Assembly: GCA_002269645.1 (NCBI GenBank)
Contig: NIVC01000460.1
Location: 496,001-560,000 of the forward strand
From: Macrostomum lignano
Taxonomy: Eukaryota
DNA: 64,000 bases
Direction of reading: 5' to 3'
Shown here: one piece after another, positions 1-64,000 of the stretch
Numbering within the stretch: the first letter of the stretch is position 1
Layout of the letters: every line of letters begins with the position of its first letter
Position numbers and translations under genes: made by a program
The notes under the pieces: generated by a model
The model's input: only the letters and a program-made list of their open reading frames with translations
What the model was told of the DNA's origin: nothing
Databases searched by the model: none

Positions 1-425
1 AGGGCGACTTGGTGATGCTGAGCTGCAAGGTGGTGAAACCTGGCAGATCAAAAAGCCTCAGTAACCGCTGGACCAGGCCGTACATCATCCTGAAGAGGCT
101 CGGCGAGGTCAACTACCGAGTGCGGCCGGCCTCGGGTCCCGGCGTGCGGATGCGACGCAGGCAGGTGGTGCACCACGACCGGCTCAAACCATTTGTGGAA
201 CGGCGCAACTCCTTACGGCCCGGCGACGACCTGCAGGCTACCGCAGACGAGACTGCTGACGGACTGGTGGACCCTCAGCTCCAGGCGCCTGATGCCTGGG
301 TGCAGCTGTTCGACGGTAACGGCGGACCGGATGAGACAGTGACCGAGACCAATCAGCAAGAGGCTCAGCTGCCGAGACGGTCGGCCAGAGAGCGAAGACC
401 TCCTGATTTTTATCGCCCAATGTGA
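1..425 (+). mobile_element. Ty3/Gypsy LTR retrotransposon, C-terminal end of pol (integrase SH3-like tail); runs off the window start
   Basis: Frame reads GDLVML...RWTRPYIILKRLGEVNYRV...VVHHDRLKPF, the typical post-catalytic Gypsy integrase motif (W.GPY.V......Y.I...VH...LK). Stop at 425, then a polypurine tract. Confidence 0.85.
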
Positions 426-481
426 ATGCTTGATTTTCTGTGAACTTTTGCCATAGACATTGTGTTGCGTCTTTTAAACCC

Positions 482-957
482 GGGGGAAGTGGTGTGAGCA
501 TTTTATGCACCTAAATATTCTAATGTTGTTCGTAGTCCTATTTGTACGTGCTTGCGTATGGGGGGTAGTTGTTTGCAACGTGCGGCTGCGCCCGTGTTTG
601 TGCAACACCCAAACCCCACCTCAATCTTCGGCTTATAAAATATATCGATTGTCAGGCCTGAGCGCCAAGTCGGTTTTTCTCGCAATCTCAAACCTCGCTC
701 TTTTTACAAGATACATGTACTGTGGTGTGTAAGGTGTGTAAGCAGTTTCAGTCGAATTAGGCGCCGCGCTTGAGCCCAAATAATAATTAAAGCTCTGAGA
801 CTGACGAAATTCTCCCTTTTGCAGCCTTGAGGTTTTCATTGGTAAGTCGATCTTCGAATTTTTCTCCAGCTATTCTGGCTGGCCGTGCCGATCGAGTATT
901 TTTAAACAGTACGTCATGTAGCCATGGAATTCACGGACTATATACGAGCTACTTACA
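482..957 (+). mobile_element. Polypurine tract (482-492) and putative 3' LTR (493 to about 957)
   Basis: GGGGGAAGTGG is directly followed by TGTGAG at 493. TATAAAA at 634-640, ATTAAA at 786-791. Candidate end CTTACA at 952-957 is an imperfect inverted match to TGTGAG. The right boundary is uncertain. Confidence 0.6.
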
Positions 958-2844
958 TGTAGTAGCTAGACCAGACGAAGGTGGTAAATAATACGAACCC
1001 ATGGTTAAACTATGGTTTGCTAGACTTTTAGCTATGTCTTAGGAATAGTCCTCAGCTCAATAACTCAAGATCTTTAGTCCTGCATGCATGAACCCAACGG
1101 TCCCCACCGTCCCTTTTGACCAGCCCCATATGAAGCCATGCAGCATTTTGGGATCAATTTTATGACATTAACTGCATGGTTAGCGATCGGAGTCAGTTTG
1201 ATACAAAGTTTTGGAGGGTTTTTGTCTATATTGGGCGTGCTCCAGAAGATACTTGTTTAATTTCGTGTCAATTTGTCGCATGTTAAATGAAGCAGAGCCG
1301 GATTTAATTGCACTTGCATTTAATTGCCATATTGTATTCCAAATTACATGTAGATGTATAAAAGTGGGATCTGACAGCGAAACAACGGATCTAAATCGAC
1401 CCACTTCAAATTTTATTCAAAGGTTTTTTCTAGGTAGATAAGTAGGTAAGTATGTGTGTGATCGATTTTTTTAGAAAATCGATATTCATGAAACTTTTTA
1501 GACTACAAAATATAATTTGACATTCTATAACCGCGCACGCTCGCATGAAATCAAACCCTAGATATCATACTTTAGCGGTGTGAAAGACGTGTTAATGCCT
1601 GAGCTAACTTTTTGGCTACACACGTAACAGTACTAACAGTAGTATTTGTTACCTGCCTAACATTTTTATCGGTCCTGTCCGTTATTTTTAGGCCCAGTAA
1701 AACAAAAACTATGCATAAGATGCTTGCTTGTAAAAAACAAAACAGAAAATATAGCTAAAAGCCTTTTTAATTACCTTTAAAATTGATTTACTTAAATTAT
1801 GTAAATCAATAAACTATATTTTCTGTTTTCATAAGTGTTTCAAGCAAATTTCGAAGCTTACTATTCAAAGAATTATCCAAGATATATAATATATCCAAGC
1901 TTTCGACATATTGATTGGATTCTATAATATATATTCTAGATTGATATATTATATATAATCTGCTCATATTTTCTATAGCTAATCTTAATTTACTCCTAAA
2001 TCCTTACATTATTGATCATTAATGTGCATAAATTCATTATAGGCCTAGGCCTATACTCACATAAAACTCATTATCAATGTTCGCTACATTTTTTGTATTG
2101 AAGATAATTATTATTTTGATAACTCTTAAAAATATTTTATGCCTTGTAGTTACAATAGAAAATAGAATACTAAAAACAAAATTGGTTAGCGTTTGTTTTT
2201 ATATACTATTGCTTTTTTCATAGCTTCAGTGAGATCACAGCAAAGTTAAATTATTAAGCAAATAATTTAAAATTCAATATCAATGCAACTTGCTTATTTT
2301 TTATGCATTTTGCTTATTAAAAGCCATTGTAAAGATATATTATAATATATTTTGCATATGCATTGGAATATATAAGAGATAAAAGTCACTATATAATAAG
2401 ATCCAAATTGAGTATAAATATAATAATAGATATAAGTTAAAAGTTTTTAGCATAGCAAAAGGCATAGCATAAGTAATGACCATCCACACTCTAGATCATG
2501 TAGTATATGCCTGAAAATTTGGGCATGCATTGGCCTTGCACACCAAAATTAGGCATGCACAGTCAGCGTGCATCACTCCTGAGAAAATAGTATGCGTGTT
2601 ATAGAATAGCACTTTATAGAATCACGCGTAAGAGTTATTGTAAAGTAGAAAAAAGATGAAAAAAAGTTCATTTTTAAGCACAAATTTCAAGCTTTCCAGT
2701 TTTTTAAAGCTTATATACAACATTTAAACAAATCTTTACATATATCAATTTTCTGCTATAAATAGTATTGCCAAAAAAGCATGCATAAAAAGCAACCAAA
2801 TTATCTGGTAATAAGGGTCAATTACAAAATTTAAAAAAGGTCTT

Positions 2845-3472
2845 AGCAATAGTGCAGTTTCGTTCCCAAAATTATTTTTTGTTTAAATTTGAAAGTTCGA
2901 AACCAGAAAACAATAACAACAATGTTTCAAACCATTCTAGCAACTGTGCCAAAGCTCACTGGTCACGGAACTTTAAAGCAAATGGGTGCTCTGTTAATAT
3001 ACTTTTTTTCATTAAATCTGTGCCACACTCAAATGCTACTTGAAATGTAAGTTGTCTATAGAAAAAATAGTTTAAAAAATCAAAAGGGGCTCAAGTGGGG
3101 GGGGCTTGAACTGTTTCCCTTTAGCTAAGAAGCTACTAATATCTGCTTTTTCTTTTGGACAACATATTGTATCATGGCTGGATGACCACCAAGACCCTCG
3201 TGGATAATTCTACCAAATGAAGTGCTGCCAGCAAATGCTCTACCCCAACTAGAGCTAAATGCGCGCGACCTGATGGCTGCCATGGCAACGCCGGAGGATA
3301 CAATGCGCTGGATTGCCAAAGTTGGGCTTATCAGCAACCAGGGAGGTAAAAACTATGCCACAATTGTTAGAATGGTTTAAAACATCAATTTTTATCCTTG
3401 TTATTGTTTTCTGGTTTTGAACTTTCAAATTTAAACAAAAAATAATTTTGCAAATGAAATTGCACTATTGCC
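2845..3472 (+). mobile_element. Non-autonomous DNA transposon with about 110-bp TIRs (Merlin- or Mutator-like)
   Basis: 2845-2950 and 3356-3472 are inverted copies of each other. Flanks AAAAGGTCTT (2835-2844) and AAAAGGTCAT (3473-3482) form a near-perfect direct repeat. Confidence 0.75.
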
Positions 3473-5439
3473 AAAAGGTCATTTATTGTTGCAACACTGG
3501 CATATTTTTGAGAATGGGCTGCACTACATTTTTTTGGTGTGCATTTGTAATTATTCAATTTTTGTTTGGGCGTGCACCCAGCATGATCTGGACTATGGAT
3601 GACCATGGATTACTAAGAATACCTTTATAGCATCTGGCCTATACCAGTATAATTGAATGGATATTAAACTTAGTTTTTAGTTTATATTATCTATTGGCTT
3701 AACTATCATAAGTATAAAGCTAGTTTTGCAATGATTAATGATTCTAAATATTAGCCATAATACAGAAGGTGGCCTTTATGCCAGAATTTTCTGGCATATT
3801 TTTGCTCTTACTGACTATCAACTAAATACTGCTCCAATCTTATGGCTCCAACTAAATTATCATTAAAAATTAAGCCGTCGTCCAATATACTCACCTTGCT
3901 TAGGTCTTTACCCTCTAAAAATCAGTCTATCCCCCTTAATAAATTTCTAGTTGCACTATTGATCCATAGAAAAAATTTATATAAAAGCCTATAGCTCAAG
4001 ATTCAAAGATGACCAACATATTAAAACCTTATAACTGTAACATCATTTTGTATCAAACTCAGTATATGTGTATCAAGCAATTTGCCTTTGAAATAGTTGT
4101 CTTATTATATTCTCATGGCTATAGCCTGCAGTTGTGAAATAGGTAGTAATATTAAAGTTTTTAATTAATAAAGCTAATTGGTTAGGTCTATGAAGTTTGC
4201 TAACAGGAAATAATTTTGTTAGTCTAATCTGCTAATAGGAAGTTTGCTGGTAGAATTTTTTTTCCAATAATTTTACTTGTAGGCTTGTATATATACAGGT
4301 GTATTCTGTAAAAGAAATTCAGAAAACAATTTCTTATAATTGATTTTGATATTTGCTAATAGGGTTTCTTTAATTATGCCAAAGGTACATTTTAGTATAT
4401 CATTGCATGCATTTTGGTGTACTGTATTTATAGATATGGTTGATTTTCTATCAACAACTATATAGCAAATTCCTACTAGCAAATCTTGTATTCTTAATTG
4501 GCTAACTAGCTTATTTATATTAGAAATTGATTATATAAGATACTAGGCATAATAATTATCTAGTTTCAATAATTAGTGGTAACAAAACTAGCTTGTACTA
4601 GCAATCTAGTGCAGCCCCCCTTCAGGGCACCCAATAAGAAAGGAGCAAAAATAGTTCATGGAAAACAATAAAACTACTATTATTATTATAGCAGCATTAC
4701 TTTTTTAATCAACTATAAAAAACATTTTACTTTAGTAAGTAATTATTATAAATCTTATTATTAAAATACTGCCTTAGAAAATGTATCATCCAGGATCCAT
4801 ATATATGGTTATCTTTTATTTTTTAACACTTAAGATTATATTTGCACTAATGCCCTAATTAATGATATTTCATAGAACAGATTTTTAGTATATGGAAAAT
4901 TGAATGCTAAAATAATGTTGCAGAAATATCCTGCTTATTGCTCAAGTCTAATTTTAATTAGTGTGCAATTGTTAGCATGGTTGCTATAGAAACTTAGACA
5001 GTGTCATAATTATCTGACTCAATTCTATTCAAGTTTAGTCACTGTCCCAGTTCCAGCAATCATGGCCACATACAGACCTTTCATGACCTTTTGTTGAGCT
5101 GCTATACAATTTGAAATGCAATTTCCTCCTGTTGCATTGTTCACCTCGTGATGAAGTGCTGTGGTGTTGAGGATAAGAAACATAGGGCCAGGGACTGATC
5201 TACTACTGCCATCTGATAGTATGAATGAACTTGGCTTCATTATATCAGGATTAGTAATGGGATTTGAATGGGCTGTGCTATGCACCCCTCAAGCTGTTTT
5301 GGTGTATAATTGATGGCTCAGCTTCTTAATTTGGCTTTAAATTATCAGTTTACCAATCGCGCGTCTGTTTGTGCTTGTGTCTGTCCACCCAAGCCTGTCT
5401 TTATCTTTGTCTGTCTTCGTCCCTGCTTCTTTGTCCGTC

Positions 5440-6132
<693 letters not shown>

Positions 6133-6850
6133 GTGTGCATGTTATTCTCACCATCCGCTTGTCTTTTCCTCGCCATTTCCTCGCTTGTTCTATTCTGGCT
6201 TCAAGTTACTCCTCTTTTACCTTGGCAACATCCTGATGCATTCCTATTAGTCTTTTTGTACTTTAACTCATCTTCAGGCTTCGCCATCGGGGCTCTATTT
6301 CTGCTTCCCAAATCCTCAAATTCCCTGTCTTCATATTTAATGATGCTTTCGGTTAAGCGCACGTTTTTGTTTAGTGGAGAGGAGCGGCTCTCTGCTGGTC
6401 TGTGCGCTCCGTCTGCCTACCGCTCTCTCACCCTCTACGTCTCGCCCAGTCTTCCCCTATTTTTCCTGCTAAGCCGGCCACTTCTGCGCGGGCCTCGCTG
6501 CTCTCTGCTCTGAGCTGGTTGGTCTGGTTTTCTGTTTATCGTGCGCCCCCGCTGGCCTGTTTGCTCAGCTTGGTTGAGCACCCTATATGAGAAACTCACT
6601 GATTCGGCGCTTGTTCTCTCTATAGCGTCCCCAGCAACCCAGCCTGTGTATGCATAAAAAGCCTATTTTTAAAGCCCCTCTGATAAACGTAATATCTAAT
6701 CTAATTTATTTGCAGACAGTCAGTGAAAAGTCCACCTTGAATTGAAATTCGAACCCTTAACGCGACGCGCCTCAGGAGAAATCGATTTTACAGTGCTTGG
6801 CCTCGGACTGAATGTCCATCCATGACTGCCAAACCCTGCTGGCTATTAAG

Positions 6851-6856
6851 ATGCGG
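6851..6856 (+). CDS. Kelch-repeat protein, coding exon 1 (Met-Arg); model join(6851..6856,7201..8405,10553..11225), 627 aa
   Basis: ATGCGG|GTGAGT donor, phase 0, matching the phase-0 acceptor TTTCAG|GGC at 7200. An upstream acceptor TTTGCAG ends at 6715. Confidence 0.6.
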
Positions 6857-6946
6857 GTGAGTGCTCTCCGTCCATCTATCTGTCTCTGTCTGTCTATCTA
6901 ATCTAATTTTACACAGTGAAATCTCATTCTGTTCTTAAGAAATCCT

Positions 6947-7186
6947 ACAGAATCTCACTATATCCTCACGGAATCTCACTATATTCTCACAGAATCTCAC
7001 AATATTCTCACAGAATCTCACTATATTCTAACAGAATCTCACTATATTCTCACAGAATCTCACAATATTCTCACAGAATCTCACAATATTCTCACAGAAT
7101 CTCACTATATTCTTACAGAATCTCACAATATTCTCACAGAATCTCACTATATTCTAACAGAATCTCCCTATACTCAGTGAAATCTC
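6947..7186. repeat. 21-bp intronic minisatellite (CACAGAATCTCACTATATTCT)
   Basis: About 11 units; it produces the false HRISLYS N-terminus of ORF 6916..8418. Confidence 0.95.
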
Positions 7187-7200
7187 ACACTCGCTTTCAG

Positions 7201-8405
7201 GGCACAGTCCGCTGGTCCCCGCTGCAGTCGTCCACCATGCCGCAGCCGCAGCAGCGGCCGCCAAAGCAGCAGCAGTCCCTCCCGATCTCGGAGCAGCACC
7301 AGCGGCCTTCAGGCCGTTGGAAACAGGCCTGCGTCCTTCACAACGGCTGGCTGTACGTGCACGGCGGCCGGTGCGGCCGGCAGCCGCTGAAGGATCTGTG
7401 GCGCTGGCGAGAGTCGGCCGGCTGGCGCCGGGTATACCTCAGCGGAGCGACGCCGCCGCCGTTGGAGGGCCACACGATGGTGGCCAGCCGCGGCCACCTG
7501 TACATCTTCGGCGGCACCTACGGCGGCTACCCGGACTGCCCGCTGTGGATCGTCAGCCCCCAGTTCGGTCTGAGCAGGCAGTGGGAGGCCAGCAGCCGCG
7601 ACCTGGTGCAGATCGGCAGCCGGCGCTGCCACTCCGCCGTGCTGCACCGCGGCGCCATGTGCATCTTCGGCGGCATCGCCGACACCAGAGGCTCCTGCAG
7701 CGAGCTGTGGCTGCTGGACCTGGCCACCGAGAGCTGGCACCTGGCCTGGTCACCGGTCACCCACCGGGGTCCCGGCCCGGCCGCCAGGTATGGTCACTCC
7801 GCCTGCGCCTACGATGGCGGGATGTACATCTACGGCGGCCTGACGGGCCTGAGCCACTGCCCGGCCGAGCTGTGGCGCTGGTCGTTCCGCATCGGCCAGT
7901 GGAGCCGCCTGCGCTGCGCCTCAGCTGGCCGCGCCACCTCGCCGCCTCCGCTGGCGTTCCACGCGGCTACCGTCGTGCCCGGAGGCCGGATGCTCGTGTT
8001 CGGCGGCGAGCAGCGCGATGGCGCTTCCCCGGCCTCGCTGTGGTGCTACCACTTCGCCGGCGAGGCCTGGTCGGCAGTGCCCAGCCAAGGACCGCTGAGG
8101 CCATCTGGCACGGTGCACCACTCGCTGCTGACTGCCGACTGCGGCCCTGACGGACCGCTGGCAGATGATGAGCAGGACTTGGCAGAGCGGCGCTGGCGGC
8201 GCAGGCGGCGTTGGCAGCGTCGGAGGCGACAGCATCGCCGGTTGCAGCTGCGTCAGCTGGGAGAGTCGGGCAGCACCACCACCACGGAGTTGGTGCTGTC
8301 GGCGTCTCCGGCCGGGCGGCAGGCGGAGGCGGTGACAGCGCCCGAAGGACCGCAGCAACAGCAGCAGCAGCAGCAGCCTTTGTCCAGGGCCACTACCGCT
8401 ATGAG
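7201..8405 (+). CDS. Kelch-repeat beta-propeller protein (KLHDC-like), exon 2
   Basis: Five clear Kelch blades (LYVHGG, LYIFGG, MCIFGG, MYIYGG, MLVFGG, with preceding H/R and downstream LW motifs) plus a degenerate sixth. Donor ATGAG|GTGCG, phase 2. Confidence 0.9.
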
Positions 8406-8496
8406 GTGCGATTTTTAAGCTCTCATTTCAATCGTTTGTTTGGGTTGCAGCTCATCCGGTGTCTTACCCGATATCTTAACTGAATTTCAACTGACG

Positions 8497-8797
8497 CTCA
8501 CCTGAGTCTCATCCAACTCTCGCACAATTCTCACCTGAGTCTCACCTGAGTCTCGCATCATTTTCACCTGAGTCTCACCTGAGTCTCGCATAATTCTCAC
8601 CTGAGTCTCACCTGAGTCCCGCATCATTTTCACCTGAGTCCCGCATCATTTTCACCTGAGTCTCACCTGAGTCTCGCATATTTCTCACCCGAGTCTCGCA
8701 TAATTCTCACCTGAATCTCGCATATTTCTCACCTGAGTCTCGCATAATTCTCACCTGAGTCTCGCATAATTCTCACCTGAGTCTCGCATAATTCTCA
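8497..8797. repeat. 11/22-bp intronic minisatellite (CTCACCTGAGT / CTCGCATAATT)
   Basis: Read directly from the sequence. Confidence 0.9.
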
Positions 8798-9949
8798 TTG
8801 AACTCTAACCACATACCTAGTCCCTATCGCATTCTCGTCTTACCAGTGCTTGCCCCATTCCCAATGCTTGTCACCCCTATGCCCCAGCCGTCTCGCTTTG
8901 TTTGCCCCAAGTCAGCCAGAGAGGAAACTCTGTTTGAGCAGGCCAGAAATGGCCGTGCCTCGATTATTTTCTTGCCAAATGTCCCAGACTCAAATCCAGT
9001 TCCTCATCCTCCTCGTATGGGCGGAGAGGAGATGCAAGAAGGGTAAAAGATTAACGGGGAATAGGAAGCGATAAGACGGGACGGGAATTATTCGAAGGCA
9101 TTCGAGTGTGCAACTCATGGACTACTAGTTGGAAACATCTGGATTGGAAAGCCTAAAACTAGTATGATGTTTAGGACAATAAAAATAGATTTAAATTAAA
9201 AAACATTGAGAGACAAAGTGATTTATTTTCGATAGTCAGTTTGTTTCCAATCAAGATGCTTATATTTATAGATTTTTTGAGTCAAAAGTCACTGATTCAC
9301 TCTAGTTAGCTTGACGTCATGGACTCCTTAGATTAAAAATATGGCCAATAAATATTACTCTGTACAACAACTGAAGTAAATTCAGCTTTTATTAGTTTAA
9401 TTGTCTTTCATAAGCCTTATATGATGCAGTCCAGATTCTCTCATTCATTTAGAAATCCACGGAGCATGGGAGGATGGTTTAGGATTTTTGGAGTAGAAAA
9501 GTATAAATAAGGGAAGGGAATTATGGGCCCCCGCTCGTTCGCAGCAGTGTAGAGCTAATCCGCTATGGGTTGCCATGGAAACGGGTGCAAATATAGCCCA
9601 GTCTAGGGCAGTAGAGGGCGTGCACAGGCAGTCTCTCTCTCTCTCTCTTTGTTTTCCCTCGGAGCAATCTGACTTCTTCTCTTCCTTCTTCTTCTCTGAT
9701 TCTGAATGTCATCGGGGAGATTTTGCACTGCGCTCTGTGTAGGCCAATATTGATAATTAGATTGGTTATATATTTGCTAGCATGCAGATGCATGACTGAC
9801 TGCCTGTCACAGCTGGAAGTTGCTCCCATAGGGATGTGATTAACTTGATGGTTCCATTTGCTGTGCCAGCAGCGTGCTTTCAACCACGTATTAGCATTGT
9901 CTTGGAATTTTGCACACCATCGCTTGCTGGGGTATTTATTAAAAGAAAA

Positions 9950-10497
9950 TGGATTGCTAACCTATCCAACATAAATTATATAGAATGGATTGCTAATCTA
10001 TCCAACATGAATTATATAGAATGGATTGCTAATCTATCCAACATGAACTGAATAGAATGGATTGCTAATCTATCCAACATGAACTGAATAGAATGGATTG
10101 CTAATCTATCCAACATGAACTGAATAGAATGGATTGCTAATCTATCCAATATGAATTAAATAGAATAATTTGCTAATCTATCCAATATGAATTAAATAGA
10201 ATGGATTGCTAATATATCCAACATGAACTGAATAGAATGGATTGCTAACCTATCCAACATGAATTAATGGAAAGGATTGCTAATCTATCCAACATAAACT
10301 GAATAGAATGGATTGCTAATCTATCCAAAATGAACTTTATAAGATGGATTGCTAATCTATCCAACATAAACTTTATAAGATGGATTTCTAATCTATCCAG
10401 CATGAATTTAATGGAAAGGGTTGCTAATCTATCCAATATGAACATTTTTTTGATGGATTGCTAATCTATCCAACATAAATTAATGTTGCTAATCTAC
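9950..10497. repeat. 36-bp intronic minisatellite (AATAGAATGGATTGCTAATCTATCCAACATGAACTG)
   Basis: About 15 units. Confidence 0.95.
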
Positions 10498-10552
10498 CTA
10501 AAACACAAAAATGCCTTAAAGTACATTCTGTCCTAATCCCAAACATCGCCAG

Positions 10553-11225
10553 CTATCGCAGCGCGGCCAGCGCCAAGGACTCTGGCTATTCCAGCTGCCT
10601 GCTCGACACCCTCGACGACGAAGAAGGCGACGCCGCGGCCGTTTTAGTCGACGGTGACGAGGAGTGTCGCGGCTGCAGCAGCGGCGAAGCCGTCGAGTTG
10701 CCACCGCCGTCGCCGCCGCTGACCCTGGAGGACCTCGAAAGCGTGCCGGACTTGTTCAGCCTGTCCTCGGCCGCCCTGCTCGCCCAGCGACAGTCCGCAT
10801 CGTCAACTCCTTCAACACCCGAGGCGTCGCGAGCTGCTTCAATGTCTCCGAATCGGTCGTTTCGTCCAGTCGCCGGCGGCGGCGGCGTGGGTGACTGGGC
10901 CTTCACCAACCAGTCCATGTCGATATCGTCGTTCGGCTCTGCCGGCGCCCTGACCTCTGGCAGCCGGAGAAATTGCGACAATGTCGATTTCGATGACGCA
11001 ATTGACGATGATGAGGACAGCGAGGACTTGGACGCGTCGGAGAGCGACGGCGCGGCCTGGTCGGACGACAGCTCGTCGGTCGCTTCTTCGTCGATGATGT
11101 CACACGAGCTCCGGTCTAGAATGTCGGACTCAACAACCGTGTACAGCCTGGGTGCGCCTGAGAACGGCATCGCCAGCCACTGCCTGCTGGTGTGGCGCGG
11201 CTGCGTCACCTACTCGGCTCAGTAG
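10553..11225 (+). CDS. Kelch-repeat protein, last exon (acidic, Ser-rich tail)
   Basis: Acceptor CGCCAG|C completes the phase-2 codon AG+C (Ser). Open to TAG at 11223-11225, GC-rich coding-like composition, total CDS 1884 nt divisible by 3. Confidence 0.8.
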
Positions 11226-11287
11226 TAGTATGAGTAGAGTGATTCGCTATTTTTTGTGTAATGTACGGAGAAATTCTTATAAATCAG

Positions 11288-11293
11288 AATAAA
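11288..11293 (+). promoter_or_regulatory. Polyadenylation signal AATAAA of the Kelch gene
   Basis: Canonical hexamer about 60 nt after the stop codon. Confidence 0.55.
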
Positions 11294-11370
11294 AGAAGCG
11301 CTGGTCTAGTCAACCTTATGCACAAACATATATGCCATGAATTTCTGATCTACCGGGCATCAGGAAGAAA

Positions 11371-13207
11371 GGAATAGAATGGATTGCTAATCTAGCCAGC
11401 ATCACTGATGAAGGAATAGAATAAATTGCTAATCTAGCCAACATCACTGATGAAGGAATAGAATGGATTGCTAATCTAGCCAGCATCACTGATGAAGGAA
11501 TAGAATAAATTGCTAATCTAGCCAGCATCACTGATGAAGGAATAGAATGGATTGCTAATCTAGCCAGCATCACTGATGAAGGAATAGAATGGATTGCTAA
11601 TCTAGCCAACATCACTGATGAAGGAATAGAATGGATTGCTAATCTAGCCAGCATCACTGATGAAGGAATAGAATGGATTGCTAATCTAGCCAACATCACT
11701 GATGAAGAAATAGAATGCATTGCTAATCTAGCCAACATCACTGATGAAGGAATAGAATGGATTGCTAATCTAGCCAGCATCACTGATGAAGGAATAGAAT
11801 GGATTGCTAATCTAGCCAGCATCACTGATGAAGGAATAGAATGGATTGCTAATCTAGCCAGCATCACTGATGAAGGAATAGAATGGATTGCTAATCTAGC
11901 CAGCATCACTGATGAAGGAATAGAATGGATTGCTAATCTAGCCAACATCACTGATGAAGGAATAGAATGGATTGCTAATCTAGCCAGCATCACTGATGAA
12001 TGAATAGAATGCATTGCTAATCTAGCCAACATCACTGATGAAGAAATAGAATGCATTGCTAATCTAGCCAACATCACTGATGAAGGAATAGAATGGATTG
12101 CTAATCTAGCCAGCATCACTGATGAAGGAATAGAATGGATTGCTAATCTAGCCAAAATCACTGATGAAGGAATAGAATGGATTGCTAATCTAGCCAGCAT
12201 CACTGATGAAGGAATAGAATGGATTGCTAATCTAGCCAGCATCACTGATGAAGGAATAGAAAGGATTGCTAATCTAGCCAACATCACACTGATGAAGGAA
12301 TAGAATGGATTGCTAATCTGGCCAACATCACACTGATGAAGGAATAGAATGGATTGCTAATCTAGCCAACATCACTGATGAAGGAATAGAATGGATTGCT
12401 AATCTAGCCAACATCACCGATGAAGGAATAGAATGGATTGCTAATCTGGCCAACATCACACTGATGAAGGAATAGAATGGATTGCTAATCTAGCCAACAT
12501 CACTGATGAAGGAATAGAATGGATTGCTAATCTAGCCAACATCACCGATGAAGGAATAGAATGGATTGCTAATCTAGCCAACATCACCGATGAAGGAATA
12601 GAATGGATTGCTAATCTAGCCAACATCACTGATGAAGGAATAGAATGGATTGCTAATCTAGCCAACATCACTGATGAAGGAATAGAATGGATTGCTAATC
12701 TAGCCAACATCACTGATGAAGGAATAGAATGGATTGCTAATCTAGCCAACATCACTGATGAAGGAATAGAATGGATTGCTAATCTAGCCAACATCACTGA
12801 TGAAGGAATAGAATGGATTGCTAATCTAGCCAACATCACACTGATGAAGGAATAGAATGGATTGCTAATCTAGCCAACATCACTGATGAAGGAATAGAAT
12901 GGATTGCTAATCTAGCCAACATCACCGATGAAGGAATAGAATGGATTGCTAATCTAGCCAACATCACCGATGAAGGAATAGAATGGATTGCTAATCTAGC
13001 CAACATCACTGATGAAGGAATAGAATGGATTGCTAATCTAGCCAGCATCACTGATGAAGGAATAGAATGGAATGCTAATCTAGCCAACATCACTGATGAA
13101 GGAATAGAATGGATTGCTAATCTGGCCAGCATCACTGATGAAGGAATAGAATTGATTGCTAATCTAGCCAACATCACTGATGAAGGAATAGAATGGATTG
13201 CTAATCT
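11371..13207. repeat. 42-bp minisatellite (ATCACTGATGAAGGAATAGAATGGATTGCTAATCTAGCCAAC)
   Basis: About 44 near-identical units. Confidence 0.98.
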
Positions 13208-13550
13208 CGAAATTTCGATTTGCGGTCAGTACAGACCAGCTTCCAAATAGTAGTAGCTGCTTATATTACTTAAAGCAGAACCGGTGGAACATTGCCGGAC
13301 AAAAATGCACCAACAGTGAATTCCATATTCTACGAATTGAAATGGTTTCTGTCACTTGCATGAGCTTTACAAATCCGTGATCGAATCATTCGATTGTAAG
13401 TAACCCTGCTTATTTTGTTTTAACAAAGTGTTATTTTGCGTGGTTGCTCGCAACCCCTGGTGGGGTTCCAAACTGGTTTAAGACTGTTTTACACTCCTTA
13501 GCCTCTCTCTTAGATGAACTTGGTTGTCTCTGCGCCAGTTTTTGCTTTTG

Positions 13551-13995
13551 ATTATCTCACCCCAGTGTCTCTTATCTATCGAGTATCTCACCCCAGTGTC
13601 TCTTATCTATCGAGTATCTCACCCCAGTGTCTCTTATCTATCGAGTATCTCACCCAGTGTCTCTTATCTATCGAGTATCTCACCCCAGTGTCTCTTATCT
13701 ATCGAGTATCTCACCCCAGTGTCTCTTATCTATCGAGTATCTCACCCCAGTGTCTCTTATCTATCGAGTATCTCACCCCAGTGTCTCTTACCTAATTAGT
13801 ATCTCACCTCTGTGTCTCTTATCTATCGAGTATCTCACCCCAGTGTCTCTTATCTATCGAGTATCTCACCCCAGTGTCTCTTATCTATCGAGTATCTCAC
13901 CCCAGTGTTTTTTATCTATCGAGTATCTCATCCCAGTTTCTCTTATCTATTAAGTATCTCACCCCAGTGTCTCTTATCTATCGAGTATCTCACCC
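13551..13995. repeat. 31-bp minisatellite (CTCACCCCAGTGTCTCTTATCTATCGAGTAT)
   Basis: About 14 units. Confidence 0.97.
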
Positions 13996-14744
13996 AAGCA
14001 CCATATTCAATATCTCACTTCGGTATGGCACTTTTATTCTCTCTTATCTCACTAAAGATTTGTGATCGCATTATTTGATGTTGCAACTATACAATTATAG
14101 ATTTTTAACGCACAAAATTATCAAATTATCTTAATTATACAACAAGCCAATTTACTGTTAAATGCTATCTGCCAGCAAATCTGTTGTCATGTTGTAGTAG
14201 CTTTTGGACGCCAAAATTTGTTGTTGTTGATAAACTGAAGTTGCACTTTTTCAACCACGATGAGTCAATCAAATTTATTGAAGGCTTGCTAAACTCGACT
14301 ATAATTGATTTTATTATTAAAATGACCTTTTATGCCTTTCCAGGCCACTCTGCTGTCCAACTCGTGACTGAGGTCTCAGTTAATAAGCCAGTCTATCGCA
14401 TCTCCCGTGCCTTCTTTCAAGTCTAGTGCAATAATAAATTCCCTGATAGCCATCTCTGTTCACCCCGCTACCGCTTAATACGGCGTCTCCGTCCACCTGC
14501 TATAGTGATGAACTCTTTACTAATTATTTCTATCGCCCACTTATCCTTATAAGCGTGCGCCAGCTTCACAATTGCTAGAAGCGGAATCGTTCCAGCAAAG
14601 ATTGATTCTTGCACGATATTTGTAATAAAATTGTGATTAAAAATAAATTTTATTTTTCTTCTACTCTAATGCTCAAAGCAATTATTAAATTTGTTTGTGG
14701 CTTTGCGATTTCGATTTTCCTGCGGCCCGTCTAGCGCATTTAGC

Positions 14745-16655
<1,911 letters not shown>

Positions 16656-16967
16656 CAACAGCAATGCACAGTAAGGCACGCAGACTTTGCTTATAATCCG
16701 TATTCCAGTCATATTCAGTGTCGTTAAAATTAATGGAAATGTCGCTTCTGATAATATAATTCGTTCGAAATTTCTTAACAGTCCGTGCCTTCCTTTGCTA
16801 TCTAGCGGCGGGTATTTTTCCTATGGCGATTGGCGCTTTTCTTTATTTAGTCACTGGTAAAATCTCTAGAGATTCGAATTTTAAGTAACACCCGGCACTT
16901 CACTGAGATGCCGGCTTTAATTGACACGAAGAAATGAAGATTTCGGCCTCTTTTCTTTCTTGCTCGT

Positions 16968-16971
<4 letters not shown>

Positions 16972-17020
<49 letters not shown>
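16972..17020. repeat. (CT)n microsatellite
   Basis: Read directly from the sequence. Confidence 0.95.
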
Positions 17021-17022
<2 letters not shown>

Positions 17023-17304
17023 TTTTGCGTTTGCTAATTTCTCTATTTCCAGTCAATTCGGTCTCGGTCGAATCCCCCCGAGGACTCATGCACCCATGCA
17101 GCGCCGGTCACTCTAGCTGGCACTCCCCCGGCCTCTTCGGCCTCAACTCCCGCTAAGCAACACGTGCAGCCTTCCAGCCTGCTTGCAGCTTCATTTCCCG
17201 TCCTCCTGCGGCCTCTAATCTGCTCCGGGCTGCTGAGCTGCTCCATTATAGCTGTGCTCCCCTGTTGCCGGGCTGTTGGACCGGGGGAAATTCGGTGCCG
17301 TAGG

Positions 17305-17825
17305 GCTGTGCCTGTCTTAATGCCTGTCTCAGTGTCTGTCTCAGTGCCTGTCTTAATGCCTGTCTCAGTGTCTGTCTCAGTGCCCGTCTCAATGCCTGTC
17401 TCACTGTCTGTCTCAGTGCCTGTCTCAGTGTCTGTCTCAGTGCCCGTCTCAGTGTCTGTCTCAGTGCCTGTCTCAGTGTCTGTCTCAGTGCCTTTCTCAG
17501 TGCCTGTCTCAGTGCCTGTCTCAGTGTCTGTCTCAGTGCCCGTCTCAGTGTCTGTCTCATATCTGTCTCAGTGTCTGTCTCAGTGCCTGTCTCAGTGTCT
17601 GTCTCAGTGCCTTTCTCAGTGCCTGTCTCAGTGCCTGTCTCAGTGTCTGTCTCAGTGCCCGTCTTAATGCCTGTCTCAGTGTCTGTCTCAGTGTCTGTCT
17701 CAGTGCCTGTCTTAGTTGCCTGTCTCAGCATCTGTCTCAATGCCTGTCTCAGTACCTTCTTAGTGTCTGTCTCATTGTCTGTCTCAGTGCCTGTCTCAGT
17801 GTCTGTCTCAGTGTCTGTCTTGTGT
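17305..17825. repeat. 12-bp minisatellite (TGTCTCAGTGYC)
   Basis: Read directly from the sequence. Confidence 0.93.
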
Positions 17826-18239
17826 CTGTCTGTCTATCTCTCTTTCCGTCTGTCCGTCTGTCTTTGTTTCTGTCTGTCTGTCTGTCTGTCCGTCTTAGTG
17901 TCTTAGTACTGTTTTATTTTGAAGTCTGCGACATTTTCAAGACCCATTTACAATCCTCTGCAGACTATTTCTCAACCCTCACTCCAAAGCGTTTAGTTCC
18001 TTGTTTGATTCATCCGACAAGGAATTTCATTTCAAAAGCTCGCCATCACCGCCGCCACTGATTGGCATTTCACAAGCGTCCCGTGGAGCCCGAAATTTTC
18101 GGCTGCTGCTTCGTCTGAATCTTTAAATGCTTCGTGCCAAGATTTTAAATAGGCTCATTTCTGAATGCTCCATTCTGTTTGAGAATTCTCTGCTGTGTAC
18201 TTTGATCATGTTGCAGCCGTCTGTTGCATACATCACACC

Positions 18240-18450
18240 CGATTATAATTTAAGTCCCATGGACACCGCAGACATTATAATTAGAATCCCATGGACACCC
18301 CAGCTATTATAATTAGGATCCCATGGACACCCCATCCATTATAATTAGGATCCCATGGACACCCCATCCATTATAATTAGGATCCCATGGACACCCCATC
18401 CATTATAATTAGGATCCCATGGACACCCCATCCATTATAATCAGAATTCC
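18240..18450. repeat. 32-bp minisatellite (CCATGGACACCCCATCCATTATAATTAGGATC)
   Basis: About 6 units; period 32 measured between 18321 and 18353. Confidence 0.9.
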
Positions 18451-18655
18451 ATTGACATCCCAGCCATTACACTTAGACAATTTCGTGGACACTAGTCAAT
18501 AAAATTAGAGCATCACAGACACCCCAATGCAGTTTAATTAGATTGGAATTCTCATCCGGACACCTCAGCAAACAGAATTAGAGTCACACGGACAGCAGCC
18601 ATCGAAATATTCCTGGCATTGCAGCGGCTCCGGAGTCCCTAAACCGGACTTCCTG

Positions 18656-19233
18656 ATGATCCCGTGCGCCAAGTTCCGCGGCTGCCTGCTGGCCGCCTTG
18701 GCTGGCGACTGCCTCGGCGCCCAGTTCGAGTTCTCTCCTCGGCGGTCCAGCTTCCGCACTGTTTGGCTGGCGTTCGACGCCAACATGCGCGAGCGGCGCC
18801 GCTGGCCGCTGGTGTACACAGACGACACGGCGCTGACGAGGGCCGTCTGCGAGTCGCTCGTCGACTGCCGCGGTCGCGTTGAACCGGCGTCACTGGCCCG
18901 CTCGCTCACCGACGCCTACTTCAAGGCCACCGACCGTGGCTACGGCGCGGCCGCTGGCGGCGTCTTTAAAGACCTTCGAGACGCCAACTTCGCCGATCCA
19001 TTTGGCCCGGCGGCGGCTCTGTTCGAGGGGCGCGGTAGCTATGGCAACGGGGGCGCGATGCGGGCCGCCCCGCTGGGTTTGATCGGTGCTGCGGCTGCGG
19101 CGGCTCCGAACGCCGAGGAGGTGCACCTGGCCACCCGGGTCACTCATTCCAATGCGCTGGCCCTGGCCGGGGCGAGGCTCATGGCTGCGGCCGTGCGACT
19201 GGCGCTGCGCTTCGACGGCGTCGACGTGGACAG
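18656..19233 (+). CDS. ADPRHL2: ADP-ribosylhydrolase ARH3 (ADP-ribosyl-serine / PAR glycohydrolase), exon 1; model join(18656..19233,19917..20144,20668..20998), 378 aa
   Basis: Motifs KFRGCLLAALAGDCLGAQFE, YTDDT, RGYG, FEGRGSYGNGGAMR and VTH match the ARH3 family. Donor GACAG|GTGAGC, phase 2. Confidence 0.92.
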
Positions 19234-19332
19234 GTGAGCCGGGAGCAGCCTGCAGGATCCGGGGAAAGAGGCCTCAGTCTGGTAGTCCTTGGCTATGCGA
19301 TCTGGATTGGAAGATTGAGAGCTGAGTATTCT

Positions 19333-19396
<64 letters not shown>

Positions 19397-19439
19397 CAAC
19401 TAACTGACTAACTAACTAACTAACTAACTAACCAACTAG

Positions 19440-19481
<42 letters not shown>

Positions 19482-19518
19482 GACTAACTAACTAACTAAC
19501 TAACTAACCAACTAACTG

Positions 19519-19560
<42 letters not shown>

Positions 19561-19586
19561 AAACTAACTAACTGACTAACTAACCG

Positions 19587-19646
<60 letters not shown>

Positions 19647-19647
19647 G

Positions 19648-19697
<50 letters not shown>

Positions 19698-19710
19698 GAC
19701 TAACTAACCG

Positions 19711-19761
<51 letters not shown>

Positions 19762-19762
19762 G

Positions 19763-19809
<47 letters not shown>

Positions 19810-19845
19810 GACTGACTGACTGACTGACTGACTGACTGACTGACT
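19333..19845. repeat. (CTAA)n intronic microsatellite changing to (CTGA)n at its 3' end
   Basis: Read directly from the sequence. Confidence 0.98.
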
Positions 19846-19916
19846 ACCTTAAGTCAGGGTAGGGTGGGGGTTAAGGTAAACATTTCCTCTATCGATTCCA
19901 ACCGGTCAATTTGCAG

Positions 19917-20144
19917 ACTGTACGACTCGCTCGCAGCAGAGGCGGCAGCCGCTGACACGGCTTGCGGCCTTCACGAAGGCGAAGCTTCGTCCTACACGTC
20001 GGCGATGCGCCAGGTGAAGGAGTTTCTAGGAAAGCATCCGGCCTCATCGGCTGTCGACGAAGAGGCGCGCGCGGTGGCCGGCGCCCTCGGCACGGAGGTC
20101 ACGGCGCTGCGAAGCGTGCCGACCGCCATCTACTGCGCGCTGAG
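19917..20144 (+). CDS. ADPRHL2: ARH3 exon 2
   Basis: TTGCAG|A acceptor and CTGAG|GTTGGT donor, both phase 2. LGTEVTALRSVPTAIYC resembles the ARH3 LG...A..SVPTAIYC motif. Confidence 0.88.
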
Positions 20145-20271
20145 GTTGGTGACGCCTTTCTGTGACTTTTCTTCGAATTCATTGATGCGGCTTGGTGAAT
20201 GGAACAAAGGAATGCTGATGAACTTTGTTTCTTGGAATCGTTTAAAGTGTAATAAATTATCACTCTTCCTT

Positions 20272-20570
20272 GAGCCATGGCATCTCAGCAACTCCCCATT
20301 GAGCCATGGCATCTCAGCAACTCCCCATTGAAGCCATGGCATCTCAGCAACTCCCCATTGAGCCATGGCATCTCAGCAACTCCCCATTGAGCCATGGCAT
20401 CTCAGCAACTCCCCATTGAGCCATGGTATCTCAGCAACTCCCCATTGAGCCATGGCATCTCAGCAACTCCACCATTGTAAATCATGGCATCTCAGCAACT
20501 CCCCTTGAGTCATGGCATCTCAGCAACTCCACCATTGTAAACCATGGCATCTCAGCAACTCCCCATTGAG
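20272..20570. repeat. 29-bp intronic minisatellite (GAGCCATGGCATCTCAGCAACTCCCCATT)
   Basis: About 10 units. Confidence 0.95.
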
Positions 20571-20667
20571 TTAATCCTTATCGTAACTCTGCTCTCAACG
20601 TTTATCGCCTCATCACCTTGATCCTTGGCTTATCAGCATCTTGGTTTGCTCTTTATTTCAAACTCAG

Positions 20668-20998
20668 CCCAACCCGCCTACCCTTCAGAACCCTTCGGCC
20701 AAGCCACCGCGTTCACCCGTTGATATCCGAATGGCAACCGCCTGGCAACCAGAATCCGAGCATTGATGAAGCGCTCAGCATTGAGCAGCGGCAGCAGCAG
20801 CAGCGCTTGCTCGACTGCCTGACCTTCGCTGTTTCCCTCGGCGGCGACACGGACACCATCGCCTCCATGGCTGGTGCCATTGTTGGCGCGGCGCTTGGCG
20901 CCGACGCCCTGCCGGCTTCGCTGATGCTGGCCTGCGAAGCCAGCGACGCTGTGGACTCTCTGGCCACTCGGCTGCATAGGGTGGCCTACTCCAGCTGA
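20668..20998 (+). CDS. ADPRHL2: ARH3 exon 3
   Basis: Contains SLGGDTDTIASMAGAIVGA, the second Mg-binding motif. Acceptor AACTCAG|C; an alternative in-phase acceptor exists at 20688. Confidence 0.88.
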
Positions 20999-21037
20999 TG
21001 ATGGGGTGCCTCTGTGACTGGCAGCCCTTCCTGCCCT

Positions 21038-22480
21038 CCCTTATCAGTCTCTCCCTCCCTTATCAGTCTCTCCCTTATCAGTCTCTCCCTTATCAGTCTC
21101 TCCCTTCTCAGTCTCTCCCTTATCAGTCTCTCCCTTATCAGTCTCTCCCTTATCAGTCTCTCCCTTATCAGTCTCTCCCTTATCAGTCTCTCCCTTATCA
21201 GTCTCCCTTATCAGTCTCTCCCTTATCAGTCTCTCCCTTATCAGTCTCTCCCTTATCAGTCTCTCCCTTATCAGTCTCTCCCTTATCAGTCTCTCCCTTA
21301 TCAGTCTCTCTTATCAGTCTCTCCCTTATCAGTCTCTCCCTTATCAGTCTCTCCCTTATCAGTCTCCCTTATCAGTCTCTCCCTTATCAGTCTCTCCCTT
21401 ATCAGTCTCCCTTATCAGTCTCTCCCTTATCAGTCTCTCCCTTATCAGTCTCTCCCTTATCAGTCTCTCCCTTATCAGTCTCTCCCTTATCAGTCTCTCC
21501 CTTATCAGTCTCTCCCTTATCAGTCTCTCCCTTATCAGTCTCTCCCTTATCAGTCTCTCCCTTATCAGTCTCTCCCTTATCAGTCTCTCCCTTATCAGTC
21601 TCTCCCTTATCAGTCTCTCCCTTATCAGTCTCTCCCTTATCAGTCTCTCCCTTATCAGTCTCTCCCTTATCAGTCTCTCCCTTATCAGTCTCCCTTATCA
21701 GTCTCTCCCTTATCAGTCTCTCCCTTATCAGTCTCTCCCTTATCAGTCTCTCCCTTATCAGTCTCTCCCTTATCAGTCTCTCCCTTATCAGTCTCCCTTA
21801 TCAGTCTCTCCCTTATCAGTCTCTCCCTTATCAGTCTCTCCCTTATCAGTCTCTCCCTTATCAGTCTCTCCCTTATCAGTCTCCCTTATCAGTCTCTCCC
21901 TTATCAGTCTCTCCCTTATCAGTCTCTCCCTTATCAGTCTCTCCCTTATCAGTCTCTCCCTTATCAGTCTCTCCCTTATCAGTCTCCCTTATCAGTCTCT
22001 CCCTTATCAGTCTCTCCCTTATCAGTCTCTCCCTTATCAGTCTCCCTTATCAGTCTCTCCCTTATCAGTCTCTCCCTTATCAGTCTCTCCCTTATCAGTC
22101 TCTCCCTTATCAGTCTCTCCCTTATCAGTCTCTCCCTTATCAGTCTCTCCCTTATCAGTCTCTCCCTTATCAGTCTCTCCCTTATCAGTCTCTCCCTTAT
22201 CAGTCTCTCCCTTATCAGTCTCTCCCTTATCAGTCTCTCCCTTATCAGTCTCTCCCTTATCAGTCTCTCCCTTATCAGTCTCTCCCTTATCAGTCTCTCC
22301 CTTATCAGTCTCTCCCTTATCAGTCTCCCTTATCAGTCTCTCCCTTATCAGTCTCTCCCTTATCAGTCTCTCCCTTATCAGTCTCTCCCTTATCAGTCTC
22401 TCCCTTATCAGTCTCTCCCTTATCAGTCTCTCCCTTATCAGTCTCCCTTATCAGTCTCTCCCTTATCAGTCTCTCCCTTC
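21038..22480. repeat. 15-bp minisatellite (TTATCAGTCTCTCCC) with 13-bp variants
   Basis: About 95 units starting about 40 nt after the ARH3 stop. Confidence 0.98.
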
Positions 22481-22825
22481 TCTTCTGTCACTTCATCTGC
22501 CTACAAATTTTGCCGTAGCTTTTTGAACTACGTTTTGCCCCAAGCTTATCTTACTATACGGTTCAAGTTTTACTACTCATACTGAAGTGCAGTTGCTGCA
22601 GGCTACTTGAGTGTATACGACTAGCATATTTTATAATCTCATACGCCTGCTGAAGCTTATGGTGTGACACGGACAGGCTGAGGCGCAGACGGTTGTCAGT
22701 CATAGAATAATTGTGCTGCCGCTGCTTGGAGATTTGCAAAAAAATATGTTACTCAGAAAACTTTCTTATTGGCCTTTCGACACATGATTCAGATGGACTG
22801 GTGTGCCTTTTTAAAACCTCGATTG

Positions 22826-23090
22826 CAGTTGCTCAGATGACCAGGGGCTCATGGGGAATTGCTCAGATGACCAGGGGCTCACGGGGAATTGCTCAGATGG
22901 TTAGCGGCTCACGGGGAATCGCTCAGATGGTTAGGGGCTCACTGGGAATTGCTCAGATGGGCGGGGGCTCATGGGGAATTGCTCAGAATTGCTCAGATGA
23001 GCGGGCTCATGCGGAATTGCTCAAATAAGCAGGGACTCACAGGGAATTACTCAGATGACCAGGGGCTCGCGGGGAATCACTCGGATGACT
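22826..23090. repeat. About 30-bp degenerate minisatellite (TTGCTCAGATGACCAGGGGCTCATGGGGAA)
   Basis: About 8 units; an inverted relative of the 20272-20570 unit. Confidence 0.85.
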
Positions 23091-24583
23091 AATTTTGCGA
23101 GCAAAATTTATCTGTTATTTTGTTATAATGCTTTAGATTTTTATTTAGCTGCTGTTGTATATTATAATTACGAGCTACAATACATTTTGATATATTGGTA
23201 ATTAACAGAAAAAGTAAACGACTCGATCACGGATCGGTGATGTTTTATTTTTATTTTGCGATCCTACGTCAGACTCTTAGTTCAGTGACTGTCCGTGCAG
23301 CTCAGGTTTATCTAATATTTATACAACTCCAGGCTCGGCAACTGCAGCGAAAAGCTGTAAGATTAATCGGGCTGGCCAGAAGCCAGTTATATGCAGACAG
23401 TAGATGTAGGCTTTAGTAGCTTCCGACAACCTGTCTATTGTGCCTGTCATGCGACCCCGCGTCTGCTAGCACGAGATAGCGTATGGGCTTAAGCCCGGCC
23501 CGTGAGCCAGCTGCAGCACAGTAATAAAATAAAGGCTAGGTAGACCCCCCAAATCCCCAATTAATCTGTCTGCGCCAGACTCCTGTTTAATCTGCTGCGA
23601 GCTTGTTGGCCTGGCCTGAGTTCTCTGTCTTTTGTGGGGTGTAGGAGTTGAGGCCCAGCGATTCTGTTCCCAATGCTTTGGCTCGCCCAGTACATCTGTT
23701 TATCATCCTCTCTCTCTCTGTAGAACCGCTTCCGGTCTAGCTAATTAATTAATCGTTCAAATTTTCATCTATTTATCGATTTGTTTATATCCCCGTGTTG
23801 TGTGCTTTCTGGGGCGTAGACCCAAATCATTTTTCGATTCATCTTGCAGCAAGATTTGGTCTATCCATACGTACTTTTTTCGGTTAGAGTTCGACGTTCG
23901 AGTTAGAGTTAAAAGCAATCTAAGTCAAGATGCACACGCTGAGCTCCAGTTTGCCCTGGTGTAAGGTAGCAGCTCTTAACTGTGGTAAATATGGGGTTGG
24001 ATCTTCAGTCCACAATCTCAGCACTGTTACCAAACCGTACATCTTTAAAATTTGAATTTCAACAATCGGAATTTTAATCCGGAAGGATAGTCAGGACTCC
24101 TCATTGGAGAGGGTGGCGCCATGCCATTTTCACTGGGCGGTATCATTACTCTGGCAGCCGACTGCCGGAGCCTGGCAACGCGCCTAAATAAATCGGCAAG
24201 TGACAACAACAGTTTTCTTTTTTGCAGGTCACAATGAAATTTTATTGCGAATTCTTCATTCGGTTGGTTTGTTATCAGTGAATTCGCAGCTGGTTTATTC
24301 TTTAACTCTGTTGGGGGGATTAAAACGTTAAACTGCCTCTTTCAAATGGACAAAATGTTCTGGAAACACATCGGATCTATGGTTCCATGGGCTTGAATCG
24401 AGTGACGAAAAATCAACTTCAGTTATTCTTCCAGTGTGTTAGGGACTCTGCGTGTTCTTTCATCCGTTGGCTGCTTGTCCGCGTTTTCCCGATCTGAAAT
24501 TATAGTTTATCGAATTTTTAAGGACATATGCTTCCCTGGTCTGTACTACTCAGCTATGTTTCTTACACGAATTGGAACTTCAC

Positions 24584-25153
24584 TTGGACCTGAAGCCATC
24601 ACCGAGCCACTTCTTGGACCTGAAGCCATCACCGAGCCACTTCTTAGACCTGAAGCCATCACCGAGCCACTTCTTGGACCTGAAGCCATCACCGATCCAC
24701 TTCTTAGACCTGAAGCCATCACCGAGCCACTTCTTGGACCTGAAGCCATCGCCGAGCCACTTCTTGGACCTGAAGCCATCACCGATCCACTTCTTGGACC
24801 TGAAGCCATCACCGATCCACTTCTTTGACCTGAAGCCATCGCCGAGCCACTTCTTAGACCTGAAGCCATCACCGATCCACTTCTTGGACCTGAAGCCATC
24901 ACCGATCCACTTCTTAGACCTGAAGCCATCGCCGAGCCACTTCTTGGACCTGAAGCCATCACCGATCCACTTCTTGGACCTGAAGCCATCACCGATCCAC
25001 TTCTTAGACCTGAAGCCATCGCCGAGCCACTTCTTGGACCTGAAGCCATCACCGATCCACTTCTTGGACCTGAAGCCATCACCGATCCACTTCTTTGACC
25101 TGAAGCCATCGCCGAGCCACTTCTTAGACCTGAAGCCATCGCCGATCCACTTT
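24584..25153. repeat. 30-bp minisatellite (GACCTGAAGCCATCACCGAKCCACTTCTTR)
   Basis: About 19 units. Confidence 0.97.
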
Positions 25154-27269
25154 TTAGTCAGGCGTTCGTCGTCATCATAGCCAGAAACTTCGTGGCTGGA
25201 ACTTTCCTGAAAGGTGTTTTGTTTTCAGTTGTAAATTTGTACTATCGGTTTTCATTCAACTCAAATATCAATCCGCTCACAAGAATGATCGGTAATAATA
25301 ACAGAAAGCTTACCAGCTTTTCGGAGAAGACCAGCGTACCACTCAGAGCCACTGTAATGAGAGATTGGGTGACCAGATATTTAAATTTAAGAGGTTATGC
25401 AAATTTTAGTCCATTTCTAAAAAAAATTCGAATATATAATTCTGCGCTGCAACGCAGAAGTCCTGTTCTACAGTTAAGAGAGAGGCTCAATACAGAATCA
25501 CGCGATAGAACACAGTTCTTTCTCTCCATCTCTCTGGCACACACAGATTTATTTCATGCAATCTGGATGGGCTGAGATAAATCCTCTCTCTTGAGTTCAT
25601 CTCTGAGCGAAAGCGAACAGGCGCGTGTTGACTGAGCAGTCGAACATCGAGACAGATGGCCGAAAGAAAGACACATGCCGTTTCTTTCGGGCTTCGCACC
25701 CGGGAAGTAGGTAGAGGTTTACGTAAGTCCTGTGCAACCGTGCAGATATTCGCAGTAATATAATATTTACGAGTAATTAGAGTGTTAATATTTGCTCTGC
25801 AGAAATGCTCCGGGATTGCGCGAATCTACTATAGCAGCATCCTAGTGTCCATCTAGCAGTGAAATATTTAGCTAATGAAATTCCATACGACTCAGTGGGT
25901 TATGAATAAATGCAAATCGTTCAAAATTAACGCAAAGACACGCAAGTTGTCCCGAAATTCGAATATGGAAGCCAACTGTTCATAGAACTTTGCAACTGGT
26001 TAGCCGCTCACATCTCGCATCCGCTTTCCTTTGTATCATGTGTCTTCAAATATCCCGATCTCTCTCTGCATCAGCGATGACCTTGGAGACTTTCTGCTAG
26101 CAGTACAAAGAAAGACACACTGGCAGATGAGAGAGGAAGTGCGCCAGTGTGGGGGGAAGTGGAAGGCAAGAATGGCCTGCTCTGAAAGCCAGATTGATGA
26201 CTCTTGACGGCAGCTCGCAGCGGCTAATGGAAGGGAAAGCAATGAATCGGGGGCGCCCGAGTCACTAGCCAAGCTTTAGTGATTCAGCACTCTGACGTCG
26301 CATCTGGTTCTGCCTTTTACCCTCTCACCTTCGCTGCACACTAATGCTTTCAGTTTTGCTTTTGCTGTTTCATAGACAGAGCAATACTAATATTGCTTGC
26401 ACTTTTTTCAAGCCGCTTTGCTAGGATAAATCGCTATGGCTAAACTCGATACCGGATTAGTTCGAACTACCCCCTAGTAACAAAATACTCGTAGCTGAAA
26501 GTCTATCAGCTAACTCAACATTCCAGAATCATTGCAGACTCTGAGCTGTCTGTGCGCTCAGAAGAGACTTTGCTAGGCATGGTAAAACTCACCGCAGAGG
26601 CACAGCATCAGAGCAGACATTGGCGCCATGGCTTAAGCTTTCGCTCCTGTTACCGCACTCTACTTGATTTGCTATGCGCTTCAAAAATGCAATAAATCAA
26701 AGCCTTCCAGCTTGACACGCGGTGAGCAAAAACCTTTTACACCCGGCTATGCCGGCTGTCTCTTATCGGTCGAGTGCGGCTCCACGGCTCAACCTGATTG
26801 GACCGTCCACAGCCTGTCTCGCTTTGCTTATTCCACCTCTCCACCACCCGCACGGAGCGGTCCTATTGGCAGGAGATCGGAGGTCGACACTTTTTTGTTG
26901 CCAAATTTTGATAATCGTTGTTTAATTTGGAGAGAGACAGAGCCAGGAGTTGTTTAGCTTCAGCAGTCAGTTTCAGCCAGTCAATTAATATATACTATGT
27001 CACTATGGGTTCTTAATTTTGAGTAAGCGCAGTAGCGTCTCCATGTCTGCTTTTGAAGCACTGATAAGAAATTCTTCATAACATCTGCATGTATATGGAA
27101 ACGTTAGTTTAGTTAATTAAATTATTTCAATTTATCAAGATATTTCATTTCATATGATTAACCTTATGTTATGAGCAGGCGGATGATTAACCCTATGAGC
27201 AGGCGGATGATTAACCTTATGAGCAGGCGGAGGATAAGCCTTATTAGAGCAGTTGGTGGTTTCTTTGAA

Positions 27270-27545
27270 GGGGTTGTAGCCCAGTGGTTGGAGGTCGGGG
27301 GTTCGATTCCCTATCCCACTCGGAGCAATTTGTGTCCTTGAGAAAGACACTTCACTCTGCATTGCTTCAGTTCACCCAGCTGTAAAATGGGTGCCAGCAT
27401 TAGCTGGGGTAACTGAGGGTGTGAGTGGTGACCCCCCAGTCCTTGGACTGAACAGCCGTACGCAGCCTTCAGATGCGCCGCGCAATAGCTGCGGCTGAGC
27501 TGTCGGTTGCACATCTGGCCCAATATGGCAATTATAATCAATTAT
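27270..27545 (+). mobile_element. tRNA-derived CORE-like SINE, copy 1 (deletion in the head)
   Basis: A box TAGCCCAGTGG and B box GGTTCGATTCC, then TGTGTCCTTGAGAAAGACACTT...CAGCTGTAAAATGGG. Near-identical to copies 2 and 3. Confidence 0.85.
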
Positions 27546-28374
27546 GCCTTCTGCTCCTCTTTAGAATTTCTATTTCTATTGGCTAGACTGATGCTGGATC
27601 ACAGTTAATTAAATAATTCAATGATTGAAAATCATGGCTAAAAGGAAATTACTATATGCAAGACAAAATCGACTAGGTTTGAGTTTGAGCAGCAAAATTA
27701 GCTCGTAGGATGAGGCACCCCGGATTCAAACAGGTGCAAAGCACTAGCTGGTGACTGCATGGTTCCTCCTAATGGATGCCACTCGCCCCACAATGCGGAC
27801 CAGTCAATACATTGGCTGACTTCTCACTCGGCCTCTACTAAAAGCATCAGGAAGCAGCGCTGGCGCCCACAGATCCCTCAGTGTCAGCTAGGTCTTCTCT
27901 CTAATGGAAATTTGTTCTGCAATAAATATAAAAAGCAGTCTGCATCGCTGCCAAACACTGGATGGATGGGGGCGGGGCGGTGTGCTCTGAGAGGAGATAT
28001 ATACGTAGGTCGTAGTTACATAAATGCTGGCTGAGGTGTTCCAAAACTTGCACTGAAGTACACCCTACCGTGCAGTAGATTTTCTGATCAATTTTTTCTT
28101 TGCATATCATCAGTCTCCGCTGCGCTCAGGGACTCTCTGCTCAAATATTGGTGCTGACCTAGCCCAATGGCTATAATGTGTATATATAGAAATGCAGCTC
28201 GCCAGGTAGTGGGCTGCTTTAGTGAGAAATTAATTTCTCTGTTTGTTGACTTGTCAGTTGCATTGGGTATTCGCACCGTTGGACAGATATGGGCATAAAT
28301 GGAATAGCGATGGAAATGGCCTAATTTATTTGGGATGAGAACTGCTGCGTGTAAATGTGAAATACAGATCGTGA

Positions 28375-28750
28375 TTAAACACAGTGCAGATAGTGAATAA
28401 ACAGTGCAGATCGTGAATGAACAACAATGGACATTGTGAATGAGCAATGCAGATAGTGAATAAACAGTGCAGATCGTGAATGAACAACAATGGACATTGT
28501 GAATGAGCAATGCAGATAGTGAATAACAGTGCAGATCGTGAATGAACAACAATGGACATTTTGAATGAGCAATGCAGATCGTGAATGAGCAATGCAGATC
28601 GTGAATGAGCAATACAAATCGTGAATAAACAGTGCAGAGCGTGAATGAACAATTCACATCGTGAATAACAATTCACATCGTGAATGAACAATGCACATCG
28701 TGAATGAACAGTTTACATCGTGAATGAACAATGCAGATCGTGAATAAAAA
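28375..28750. repeat. Degenerate ~20-bp minisatellite (ATGAACAATGCAGATCGTGA)
   Basis: Read directly from the sequence. Confidence 0.85.
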
Positions 28751-29587
28751 AATGAATTTAGTGAAAGAGAAAGGCGCGAAGATGGCTAGGTGAGTGAGAA
28801 CGGCTGGCCATTACTCTGAAGCACTGTGTATTGCAATGAAGTGCTGTTGAGCGCTGGTGGAGCGAGACGGTTGCCTCATTATTTCTACTTCTTGCTGTGT
28901 GATATGGCTGGATTGGTCGCGAGAAGCAATAGAGAAATTCATTTGTTTCGGAGAAGCAGCTCGGGGTAACAGGCTTCCTACACTGCATTGTAACTTTCAT
29001 TGCACTCCGTGTTTTGCTGCTCTCCTAAAGTGACCTCCTCAGCCACTCCTCTTCTCAGGGCTTCATTAGTTTTTGTTCCTATCGCACAGGCCCGGGATTT
29101 GTCCCAGACTAAACCCTTCTAAGCAAACTACACATCTTAACCGTCTGCCCCATCCTTACAGCATCCTGCCTAACATCCGGCACTGCAACCCTCCCTGTTC
29201 GTCTTTTCCTATCTCCGGCTCCCAACTCCCATTGTTGCCAGAGGGGAAGCTCGGCTTTTTACTGAAAAAAGACGAAAATTCGAGGAAAAATTTCCCGCGC
29301 AAAGCAAACATCCGCTCCTCGCCGTGTGGACCAGGCCCAGGTCGCTTCTGACAATGCCAGGCTCTCCCCTGCTTTCAGCAATAATTTCCTTTATTGTCCA
29401 GAGCTTCTTTCGGAAGCAATTATTGCAGCTCCTCTCTGACTAAAAGATTCAAATCATTGTTCAGATGTTTTTATAAATAGAAATAAGGGGGCTAGGGAAT
29501 TTGTTCTAATTAGCTTTAGCAGGTAGGGAGGGGACGAGTGGAGCTTCCTAATTAATATAAGTTCTGTACGTGTCTTGTTCCGTACGG

Positions 29588-29858
29588 AATAATAATATAA
29601 TTATAATAACTGATTACACCTGCCCTAATGGACAGATGTGAAACCGACAGCTCAGCCGCAGCTATTGCGCGGCGCATCTGAAGGCTGCGTACGGCTGTTC
29701 AGTCCAAGGACTGGGGGGTCGCCACACACACCCTCAATTACCCCAGCTAATGCTGGCACCCAATTTACAGCTGAGTGAACTGAAGCAATGCAGAGTGAAG
29801 TGTCTTGCTGAAGGACACAAATTGCTCCGAGTGGGATAGGGAATCGAACCCCGACCTC
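29588..29858 (-). mobile_element. Same SINE family, copy 2 (5'-truncated; B box kept)
   Basis: Reverse complement of 27290-27530 with high identity; AT-rich tail. Confidence 0.85.
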
Positions 29859-29889
29859 AGAATGCGAAACTGATAAGTAGCTAAGTATG

Positions 29890-30680
29890 AGTGTTCATGA
29901 GTTCCTGAGTTCCTGAGTTCATGGGTTCCTGAGTTCATGAGTTCCTGAGTTCATGAGTTCCTGAGTTCATGAGTTCATGAGTTCCTGAGTTCCTGAGTTC
30001 CTGAGTTCATGAGTTCCTGAGTTCCTGAGTTCATGAGTTCCTGAGTTAATGAGTTCCTGAGTTCATGAGTTCCTGAGTTCATGAGTTCCTGAGTTCCTGA
30101 GTTCATGGGTTCCTGAGTTCCTGGGTTCCTGAGTTCATGAGTTCATGAGTTCCTGGGTTCCTGAGTTCATGAGTTCATGAGTTCATGGGTTCCTGAGTTC
30201 CTGGGTTCCTGAGTTCATGGGTTCCAGAGTTCATGAGTTCCTGAGTTCATGGGTTCCTGAGTTCCTGGGTTCCTGAGTTCCTGGGTTCCTGAGTTCCTGG
30301 GTTCCTGAGTTCATGAGTTCCTGAGTTCATGGGTTCCTGAGTTCATGAGTTCCTGAGTTCATGGGTTCCTGAGTTCATGAGTTCCTGAGTTCATGGGTTC
30401 CTGAGTTCATGAGTTCCTGAGTTCATGGGTTCCTGAGTTCCTGGGTTCCTGAGTTCCTGGGTTCCTGAGTTCATGAGTTCCTGAGTTCATGGGTTCCTGA
30501 GTTCATGAGTTCCTGAGTTCCTGGGTTCCTGAGTTCATGAGTTCCTGAGTTCATGGGTTCCTGAGTTCCTGGGTTCCTGAGTTCCTGGGTTCCAGAGTTC
30601 ATGAGTTCCTGGGTTCCTGAGTTCCTGGATTTATGTGTTATTGAGTTTATGAAATTATGAGTTCATGAGTTCAGGGTTCC
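29890..30680. repeat. 8-bp minisatellite G(A/G)GTTC(C/A)T
   Basis: About 95 units with two variable positions. Confidence 0.95.
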
Positions 30681-31102
30681 TGAATTATTTAAATAGCCCT
30701 TAAAAACTGCATCACTAATTGCTTGGCCATAGTTTAATTGGCTACGTAAAATCTGCTCAAAAAGAGCATCTCTCAGCCGCAGATCTGTCCCTTCTGCGTA
30801 GATTTTAATTGACTGTTCGTCATTTCTGTTCCCGGGGATTATAAAGCCTGTGACGGTTGGGGGTCTTTCTTCTTGAAACTAAAAATGATAGCTGGGGAAT
30901 GGTGCTAATAATAATTACCTTTGTGTGGCCGCAGTCCTACCTGTCTGCCTGTTTAAGAAAACCGTTAGTCGACTGGATTCGAGATTAAAAACCTCCACTA
31001 GGTTTAAAAAATTGGTTGTCAATTTATTAACTGATGGTTGATGAGTAAGAAGATTGGCTGACTTCACAAACGACGAAGTTTTATTAATAGAAATATCTTG
31101 TA

Positions 31103-31345
31103 GCGGGCGGCCCGCCAAGTCTCTCTATCTGGCCCTCGGGTCCTTTGAAACTTCACAATAGCAATCCGGCCCGCTCAAGCCAAGGTTGGTGTCGCTTTTC
31201 AGCTCTCTTCTCTCTCCAATCTCCTCTCCTCTCCTCTCCCCTATATTCTCTCTTCTATCCCTTGTTCTATCCTTTCTCCTCTTCTCTCTCCTCTTCTCTT
31301 CTCTCCTCTCTCGGGCCCGGGAGATAGAGTTTGCCAACGGCCCTG
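31103..31345. mobile_element. hAT (Charlie/Buster-like) MITE fragment with CT-rich interior; right end only
   Basis: Ends GTTTGCCAACGGCCCTG. Shares TCTATCTGGCCCTCG...TTGAAACTT...CAAGGTTGGTGTC with 37876-37980. Confidence 0.55.
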
Positions 31346-31604
31346 CTAAAAAAGTCCGTATTCAATGGTAGCTACAAAAGGAAAATGATCATTTAGCCTA
31401 GAGAAATTTACGCCTAAAAGTTTCAATGTAAACTAATTTTTTTCAAAATAAATGAACTGAACTTATATAAGGTTTAATTAGAGTCTTCGACTTTCATCTC
31501 TTTTAGACTACGAGTATCTTAATTGTACTAAAAGTGACGCGATTATGAGTGTAATCCGGACAAGAATTACACTAAGTTTGGCGGATTATTTGCTGGTCCT
31601 GCCG

Positions 31605-32570
31605 GCGTCCATGTAGGCGGAGCGCTTCGATCTTACTGGTGTCCCTGGAGGCGGAACGCATCTTACCGGCGTCCCTGGAGGCGGAGCGCATCTTACCGGC
31701 ATCCCTGGAGGCGGAGCGCATCTTACCGGCGTCCCTGGAGTCGGAGCGCATCTTACCGGTGTCCCTGGAGGCGGAGCGCTTCGATCTTACGGGTATCCCT
31801 GAAGGTGGAGCGCATCTTACCGGCGTCCCTGGAGGCGGAGCGCTTCTTACCGGTGTCCCTGGAGGCGGAGCGCTTCGATCTTACGGGTATCCCTGAAGGT
31901 GGAGCGCATCTTACCGGCGTCCCTGGAGGCGGAGCGCATCTTACCGGCGTCCCTGGAGGCGGAGCGCATCTTACCGGCGTCCCTGGAGGCGGAGCGCATC
32001 TTACAGGTGTCCCTGGAGGCGGAGCGCATCTTACCGGCGTCCCTGGAGGCGGAGCGCATCTTACCGGCGTCCCTGGAGGCGGAGCGCATCTTACCGGCGT
32101 CCCTGAGGCGGAGCGCATCTTACCGGCGTCCCTAGGCCTGGAGGCGGAGCGCATCTTACCGGCGTCCCTGGAGGCGGAGCGCTTCGATCTTACGGGTATC
32201 CCTGAAGGTGGAGCGCATCTTACCGGCGTCCCTGGAGGCGGAGCGCTTCGATCTTACGGGTATCCCTGAAGGTGGAGCGCATCTTACCGGCGTCCCTGGA
32301 GGCGGAGCGCTTCGATCTTACGGGTATCCCTGAAGGTGGAGCGCATCTTACCGGCGTCCCTGGAGGCGGAGCGCTTCGATCTTACGGGTATCCCTGAAGG
32401 TGGAGCGCTTCTTACTGGTGTCCCTGGAGGCGGAGCGCTTCTTACCGGCGTCCCTGGAGGCGGAGCGCTTCTTACCGGCGTCCCTGAAAGTGGAGCGCAT
32501 CTTACCGGTGTCTTTGGAGGCGGAGCGCTTTTTACCGGTGTCCCTGGAGGCGGAGCGCTTCCTGCCGGCT
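31605..32570. repeat. GC-rich 30-bp minisatellite (GGAGGCGGAGCGCATCTTACCGGCGTCCCT) with longer variant units
   Basis: Read directly; source of the GVPGGGAHLT and LEAERILPAS ORFs. Confidence 0.95.
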
Positions 32571-32825
32571 TACCTAAGAGGGGGATGAGACTGGTGTTAG
32601 GACTACAATTGCTTATTCGTTCCTACAGTGGCACTTAATTCCTTAAAAATGGTACTGCACTTCTAAAAGAGGTCAAGCTGAAGATAGCAACACGCATACA
32701 TCGAGCCAACAACTTAATGGAATGAGAAATCTTGCAACCAAGACTTCAATTTCAGTTTGTAGACTATAGGCCGGGAAACGGACCTACATAGCATTACCAA
32801 ATATTTTGAGATGTGTATAGGGGTT

Positions 32826-33130
32826 TAATATTAATAATAACTGATTACACCTGCCTAATAGTCAGATGTGCAATCGACAGCTCAGCCGCAGCTATTGCGC
32901 GGCGCATCTGAAGGCTGCGTACGGCTGTTCAGTCCAAGGACTGGGGGTCGCCACACACACCCTCAATTACCCCAGCTAATGCTGGCACCCATTTTACAGC
33001 TGAGTGAACTGAAGCAATGCAGAGTTAAGTATCTTTCTTAAGGACACAAATTGCTCCGAGTGGGTCGGGAATCGAACCCCCGACCTTCCAGTCGTGAGTC
33101 CGACGCTCTCACCACTAGGCTACAACCCCC
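32826..33130 (-). mobile_element. Same SINE family, copy 3 (full-length tRNA head)
   Basis: Minus strand begins GGGGGTTGTAGCCTAGTGGTGAGAGCGTCGGACTCACGACTGGAAGGTCGGGGGTTCGATTCCCGACCC and ends in a TTA-rich tail. Confidence 0.9.
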
Positions 33131-35162
33131 AGGTTTAGAAAAATAATATATCAGAGGTTGAAAATTTGACTGCATGACCTAAGTATAGGCATCAGCAACA
33201 AGTCTCTGCACATGGTGTCATGAAATTTCCTTATACTTCGAATCGAATGTTAGCAGCTGTGTAAAAATAACTGAGTTTTGTTTGTTTAAAATCAATTTAA
33301 TCGATAGATTTCTAGCTGACACTTTCTCATTCGCCTCTGCAGGCTTAAGCCAACCTGCTGCAGAGTGTCTGATAATAGATTAACCCAAACCAAATTAAGC
33401 CAATGGGAACAAATTGTGCATCCAAATCCATTAAGCAGATTTCGGCTGTCGGCAATTGATGCTTAGAGTCATATAAAAGATCTCTCTGAGCTCCAATATA
33501 ATTTATTTCCCTAGCTAGCCGCGGGCGATCGGTACAAGCGCAGTGTACATGTGTGCAGCTGTACATGTAGAGATTAAATTATGCTATTCGGGTGTATCCT
33601 CCGGACTGTTTTGTACGGGCCGAGAATTCGCTTAACGTATTCAGAGAATGAAGTCGCAAGACTTGACAAATCTCTCAAGATGTTATGTTATGATCGCAGC
33701 GGAGCCTTTCTGCCTGATTGAGACGTCGATCGGGATGCGTCATTGGGAAGATGGAGGGATAAGAACGGTTTTAGACAATATTTATCTCCGTTAAGTGCAA
33801 TCTGACTTGATTGAAGTGGTTTAATGCCGAGTCCTGACTTTTTCTCGTTAACTAATTTTATCCTTTGTTTTTATTTCTGCAAGAATCGACCTTTATGGTC
33901 CGCAGTTTAGAACTATTTTCATTTTAGTATATAGGATACATGCAGATGATGCTGCTGATATTGGACAATATTTGTATTGATTTCAGTTTCACAACTGGGA
34001 TTATTTTTGCTAGCTACGATCTAATTTTTGCGCAGGTGGTCACTGGGAGTGGTGCGACAGAATTATGGCATATTACAACAGACGCTCATGTTATAGATCG
34101 AGAGAAGCTGTATATTTAAACTCATAAAGAGGACTGCACAGTTCATGGTTGCCGTTCAAGTATTAGCTCTCGTTAAAAACCTGTGCAATGTACGTCTGCA
34201 TGTATAGGTAATAAAATTCTTTGATCACCTTAATTAATTTCGCCCCTAATAGTAGTCTTTCCCCTCGACCCTCGATCACATCATATAGTCTCCCCTGACC
34301 AGATTAAACATGTATAGTCTCTCCCCTGACAAATACTATGCATCCAATATTGTATGACTCATGAGCAGTAGAGTTCAAATCTCCAATGGTATTGAATGTT
34401 GAATCCCAAAAAAGTCATTAGAAAGTGAAAGGTTTTTTCTGTTTTAATTTTTAGCCTAATATAATTCTATATATATGGTATAATTAACATTACTTAAACT
34501 TTATTGGACATACTTATTGGAAAGCTTAATTGAACTCGCTTAGCCTTAGGGTAGGCCTAGAGGATTCATTTGTTATTCCTACTAAATGGTAAATTTTCGA
34601 ATTGAATTTCGGCGAAATCTTTATAAATGAAATAAAAGAGCTAAGTCGATAGTTCTCTGCCAAGTTTCGTTCGTACAACTCGTACCATAAGCATGATGGG
34701 TCTACTATGGCGAGCATGCAGCATAAGCCTAAGCCTAACTTGGGCGAGGCTCTTAAGTAAATAAAATAGCGGAAAGCTGTCAGTTAAGGCCTATTCATTT
34801 AATTTGATAAACTTAGGCTAGGCCTAGTCTTATTTATTTTATGGCCTAGATGGACAAAGTCTAAGCGGCCCCTAAGCCTTAAGTAAACTAGAAAACTTAT
34901 AATTTTTTGATGATCCTTTATTTGTTATGCAACAGAAACTCAATGTACTCTTTAAAAGCTTTAAAGCGTGTTGGGCATAAACCATTTTCAAGGTAGTCAT
35001 TATTTGCATAGTACCTTGTAAATAGTGCCAGTGTTATTTACACAGTAACTGAAATAAATACCTTATAAGTAGTTATCCTATCAAGGACTACCCACTATTT
35101 GTCTCTGTATCTTTTATTTTCATAATGAGTTTAAACTAGGCCTAATTAAAGTTGGTAGATGG

Positions 35163-35564
35163 TAGAGGTCAGATGGGATTGAAATTGGGCAGGATCGGGA
35201 TCAGGAATAATTTTTTTCTTGGGATCCGGATCGGGATTGGGATTCAAGAATCGGGATCAGGTCTTTTAGTGTATTGTCCATGTAAAGTTAAACAAAATTG
35301 AGAAAAGATTGTCAAGATCAAGCAGTAAAACACAACGAAATTGATATGGTTTTGTAACCAACAAAGTAAATAATGTAACGAGTACAAGTTAAAGCAAAAT
35401 ACCTTCAAGTAATCACTATTACACTAATTCTGTAAATTTTTAATCAAAAGACTTGTTCCCGAATCTTGAGTTTTTTAGGGTCAGGATTCTGGTCCCGCGG
35501 GAATTTAATTTTCTTCGGGATCCTAAGATTTCGGGATCAGGATCGGGATTCCGTCCAATCTCTA
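35163..35564. mobile_element. 402-bp hAT-type MITE
   Basis: Perfect 8-bp TSD GTAGATGG (35155-35162 and 35565-35572). Imperfect TIRs TAGAGGTCAGATGGGAT / TAGAGATTGGACGGAAT. Subterminal GGGATC repeats at both ends. Confidence 0.8.
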
Positions 35565-36799
35565 GTAGATGGAGTTTATGTGTGATTTATATGTTAATAG
35601 CTTAGCTTTTTTATTAACTTGTAGTACTTGTACTATTATTAATGCAAAGTATGAAGGTTTCTCAAAACAAACAAACAAGAATTAGCCTTCAAAAGGATAG
35701 ATTTGTGGTCAAATGTTATTGGACCATAGAATAGTATATAATAATATATACAAAAATATATAAAAAAATGTTGTAGAAACAAAAAGCTATAAAATAACAC
35801 CTAACTAAAACACTAAAATCAGTTATAAAATTAAAAAGTTACAGATATTTTACTGCAAAAAACATGCTTTTTTGCCCAAAAACAGTATAGTTTTTACTGT
35901 ATTTGAAATAAGGAAAGAACATTTTTTTAAAGAAAAAACTTCATAACTTTTTTATTATTTGATCAATTTTCTAAAGTCTAGTGTCATTTCACTCATAATA
36001 TCCAGGGCTACAACATGGCATGGTTAAAACTTTGGATTTTGAATTTTTTTCTCATTAGACCTCTTAACCATAGCTATAAGTATACTAGATAATATATAAA
36101 ACTAGTCTTTTTTAGTTACTGTGTAAACAATAACTGCATTATTTATACGGTACCATGCAAAAAACAAGTGCCCATTTTTGAACCTAATAATAACATTGAG
36201 AAAATTAAAATTTGTTCATTTATTAATTAGGCATAATTTATCTAACTAGCTTAACCCTAAGAACTAGGCCTAACAAAAAACTTTGGGTAGCAGGGCTAAA
36301 AATTCCTTTATATTTAAAGCTAAGATTAGGCAAAAAGTGGCTAGAATTAGGTATATTAGACAATTCAAAATTAAATAGCTTAGGGCCTAGCAGATGCACA
36401 CAAATTTGGCAATGAAAAAATTCAGCAATATAAATTTTTAATATAGAAAATTTAGCAAAAGCAAACTTGGCAACAATCTAGACAAATTTGGTGACACATC
36501 TTTTTATATCTAGACAGATTTAGTAAAATTACATGTAGGCCTAATACTTTCTCAAAATGCTTATAAAAGTTATAAATGTGAAATAATAGCCACATACATA
36601 CATGCGCAACTGCTGGCCGACCTGGCCGATCCGGCCACCGTAAATCGTGGCTGACCACGGGTAAGTCGCTAAATTGAGTCAACCAAAAACCAAAAAACAC
36701 AAGAACCAAGACAGGCAAGAGGAAAGCGAAAGAAAGAGCAGTTCAGGGAAAATGGTGAAGCAAAAGAAAAACAATTCGCAAAAGAAGCAAGCTAAGTTG

Positions 36800-37700
36800 T
36801 AAAAATAATCAGGTAAGTCGCAAAAAGGATTAGGTAAGTCGCAAAAGAAGAAAACTAAGTCGCAAAAAGGATCAGGTAAGTCGCAACAGGAATCAGGTAA
36901 GTTGCAAAAGAAGCAAACTAAGTCGCAAAAAGGATCAGGTAAGTTGCAAAAGGGTTAGGTAAGTCGCAAAAAAGATTAGGTAAGTCGCAAAAAAGAATTA
37001 GGTAAGTCGCAAAAAGGATTAGGTAAGTCGCAAAAAGGATCAGGTAAGACGCAAAAAGGATCAGGTAAGTCGCAAAAAGGATTAGGTAAGTCGCAAAAAG
37101 GATTAGGTAAGTCGCAAAAAGAATCAGGTAAGTCGCAAAAGGATCAGCTAAGTCGCAAAAAGATTAGGTAAGTCGCAAAAGGGTTAGGTAAGTCGCAAAA
37201 GGATTAGGTAAGTCGCAAAAAGGATTAAGTAAGTCGCAAAAAGGATTAGGTAAGTCGCAAAAAGGATTAGGTAAGTCGCAAAAAGGATTAGGTAAGTCGC
37301 AAAAAGGATTAAGTAAGTCGCAAAAAGGATTAGGTAAGTCGCAAAAGGGTTAGGTAAGTCGCAAAAGGATTAGGTAAGTTGCAAAAAGGATTAAGTAAGT
37401 CGGAAAAAGGATTAGGTAAGTCGCAAAAGGGTTAGGTAAGTCGCAAAAAAGATTAGGTAAGTCGCAAAAGGATTAGGTAAGTCGCAAAAATGATTAGGTA
37501 AGTTGCAAAAAGGATTAAGTAAGTCGCAAAAAGGATTAAGTAAGTCGCAAAAAGGATTAAGTAAGTCGCAAAAAGGATTAGGTAAGTTGCAAAAAGGATT
37601 AAGTAAGTTGCAAAAAGGATTAGGTAAGTCGCAAAAAGGATTAGGTAAGTCGCAAAAAGGATTAGGTAAGTCGCAAAAAGGATTAGGTAAGTCGCAAAAA
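36800..37700. repeat. About 21-bp minisatellite (AGGTAAGTCGCAAAAAGGATT) inside the hAT element
   Basis: About 40 units of 20-22 bp. Confidence 0.97.
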
Positions 37701-37875
37701 GAAGCAACAAATCGCAATAAGAGGGAAGTAAGTCACAATCAGAGGCAATCAGGGGGTAGTAGGTGCAAGTGTGGCAGGAGAGCAAAAACAGAATAGAAGC
37801 CTTCAACCACAGACAAGATCTTTGAAATCAGAAGCCCGCATCAACAGTTTCCCATTGATTTCTTAAACTCTGGAG

Positions 37876-38130
37876 CAGGGGTTGGCAAACTCCGGCTCGC
37901 GAAGCCCCTCTATCTGGCCCTCGCCCCTCGGGTTCCTTGAAACTTCCTAACTAGCAAGGTTGGTGTCTCTTCAACTCTCATCTCTCTCTTCTTCTCTACC
38001 TTGCCTCCCCTCTTCTCTCTCTCCCCCCTTTTCCCTCTTCTCTCTCCTCTCATTTTTACTCTCCTCTCTTCTCCCCCTTTCTCTCTACCCTTTCTCCTCA
38101 ATGCCCTCTTCTCTCCTCTTATCTTCAGCA
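37876..38130 (+). mobile_element. Nested Charlie/Buster-like MITE, left end
   Basis: CAGGGGTTGGCAAAC TIR preceded by CTCTGGAG, close to the Buster-type target CTCTAGAG. Homologous to 31103-31345. Followed by CT-rich then AG-rich low-complexity sequence to about 38620. Confidence 0.6.
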
Positions 38131-41100
38131 AAAATATGTGCATATTTTCTTACTTCAAAGTAGAGGGAATAGAAGATTAGAGATAAGCAAACAGAGGAGA
38201 GGCGAGCGTTGCGATGGAAGAAAAGATAGAAGAGGAGAGAAAAGCTGAGGGAGAAAAAAGAGATGAGAGAGAAGAGGAGATTAGAGGAAAGAGGAAAGAA
38301 AAGATGATGGATGAGATCAGAAGAGAGGAAAGAGGAAAGAGGAGAGAGTAGATGAGAGAAGAGAGGATAAAGAGGAGATGAGAGGAGAGTGAAGAGAGGA
38401 GAGATGAGAGAGGAGAGATAAGATGAGAGAGTAGAGTGGAGAGAGACGAGAGGGAAGATAAGATGAGAGAGTAGAGTGAAATGGAGAGAGACGAGAGGAG
38501 AGATAAGAATGTAGAGAGGAGACAGAAGAGATAGGAGAGGAGAGGAAAGAGAGAAGGGATAAGGGATGAGAGAGAAAAGAAAAAGAGGATGAGAAGATTG
38601 AGGAATGGAGAGAATTTGCAAAGGCCTCAAATCTTAGTTTAACATGCATTACTCCCATCTTTGCCTTTTTCCTAACTGTTAACAAGTTTTTGTTTGAGCA
38701 TGACTTCAAATTTAGAATCTATGCAAAAATAGTTCCGGGAATTAGAATTCAGTGGTTTAAAAATCTGTGGGTTTTCACAGCTTGTATCTCTACTGGATTC
38801 GTATTCTGCATCTGATGAGCCATCTGAATCAGGGCTCTCATCTTCCATGCCAAATCGTCTAGCAAATCGTTCTTGAGCTATAGGTCACACTGTATTCACT
38901 TCACTTACTTCTGGACATTCATGAATCATGACTTTTGTAGTATGCTCACTACACTGTACTGACAATTTACTAATTGCTTCATGCCGCCACTAGATGACAT
39001 ACTGATTAGCTGTTATAAAAACGCGGAATCTGCACGCAGCACTAATTAGCTGGCGAGGTATTTAGCTTTAAAAATATGGTCATAGTTACTCCTGCCGTTT
39101 ACCTAAAGTTTTTGCTTGGCTCTTTCATAGGTAAGTCGCATTTTTTATCGAAAACTAAGTCGCACGGCCAGCGTAATTTCAGAAGTTGCGCATGTATGGC
39201 CACATAGGTATATTAAAAAACCAAAAAAGTATTTTGTGAAATTCAACATCCTCTATCTTTGAGATTATAATGGTGCATGCGGGCCACTTAACATTTTAAA
39301 CTTTGTCATTTTTCATTGCATGGCATATTTTTGCAAATCCTTTTCTCCAACATTGTAACCAAGTAAAGGACATTATTAGGCATACAAGAAAATTGTGCTT
39401 CTCATTTTTCAAGTCTAAAAGGTTTTTGCTTATGAGGCCACCCAACTTTAAATTGACATAGAGATGAAAGAAAGAAAAATTTGTCAATTAGTTGGTGATT
39501 TGCTGATACCAATGAAGTGGGATGGTTCAATTCTGAATTTCTGCCACAAGTTATACTAGTTATACCCTTGCAAGTAAATGACTCAATATAAAGCTATGTC
39601 AAATATATATACAATTAAAAGAAACTAGTAAGCAAGGTATTAAAATGAAAGGTGATAAAATATTAAAAGTAGCAGGTTAGGAGAGAGGCATAAGAACCAT
39701 GTGGCCTGGACCAGGCCTTATAAATAGTAAGCAGAAACATTAGATCCACACATGGGGTGACAGATAGGGCAAGTGCAAGGGCAATGGGTAGGGCAATAGA
39801 TGGGGCCATAGAAAACAAACAAACAAAACAAGGCTGACAGAGGGGGAAAAGAATGGGACAGGGGAAGGCCGCCAGAAGGAGCAAGTGATAGAAAATATGT
39901 CATGCAAATGTCTATCAAATAACTAGTAGTAGTTTGCCTTACCATAGGTGTAGGGGCACTGTGCAATGACAAACAAAGATAGTCTCCTAGCTGTTACTGG
40001 AGTTGTCCATCATAGGATGAGCCGGAAGTGCATCTGCCGCAGCCAGATATGCGAGATTCGTGCTCTGCCTAGCCATACTAGCAAGACGGCCTTGGTGGCA
40101 AAGCTATAAGATAGCTGGCAGCATGCCTTGGCCTAGAGTGGTAGCATACTCAACCCCTAGGTCAACAATAGCATTAACAAAAAAATTAGGGGCTTCACAA
40201 AGTAATGGAAATGCAATTGAGCAATAATTTACTGTATCACATATATATTATGCATATGAAAAATAATTTCTAAAAGATAGCAAATGTCCATAGATTGACA
40301 GGAATAGTTGCCTAAGCAGCCTTAGTTGCCTAAGTTGCTAATCACTTCTTGCTCCTTTCAGTGTGCTCTACCAATTCCTAAATGTTGGCCTCTAGAAACT
40401 TAGTGAACATTCTTTGTCTACTGCAATTCTTGTAGAGTATCCAAGCATTATAAAGCTTCAAAAACTACTTTTTTATTTTCTTACCTGGCAGATGGGGCTG
40501 CATATGACTATGTAATCTGTAAATGTTACCTATGCACCAATTGTAGGAAAGTGTTGACCTATTTTTTGTACTATTGTTTCTACTCCTTAAATATTTTTTG
40601 GGTCTAAACCTTCTTAGCCACCTCTTTTATGTCTAGCAAATATAGTGTCTTCATTCTATATCTTTTCAATTTTATAGCCAATGCATCATTTTTGTGCATG
40701 AAGGCAATGTTGTTATGTTAGGTGGCACATAAAGCTATCTAAACTCAACTGGCACTGGCACACATTAAAATTCCTTGAGTCAGCATGTATTTCAACAGTA
40801 GATAGGATCTGAACCACTTTTTAACTAAGATGTGGTAGCCTTGGTTTAGCAGATAGTAGCAGAGCTTGACTAAAACCTTGCAATGGTTCATCAAACTGGT
40901 AGTTCTGCTGTAGGGTTGATTAAACATAGAAGTTATATAAGTGGCCCCTTGCTACCCCACATGCAAAGTACAACTTTGTGCCATACATTAACTTTGTCTC
41001 TTGTATAGCACTAAAGAGTTGTCTATGCTTATGTCCTCCTCAGGCTTATACACATTACTTGTAACGAAAGCATCTGTCTATGTTTGTAGCAATTGGCAAA

Positions 41101-41985
41101 TCTAAGAAGGTGATTTGTTAATGGCCAGATCTTCGGCATAGTCAAAAACAGAGCAGACACAGAAGCTGTTTGAAGCAGTCATGAGAGAAAGCTTCAGCTA
41201 CTTAAAAGTAAGGTGTTGTGTAATAGTTGCCTGTGTTCCAATACTCATTTATTTTAGTAATCTTGTCAGAGACTATGTAGAGATGCATTCCTAGGGCTTT
41301 CTTTATCTGATTTGCACTGCAGTCTCTCCATTGCCCAAAACTCACAGGTAGGTCCTCAGCATTGACTGAGTGAATTGCTGCTTGTTGGTCCACTTTGCAA
41401 GGTCTTCAGAGGCTTATCTAGCAAAATAGCCTAGAAATAAGGCAGTAATTGCTCAACAATTTTCAACTGTAATTCCTGGATTCAGTAATTATGCCAGAAA
41501 TCGATTGACTGTCTGTTTCATCCAGCAATAGTGCCATAGTTTTGAGTAGTAGATACTTTAAGAACGACTTGTTTCAGTTGCAAAATATATTTAAGTTAGT
41601 TTATGAAGGCTTTGATTTTAGATTTTTCCCTAGGCTATGCATTTTTAGCAGACTAAGGTGGCATAGTCATAGACTGGGAAAGCTATCCTTAAGTGGAATA
41701 TATTTTTATATTTATCAAAAAGTGGTACTCACCTTTTAAAGGATACCAGCTGCCATATCGATCCAAATTCTGGAATTTCAGGTATACAATTTCCTCTACC
41801 AAGTAATACTTATGTATTGTGTATGTTTTTTATTCAATTTGTGACATATCTTGGGACATGTTTTATAGTATAATCTATCCAATATTAACTTTTCAGATTC
41901 TAACCTGACACATTCAATATTTAGCTTTAAAAGCTTTCTTAACGTGCTGTTTAAAACTTTGAAAAATTGAATTTCGACACTATCT

Positions 41986-42039
41986 ATGAGCATAAAAATG
42001 GACAACAATGGTGTTCTTGATGATGATTTGGCAACGAAA
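41986..42039 (+). CDS. LRRFIP2: LRRFIP1/2 homolog, exon 1; model join(41986..42039,42587..42673,43538..43900,45510..45806,46279..46431,48457..48684), all introns phase 0
   Basis: MSIKMDNNGVLDDDLATK|GTGAGT, with a second in-frame ATG at 41998. DDDL resembles the EDDAL N-terminal motif of LRRFIP proteins. Confidence 0.55.
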
Positions 42040-42167
42040 GTGAGTAACCAATTAAAATTATGATACTTCTAATGTATAGCACAAATATTAAAAATTGCAA
42101 GCTAGTATTAGGTTGCTTTGTATCCACTAATTGCCACTGATTCCGATTTCTAAAAACCTTATAAATA

Positions 42168-42470
42168 TGATCCACAGGATACTGACCCTATGATCCACAG
42201 AATACTGTCCCTATGATCCACAGACTCCTGACCCTATCATCCACAGACTCCTGACCCTATAATCCACAGACTCCTGACCCTATGATCCACAGACTCCTGA
42301 CCCTATCATCCACAGACTCCTGACCCTATGATCCACAGACTCCTGACCCTATGATCCACAGACTCCTGACCCTATGATCCACAGACTCCTGACCCTATGA
42401 TCCACAGACTCCTGACCGTATCATCCACAGACTCTTGACTCTATGATCCACAGACTCCTGACCCTATGAT
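42168..42470. repeat. 23-bp intronic minisatellite (TGATCCACAGACTCCTGACCCTA)
   Basis: About 13 units. Confidence 0.95.
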
Positions 42471-42586
42471 GTAGGGAATATTTTCTCTTGTGAACTATCC
42501 TAGTTCATTCCATCCGTTTAACAATTATAGCGCTCTCCACTGATATTTAGTTATATAGATTAATTTTTTTTCTATTAAAAATTCAG

Positions 42587-42673
42587 CGCGACAGACAAAG
42601 CAGCGAGAGACGACAGCTGACCGCCACCGCTCGGGAGGTGAAGCGACGCGAGGACGAAAATCGAATTAAACGG
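42587..42673 (+). CDS. LRRFIP2: LRRFIP exon 2
   Basis: RDRQSSERRQLTATAREVKRREDENRIKR is the only open frame and resembles the [26 protein letters not shown] helix. Confidence 0.7.
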
Positions 42674-42721
42674 GTTTGTTTGCCTAGTTATGTGCTTTGT
42701 AACTGGGATATTTGCAGAAAT

Positions 42722-43535
42722 CCGAACCCTGTGACCTCTGCTGTCATGACCTTTGTTTGACATCTGGACCCTGTGACGTTTCATGACCTTGGTTTGAACC
42801 TGAACCCTGTGGCCTCTACTTTCACGACCTTGGTTTGAATCTAAACCCTGTGACCTCTGCTTTCATGACCTTGGTTTGAATCTGAACCCTGTGACCTCTC
42901 ATGACCTTGGTTTGAATCTGAACCCAATGACCTCTACTTTCACGACCTTGGTTTGAACCTGATCCCCGTGACCTCTCATGACCTTGGTTTGAACCTGAAC
43001 CCTGTGACCTCTGCTTTCATGACCCTGGTTTGAACCTGATACCTGTGACCTCTCATGACCTTGGTTTGAACCTGAACCCTGTGACCTCTGCTTTCATGAC
43101 CTTGGTTTGAATCTGAACCCTGTGACCTCTCATGACCTTGGTTTGAATCTGAACCCTGTGACCTCTCATGACCTTGGTTTGAACCTGAACCCTGTGATCT
43201 CTACTTTCGTGACCTTCGTTTGTACTCGTACCTGAACCCTGTGACCTCTACTTTCATGACCTTCGTTTGAATCTGAACCCTGTGACCTCTCATGACCTTG
43301 GTTTGAATCTGAACCTGTGACCTCTCATGACCTTGGTTTGAACCTGAACCCTGTGATCTCTACTTTCGTGACCTTCGTTTGTACTCGTACCTGAACCCTG
43401 TGACCTCTACTTTCATGACCTTCGTTTGAATCTGAACCCTGTGACCTCTCATGACCTTCGTTTGAATCTGAACCCTGTGACCTCTCATGACCTTGGTTTG
43501 AATCTGAACCCTGTGACCTCTGCTTTCATGACCTC
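42722..43535. repeat. 35-41-bp intronic minisatellite (TGAACCCTGTGACCTCT[GCTTT]CATGACCTTGGTT...)
   Basis: About 20 units running up to the 3' splice site. Confidence 0.95.
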
Positions 43536-43537
43536 AG

Positions 43538-43900
43538 CAAGAAGAGCGCGCAGCGGACGGCGGCTCTTACACTTCTTCATCAAAGCGAGGCGGCGGCGGT
43601 GCAGGCCGTCGGGCCAGCGACTTCAGCGTCGACAGCTGCAGTCTGGGCAGCGACCAGCAGCCCGGCAACGCCGCCGATCGTCTGAACGCCCTGACGGAGC
43701 TGCGGGAGCAGCTGGCCGCCATGGAGGCTCAGTACGAGCGGGCGCTGTGCGGCAACGCGGAGCTGGCCAGCGAGAAGCAGGTGCTGTCTTACGAAGCCGC
43801 CCTGCTGGCTGACAAGCTGGAAGACGCCGAGGAGGCCAACAGGGAACTGCAGAGAGCGTTTGCCGACAAAAGAAAGGAGAGCGCCTATTTGAAAAATCAG
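43538..43900 (+). CDS. LRRFIP2: LRRFIP exon 3 (start of the coiled coil)
   Basis: LREQLAAMEAQYERALCGNAELASEKQVLSYEAALLADKLED matches the recalled LRRFIP core [27 protein letters not shown].LKD. Confidence 0.9.
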
Positions 43901-44041
43901 GTGGGTGCGCGTGTATTGTTTGTTGTTGTGGTTGTCTTGGCAACTTGAAATTGTCCATCCCATGCTTGCGTTGCGATGAATTCCTCAACCTCTAAATTCA
44001 ACTACTAGTCCCGATGTGGCTTTCTGCTTCGGGGGAGTCAG

Positions 44042-45411
<1,370 letters not shown>

Positions 45412-45509
45412 CTAAGTGGCAATATGCCTGTCTGAGCCACTCTGCCCTTTAACCCTAGCTATCAGGCCTGTATTTAAAGCGAGTCGCGTGCCCTCCCCCT
45501 GCCCGCCAG

Positions 45510-45806
45510 GTATCCGAGCTCACCCACCAGTGCGAGTACGTGAGGCGGCAGCTGGAGCAGCGAGATCAGCTGATCGCCCAGTCCGACTGCGTGCTGCTGG
45601 GCGAATTTGACTCCATCGCCCCCAACGTCGAATCCAAATCGTCTGTTCACCATGGCAACGGAGACGCCGGCGCCGGACTCCTGTTGCCAAGGCAACTGGC
45701 CGAGCGGGTACAGGCGCTGCCGGGATCCAGCCTGGAGGGGAAACTGCGCGGCGCTCTGGACGAACTGGCCGCAGTGCAGGCCAAGAAGGAACTGCTGGAG
45801 AAGGAG
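45510..45806 (+). CDS. LRRFIP2: LRRFIP exon 4
   Basis: Pyrimidine-rich acceptor CCCGCCAG|. Translation VSELTHQCEYVRRQLEQRDQLIAQSDCVLLG...SLEGKLRGALDE. Donor GAG|GTGCGT. Confidence 0.85.
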
Positions 45807-45860
45807 GTGCGTTTGTTATTCGATTGTTTGCCGTGATTAGTGTTGGTAACAGCTATAATG

Positions 45861-46200
45861 AGTGTCAGTAGCGGCCATAGACAAAAGAGTCGGTAGCGGC
45901 CATAGAGAAAGTGTCAGTAGCGGCCATAGACAAAAGAGTCGGTAGCGGCCATAGACAAAAGTGTCAGTAGCGGCCATAGACAAAAGTGTCAGTAGCGGCC
46001 ATAGACAAAAGTGTCAGTAGCGGCCATAGACAAAAGTGTCAGTAGCGGCCATAGACAAAAGTGTCAGTAGCGGCCATAGACAAAAGTGTCAGTAGCGGCC
46101 ATAGACAAAAGTGTCAGTAGCGGCCATAGACAAAAGTGTCAGTAGCGGCCATAGACAAAGTGTCAGTAGCGGCCATAGACAAAAGTGTCAGTAGCGGCCA
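45861..46200. repeat. 25-bp intronic minisatellite (GTGTCAGTAGCGGCCATAGACAAAA)
   Basis: About 13 units. Confidence 0.96.
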
Positions 46201-46278
46201 ATTATCGAACCAAAGAGTCCTGAGAGGCTCCGCATCATCCACTCTAAGAGCCACCCCCTCCGTCCCGCCGCCCTGCAG

Positions 46279-46431
46279 GTGCAGCAGCTCCAAGACGATC
46301 TGGAGCGGGCCAATCGAGGCCGAGTGGACACCGATCAATTGGAGAAGCAGCGGGAGGCGGCCAGGCAGCTCAGCGATCACAAATACAAGCTGGCCACTGC
46401 GCAGCAGCAGATCACAGCTCTGCAGGCCGAT
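46279..46431 (+). CDS. LRRFIP2: LRRFIP exon 5
   Basis: QREAARQLSDHKYKLATAQQQITALQAD matches LRRFIP QREANRQISDLKFKL.KAEQ.IT.LE. Confidence 0.9.
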
Positions 46432-46599
46432 GTGAGCACATTTAGCAGGGCCTCACGTCTGACTTTCATTTATTTTCACTGTTGCTAAGTTTTACTGGCG
46501 TTATTAAATGTTGTTTTAAACATGTTTAGCTACCAACGTAGAATATTTGCTCTCACTACATCGATATAGATGGCGAAATCATATTAATCATATTAGATG

Positions 46600-47260
46600 G
46601 AGATTAGAACAAGATAAAGGTGCGATCAAAGTAGATAAAGGTGAGATTAGATTAGATAAGAGGTTAGATTAGGTTTGATGAGAGATGAGATATCGCGGTA
46701 GATAAAGATGAGATCAAGGTAGATAGATAGAAGTGAGATCAATGTAAATACAGGTGAGATCAAGGTAGATAGAGATCAGATCAAGGTAGATAGAGGTGAG
46801 ATCAAGGTAGATAGAGGTGAGATCAAGGTAGATAGAGGTGAGATCAAGGTAGATAGATAGGAGTGAAATCAATTTAGATACATAGAGGTGAGATCAAGGT
46901 AGATAGAGATGAGATCAAGGTAGATAGATAGAGGTGAGATCAAGGCAGATAGATAGAGGTGAGATCAAGGTAGATAGATAGAGGTGAGATCAAGGCAGAT
47001 AGAGGTGAGATCAAAGTAGATAGATAGAGATGAGATCAAGGAGGTAGATGGATAGAGATGAGATCAAGGTAGATAGATAGAGGTGAGATCAAGGGAGATA
47101 GATGAGATCAAGGTAGATAGATAGAGGTGAGATCGAGGTAGATAGATGAGATCAAGGAAGATAGATAGAGATGAGATCAAGGAAGATAGATAGAGGTGAG
47201 ATCAAGGTAGATAGATGTGAGATCAAGGCAGATAGAGGTGAAATCCAAGGCTAGAGTGAG
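46600..47260. repeat. Degenerate 21-25-bp intronic minisatellite (GAGATCAAGGTAGATAGAGGT)
   Basis: Read directly from the sequence. Confidence 0.9.
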
Positions 47261-47970
47261 ATCCACAAATTAGATCAAGAATGGAGACAGACTGAATCGA
47301 AGTAGTTAGATTAGATTAATTAAATGAGTGATTAGATTCATTTAGAGGTTAAAATCCAACTCTATATGTTCAACAATTAAATGTTGGGTCTGAAGAATTT
47401 GTCTAATTCATTTTGCTCTGTAAAGCTGACAGCCTAAATTAGCTTATCTCACTTTGCAGGCGACACTGCAGAAAGACAAGGTTTGAATAAAATGGAATAT
47501 TGTCCAAGTCTGTCCAGTTTTGTAAAGTGTTAGCCATCGGCAAGGCCTCCTTGATTGCCCAGGCATTCCGCTCTCTTCTCGTCTTGTCTCTACCCGCAAT
47601 GTCTGGGGTCTTGCTGTTTTCTCTGCTTTTAGCAAAAGAAGCAATGCCGTGTGCAGCGATGGGAGGGGGGTTGGTTTGGCCATCTGCGATGCATTTTGGC
47701 CAGATTTGTGAACCGATGAACTTTTTCGTGTATGCACGCGTTTCGCCTACTTGTCAGTGCTAGTAGTATTATGCGGGCAATGCTAGCAATATGCAGTTAG
47801 TAGTAGTTGGAATGCGAGTTGGTCTGTCATTTTTATCCTGCTAGATTGCTGATTTTTAACCAGAGATTGATGATCGCTTGCTTGTGTTTGTACGTTTCCT
47901 GGCGGGTCTGAATTTATCTCAGAAGTCCTCAAGGAACTCCCCATGGAATGCCAAGTCCTAAGTAATTTAA

Positions 47971-48363
47971 GGGTATAACAAGTCCTAATAGAATTCCCAG
48001 GGTATAACAAGTCCTAATAGAATTCCCAGGGTATAACAAGTCCTAATAGAATTCCCAGGGTATAACAAGTCCTAATAGAATTCCCAGGGTATTCTAAGTC
48101 CTAAGAGTATACCAAGTTCTAATGAAATTCCATAGGGTATTCCTCAGGGCATACCAAGTTCTAATGGAATTCCCCAAGGGTAATCCAATTCCTAAGGGAA
48201 TTCCCCAGGGCATACCAAGTCCTAATGGAATTCCCCAAGGGTATTCCAATTCCTAAGGGAATTCCCCAGGGCATACCAAGTCCTAATGGAATTCCCCAAG
48301 GGTATTCCAATTCCTAAGGGAATTCCCCATGGCATACCAAGTCCTAATGGAATTCCCCAGGGT
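47971..48363. repeat. 29-bp array changing into a 61-bp dimer of alternating 31- and 30-bp units
   Basis: GGGCATACCAAGTCCTAATGGAATTCCCCAA alternates with GGGTATTCCAATTCCTAAGGGAATTCCCCA. Confidence 0.9.
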
Positions 48364-48456
48364 ATTTTTCCCAAGCGATTCCTCTGGCGCTTGCTTCTGA
48401 GCTGCTGGTTACCTTAGCCAACCTAGCCAAGCCAGTCTATTGCTAAACCGCTTCAG

Positions 48457-48684
48457 GTGATCCGGCTGGAAGGTCAGGTGAAGCGGCTCACGAAGAAGGC
48501 AGAGGAGGCTGACGAAGAGTGCGGCCAGGCCAAGGCGGAGGCGCGCAACCAGAAGCGGCTGGCCAGGGAGCTCGCCAGCGAGGTGGAGGATTTGAAATCT
48601 CAGAACAACAGCCTGCGCCGGAATCTGGAGCGACTGCGGGCGCCGGGCGGCGGCAAAAGTTCTGGCGGCGGCGACGCCTCTTAG
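48457..48684 (+). CDS. LRRFIP2: LRRFIP exon 6 (last)
   Basis: VIRLEGQVKRLTKKAEEADEECGQAKAEARNQKR...NNSLRRNLERLR matches the LRRFIP C-terminus RLEGQV.RYK..AE.AEK.EDELKAEKRKL...N.HL.KRLEK. Ends in TAG. Confidence 0.9.
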   Translation: MIRLEGQVKRLTKKAEEADEECGQAKAEARNQKRLARELASEVEDLKSQNNSLRRNLERLRAPGGGKSSGGGDAS

Positions 48685-49139
48685 GGTTCGAGTCTGAGCA
48701 CTGCTCATGCTTTGAGAGTCCACTGCCTTAGCCCCAACCCCTGTCTGTTGATCGGCTCACTTCACTTTCACTGATATATATAAAAGTTGTTTTTTAAAAA
48801 CAATGAAAATTGAAGCAATGTAAGCTTTATATTATAATATTCGGTTTCGTATGAAGGCTTACTAAGTCAAGTTAATGAAGGCCTTAGTTTAAGTTGTAAA
48901 AAGTGCCTGTTTATTGCTGCGCTGTGTCTGCGAGAGATCAGATATTAGCCTGACTCTACATGTATGCTATATTTTATTACAGGTTTGATGCGCACTATGC
49001 AGCCTGCCATTTATAGAATATACCCGGGAGTCTGTATTGATGTAGTCCTAGCTCGTATACTCAGCTGAGGTTAGGGCTCAGTTGTTGAACCCCCTATGCA
49101 TGTAGTGATGACCTGCATAGCTGGTTAGATCTTCCCCTA

Positions 49140-49470
49140 TCGCCCTCTTCCCCTCTCGCCGTCTCCCCTCGCCTTCCCCCCTCGCCTTCTCCCCCTCTCG
49201 CCGTCTCCCCTCGCCTTCCCCCCTCGCCCTCTTCCCCTCTCGCTGTCTCCCCTCGCCTTCTCTCTCTCGCCCTATTCCGCTCGCTGTCTCCCTTCTCGCC
49301 CTCCCCCTCTCGCCCTCTTCTCCTCTCGCCGTCTCCCCTCGCCTTCTCCCCCTCTCGCCTTCTCCCCCTCTCGCCGTCTCCCCTCTCGCTTTCTTCCCCT
49401 CTCGCCCTCTTGCCCTCTCGCCCTCTTCCCCTCTCGCCCTCTTCCCTCTAGCCTTCTTCCCCTCTCTTCA
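49140..49470. repeat. Pyrimidine-rich degenerate repeat (TCGCC...CCCTC)
   Basis: Read directly from the sequence. Confidence 0.85.
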
Positions 49471-49837
49471 TATCATTTCCCTCCGAGCCCATTAAAACCA
49501 GCATTCACCTACTATGACTAATTCAGTATAATTGCATATTACTAATTGTCAATTGCTATCTACAGAACTGCTTTCACAACAAATTTGGTCTGCCTGCTAT
49601 TATTTATCAAATTACGTACCAGTGTCACTCTGATCCGATATGTATCTTGCTTTCTACGAGTATTTAATCTGGTGCGGCTGCCGCCCTGCCGTTATGATGC
49701 TAAGCAGATTAAATTAATCTGTCTTCCTCTCACCGAGTTTTGTTCGCATCGATTTATTGCTTTCAGTGGAGTCTGTTGGTAGAAATATTATATGAGTTTT
49801 GTCTGTTAAAATCATAATTTGACTAAATTCTTTGGGA

Positions 49838-51597
49838 TCTGACAATTAGCTCCTATGGGATCTGACAATTAGCTCCTGTGTGATCTGACAATTAGCCCCT
49901 ATGGGATCTGACAATTAGCCCCTATGGGATCTGACAATTAGCCCCTATGGGATCTGACAATTAGCCCCTATGGGATCTGACAATTAGCCCCTATGGAATC
50001 TGACAATTAGCCCCTATGGGATCTGACAATTAGCCCCTATGGGATCTGACAATTAGCCCCTATGGGATCTGACAATTAGCTCCTATGGGATCTAACAATT
50101 AGCTCCTATGGGATCTGACAATTAGCTCCTATGGGATCTAACAATTAGCTCCTATGGGATCTGACAATTAGCTCCTATGGGATCTGACAATTAGCCCCTA
50201 TGGGATCTGACAATTAGCTCCTATGGTATCTGACAATTAGCCCCTATGGGATCTGACAATTAGCTCCTATGGTATCTGACAATTAGCTCCTATGGGATCT
50301 GAAAATTAGCTCCTATGGGATCTGACAATTAGCTCCTATGGGATCTGACAATTAGCCCCTATGGGATCTGACAATTAGCTCCTATGGGATCTAACAATTA
50401 GCTCCTATGGGATCTGACAATTAGCTCCTATGGGATCTAACAATTAGCTCCTATGGGATCTGACAATTAGCTCCTATGGGATCTGACAATTAGCCCCTAT
50501 GGGATCTGACAATTAGCTCCTATGGGATCTAACAATTAGCCCCTATGGGATCTGACAATTAGCCCCTATGGGATCTGACAATTAGCCCCTATGGGATCTG
50601 ACAATTAGCTCCTATGGGATCTGACAATTAGCTCCTATGGGATCTGACAATTAGCCCCTATGGGATCTGACAATTAGCTCCTATGGGATCTGACAATTAG
50701 CCCCTATGGGATCTGACAATCAGCCCCTATGGGATCTGACAATTAGCTCCTATGGGATCTGACAATTAGCTCCTATGGGATCTGACAATTAGCCCCTATG
50801 GGATCTGACAATTAGCCCCTATGGGATCTGACAATTAGCTCCTATGGTATCTGACAATTAGCTCCTATGGGATCTGAAAATTAGCCCCTATGGGATCTGA
50901 CAATTAGCCCCTATGGGATCTGACAATTAGCCCCTATGGGATCTGACAATTAGCTCCTATGGGATATGAAAATTAGCTCCTATGGGATCTGACAATTAGC
51001 TCCTATGGGATCTGACAATTAGCTCCTATGGGATCTGACAATTAGCCCCTATGGGATCTAACAATTAGCCCCTATGGGATCTGACAATTAGCTCCTATGG
51101 TATCTAACAATTAGCTCCTATGGGATCTGACAATTAGCTCCTATGGGATCTGACAATTAGCCCCTATGGGATCTGACAATTAGCCCCTATGGGATCTGAC
51201 AATTAGCCCCTATGGGATCTGACAATTAGCTCCTATGGGATCTGAAAATTAGCTCCTATGGGATCTGACAATTAGCTCCTATGGGATCTGACAATTAGCT
51301 CCAATGGGATCTGACAATTAGCTCCTATGGTATCTAACAATTAGCTCCTATGGGATCTGACAATTAGCTCCTATGGGATCTGACAATTAGCTCCTATGGG
51401 ATCTGACAATTAGCTCCTATGGGATCTGACAATTAGCCCCTATGGGATCTGACAATTAGCTCCTATGGTATCTGACAATTAGCTCCTATGGGATCTGACA
51501 ATTAGCTCCTATGTGATCTGACAATTAGCCCCTATGGGATCTGACAATTAGCCCCTATGGGATCTGACAATTAGCCCCTATGGGATCTGACAATTAG
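49838..51597. repeat. 23-bp minisatellite (TGACAATTAGCYCCTATGGGATC)
   Basis: About 76 units. Confidence 0.98.
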
Positions 51598-52342
51598 TTT
51601 CGGTGCTTCATTTTTATTATAAAGTACATTGAACCGTGCTCACTGTTCGCCAGCCTTCAGCATAGAGTGACCACGCGATTGGGTTCACTTTGTCTGTACA
51701 TCAAATAATTGCTACAGCTTTTTAACAAAATTCAATCAAGTTCACTCGCACTTAGCTTTGAAAATTGGAGTTAGTTGTGTACTTAGTATGCTAAATATAA
51801 TTTCGTGATATATCTAGGCTGATGCACCAGTTCAGACTTCATAGCCTGTAAAGTTTAACGAAATTTATGATTGATTCATTTGTGTCACTTGCCCTGTCAC
51901 GATTGCAACAACCCCTGTTGTCCCTGTCCGCGTACGTGTGTTTAAATATATTATTCTATCTATATGAATATTGTTTTTGATTAACGATTAAAACTGCAAT
52001 TTTAAATTCAGCAGCACGTGCTGTGTGTTTGTAGCTGAGCTAATTATGGCTAATTATAATTGCAATTTCTTTATCTATTATGCCCAGTGGTGAGGTCTCA
52101 TCACAATGGCATACATGTAACAGTGTCTGCACCGGTTCGCTCGTACTTACCAGTTAACTGTCTCACCTATGCTAGTCAAAAAGCATTGAGAATTGGCACA
52201 TGGCGTCTGTGGCTTCAAAGTCTGGGAGTCTACGAATGGTTTTGAGTTTCGCGAATATCCCGCAGCTGTACCCTAACCTGTTTCTGAACCTATTTTCCCT
52301 GCCTGCTACCCTTTCTACCTACTTCTCTCCCTACCTATACTC

Positions 52343-54593
52343 TTCGATGCAGAACTGGAGACTGCAGGACGTCAAGTCCAACTTCAAGGCCAACCAAGTG
52401 CGTCTTAAAAGTTTGCACTAGTTGTTAAATAGCAGTATTTATTATTTAATTTCATTTTTATTCCTTTGTCATTATAAAAATTTCCCTACCGCTGCTCTAC
52501 GATAAATCTTCCCTCTCAATCATGCACAGCGTCACAGGTGGGCTAGCCGTGTCAACGCGAACTCGATATGTTCCAGACACTGCTCGGACAGAGGAGCAGT
52601 ACAGCATCAATATCCATGTCCAGGACACATCCTCTTCGGAATTCCAAGCAGCAGTGCAGTGTAGGCTGAAGCACACAAGTCAGGGTTCTCTGCTCTTGTT
52701 GCGTCATGGAGTGGGTTCAACGACCAAGTTCGTCGCTACGTAAAGGCCAACACCTGAATTTTCAGACCTCTTTACCTCATGGAGCGGATTCCAGGACGAA
52801 GTCCGCCGGTACGTAGAGCAGTACACATCGAGATTCTGTGGCATATTCACCTCATGGAGCGGCTTCGATGCTCAAGTGCGGCAGTATGTACTAAGCCATG
52901 AAGGAGAATTCGCTACACTTCTTGGAGTGAGCTCTAAAGCTCCAGACACTTCATCGTCGGAATTCCGTGCTTTAGTTCTTAAATACATCGAAGAAAACAA
53001 AACAGCGAGACTTCACTTAATATCTTTGCAAGTTGGAACACTTGGCGATCACACGCGTCTCTATTTGAAGGCCCATACCTCCGAGTTTTTCGACATTTAC
53101 CTCGTGGAGTGGCTTTGAATCACAAGTTCGAATATATATCCAAACGTATAAAGAGCAATTCAGCGACTTAAAACTCTCCAAAACAGAGGAGATTGACACA
53201 TCTCCAGAATTCCGCGCCTTGGTGCTGAGGTACTCCCAAGAGCACAAGCCAGAGTTCTCAGCCATGTTCATCACATGGAGCGAGTTTGGCGACCAAGTGC
53301 ACCGCTACGTGAAAGAGCACACGTCGGAGTTCTCCAACATCTTTGTCTCGTAGAGCGGATTCCGCAGCCAAGTGCGTAGCTACGTGCAGGAGAACACTTC
53401 GGAGTTCTCTGACATCTATCTCAACTGGGAGGGTTTCGAGCCGCAAGTGCGTGAATATGTGCAGAAACAGGAAAGCAAGTTTGTCGAGCTTCTCCCCGTC
53501 AAGACTAAAGAGATTGACACTTCGTCGCCAGAGTTCCGCGCCATGGTGCTGAGATACGTTGAGGAGCACGAATCGGAGTTTGCCTCTATCTTCGCCACGT
53601 GGAACATTTTCAGCGACTACTTGCAGCGCTACGTTAAAGAGAACACGTGGGAGTTCACAGAAATCTTCTCCTGGAGCGGAGTCGAAAGTCAGATTAGAAA
53701 TTATTTGCGTAAGAACTCAGAGAAATTCTCCGCCCAGCTCACTGTGCAGGCGAAGGAGATCGACACGTCGTCGCCAGAAGTCCAAGCAAACAAGTCAGAA
53801 TTTACTGCCATGTTCGTTACCTGGAACGAGTTCGAGGATCAAGTGCGCCGCTACGTCGAAGAGCACACACATCGGAGTTCTCTAGCATCTTTGTGTCGTG
53901 GAGTGGATTCGAAACTCAAGTTCGGCAGTATATTCGAACACACGAATACAAGTTTAGTGAGCTGAAACAGCCTGATTCCTCGTCACCGGAGTTTCGCTCA
54001 ATGGTTTTAAAGTACGTTCGAGAACACTTTTCAGAGTTTCTATGACCTTTACATCTTGAAGCCTTTGAAGCTGAAATTCGGCGTTATGTTTTTCAGCACG
54101 ATACAGAGTTTAGTTTATTGCGTTGCTTGGCTGCATTCGTGAAAAGGATAAACAGACTTTGCAACTGATTTCCTCCAGTGGCTGTTGTAATGAGATTTCA
54201 TGGACAATTTCTGAATCTGGTTTTCACTATGAACGAAACGATGAATCTTTATCTGTGATCCATTCAGGCAAATCAGCCGTTGGAATGACGGCCTTTGAGC
54301 CACCAAATGCAGCTGACGAAAGACTTGAAAGGAATTTGTCTGACTTAAGCACAGGATTCTCGTTCGTTCATAGACCTACGCTCGTACAACATCTGGCGAC
54401 ATCAAAACAACTGAATCAAGAGAGTACATGTCGTTCGGATCTCGAACAGAGTCGGTTCCCGTCGGTTTTCAGGGCATTGTATCGGGAGCTACTGGGTCAC
54501 GCGCCGGTTACATCGGACGGAGAGATGCTAGACTTATCCGGATCGAGAACTCAACAGTTTTATAACTCATCTATTAGTATAGCATTTGAATAG
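52343..54593 (+). pseudogene. Partial diverged duplicate of the 3' half of the downstream plakin gene
   Basis: Homology to 60766 onward starts abruptly mid-exon. A 30-bp deletion at 52489/52490 removes the splice acceptor. TGG>TAG at 53351-53353, plus several frameshifts. Confidence 0.8.
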
Positions 54594-55763
54594 GATATGA
54601 AGCTCAAAAAAAAGTAAAATATTTTAGCATAACTTACAGAAACCAACTACCAAAAAAGCAGTTTAATTGAAGTGCATACTTTGCTGTTGGGATTTTTTCA
54701 GCGACTATTTATCCACAGTTTTTTTTATTTTCGCACTGTTTAGAAAATCGATTTTAACCCTGGTTATTAAGTTTTTACGCTCTTAAGTTTTACTTTGAAC
54801 CAAATCTTTATATATAGTGTGTAGTTGTCTTTAGTTTTAACAAATTTAACTAACGTAGAATTATAATTAAAACTTATCACTACTAGCTCTTATTTATTGT
54901 TTTTTTAAAGATTTTTCTGAATAACAAAGTTACCCATAATTACACATTTTGCTGAGTAGAAAGAATTTCAATTAGCTGCGAATTCTTTTACGTAACAATA
55001 AATTAACCATTTCTCTTTCGCCAAAAAACTTTTTTACATATTTTTTAAATTAAATATATACCAACTAAAGTGCGAAATATTTAACACTCATTAAAACACG
55101 ATAACTAGTACCCAATTTCTTGTTAATCTTTATTTATTACGTCAACGGAAGCGATGTTCTGTAAGGCGTAAGAGGCACACTGAACAAGTGCGCCATAAGC
55201 TTAATTCTCTTGATACTCGGGTGTCCACGGAGAAACCTAGTTGTTTTCCAATTACGAGCGTAAATGAAAAAAAGAGAATTAGAAGAAAACGAAGGTATGG
55301 AAAATAAGATTGGAGCAGAGGGGGTGTAAAGATGAATTCAACTCAGCGAGCAGAGCTTTGCAAAGCAGTTGCGATTCATATGGAGCTCAAGCGGCCAAGC
55401 CAAGGAGTGATGGCGAAAGGCTGCGGCTAAAGATGGAATTCTTGCAAACTTTGGAAAACTGTCCACCTTGCTTCCTTTTATGAGGCAAAAAGTGCCTTAT
55501 TATTCAAAGCCAGCCGTAAAAGGCGTAAACGTTTTTACCCCGCGAGAGGGGTCAGAGTGAGCCTGCCAGGGGGGGGGGCAAGAAGAGATGCAGACAGCCC
55601 TGAGTCCGTGGGTCGTTCGGTGCGCTTCAAGTAAGTTGGGCGGCAGACTGTCTGGCCTGCTTTAGAAATGCAGTTCTTCCCACTGTGCCACTCTGCTCTG
55701 GTGTGTTGTTTTACGTCTGCGCCTCCATTCTGCTCTGTCTGTGCTTCTCCGCCATCTATCAAT

Positions 55764-55792
55764 CTATCTATCTAGCTATCTATCTATCTATA

Positions 55793-55823
<31 letters not shown>

Positions 55824-55888
55824 TTATCATCTATCATCTATCTATCTATCTATCTATTTATCATCTATCATCTATCTATCTATTTATC

Positions 55889-55942
<54 letters not shown>

Positions 55943-55973
55943 TTATCATCTATCATCTATCTATCTATTTATC

Positions 55974-56023
<50 letters not shown>

Positions 56024-56066
56024 TTATCATCTATCTATCTATCTATCTATCTATTTATCATCTATC

Positions 56067-56112
<46 letters not shown>

Positions 56113-56117
56113 TTATC

Positions 56118-56179
<62 letters not shown>

Positions 56180-56375
56180 TTATCATCTATCTATCTATCT
56201 ATCTATCTATCTATTTATCATCTATCATCTATCTATCTATCTATTTATCATCTATCTATCTATCTATCTATCTATTTATCATCTATCTATCTATCTATCT
56301 ATCTATTTATCATCTATCATCTATCTATCTATCTATTTATCATCTATCATCTATCTATCTATCTATCTATCTATC
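55764..56375. repeat. (TCTA)n / GATA-type microsatellite with TTTATCA variants
   Basis: Read directly from the sequence. Confidence 0.98.
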
Positions 56376-56937
56376 CCCTATTATCTGTCCACATTAATTA
56401 TTTATTTCTTTCTATTCTCTCGTGCAGAGCCATCTTTCCATTTCTATCTCACTTGGTTTTGTTGCATTTTTTTCACTCAATGCTGGCTTGAAAAGCTGTA
56501 AGAGTTTTTGCTGCATCTACTCGCTGTTCAAGCGTCGTCAATAGGCTTACTTTGGACTCGGGAGGAGCAGTTGAGAAGCTCCACCGCCACTGGACAGTTG
56601 CTGAATGAATGCTAAAGGAACAATAGCCAGGCAAAAAAGAGATTCGGTGGGTCTTTCAATGCCTTTCAATGTTGGGGTTATTAAAGCGGGCAGCCATCTC
56701 CAGTATGCGCCTTCTCTGCGGCCCACAGAACCCAGCACTGTTTTTCTCGAAAGACAGCCCCAGTTCTGACTAAAAATTAGCAAAGCTTTTCAGCGCATCA
56801 AACCTGCAATTGCTTAACTCTCCTTGTATTTCAGAAATCTTAACTACCCTTTTTCCGAACGGAAGAATCGAGATTTAGTGAGTGATTTATTTTTTTTCGA
56901 ATCGCTGGAAATTCGATATAGTACTGTATGTTGCTAT

Positions 56938-57170
56938 ATGGGACTGGAGTGGGATTCTGTAGGGACTGAAGTGGGATTCTGTAGGGACTGAAGTGGGATT
57001 CTGTAGGGACTGGAGTGGGATTCTGTAGGGACTGAAGTGGGATTCTGTAGGGACTGAAGTGGGATTCTGTAGGGACTGGAGTGGGATTCTGTAGGGACGA
57101 GTGGGATTCTGTAGGGACTGGAGTGAGATTCTGTAGGGACGAGTGGGATTCTGTAGGGACTGGAGTGAGA
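56938..57170. repeat. 20-22-bp minisatellite (GTGGGATTCTGTAGGGACTGRA)
   Basis: About 10 units. Confidence 0.93.
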
Positions 57171-57272
57171 CAATTAAACATCTTTATCATTTGCTTTTGC
57201 ATGGACCTTGTTGGCATTTTTCGGTTATGGTGAAAAAATTTTTCGTGAACTTCACCAAATACTCGCTGACAG

Positions 57273-57665
57273 GTGACCCTTGATCGCCTCTCAATGACGG
57301 CTGTGGCGACGGCGCATCAGCAGGAGATTGATCAGTGGCTGCATGACAACCGAAATGACGTGGAGTCAGCTGCCATCGGCTGCACTCACCAGGCGCTGCT
57401 GTTTCAGCAAACCAAGCAGTCGGTCCTGCTGGAGGAGATCCAAGCGCTTGAGAGCAGGCTGGACGAGTCCAACAAGTCAGCGGCAGCGTCCCTCACCAAG
57501 CTGAAGGCAATGGAGAGTCAGATTGGCGTGAACCAGGAGGCGCTGACTTACCTCCAGCAGGTGACGTCGCTTGAGACGGCAGTTATGTCAGCCGGTCAGC
57601 AAGTGATGGAGAAGGCACTGCAGATGTCCAAAGTGACCGATGGAGTCGTCCTGAAAGCCAAGAAG
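57273..57665 (+). CDS. Plakin-family protein, first exon found; model join(57273..57665,58149..58373,58458..58604,58993..59147,59311..59419,60017..60165,60327..60516,60721..60820,60928..>64000) with two 1-nt frameshifts
   Basis: CTGACAG| acceptor and AAG|GTGAGA donor. Helical, spectrin-like translation. In-frame ATG at 57294. Upstream exons not identified. Confidence 0.75.
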
Positions 57666-58148
57666 GTGAGAAAAGAACTCAACCTTATTGAAAATCTGTG
57701 CGAATACAGTTGACCAAAAAAATCTACATACGAGCCTCGTATGTCAATTACTAAGCTGCAAGGGAGTAAGCTAATAAGATTGGGGTGAATTTATGAGTAT
57801 GCCATGTGTATGAAGGTCCGGTGTTACGATGGGCGGCAACCTTGCATGTGATCTGGGTGTATGAGTTTATCAAACTCAGGCGTCGACAAAATCTACATCC
57901 AGAGACAGATGAGAGAGGAAATTGAGAAGAGAGAACAGTTGAGAGAGTAGAGAGGAGAGAGAAGATTAGATGAGAGGTAGGATCAGAAAGTCTAGAAAAC
58001 AATTTAATGTCCTATTTCAATCCAAAATCTTGACGGCTCTCTAGGAGCTACTGGTAGAACAAGACAGCTGATGAAGCAAGAAACGGGTAAAGCCATATTA
58101 TACGCTACTCGTAGTTAGAAAATCGAATTGGCGAATATTTTCTCCCAG

Positions 58149-58373
58149 GAGTTGTCGGCCGAGGTCCACGGCACCTGGAGCTGGGTGAGCCAGCTGGCCG
58201 ACCTGAACCGGCTCCACACCCGCAACGCCGCGGACTACCAGACCTTCCACCACAGCGCCTACGAGCTCAACGCCATGCTGAACAGCCGAGCCAGCAGCAG
58301 CAGCTCCGCCATTGCCGCCATTCCCGCCAACAAGATGCTGGGCTCCATCAAGCGCATAAACACCGTGCTCACT
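58149..58373 (+). CDS. Plakin exon (spectrin-repeat region)
   Basis: WSWVSQLADLNRLHTRNAADYQTFHHSAYEL resembles the plakin motif W.W...L......HL..A..Y.QFF.EA. Phase 0/0. Confidence 0.85.
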
Positions 58374-58457
58374 GTGAGTAACCTCTTGTCAGTTTCAATA
58401 TCGGAAATACTCAAATCGCACACTTCAAAAGTAAAAGCCTCCTCGAAACCTCGGCAG

Positions 58458-58604
58458 GACAACTTGGCCCAGTTCAACCGGCTGTGGCAGCTGTCAGTCG
58501 ACCTGACGCAGCGCAGCCGAGCTGTGGTGCCGCTGCACCTGCGTTTCAGCACTGACGCCATCCCGTTCGCGGGCAAGAACGTGTTCAAGTTCGATGACGG
58601 CGAG
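58458..58604 (+). CDS. Plakin exon (lead-in to SH3)
   Basis: L.QRSRAVVPLHLR resembles plakin L..RS..IV.L..R. Donor GAG|GTAAGT. Confidence 0.85.
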
Positions 58605-58992
58605 GTAAGTGCCAACTGTATTGCAGAGTGAATTGCATATTTGATGGCGCTCGTCCTATCATATTCGGACACCTGCGAGTGGAAGTTGTGCCTGAAAACC
58701 TCTGCACACTACTGACTGAGTAGTGCGGAGAGAAAATGAAATGAAAATAAAAAACGGCAAAGCAATTAGCATACCAACAATAAAAATGATGGGTGTCTAC
58801 ACGTACTCCTAGAATGCGGGACTGGTCCTGGGCTATCGCAAGGTTGTTTTACTTCTTCCTAGCCTTCCGTTACTTTTTCTCCTAATTGGAAACCAAGCCC
58901 TTTTGAGTGGCGCATTTGCCAGTATTTCAAATATTTTCACAAAAAAATTCTGCTGTCTTCCGTACGATCGTATGGCCTCTCAATCCCCACAG

Positions 58993-59147
58993 ACGGTCCT
59001 GGAGCCGGGAGAGCAGGTGACTGTCATCGACAACTCCCAGTCCTACACGTGGACGGTGAGGCGCTCGGACGGAAGCGAGGTCGAAGTGCCCAGCACCTGC
59101 ATCTGGCTGCCGCCGGCCGATCCGCAGGCAGTGCAGCTCGCTATCGG
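58993..59147 (+). CDS. Plakin exon (SH3 insertion)
   Basis: GEQVTVIDNSQSYTWTVRRSDGSEVEVPSTCIWLPPADPQAV is the plakin SH3 signature (G....L.DNS....W.V....G....VPS.C...PP.D.EA). Confidence 0.92.
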
Positions 59148-59310
59148 GTTTGTGGGAATATTATTATAAAAATACTTCTTTATTGCTCACTCCTTGTCTT
59201 GAGCGCATGAAGTCTTAAAAGTGCTTTGATAATTAAAAAAAGATTAGGCATTTAGAAAAGCAGTCGTTTTGTATTTAAGAACTGAAAAGCGAACTCGTTG
59301 CGGTTTTTAG

Positions 59311-59419
59311 GCTGAGAAGAAAGCTGCTGAACACCTGGTCTCAGGTTCTGAACAGTCTGCGACAGTGGATCGCCGAGTTCTTTGATTCCTACTTGACCCA
59401 GATGCTCAAGAGCCCTGTG
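59311..59419 (+). CDS. Plakin exon
   Basis: TTTTAG|G completes a phase-2 codon. LRRKLLNTWSQVLNSLRQWIAEFF. Donor GTG|GTGAGT. Confidence 0.8.
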
Positions 59420-60016
59420 GTGAGTGCTTTTTGATCATTCGAGTGAAAAATTTCTGATCATAATAACCATACCGTTTATCATTGAAATCGTATAGTATTC
59501 TTTTTTTACACCTAAAAACAAAAGCCAGCTTTAGCGTGTAGTTAATATATAGGACAGCAGTTTGCGTCGTTTGCAAAGTGCTTTCGGAGCGGAGATACTG
59601 AACGATCTCTGTTCGCTTTTTCTTTTATTGCAATCGAAACTCGCGACGAAATCGACTGCTTTGGGTGCGGTGGGCACTCTTCAGTTCTCAAAAAGCCAGG
59701 CGCAACAGTCAAGCTGTATCGGTGCACGCCTTAAAACAAAATTGTGCTATTCCTTGAACATTTAATCGTGCAGACAGATTCTTTATTGCATTTTGGTATT
59801 TCTTTTTATATAACACCAAATATGAAAAGTGATACATAGAATGGCTTTATTTCAAGTTGAAACATTAGTTTTTAGCTACTTTTATAATAGCATCCAAGGA
59901 TTCTCCACCTCAGCTTATACATACGCCACTTGCATATAAATATACTTATGTATAGACATGCTTTTTATAGTACTCGTAAAAGTACAATTTTCAAATCTAC
60001 CCATTGCCGTCTACAG

Positions 60017-60165
60017 GGGGTAGCCAAAAAAAATCAAGGACGCTGTGACTGAATTTCTTAATTCGCTGCGTCAGTCGAGCCAAACATTCCTGGGCGTTGA
60101 CGATCAGTTTACGGATCGCATTGTCAAATCCATCGATAAAGTGCTTGAAAAGATGACAATCTGCG
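60017..60165 (+). CDS. Plakin exon; needs a one-base shorter A run at 60026-60033
   Basis: CTACAG| acceptor and TGCG|GTGAGA donor. The frame is restored if A8 is read as A7. Confidence 0.6.
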
Positions 60166-60326
60166 GTGAGAATCTGATTCAAAAATACCTTATTAATACC
60201 AGAATACTTTTCTGTAAACCAACTAATTCGATGCAAGTTTTAGTGAAGAAATGTAACCGTAAATGCAGAAGTAAAGTACTTTGATGCTTATTAATGTCCA
60301 ATGAACGAATTTTTTGTTTACTTTAG

Positions 60327-60516
60327 AAGGTCCAACGGCATCCCTAGTGGACAGAGAACTAATAATTCTACAGGCCTGCCTAGCCAAGCTACAGGAGCAC
60401 CTGAACGAATGGCGTCATTGCTCAAATGAAGCTACAGAAGCTGAGACCGAGCTGCAAGGCCGGACCGCTTTATCGAAGGAGTCTTCTGAAGTTCTGGTGC
60501 GCATCGAACTGCTTTC
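60327..60516 (+). CDS. Plakin exon
   Basis: TTTAG|AA (phase 1) and TTTC|GTAAGT (phase 2); helical translation. Confidence 0.8.
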
Positions 60517-60720
60517 GTAAGTCGGACGGACCATTTTGATTTGCTGGAATTTATCTTGTTAGGCGTGGCGTGCGTTCTGACACCTCCCACCTCTGAAGGC
60601 CACTTGTGGTCGGCGTGAGGTGCAAATTTTTGTTGTTCTTGTTAGACTTTTGTAATCACACGTGATTAAAATACATGTAGTCTAAAGGGACTGCACTTTA
60701 ATTTCTCTTTTCACAAGCAG

Positions 60721-60820
60721 ACAGCTGCAAGAAGAGTCCCAGTCTAAGTTTGAGGAGCTACAGCGTTCGATGCAGAACTGGAGACTGCAGGACGTCAAGT
60801 CCAACTTCACGGCCAACCAA
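60721..60820 (+). CDS. Plakin exon
   Basis: AAGCAG|A (phase 2) and CAA|GTGCGT (phase 0). QLQEESQSKFEELQRSMQNWRLQDVKSNFTANQ. Confidence 0.8.
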
Positions 60821-60927
60821 GTGCGTCATAAAAGTTTGCACTAGTTGTTAAATGGCAGCATTTATTATTTAATTTCTCTTTTTAATTAGTCATTATAAAA
60901 ATTTCCCTACTCCTGTAAACATCGCAG

Positions 60928-63900
60928 AGAGCACCGCAACCGCTGTTCTACGATATATCTTCGCTCTCAATCATGCACAGCGTCACAGGAAGACCTGCCG
61001 TGTCAACGCGAACTCTTAATGTTCCAGACACATCTGAGACAGACGAGCAATACAATAAAAGATCAGAAGAAAAAGTTACTGCTGAACTAACGGTGAAAAA
61101 ATACAATATTGACACTTCGTCTTCGGAATTCCGTGCACTGGTACAGAAGTACGTCGAAGAGAACAAGTCGGATTTCGCAGCGATCTTTCGCACCTGGAGT
61201 GAGTTCAAGGAGCAAGTGCGTCTGTACGTCGAGGAGCACACGTCAGAGTTCTTGAACGTTTTCACCAAGTGGAGTGGCTTCGATGATTATGTTCGAAAAT
61301 ATGTGCAGCAGAACCAAGAAAAGTTCATCACAGTGCCTGCCGTCAAGACTAAGGAGATAGACACTTCATCTTCGGAATTCCGTGCACTGGTGCAGAAATA
61401 CGTCGAAAAGAACAAGACCGAGTTTATCGCCTTATTCGTTACCTGGAGTGAGTTCGAAGAACAAGTGCGTCGCTACGTCGAAGAGAACACATCGAAGTTC
61501 TCTAGCATCTTTTTTTCGTGGAGCGGATTCGAAAGAAAAGTCAAGCAGTACGTGGTGAAGAATGAAGAGAAGTTTGCTACGCTTCTTCCCGTCAAGACCA
61601 AAGAGATAGACACTTCGTCTTCGGAATTCCGTGCACTGGTACAGAAGTACGTCGAAGAGAACAAGTCGGATTTCGCAGCGATCTTTAGCACCTGGAGTGA
61701 GTTCAAAGAGCAAGTGCGTCTGTACGTCGAGGAGCACACGTCAGAGTTCTCGAACGTTTTCACCAAGTGGAGTGGCTTCGATGATTACGTTCGAAAATAT
61801 GTGCAGCAGAACAAGAAAAGTTCATCACAGTGCCTGCCGTCAAGACCAAAGAGATAGACACTTCGTCTTCGGAATTCCGTGCACTGGTACAGAAGTACGT
61901 CGAAGAGCACAAGACCGAGTTTACCGCCATGTTTGTTACTTGGAGTGAGTTCGAGGAGCAAGTGCGTCGCTACGTCGAAGAGAACACATCGAAGTTCTCT
62001 AGCATCTTCTTTTCGTGGAGTGGATTCGAAAGCAAAGTCAAGCAATACGTGGTGAAGAATGAAGACAAGTTTGCTACGCTTCTTCCCGTCAAGACCAAAG
62101 AGATAGACACTTCGTCTTCGGAATTCCTTGCACTGGTACAGAAGTACGTCGAAGAGAACAAGTCGGATTTCGCAGCGATCTTTAGCACCTGGAGTGAGTT
62201 CAAAGAGCAAGTGCGTCTGTACGTCGAGGAGCACACGTCAGAGTTCTCGAACGTTTTCACCAAGTGGAGTGGCTTCGATGATTACGTTCGAAAATATGTG
62301 CAGCAGAACGAAGAAAAGTTCATCACTGTGCCTGCCGTCAAGACTAAGGAAATAGACACTTCGTCTTCGGAATTCCGTGCACTGGTGCAGAAGTACGTCG
62401 AAGAGAACAAGTCGGATTTCGCAGCGATCTTTAGCACCTGGAGTGAGTTCAAAGAGCAAGTGCGTCTGTACGTCGAGGAGCACACGTCAGAGTTCTCGAA
62501 CGTTTTCACCAAGTGGAGTGGCTTCGATGATTACGTTCGAAAATATGTGCAGCAGAACCAAGAAAAGTTCATCACAGTGCCTGCCGTCAAGACCAAAGAG
62601 ATAGACACTTCGTCTTCGGAATTCCGTGCACTGGTACAGAAGTACGTCGAAGAGCACAAGACCGAGTTTACCGCCATGTTCGTTACTTGGAGTGAGTTCG
62701 AAGAACAAGTGCGACGCTACGTCGAAGAGAACACATCGAAGTTCTCTAGCATATTTTTTTCGTGGAGTGGATTCGATGAAAAAGTGCGTTGGTATGTCGA
62801 AAGCCATGTGTCTAAGTTTAGTGATATCTTCGTTAATTGGACCGGTTTTGAAGCAAAAGTTCAACAGTACGTGATGCAAAATGAAGAAAAGTTTAAAATA
62901 TTGTTTGATGTTAAAAGCACTGAGCCTGATCTTTCATCACCAGAATATCGGGAATTGGTTTTAAAGTACATTCAAGAAAACATGTCCGAGCTTTTTATCA
63001 TTTTTACAACCTGGAGTGGTTTTACGGCTCAAATCCGTCGCTATGTTCAGCAGCACGAAGACGATTTTATTAAGCTGCTAGGCTGCGTTCGCGAATCAAA
63101 AAGTTCAATCCACACAGGCGAATCGCTTAAAATATCGGATACAGTGAAGACGACCGAAAGCAGCGAGTACAAGTCGTTCGGATCTCGAACGGAGACGGCT
63201 CCTGTCGGTGTTCAGGGCATTGTATCGGAAGCTACTGGGTCACGCGCCGTTAACATCGGCGGATCGGACGGAGAGATGCTAGACTTATCCGGATCGAGAA
63301 CTAGCCGATATTCCGCCTTCCCAGGAGAGTCGTATGGAACGTCGGATACAGTGAAGACGACCGAAAGCAGCGAGTACAAGTCGTTCGGATCTCGAACGGA
63401 GACGGCTCCTGTCGGTGTTCAGGGCATTGTATCGGAAGCTACTGGGTCACGCGCCGTTAACATCGGCGGATCGGACGGAGAGATGCTAGACTTATCCGGA
63501 TCGAGAACTAGCCGATATTCAGCCTTCCCAGGAGAGTCGTATGGAACGTCGGATACAGTGAAGACGACCGAAAGCAGCGAGTACAAGTCGTTCGGATCTC
63601 GAACGGAGACGGCTCCTGTCGGTGTTCAGGGCATTGTATCGGGAGCTACTGGATCACGCGCCGTTAACATCGGCGGATCGGACGGAGAGATGCTAGACTT
63701 ATCCGGATCGAGAACTAGCCGATATTCAGCCTTCCCAGGAGAGTCATATGAAACGTCGGATACAGTGAAGACGACCGAAAGCTACGAGTACAAGTCGTTC
63801 GGATCTCGAACGGAGACGGCTCCTGTCGGTGTTCAGGGCATTGTATCGGAAGCTACTGGGTCACGCGCCGTTAACATCGGCGGATCGGACGGAGAGATGC

Positions 63901-64000
63901 TAGACTTATCCGGATCGAGAACTAGCCGATATTCAGCCTTCCCAGGAGAGTCGTATGGAATATCGGATACAGTGAAGACGACCGAAAGCAGCGAGTACAA
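60928..64000 (+). CDS. Giant terminal exon of the plakin gene encoding two tandem-repeat regions; open to the window end after a 1-nt deletion at about 61812
   Basis: ATCGCAG|AGA acceptor is in phase 0 with ORF 60973. Manual translation from 61815 through the repeats shows no stop before 64000. Confidence 0.8.
61108..63080 (+). repeat. Coding 249-bp (83-aa) higher-order repeat made of 25-aa subunits, order A-B-A-B-A-A-B plus a degenerate unit
   Basis: IDT codons start at 61108, 61357, 61606, 61854, 62103, 62352 and 62601. Confidence 0.95.
63135..64000 (+). repeat. Coding 207-bp (69-aa) Ser/Gly/Thr-rich tandem repeat, four full units plus a partial fifth
   Basis: SDTVKTT units start at 63135, 63342, 63549, 63756 and 63963. 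Confidence 0.95.

What the first reader, a model, noticed from the sequence alone, without database searches (positions are those of the whole stretch)
57273..64000. Plakin N-terminus fused to unrecognised repeat domains instead of a rod and plectin repeats
Established: plakins follow the spectrin/SH3 plakin domain with a coiled-coil rod plus plectin repeats, or with further spectrin repeats plus EF-hand/GAR. Seen here: a short plakin region of about 490 aa, with no calponin-homology exon found, joined in phase to a single exon of over 1000 codons made of two repeat types matching neither pattern. Inferred: a lineage-specific cytolinker with a new cargo-binding arm, possibly for a specialised junction or filament system. 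The pseudogenic copy upstream shows the locus is evolving quickly.
Basis: partly seen in the sequence, partly recalled or inferred. Interest (0 to 1): 0.8.

Follow-up and report, generated by a model that had tools for sequence, protein, structure and literature searches.

The report
Flatworm plakin with novel repeat tail
This is a real, expressed Macrostomum lignano gene that joins a plakin-type N-terminal domain to two repeat arrays found only in this species, in place of the usual plakin rod and filament-binding modules; what it does is still unknown.

Summary
The window is Macrostomum lignano DNA. Nine GT-AG exons with consistent phases (57273-64000, + strand) encode about 480 aa of plakin domain. 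Pfam SH3_10 scores E=3.7e-10, and desmoplakin and plectin plakin-domain structures score about 1e-8. This domain is joined at 60820|60928 to one large exon holding 24 helical 25-aa sub-repeats (type A) and 69-aa S/G/T-rich units (type B), each with three GSR motifs. The junction is backed by independent gene models. It is also backed by a published tail proteome: one transcript ORF (RNA1310_1399.1_2) carries an envoplakin annotation and two tryptic peptides that match the window's B units exactly. Neither repeat type matches plectin repeats, spectrin, EF-hand, GAR or any PDB sequence, and a search of 1.84 billion representative proteins found relatives only in M. lignano. No calponin-homology exon is present, and translation probably starts at the ATG at 57294. 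One correction: the large exon is not open as assembled. A 1-bp deletion at 61813 breaks the frame, and an A8 run breaks exon 6 at the conserved acceptor; both are probably assembly or allelic indels. The upstream partial copy is a true pseudogene. This is a lineage-specific plakin variant, and a cytolinker role is inferred, not shown.

The parts
57273..57665 (+). Exon 1. It has an acceptor at 57271-57272, an in-frame TGA at 57267-57269 just upstream, and a probable start codon ATG at 57294 (MTAVATAHQQ...). It encodes the first helical (spectrin-like) part of the plakin domain.
   Evidence: The RNA-based paralogue models P0005 and P0009 start at the equivalent Met. Pfam Spectrin gives only a weak hit, E=0.011.
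58149..58373 (+). Exon 2 (plakin domain, region equivalent to SR4). The codon at 58332-58334 is AAG (Lys) where every other copy has Gly.
58458..58604 (+). Exon 3, following an 84-nt in-frame intron (58374-58457).
   Evidence: P0001 and P0014 skip the same 84 nt.
58993..59147 (+). Exon 4, encoding the plakin-type SH3 domain.
   Evidence: Pfam SH3_10 (PF17902), E=3.7e-10. Aligns to the SH3 of desmoplakin and plectin.
59311..59419 (+). Exon 5. It contains the breakpoint after which identity to the paralogue P0009 drops from 97-100% to 55-69%.
60024..60165 (+). Exon 6 as it reads in frame in this assembly. The acceptor used by all other copies is at 60015-60016 (exon starting at 60017, giving GVAKK). 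With the A8 run at 60026-60033 that conserved acceptor gives a frameshift; other copies imply A7.
60327..60516 (+). Exon 7 (helical, distal plakin domain).
60721..60820 (+). Exon 8, the last plakin-region exon, with its donor at 60821.
   Evidence: The upstream partial copy begins inside the homologue of this exon.
60928..61110 (+). Start of the large exon 9: a 61-aa non-repeat linker (RAPQPLFYDISSLSIMHSVTG...).
   Evidence: Low pLDDT and no secondary structure in the AF2 model.
61111..63086 (+). Type A array: 24 sub-repeats of 25 aa with the pattern W-S-[EG]-F-x3-V-x2-Y-V-x2-[NH]-x3-F-x2-[IL]-F-x2. An 8-aa spacer follows every third sub-repeat. Predicted to be helix-kink-helix.
   Evidence: dN/dS between units is 0.06-0.25.
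61812..61813 (+). Site of the 1-bp deletion that breaks the frame of exon 9 in this assembly. The resulting stop is TAG at 61855-61857.
   Evidence: P0014 reads QQNQEKF here with no shift.
63087..63134 (+). A 16-aa linker between the A and B arrays.
63135..64000 (+). Type B array: 69-aa units, 4.2 copies inside the window, and at least 12 in P0014. Each unit is S/G/T-rich, acidic, and holds 3 GSR motifs. The array runs off the window end.
   Evidence: The MS peptides TETAPVGVQGIVSEATGSR and AVNIGGSDGEMLDLSGSR match exactly.
52343..54560 (+). Partial pseudogenic copy of a paralogue. It runs from mid exon 8, through the intron and degenerate A units, to one B unit. It carries a TAG in place of a Trp codon at 53351-53353 and several frameshifts.

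Best explanation
This is a genuine, transcribed and translated M. lignano gene for a large cytoplasmic protein: at least 2,000 aa, acidic, with no signal peptide-like N-terminus.

Its N-terminal ~480 aa form a plakin domain, that is, spectrin-like helical repeats with the family-specific SH3 insertion. It starts directly at that domain, with no actin-binding CH domains. In place of a coiled-coil or spectrin rod and plectin-repeat or GAR modules, it carries about 650 aa of short two-helix repeats (24 x 25 aa). These probably form an elongated helical array. They are followed by at least 12 copies of a 69-aa S/T/G-rich unit that carries GSR motifs and is probably flexible.

Shown here: the architecture, the exon junction, coding constraint on the repeats, expression at RNA and protein level in tail tissue, and restriction to M. 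lignano.

Inferred: by analogy with other plakins, the plakin head docks the protein onto a membrane-associated junction or adhesion complex, and the repeat tail acts as a long multivalent arm, possibly tunable by phosphorylation, that engages a lineage-specific partner.

The two frame-breaking 1-bp indels in this window are most likely assembly errors or differences between alleles or homeologues, not loss of the gene.
For: Plakin head:
- Pfam SH3_10, E=3.7e-10.
- phmmer against desmoplakin 3r6n (1.9e-8) and plectin 3pe0 (3.4e-8), spanning SR4-SH3-SR5. A profile search gives the same result.
- The best Foldseek hits of the (low-confidence) model are 3r6n (E=9.5e-5, prob 0.99, 388 columns) and 3pe0.
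- The secondary structure is long helices, then three strands, then long helices.

Gene model:
- All junctions are GT-AG and phase-consistent.
- The same junctions appear in P0001, P0013, P0014 and in the paralogues.
- The BOX15 paralogue models are derived from transcripts (PMC5730564).

Expression:
- Dataset S3 of PMC6410801 (mass spectrometry of amputated tails) lists ORF RNA1310_1399.1_2: 1621 aa, pI 5.49, envoplakin e=9e-08. Two of its peptides are identical to window B units.
- My model has pI 5.16.

Coding constraint:
- dN/dS between A units is 0.06-0.25, including pairs on either side of the frameshift.
- 738 codons stay open after the shift.

Novel tail:
- Pfam shows no Plectin, Spectrin, EF-hand or GAS2 hit at E<=1.
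- No PDB sequence hit.
- Only M. lignano proteins turn up among 5.8e9 and 1.84e9 sequences.

Indels probably not real loss:
- P0014, a gene model of the same locus, lacks both indels.
- Several M. lignano database gene models (P0012, P0013, P0015) contain out-of-frame translated stretches, showing that frame errors are common in the underlying assemblies.
Against: - No functional data exist: no cell type, partner or phenotype.
- Both AF2 models are low confidence (pLDDT 52.7 and 45.2), so the shapes of the tail and the head are not established.
- The B units are net acidic. This differs from the GSR regions of spectraplakins, which I recall as basic, so the GSR analogy may be superficial.
- The window copy carries two frame-disrupting indels and a unique Gly-to-Lys change, so this particular copy could be non-functional.
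- The true C-terminus lies outside the window and is unknown.
- The proteome peptides cannot tell this locus apart from near-identical homeologous copies.
Confidence: 0.6

Rival explanations
1. The copy in this window is a recently disabled duplicate (homeologue) of a functional gene located elsewhere in the neopolyploid M. lignano genome. On this reading the 1-bp deletion at 61813 and the extra A at 60026-60033 are real, and the locus is on its way to becoming a pseudogene like the fragment upstream.
For: - Two independent frame-disrupting indels lie in one gene.
- A Lys is found where all other copies have Gly.
- A decayed partial copy sits 3 kb upstream.
- M. lignano is a neopolyploid with many redundant copies (abstracts of PMC10733133 and PMC10468722).
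Against: - There is not a single stop in the 738 codons after the shift.
- A units on both sides of the shift show dN/dS of 0.06-0.14 against each other.
- Apart from the indels, a short divergent stretch in the fourth B unit and one residue, the protein is identical to P0014.
- The assembly is PacBio-based, and both indels are single bases of the kind assemblers miscount, one of them in an A8 run.
- An alternative AG at 60022-60023 keeps exon 6 in frame.
Confidence: 0.2
2. The tail is not really new. The B array is an amplified version of the glycine-serine-arginine (GSR) tail found at the C-terminus of desmoplakin, plectin and spectraplakins. The A array is a divergent member of a known short helical repeat class (LRV/HEAT-like). 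The protein would then be an ordinary plakin with rearranged known modules.
For: - Each 69-aa B unit holds 3 GSR motifs, where composition alone predicts about 0.1 (p=6e-5 by shuffling). GSR regions are listed among plakin modules (PMC5979291).
- The A sub-repeats hit one bacterial LRV-repeat protein (P0007): whole-library E=8.2e-5, Pfam LRV E=2.8e-59 for that protein, and hhalign probability 95%, score 37.8 against at most 10.1 in 60 column shuffles.
Against: - Pfam LRV, HEAT and Plectin do not hit the window protein at E<=1.
- P0007 was the best of 1.84e9 sequences and is itself repetitive, so the statistics are inflated.
- The periods differ (25 vs 26 aa).
- The B units are acidic (net -14 over 288 aa) and 69 aa long, not simple GSR runs.
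- No alignment to any real plakin tail could be made here.
Confidence: 0.1
3. The plakin exons and the repeat exon belong to two different genes, for example two cistrons of a trans-spliced precursor, and the in-phase junction is a coincidence or a gene-prediction artefact.
For: [quoted passage not shown]
- P0014 shows that predictors do over-merge at this locus.
Against: - One transcript ORF carries both the envoplakin similarity and the B peptides.
- The same junction is found in three paralogue lineages, including transcript-based models.
- The pseudocopy preserves exon 8, the intron and exon 9 as one unit.
- Exon 9 has no start-codon context of its own: its frame is open from the acceptor.
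Confidence: 0.03

Closest known systems
Periplakin, envoplakin and desmoplakin (plakins without an actin-binding domain)
   Same: They begin with a plakin domain that contains the SH3 insertion and have no CH domains. Desmoplakin is among the best sequence and fold matches. The published transcript annotation names envoplakin as the best human hit.
   Different: These proteins continue with a heptad coiled-coil rod and a linker and/or plectin-repeat domains (PMC5979291). Here only 61 aa separate the plakin domain from the A array, and no plectin repeat is detectable. The plakin domain here is also shorter: about 480 aa against roughly 900 aa (from memory) in vertebrates.
Plectin, BPAG1/dystonin and MACF1, with their invertebrate spectraplakin counterparts (Shot, VAB-10)
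   Same: The plakin domain is homologous (plectin 3pe0, E=3.4e-8). GSR tripeptides occur in the tail, as they do in spectraplakin C-termini.
   Different: No CH domains, spectrin-repeat rod, EF-hands or GAR domain are present. The B units are acidic 69-aa repeats, not a short GSR stretch.
M. lignano paralogues BOX15_Mlig021572g1 (PAA82667.1, P0009) and BOX15_Mlig010347g1 (PAA76993.1, P0005), both annotated as hypothetical proteins
   Same: They share the same start (MTAVATAHQQ). The first 314 aa are 96-100% identical to this gene. They have the same exon 8/exon 9 junction and one type A unit.
   Different: The distal plakin region is only 55-69% identical. Their tail has a single A unit followed by a third, Cys-containing repeat of about 49 aa (SGCF...CDW...SGCYYE) instead of the B array.
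Bacterial leucine-rich repeat variant (LRV, PF01816) helical repeats
   Same: Both are short (25 vs 26 aa) two-helix repeats and share the V-R-x-Y-V-x-E-N-T-S core.
   Different: Pfam LRV does not detect the window protein. The hydrophobic second half differs (F-x2-[IL]-F-x2-W vs P-P-x-x-L-x-x-L-A). Homology has not been shown.

Membership tests
Plakin family | A plakin domain with an SH3 domain inserted in a spectrin repeat | tested here: met
   Pfam SH3_10, E=3.7e-10 with 40.2 bits against a cut-off of 22.8. The alignment to desmoplakin and plectin runs through the helices on both sides of the SH3.
Plakin family | A string of spectrin repeats (SR3-SR9) making up the rest of the plakin domain | tested here: inconclusive
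   Sequence similarity covers only the SR4-SH3-SR5 region. Pfam Spectrin gives E=0.011, below the cut-off. Foldseek aligns 388 columns to the four-repeat desmoplakin fragment with probability 0.99, but TM is only 0.12-0.16 because the model is poor (pLDDT 45). The long helices are consistent with about 4-5 repeats.
Plakin family | Plakin (plectin) repeat domains at the C-terminus | tested here: not met
   No PF00681 hit at E<=1 in exon 9. No PDB sequence hit for the A or B arrays. The true C-terminus beyond the window, and beyond P0014, has not been seen.
Plakin family | A central coiled-coil rod for dimerisation | tested here: not met
   [quoted passage not shown] The A array is predicted as short 8-13 residue helices with a 25-aa period, not long heptad helices. 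No dedicated coiled-coil predictor was run.
Plakin family (plectin, BPAG1, MACF1 type) | An N-terminal actin-binding domain made of two CH domains | tested here: not met
   No CH-like ORF was seen on reading the three + strand frames of 48700-57300 (no Pfam scan was run on that stretch), which hold satellites and the pseudocopy. There is an in-frame TGA at 57267-57269 and an ATG at 57294. The transcript-based paralogue models start at the same Met. A distant upstream exon cannot be strictly excluded.
Spectraplakins | A spectrin-repeat rod plus EF-hands and a GAR (GAS2) domain | tested here: not met
   None of these Pfam families appears at E<=1 in exon 9 or in P0005.
Plakin/spectraplakin GSR tail | A glycine-serine-arginine repeat region | tested here: inconclusive
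   There are 3 GSR motifs per 69-aa B unit and 12 in 288 aa, with p=6e-5 by composition shuffle. However, the region is net acidic, and no plakin tail sequence was available to align.
LRV / HEAT-like helical repeats | A match to the family profile (PF01816 or PF25591) | tested here: not met
   Neither family appears among the Pfam hits at E<=1. There is only a single-protein similarity, to P0007: E=8.2e-5, hhalign probability 95%.
DUF285 (PF03382) | A match above the Pfam gathering score | tested here: inconclusive
   The score is 28.9 bits against a cut-off of 25, and two DUF285 proteins appear at E of 4.5e-5 and 3.1e-4 with 21-23% identity. Both repeat types have a period near 25 with Trp and Phe at fixed spacing. 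The A array is predicted to be all-helical. I judge this a periodicity artefact.

The most novel reading that the evidence does not exclude
M. lignano has evolved a modular plakin family. One plakin-domain 'head' cassette, kept 97-100% identical between paralogues by recent gene conversion or recombination, is combined with interchangeable, fast-evolving repeat tails: A+B here, A+C in BOX15_Mlig021572g1. This would give a set of cytolinkers that share one docking site but differ in their cargo arms, serving flatworm-specific structures such as the intermediate-filament-rich anchor cells of the adhesive organs.
Probability: 0.2. Interest if true: 0.65.

Novelty: new variant of a known kind. Interest (0 to 1): 0.4.

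Why it matters
Plakins are usually described as a closed set of domain combinations: ABD, plakin domain, rod, plectin repeats, or spectrin/EF/GAR. A flatworm protein that keeps only the plakin head and replaces everything else with species-restricted repeats shows that the head can act as a portable docking module. It also offers a tractable case for asking what the plakin domain does on its own, since M. lignano has RNAi, transgenesis and tail proteomics. The practical value is more modest. The work corrects the annotation at this locus: the merged model, the start codon and two indels. It also flags an uncharacterised but fairly abundant tail protein for groups studying adhesion and the epidermis.

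Tried and rejected
- **Pfam hits above cut-off in exon 9 that I reject as repeat or periodicity artefacts:** VQ motif (43 bits, driven by FRALVQKY), PfUIS3, Mrr_cat 'restriction endonuclease' (the same spurious hit is printed in the published proteome table), IMCp, DUF3106 and DUF285.
- **Fold search with the A-array model:** nothing better than E=1.6, and the model is low confidence.
- **PDB sequence searches with an A profile and with the B array:** no meaningful hit.
- **The look-up of encoding contigs for P0001 and P0004:** not on record, so no second genomic locus could be read and the 3' end of the gene remains unseen.
- **Profile word-search with the plakin head:** only M. lignano proteins.
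- **Literature searches:** Macrostomum with plakin or desmoplakin, the BOX15 gene ids, and RNA1310_1399 found no paper discussing this gene.
- **Supplement searches in three other papers:** nothing found.
- **Reading the 84-nt segment 58374-58457 as coding** (it is in frame and has no stop): rejected, because all other models splice it out.
- **Minus-strand ORFs across the repeats** (up to 149 aa): by-products of the repeat, contradicted by the peptides and by dN/dS on the + strand.

Full report
**Origin and context.** The plakin-region translation is 98% identical over its full length to UniRef A0A1I8GR27 of Macrostomum lignano. Every relative found is from that species, so the window is M. 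lignano nuclear DNA. The window is packed with micro- and minisatellites. Other genes in it are:
- a retroelement integrase fragment (3-422);
- a Kelch-repeat gene (about 7201-8415);
- an ADP-ribosylglycohydrolase gene (18542-20995);
- an LRRFIP gene on the + strand (43532 to about 48681).

Between LRRFIP and the finding lie a 23-bp satellite (49833-51597), a partial gene copy (52343-54560), an (ATCT)n tract and a 22-bp minisatellite.

**Gene model.** Reading the sequence gives eight exons with canonical GT-AG borders. Their phases chain without conflict into 487 codons. A ninth exon begins at 60928 in phase 0. An 84-nt in-frame intron (58374-58457) is spliced out in all database models. Exon 1 is preceded by an acceptor and by an in-frame TGA (57267-57269). 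The first ATG is at 57294. Three paralogue models start at the equivalent Met: P0005, P0009 and P0011. P0005 and P0009 come from the Mlig_3_7 annotation, which is transcript-based (genome-guided transcriptome, TBONE, TransDecoder; PMC5730564). [quoted passage not shown] No CH-domain exon is present upstream.

**Plakin head.**
- Exon 4 is a plakin-type SH3: Pfam SH3_10, E=3.7e-10.
- Residues 133-329 align to the crystallised plakin domains of desmoplakin (3r6n, 1.9e-8) and plectin (3pe0, 3.4e-8), through the helices on both sides of the SH3. A profile of the paralogues gives 7.7e-9 for both.
- AlphaFold2 on P0001 with a five-sequence alignment was poor (pLDDT 45.2). Its secondary structure is still long helices, three short strands at the SH3, then long helices to about residue 486, followed by about 60 disordered residues.
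- Foldseek's only hits at E<=0.001 are the two chains of 3r6n (best E=9.5e-5, probability 0.99, 388 columns); plectin 3pe0 follows at E=2.9e-3. TM-scores are low.

The family-defining SH3-in-spectrin feature is therefore met. The number of spectrin repeats is not settled.

**The tail.** Exon 9 opens with a 61-aa linker.

*A array (61111-63086).* TRF reports periods of 249 and 498 bp. At protein level the array is 24 sub-repeats of 25 aa, with the pattern W-S-[EG]-F-x3-V-x2-Y-V-x2-[NH]-x3-F-x2-[IL]-F-x2. An 8-aa spacer (KTKEIDTS) follows every third sub-repeat. The hydrophobic spacing fits two short amphipathic helices per sub-repeat. AF2 predicts helix(13)-kink-helix(8-10) throughout, but with pLDDT 52.7.

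*B array (63135 to the window end).* After a 16-aa linker come 69-aa units, with 97% matches between copies and 4.2 copies in the window. The composition is 44% S+G+T and net acidic. Each unit holds three GSR tripeptides, which is more than composition predicts (p=6e-5).

*Searches.* Pfam finds no Plectin, Spectrin, EF-hand or GAS2 match at E<=1. PDB sequence searches are empty. A word-index search of 5.8e9 proteins and an exhaustive phmmer search of 1.84e9 representatives return only M. lignano proteins, plus three weak periodic matches. Two of these are DUF285 proteins and one is a bacterial LRV-repeat protein. The LRV similarity (VRRYVAENTS vs VRRYVEENTS) reaches hhalign probability 95%, with a score of 37.8 against at most 10.1 in 60 column shuffles. 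But that protein was the best of 1.84e9, the periods differ by one residue, and Pfam LRV does not detect the window protein. I keep it as a lead for the fold (a short two-helix solenoid), not as a family assignment.

**Is it a real protein?** Yes.
1. A units have diverged heavily at synonymous sites (dS up to about 1.8 between the two unit subtypes) but little at non-synonymous sites, with dN/dS of 0.06-0.25.
2. Dataset S3 of Wunderer et al. 2019 (PMC6410801; mass spectrometry of amputated tails) lists the ORF RNA1310_1399.1_2: 1621 aa, 182 kDa, pI 5.49. It is annotated 'Human: EVPL, envoplakin, e=9e-08' and 'Pfam: Restriction endonuclease PF04471'. That Pfam label is the same spurious Mrr_cat hit that the A array gives.
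3. The ORF has three peptides. TETAPVGVQGIVSEATGSR and AVNIGGSDGEMLDLSGSR are exact, adjacent tryptic peptides of the window's B unit. The third, AVNIGGSDGEILNLFGSR, is a variant unit not present in the window.

So one assembled transcript ORF contains the plakin similarity, the A array and the B array, and B is translated. The gene was not found in the stored parts of the footprint or lectin pull-down tables. Those files are truncated, so this absence carries little weight.

**Corrections to the observation.** Exon 9 is not open as assembled. At 61813 the window reads GTGCAGCAGAAC-AAGAAAAG, while the three other copies of this motif in the array read AAC(C/G)AAG. As assembled, the frame ends at a TAG at 61855-61857, while the shifted frame runs open for 738 codons to the window end. 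Second, all other copies splice exon 6 at the acceptor at 60015-60016 and read GVA(K/R)K. In the window an A8 run (60026-60033) breaks that frame. Only the alternative AG at 60022-60023 keeps it open.

P0014 is a 2314-aa database model of this same locus. It matches my model everywhere except at these two sites, one Lys/Gly codon (58332-58334) and a short frameshifted stretch in one B unit. It has neither indel and carries 12 B units without reaching a convincing C-terminus. Several M. lignano database gene models (P0012, P0013, P0015) contain out-of-frame translated stretches, and the Mlig_3_7 assembly is PacBio-based. I therefore rate assembly error or allelic difference as more likely (about 0.75) than true inactivation of this copy (about 0.2).

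**The upstream copy.** Positions 52343-54560 align to the stretch from mid exon 8 through the intron, the start of exon 9, degenerate A units and one B unit. Nucleotide identity is 80%, 65-70% and 87% respectively. The copy has a TAG where Trp is conserved (53351-53353) and at least five frame changes. Its sequence is closer to the paralogue lineage of P0002-P0004 (FKANQ, EEQYSIN) than to the gene downstream. It is a genuine pseudogene fragment. P0014 wrongly splices parts of it onto the real gene.

**A gene family.** M. lignano has at least three lineages with this head:
- the present gene (A x24 sub-repeats plus B x12 or more);
- the P0002-P0004 lineage (A units; the rest unknown);
- P0005, P0009 and P0011 (one A unit, then a third, Cys-containing repeat of about 49 aa).

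Residues 1-314 of the present gene are 97-100% identical to P0009. Residues 315-480 are only 55-69% identical, and the switch falls inside exon 5. That mosaic pattern indicates recent gene conversion or recombination of the 5' half.

**Mechanism.**

*Shown:* a cytoplasmic-type protein (the N-terminus MTAVATAHQQEIDQW is not signal-peptide-like; no predictor was run) of at least 2,000 aa, made of a plakin head and two novel repeat arrays, and present in tail tissue.

*Established for the family (PMC5979291):* plakin domains dock plakins onto junctional proteins such as integrin beta4/BP180 and plakoglobin/plakophilin. Rods dimerise the protein. PRDs bind intermediate filaments. GAR-GSR regions bind microtubules.

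*Inferred:* the head anchors this protein at a membrane-associated complex. With no rod, any dimerisation would need another route. The A array gives a long helical arm, and the B array gives a flexible, serine-rich, probably phosphorylatable multivalent region for a partner specific to this lineage.

The anchor cells of the adhesive organs are rich in intermediate filaments and lie in the tail (PMC4016567 abstract). They are an obvious candidate site, but nothing here tests that.

**Verdict.** The 'single open exon' claim needs correcting. The interpretation as a lineage-specific plakin variant is supported, while its function is conjecture. The gene already sits in databases as an unnamed 'SH3_10 domain-containing' or hypothetical protein, and in one proteomics table. 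I found no description of its architecture. I rate it a new variant of a known kind, of moderate interest (0.4).

Noticed in passing
window 57294-59350 versus 59350-60820 (compared with P0009, P0005 and P0011): The identity to the paralogues is mosaic. The first 314 aa are 97-100% identical to P0009, and the next 166 aa are only 55-69% identical. The switch falls inside exon 5. This suggests recent gene conversion or recombination of the 5' half of the gene.
   Followed up: partly
window 52343-57665 (database model P0014): A 2314-aa database gene model splices pieces of the upstream pseudogene fragment onto exon 1 of the real gene. This is an annotation artefact and should be split.
   Followed up: yes
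window 58332-58334: The codon is AAG (Lys) in the window, where P0001, P0005, P0009, P0011 and P0014 all have Gly. This needs two base changes from any Gly codon, so it is either an unusual allele or an error.
   Followed up: no
P0009 residues ~800-1080 (M. lignano BOX15_Mlig021572g1): A third, unrelated tail repeat of about 49 aa with conserved cysteines (SGCFKQITLEPASVTCDWRPKYDNSGCYYETSYQASSAKF...) follows the single A unit in this paralogue. Pfam, run on the close paralogue P0005, recognises only the SH3.
   Followed up: partly
window 49833-51597, 44042-45406, 55754-56375, 56940-57167 and many others: There is a very high density of tandem repeats: a 23-bp satellite of 77 copies, (GTCT)n of 1.4 kb inside the LRRFIP gene, (ATCT)n of 0.6 kb, a 22-bp minisatellite just upstream of exon 1, and more than 20 further arrays.
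   Followed up: no
window 43532-48681 (+): This is an LRRFIP-family coiled-coil gene (Pfam LRRFIP, E=1.9e-13) with satellite-filled introns. It lies immediately upstream of the plakin locus.
   Followed up: partly
window 3-422, 7201-8415 and 18542-20995 (+): Three other features are present: a retroelement integrase C-terminal fragment (Integrase_p58_C, E=2.2e-12), a Kelch-repeat gene in a single 405-codon ORF (E=6.9e-52), and an ADP-ribosylglycohydrolase gene in at least two exons (E=6.9e-30 and 4.5e-11).
   Followed up: partly
PMC6410801 Dataset S3, peptide AVNIGGSDGEILNLFGSR: This variant B-unit peptide (EILNLF instead of EMLDLS) is absent from the window and from P0014. It implies further divergent B units downstream, or an expressed paralogue or homeologue.
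   Followed up: no

Follow-up and report, generated by a model that had tools for sequence, protein, structure and literature searches.

Plakins follow a common plan in which an N-terminal plakin domain is followed by a rod and then by a C-terminal repeat domain (PMC3352950), and their C-termini are known for GSR-rich regions (PMC5979291). In Drosophila shot, a giant plakin-repeat exon of 10,497 nt comes after the plakin domain (PMC2173965). The gene analysed here lies in a window of 64,000 nt from Macrostomum lignano (GenBank assembly GCA_002269645.1, contig NIVC01000460.1, positions 496,001 to 560,000 of the forward strand) and resembles these systems in several respects. Like shot, it has a very large single exon of tandem protein repeats after the plakin domain (PMC2173965); like BPAG1e and C. 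elegans VAB-10A, it appears to have no actin-binding domain and carries its repeat region at the end (PMC3352950); and it shares with plakins the spectrin-like repeats with an embedded SH3 domain and the GSR motifs in the tail (PMC5979291). It differs from them in that its repeats are not plakin repeats (PF00681, no match at E ≤ 1 on 61108-63998) and are without the beta-hairpin and two helices of that ~38-aa motif. In addition, no central coiled-coil or spectrin rod and no GAR domain came up when the portion of the exon inside the window was scanned against Pfam. The plakin domain itself is short (~480 aa) and diverged, and used as a query in a word-indexed search it returned only M. lignano paralogues.

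A second family with comparable features is that of the LRV (PF01816) and HEAT-like repeats, which share with the repeat described here a period of ~25 aa, two short helices, a V-R-x-x-V-x-x-N core and the hydrophobic spacing. An LRV repeat measures 24-26 aa and alternates alpha and 3-10 helices within a right-handed superhelix, a plan with which the 25-aa period and the two predicted helices per subunit would agree. The subunits of this gene, however, match no model of these families and come in threes separated by linkers rather than in a continuous solenoid, and their second helix is rich in aromatic residues (F/F/W), whereas that of LRV and HEAT repeats is Pro-initiated and Leu-rich.

A plakin-domain gene and its giant terminal exon

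The features of the gene and of its surroundings are collected in Table 1. The open stretch in the frame of exon 1 begins at 57270, and thus a stop codon lies just upstream of the first Met, at 57294, where the NCBI models P0007 and P0010 also begin. This Met is probably the start codon, in which case the gene is without an actin-binding domain. The seven upstream exons (57294-60820) code for ~480 aa that form a truncated plakin domain with an SH3 domain. Within this region, the Pfam model SH3_10 (PF17902) matches 58903-59169 with an E-value of 3.7e-10, and the plakin-domain chains of desmoplakin (3r6n) and plectin (3pe0) match residues 126-321 with E-values of ~3e-8. The arrangement by which the plakin family is recognised, spectrin-like repeats with an SH3 domain embedded in the fifth repeat, is therefore found here (PF17902, 3r6n, 3pe0). 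The original prediction had guessed at a cytolinker, which is borne out by the SH3-containing plakin domain directly before the repeat. The last intron before the repeat (60821-60927) is 107 nt long, in phase 0 and of the GT-AG type, with the GT donor at 60821 and the AG acceptor at 60926-60927; the exon junction can be read in P0001, in which ...ANQ is followed directly by RAPQPLF.

Table 1. Features of the plakin-domain gene and its neighbourhood (window positions)
Feature	Position	Strand	Evidence
Decayed partial duplicate of the gene end	52335..54560	+	tblastn, unit HMM
Exon 1, probable start codon (MTAVATAHQQ...), opens the truncated plakin domain	57294..57665	+	tblastn with P0003 and P0010, 100% identical
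Six more plakin-domain exons	58146..60820	+	tblastn with P0003; SH3_10 PF17902; 3r6n, 3pe0
Plakin-domain exon with small internal intron	~58146-58607	+	tblastn with P0003
Plakin-domain exon, SH3	~58990-59166	+	tblastn with P0003
Plakin-domain exons	~59312-59419, 60018-60164, 60326-60517, 60722-60820	+	tblastn with P0003
Start of the giant terminal exon; 61-aa lead-in closing with decayed linker remnant EKVTAELTVKKYNI	60928..61110	+	direct sequence reading
Unit A1, 83 aa	61111..61359	+	unit HMM, 140.7 bits
Unit B1, 83 aa	61360..61608	+	translation, unit HMM
Unit A2, 248 nt only; one base (C) absent after 61812, frame shifted	61609..61856	+	comparison with A units
Unit B2, 83 aa	61857..62105	+	translation, unit HMM
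Unit A3, 83 aa	62106..62354	+	translation, unit HMM
Unit A4, 83 aa; one nucleotide apart from A2	62355..62603	+	translation, sequence comparison
Unit B3, four subunits, final two diverged	62604..62936	+	translation
Terminal diverged block, two subunits (SPEYRELVLKYIQ...CVRESKSS)	62937..63107	+	translation, unit HMM
Beginning of 207-bp (69-aa) Ser/Gly/Thr-rich repeat, which runs off the window	63135..64000	+	Tandem Repeats Finder, contig sequence

Window positions 47294-64000 agree with the contig sequence in all 16,707 bases (100% identity), and when the contig is followed past the window, the predicted giant terminal exon extends from 60928 to a stop codon at window-equivalent position 68186 (~7.3 kb), and the array of 83-aa units makes up its first third. 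After the array there are ~24 copies of the 69-aa repeat on the contig, each with three GSR motifs, a number equalled by only 14 of 200,000 shuffles. The GenBank model PAA82667.1 (P0010) fuses the first exon of this gene with those of a tandem paralogue ~17 kb downstream and takes the giant exon for an intron, so that the repeat is absent from the NCBI protein set. We attribute this gap to the fusion with the neighbouring paralogue and to indels, probably of long-read origin, that break the frame of the exon.

About 7 kb upstream, the end of the gene is present a second time as a partial duplicate, which holds a copy of ...MQNWRLQDVKSNFKANQ, some ten fragments of units and a single 69-aa repeat. 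With its frameshifts and a stop codon at 53351-53353, this duplicate looks genuinely decayed.

Anatomy, coding constraint and reading frame of the repeat array

Between 61111 and 63107 on the + strand, 24 subunits of ~25 aa each are encoded, from which the consensus S(E/G)FxxxVRxYVxx(N/H)xxxFxxxFxxW was obtained (n = 24); Y10 is invariant among them, and F3 and F18 are conserved in at least 90%. The translation groups these subunits into seven 83-aa units of two types, whose succession is A B A B A A B. In every 83-aa unit, subunits of 25, 25 and 33 aa follow one another, the last of which closes with the linker VKTKEI followed by DTSS. For 61111-62779, Tandem Repeats Finder reported both a period of 249 bp (6.7 copies, 79% matches, score 2052) and one of 498 bp (3.3 copies, 90% matches, score 2522). 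The end of the array is diverged and has a 4+2 arrangement, the seventh unit having gained two diverged subunits and being followed by the two-subunit block that reaches 63107. Hydrophobic residues occupy approximately 30% of the positions of a unit, among them 14 aromatic residues per 83 aa whose places are fixed, and the units are mildly acidic (14-15 D/E vs 10-12 K/R). Unit A3 is marked by a specific variant, FLALVQ.

The differences between A and B units are distributed over codon positions 1, 2 and 3 as 81, 44 and 133, and dN/dS (Nei-Gojobori) is between 0.10 and 0.25 in all 20 computable unit pairs, with dS between A and B units ranging from 0.8 to 1.8. The low dN/dS and the excess at third positions indicate that the evolution of the repeat was constrained at the level of the protein read from the + strand, and on these counts the differences between units reflect purifying selection. 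The array is homogenised in its middle and diverged at its edges: A2 and A4 are separated by 1 nt and B2 and B3 by 7 of 174 positions. Unequal crossing-over in blocks of 249 bp and 498 bp would be expected to leave such a pattern. We also observed open reading frames of 75-150 aa on the opposite strand, which are by-products of the repetition.

The reading frame of the array is interrupted. Unit A2 reads CAGAAC-AAGAAAAG where A1 and A4 read CAGAACCAAGAAAAG and A3 has CAGAACGAAG, in frame; since A2 is one base short after 61812, the first frame stops at 61857 and the repeat goes on in the -1 frame. Including this one, the giant exon shows four frame changes in the contig, the other three lying further along, and each of the resulting frame segments is open for 150-770 codons without an in-frame stop. 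The protein P0003 (2314 aa), which comes from another M. lignano source or assembly, has the identical order of units, contains the A3-specific FLALVQ and is in frame across the site, where it reads YVQQNQEKFITV. The base absent at 61812 belongs to a two-base CC run, and indels in short runs of this kind are typical of long-read contigs. Because P0003 is in frame and the open segments are long, we infer that the breaks are probably assembly indel errors, or polymorphism, rather than decay.

What the original prediction had said of the anatomy of this repeat was reproduced. Its coordinates, its subunit consensus and the signatures of its A and B types agree with Tandem Repeats Finder and with the translation, which likewise gives the order ABABAAB and the sum 25+25+33 = 83 aa, and its protein-coding nature is upheld by the codon-position counts and dN/dS. 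The anatomy therefore stands, but the frame is not continuous. This frameshift at 61812 had been overlooked, as had the decayed duplicate at 52.3-54.6 kb and the fact that the repeat is restricted to a single species.

Relatives, named families and predicted structure

An exhaustive HMMER search of 1.84 billion representative proteins with the unit profile found five proteins, namely three plakin-domain paralogues of M. lignano (P0001, P0006 and P0007), a translated satellite and a bacterial LRV-repeat protein (P0009), and a word-indexed search of 5.8 billion proteins gave one cluster, consisting of M. lignano A0A1I8GR27 and its relatives. Judged from these searches, the repeat is confined to one small plakin-domain family of M. 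lignano. The paralogues P0007 and P0010 contain exactly one 83-aa unit each (102 bits), flanked by unrelated sequence, and the single unit of the tandem paralogue was also located at window-equivalent positions 81444-81674. These single-unit paralogues indicate that the 83 aa form a natural domain, of which the array studied here is an amplification. A literature search for Macrostomum together with plakin, plectin or spectraplakin, or for the locus tags, returned no papers.

Six Pfam families (VQ, DUF285, DUF3106, Mrr_cat, PfUIS3 and Mu Gam) scored above their cut-offs on the whole array, and all of them fell below on a single unit (VQ 14.6 vs 20.5, DUF285 20.6 vs 25, PfUIS3 20 vs 25). They were rejected because near-identical copies, each matching weakly, add up in the array scores. 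For the VQ motif (PF05678; FxxhVQxhTG), the 44-45 bits of the array arose by such summing, the 14.6 bits being those of a B unit, and A3 was not listed; the VQ-like stretch FRALVQKYVE, present in six units, has VE in place of TG, and its Q is replaced by L in diverged units. The array score of DUF285 (PF03382), a beta-solenoid family of the LRR clan, was a summed 32.7 bits, and the periodicity of the repeat, at 100 degrees, is helical with no beta signal. The 83-aa unit of the paralogue matched nothing in Pfam. LRV (PF01816), LRV_2 and HEAT were matched neither by the window protein at E ≤ 1 nor by single units at E ≤ 10, and the HEAT, ARM, TPR and ankyrin profiles were likewise unlisted for the array and for single units at these respective thresholds. 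Sequence searches of the PDB gave a best E-value of 0.76 with one sequence and of 0.2 (GpsB) with the unit profile.

The spectrin repeat was considered separately, as three amphipathic helices per unit within a rod would be a possible likeness and the N-terminal half of the protein is spectrin-like. It was rejected on the length of the unit (83 aa vs ~106 aa), the Pro-containing linkers as opposed to a continuous inter-repeat helix, an hhalign value of 1.1% against the alignment of the gene's own plakin domain, and the lack of a Pfam Spectrin match. Descent of the subunit from the LLNTWSQVLNSLRQWIAEFFDSY helix of that plakin domain was rejected as well (hhalign probability 1%).

AlphaFold2 models were made for one unit (12-row alignment; pLDDT 60, pTM 0.37) and for 334 aa of the array (11-row alignment; pLDDT 53, pTM 0.33). 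According to DSSP, each subunit in both models is predicted to form a helix of 13 residues and, after a single-residue break at the conserved N/H, a second one of 8-10 residues that ends in Trp; the W-S-(E/G)-F junctions show breaks of 4-5 residues, and coil is predicted for the VPAVKTKEIDTSS linkers, 12 aa of Pro/Ser/Thr/Lys between units. Hydrophobicity has one sharp peak at 100 degrees, whose sharpness is partly due to 25 residues making almost exactly seven helical turns. Foldseek against the PDB returned 0 hits in one search and a best E of 0.43 with TM ≤ 0.14 in the other. The tertiary arrangement could be either a bundle of three kinked helices or a small solenoid made from six short ones, and the low confidence of the models could also mean that the helices have no folding of their own.

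These results bear on further claims of the original prediction. Its amphipathic helices fit both the 100-degree peak and the models, in which every subunit is helical and the linkers are coil, and its dismissal of a long coiled coil agrees with predicted helices of 8-13 residues. The short helices thus hold up in AlphaFold and DSSP, and the folded bead or solenoid into which they were supposed to pack is unproven at these confidence values; likewise, the modelling of one and of several units that it had proposed yielded helices, with a low-confidence fold and no Foldseek match. The profile search it had also proposed found relatives in M. lignano only, apart from the translated satellite and the one bacterial LRV protein among 1.84 billion proteins, and the fact that it had recognised no named repeat class was borne out by Pfam on the single unit and by the PDB sequence and Foldseek searches.

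Interpretation and alternative readings

Taking the evidence together, we consider it somewhat probable that a lineage-specific helical domain of 83 aa, built of three homologous amphipathic subunits, has multiplied in tandem towards the end of a plakin-domain gene specific to Macrostomum. By analogy with canonical plakins, the best reading of the array's position is that it stands where these have their rod or plakin repeats (PMC3352950). From a single copy, as in the tandem paralogue, the domain would have grown to about eight units through unequal crossing-over in blocks of 249 bp and 498 bp (A+B). In the protein, the plakin domain with SH3 would dock the molecule at a junction or membrane site, a string of small helical beads would take the place of the coiled-coil or spectrin rod or of the plakin repeats, and the GSR-motif repeats would form a tail facing the cytoskeleton. 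We infer a folded-bead architecture and suppose that the beads may provide a segmented spacer, a multivalent platform for binding, or the two combined. The acidic character of the units gives no hint that they bind directly to filament surfaces, which are acidic too. A stronger version, in which the 83-aa unit is an undescribed, autonomously folding domain of three 25-aa helical subunits that was born within Macrostomum and took over the filament- or partner-binding role of the plakin repeats or rod, appears unlikely to us at present.

Whether the helices fold by themselves is also the point on which one alternative turns. The units might be surface-seeking amphipathic helices of the apolipoprotein or perilipin kind, which become ordered only in contact with lipid, a membrane or a filament, and the low confidence of the AlphaFold helices, which show no stable packing, would fit this, as would the strong amphipathic peak at 100 degrees, the first helices having hydrophobic moments of 0.3-0.6; even the best Foldseek row, at a non-significant E of 0.43, was ApoB100. 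However, low pLDDT is expected of any orphan family with 11-12 alignment rows, and the ~30% of hydrophobic positions with their aromatic residues at fixed places, the conserved breaks at N/H and W-S-G, the sharp unit boundaries and the paralogue with a single-copy unit all fit a compact domain better, which makes the surface-helix reading unlikely in our view. A further alternative is common descent with LRV or HEAT-like repeats. P0009, whose own LRV repeats match PF01816 with an E-value of 2.8e-59, was the sole match outside Macrostomum and the satellite among 1.84e9 proteins (E 9.8e-6 to the unit profile, a total that sums weak repeat matches with per-domain i-Evalues all at least 410). Its 26-aa repeat and the 25-aa subunit have in common the core VRRYVxENTS and the hydrophobic spacing after it, and hhalign gave a probability of 87% (P 4e-6), over only 17 columns and in a post hoc comparison whose target was picked from the whole library. 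That the subunit is a divergent bacterial-type LRV or HEAT-like alpha-alpha repeat, with the units as short right-handed solenoids, is nevertheless highly improbable, given that P0009 is one scoring protein among the many LRV proteins and that the Pfam models of these families stayed unmatched at the thresholds given above. We keep LRV as a weak lead, a structural analogy suggested by the sequence and not a membership.

The remaining alternative takes the frame breaks as real and the giant exon as a decaying pseudo-exon or unexpressed relic with no present function. The one-base deletion at 61812, the three further frame changes, the GenBank annotation that skips the exon and the clearly decayed copy 7 kb upstream are all in keeping with it. 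Against this stand the frame segments, which are long and without in-frame stops, vs the stop in the upstream copy; a dN/dS of 0.1-0.25; the intact frame of P0003, from another assembly, at 61812; and the position of the absent base in a CC run, where long-read contigs typically err. We therefore regard a relic as very unlikely and retain the amplified lineage-specific domain as the preferred reading.

Orphan tandem repeats are not rare in fast-evolving flatworm genes, and the 83-aa domain has no name so far. If it does fold autonomously and has taken over such a binding role, it would be a new cytoskeletal-linker module, and its copy number may tune the protein's reach or valency. Should the exon be expressed, M. 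lignano would possess a plakin-family cytolinker in which the rod and repeat region is replaced by a home-grown domain that no other sequenced organism has, and the gene would offer a clean case of a new domain arising and multiplying in tandem within a conserved scaffold. As a model for the study of adhesion and regeneration, M. lignano is open to transgenesis and RNAi, and the function of the repeat would thus be directly testable in the animal itself.

Reading frame of the giant exon and its duplicated end

We compared the units of the ~7.3-kb terminal exon of the plakin-domain gene and found that one base is deleted after position 61812 in unit A2, where the contig reads CAGAAC-AAG (61803-61820) versus CAGAACCAAG in units A1 and A4. 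The frame of the giant exon is therefore broken at this point; a database protein from another assembly stays in frame at the same site. Three further frame changes were detected in the 69-aa repeat part of the contig. Upstream, part of the gene's 3' end occurs a second time in decayed form. This duplicate carries a copy of the exon end (...MQNWRLQDVKSNFKANQ), about 10 fragments of 83-aa units that contain frameshifts and a stop codon (53351-53353), and a single 69-aa repeat (54389-54544). The UniRef/MetaClust model P0003, a 2314-aa M. lignano protein, is stitched through this duplicate.

The GenBank gene model at the locus, PAA82667.1 (BOX15_Mlig021572g1; 10001-35644 of the fetched locus L001, or 57294-82937 in window numbering extended beyond 64000), appears to be chimeric. 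Its exon 1 is that of the plakin-domain gene of the window (100% identity), and its later exons derive from a downstream tandem paralogue in which one 83-aa unit is accompanied by Cys-containing repeats of 53 aa. This model leaves the giant exon unannotated.

Other features of the window

The LRRFIP-family gene is the upstream neighbour of the plakin-domain gene, with its exons broken up by GTCT-type and other satellite arrays. Long satellite and microsatellite arrays are unusually dense across the window and account for the extreme AT/GC skews in its composition profile. They include TCTG/GTCT runs, an ATCT run of 160 copies, and arrays with units of 42 bp (44 copies), 15 bp (97 copies), and 23 bp (77 copies).

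Features of the window and its extension
Feature	Window position	Strand	Details
Retroelement integrase C-terminus, fragment	3-422	+	PF22938, E 2.2e-12; Tf2-1-like SH3
ADP-ribosylglycohydrolase domain, open stretch	18542-19234	+	PF03747, E 6.9e-30
LRRFIP-family coiled-coil gene exons	43532-48681	+	PF09738, E 1.9e-13
Decayed partial duplicate of gene 3' end	52335-54560	+	
207-bp (69-aa) Ser/Gly/Thr-rich repeat	63135-64000, on to L001 20893 (window-equivalent 68186)		~24 copies
Satellite/microsatellite arrays	5441-6132, 11369-13207, 14745-16654, 21036-22479, 44042-45406, 49833-51597, 55754-56375		

Likeness to plakin sequences

A plakin-domain helix at 59312-59419 (protein LLNTWSQVLNSLRQWIAEFFDSY) bears a weak likeness to the repeat subunit (TWS....LRQW..E); kinship between the two was rejected after profile-profile comparison gave a probability of only 1%. 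Copies of the 207-bp repeat downstream of the 83-aa array share 97-98% identity, and the three GSR motifs in each copy recall plakin GSR tails.
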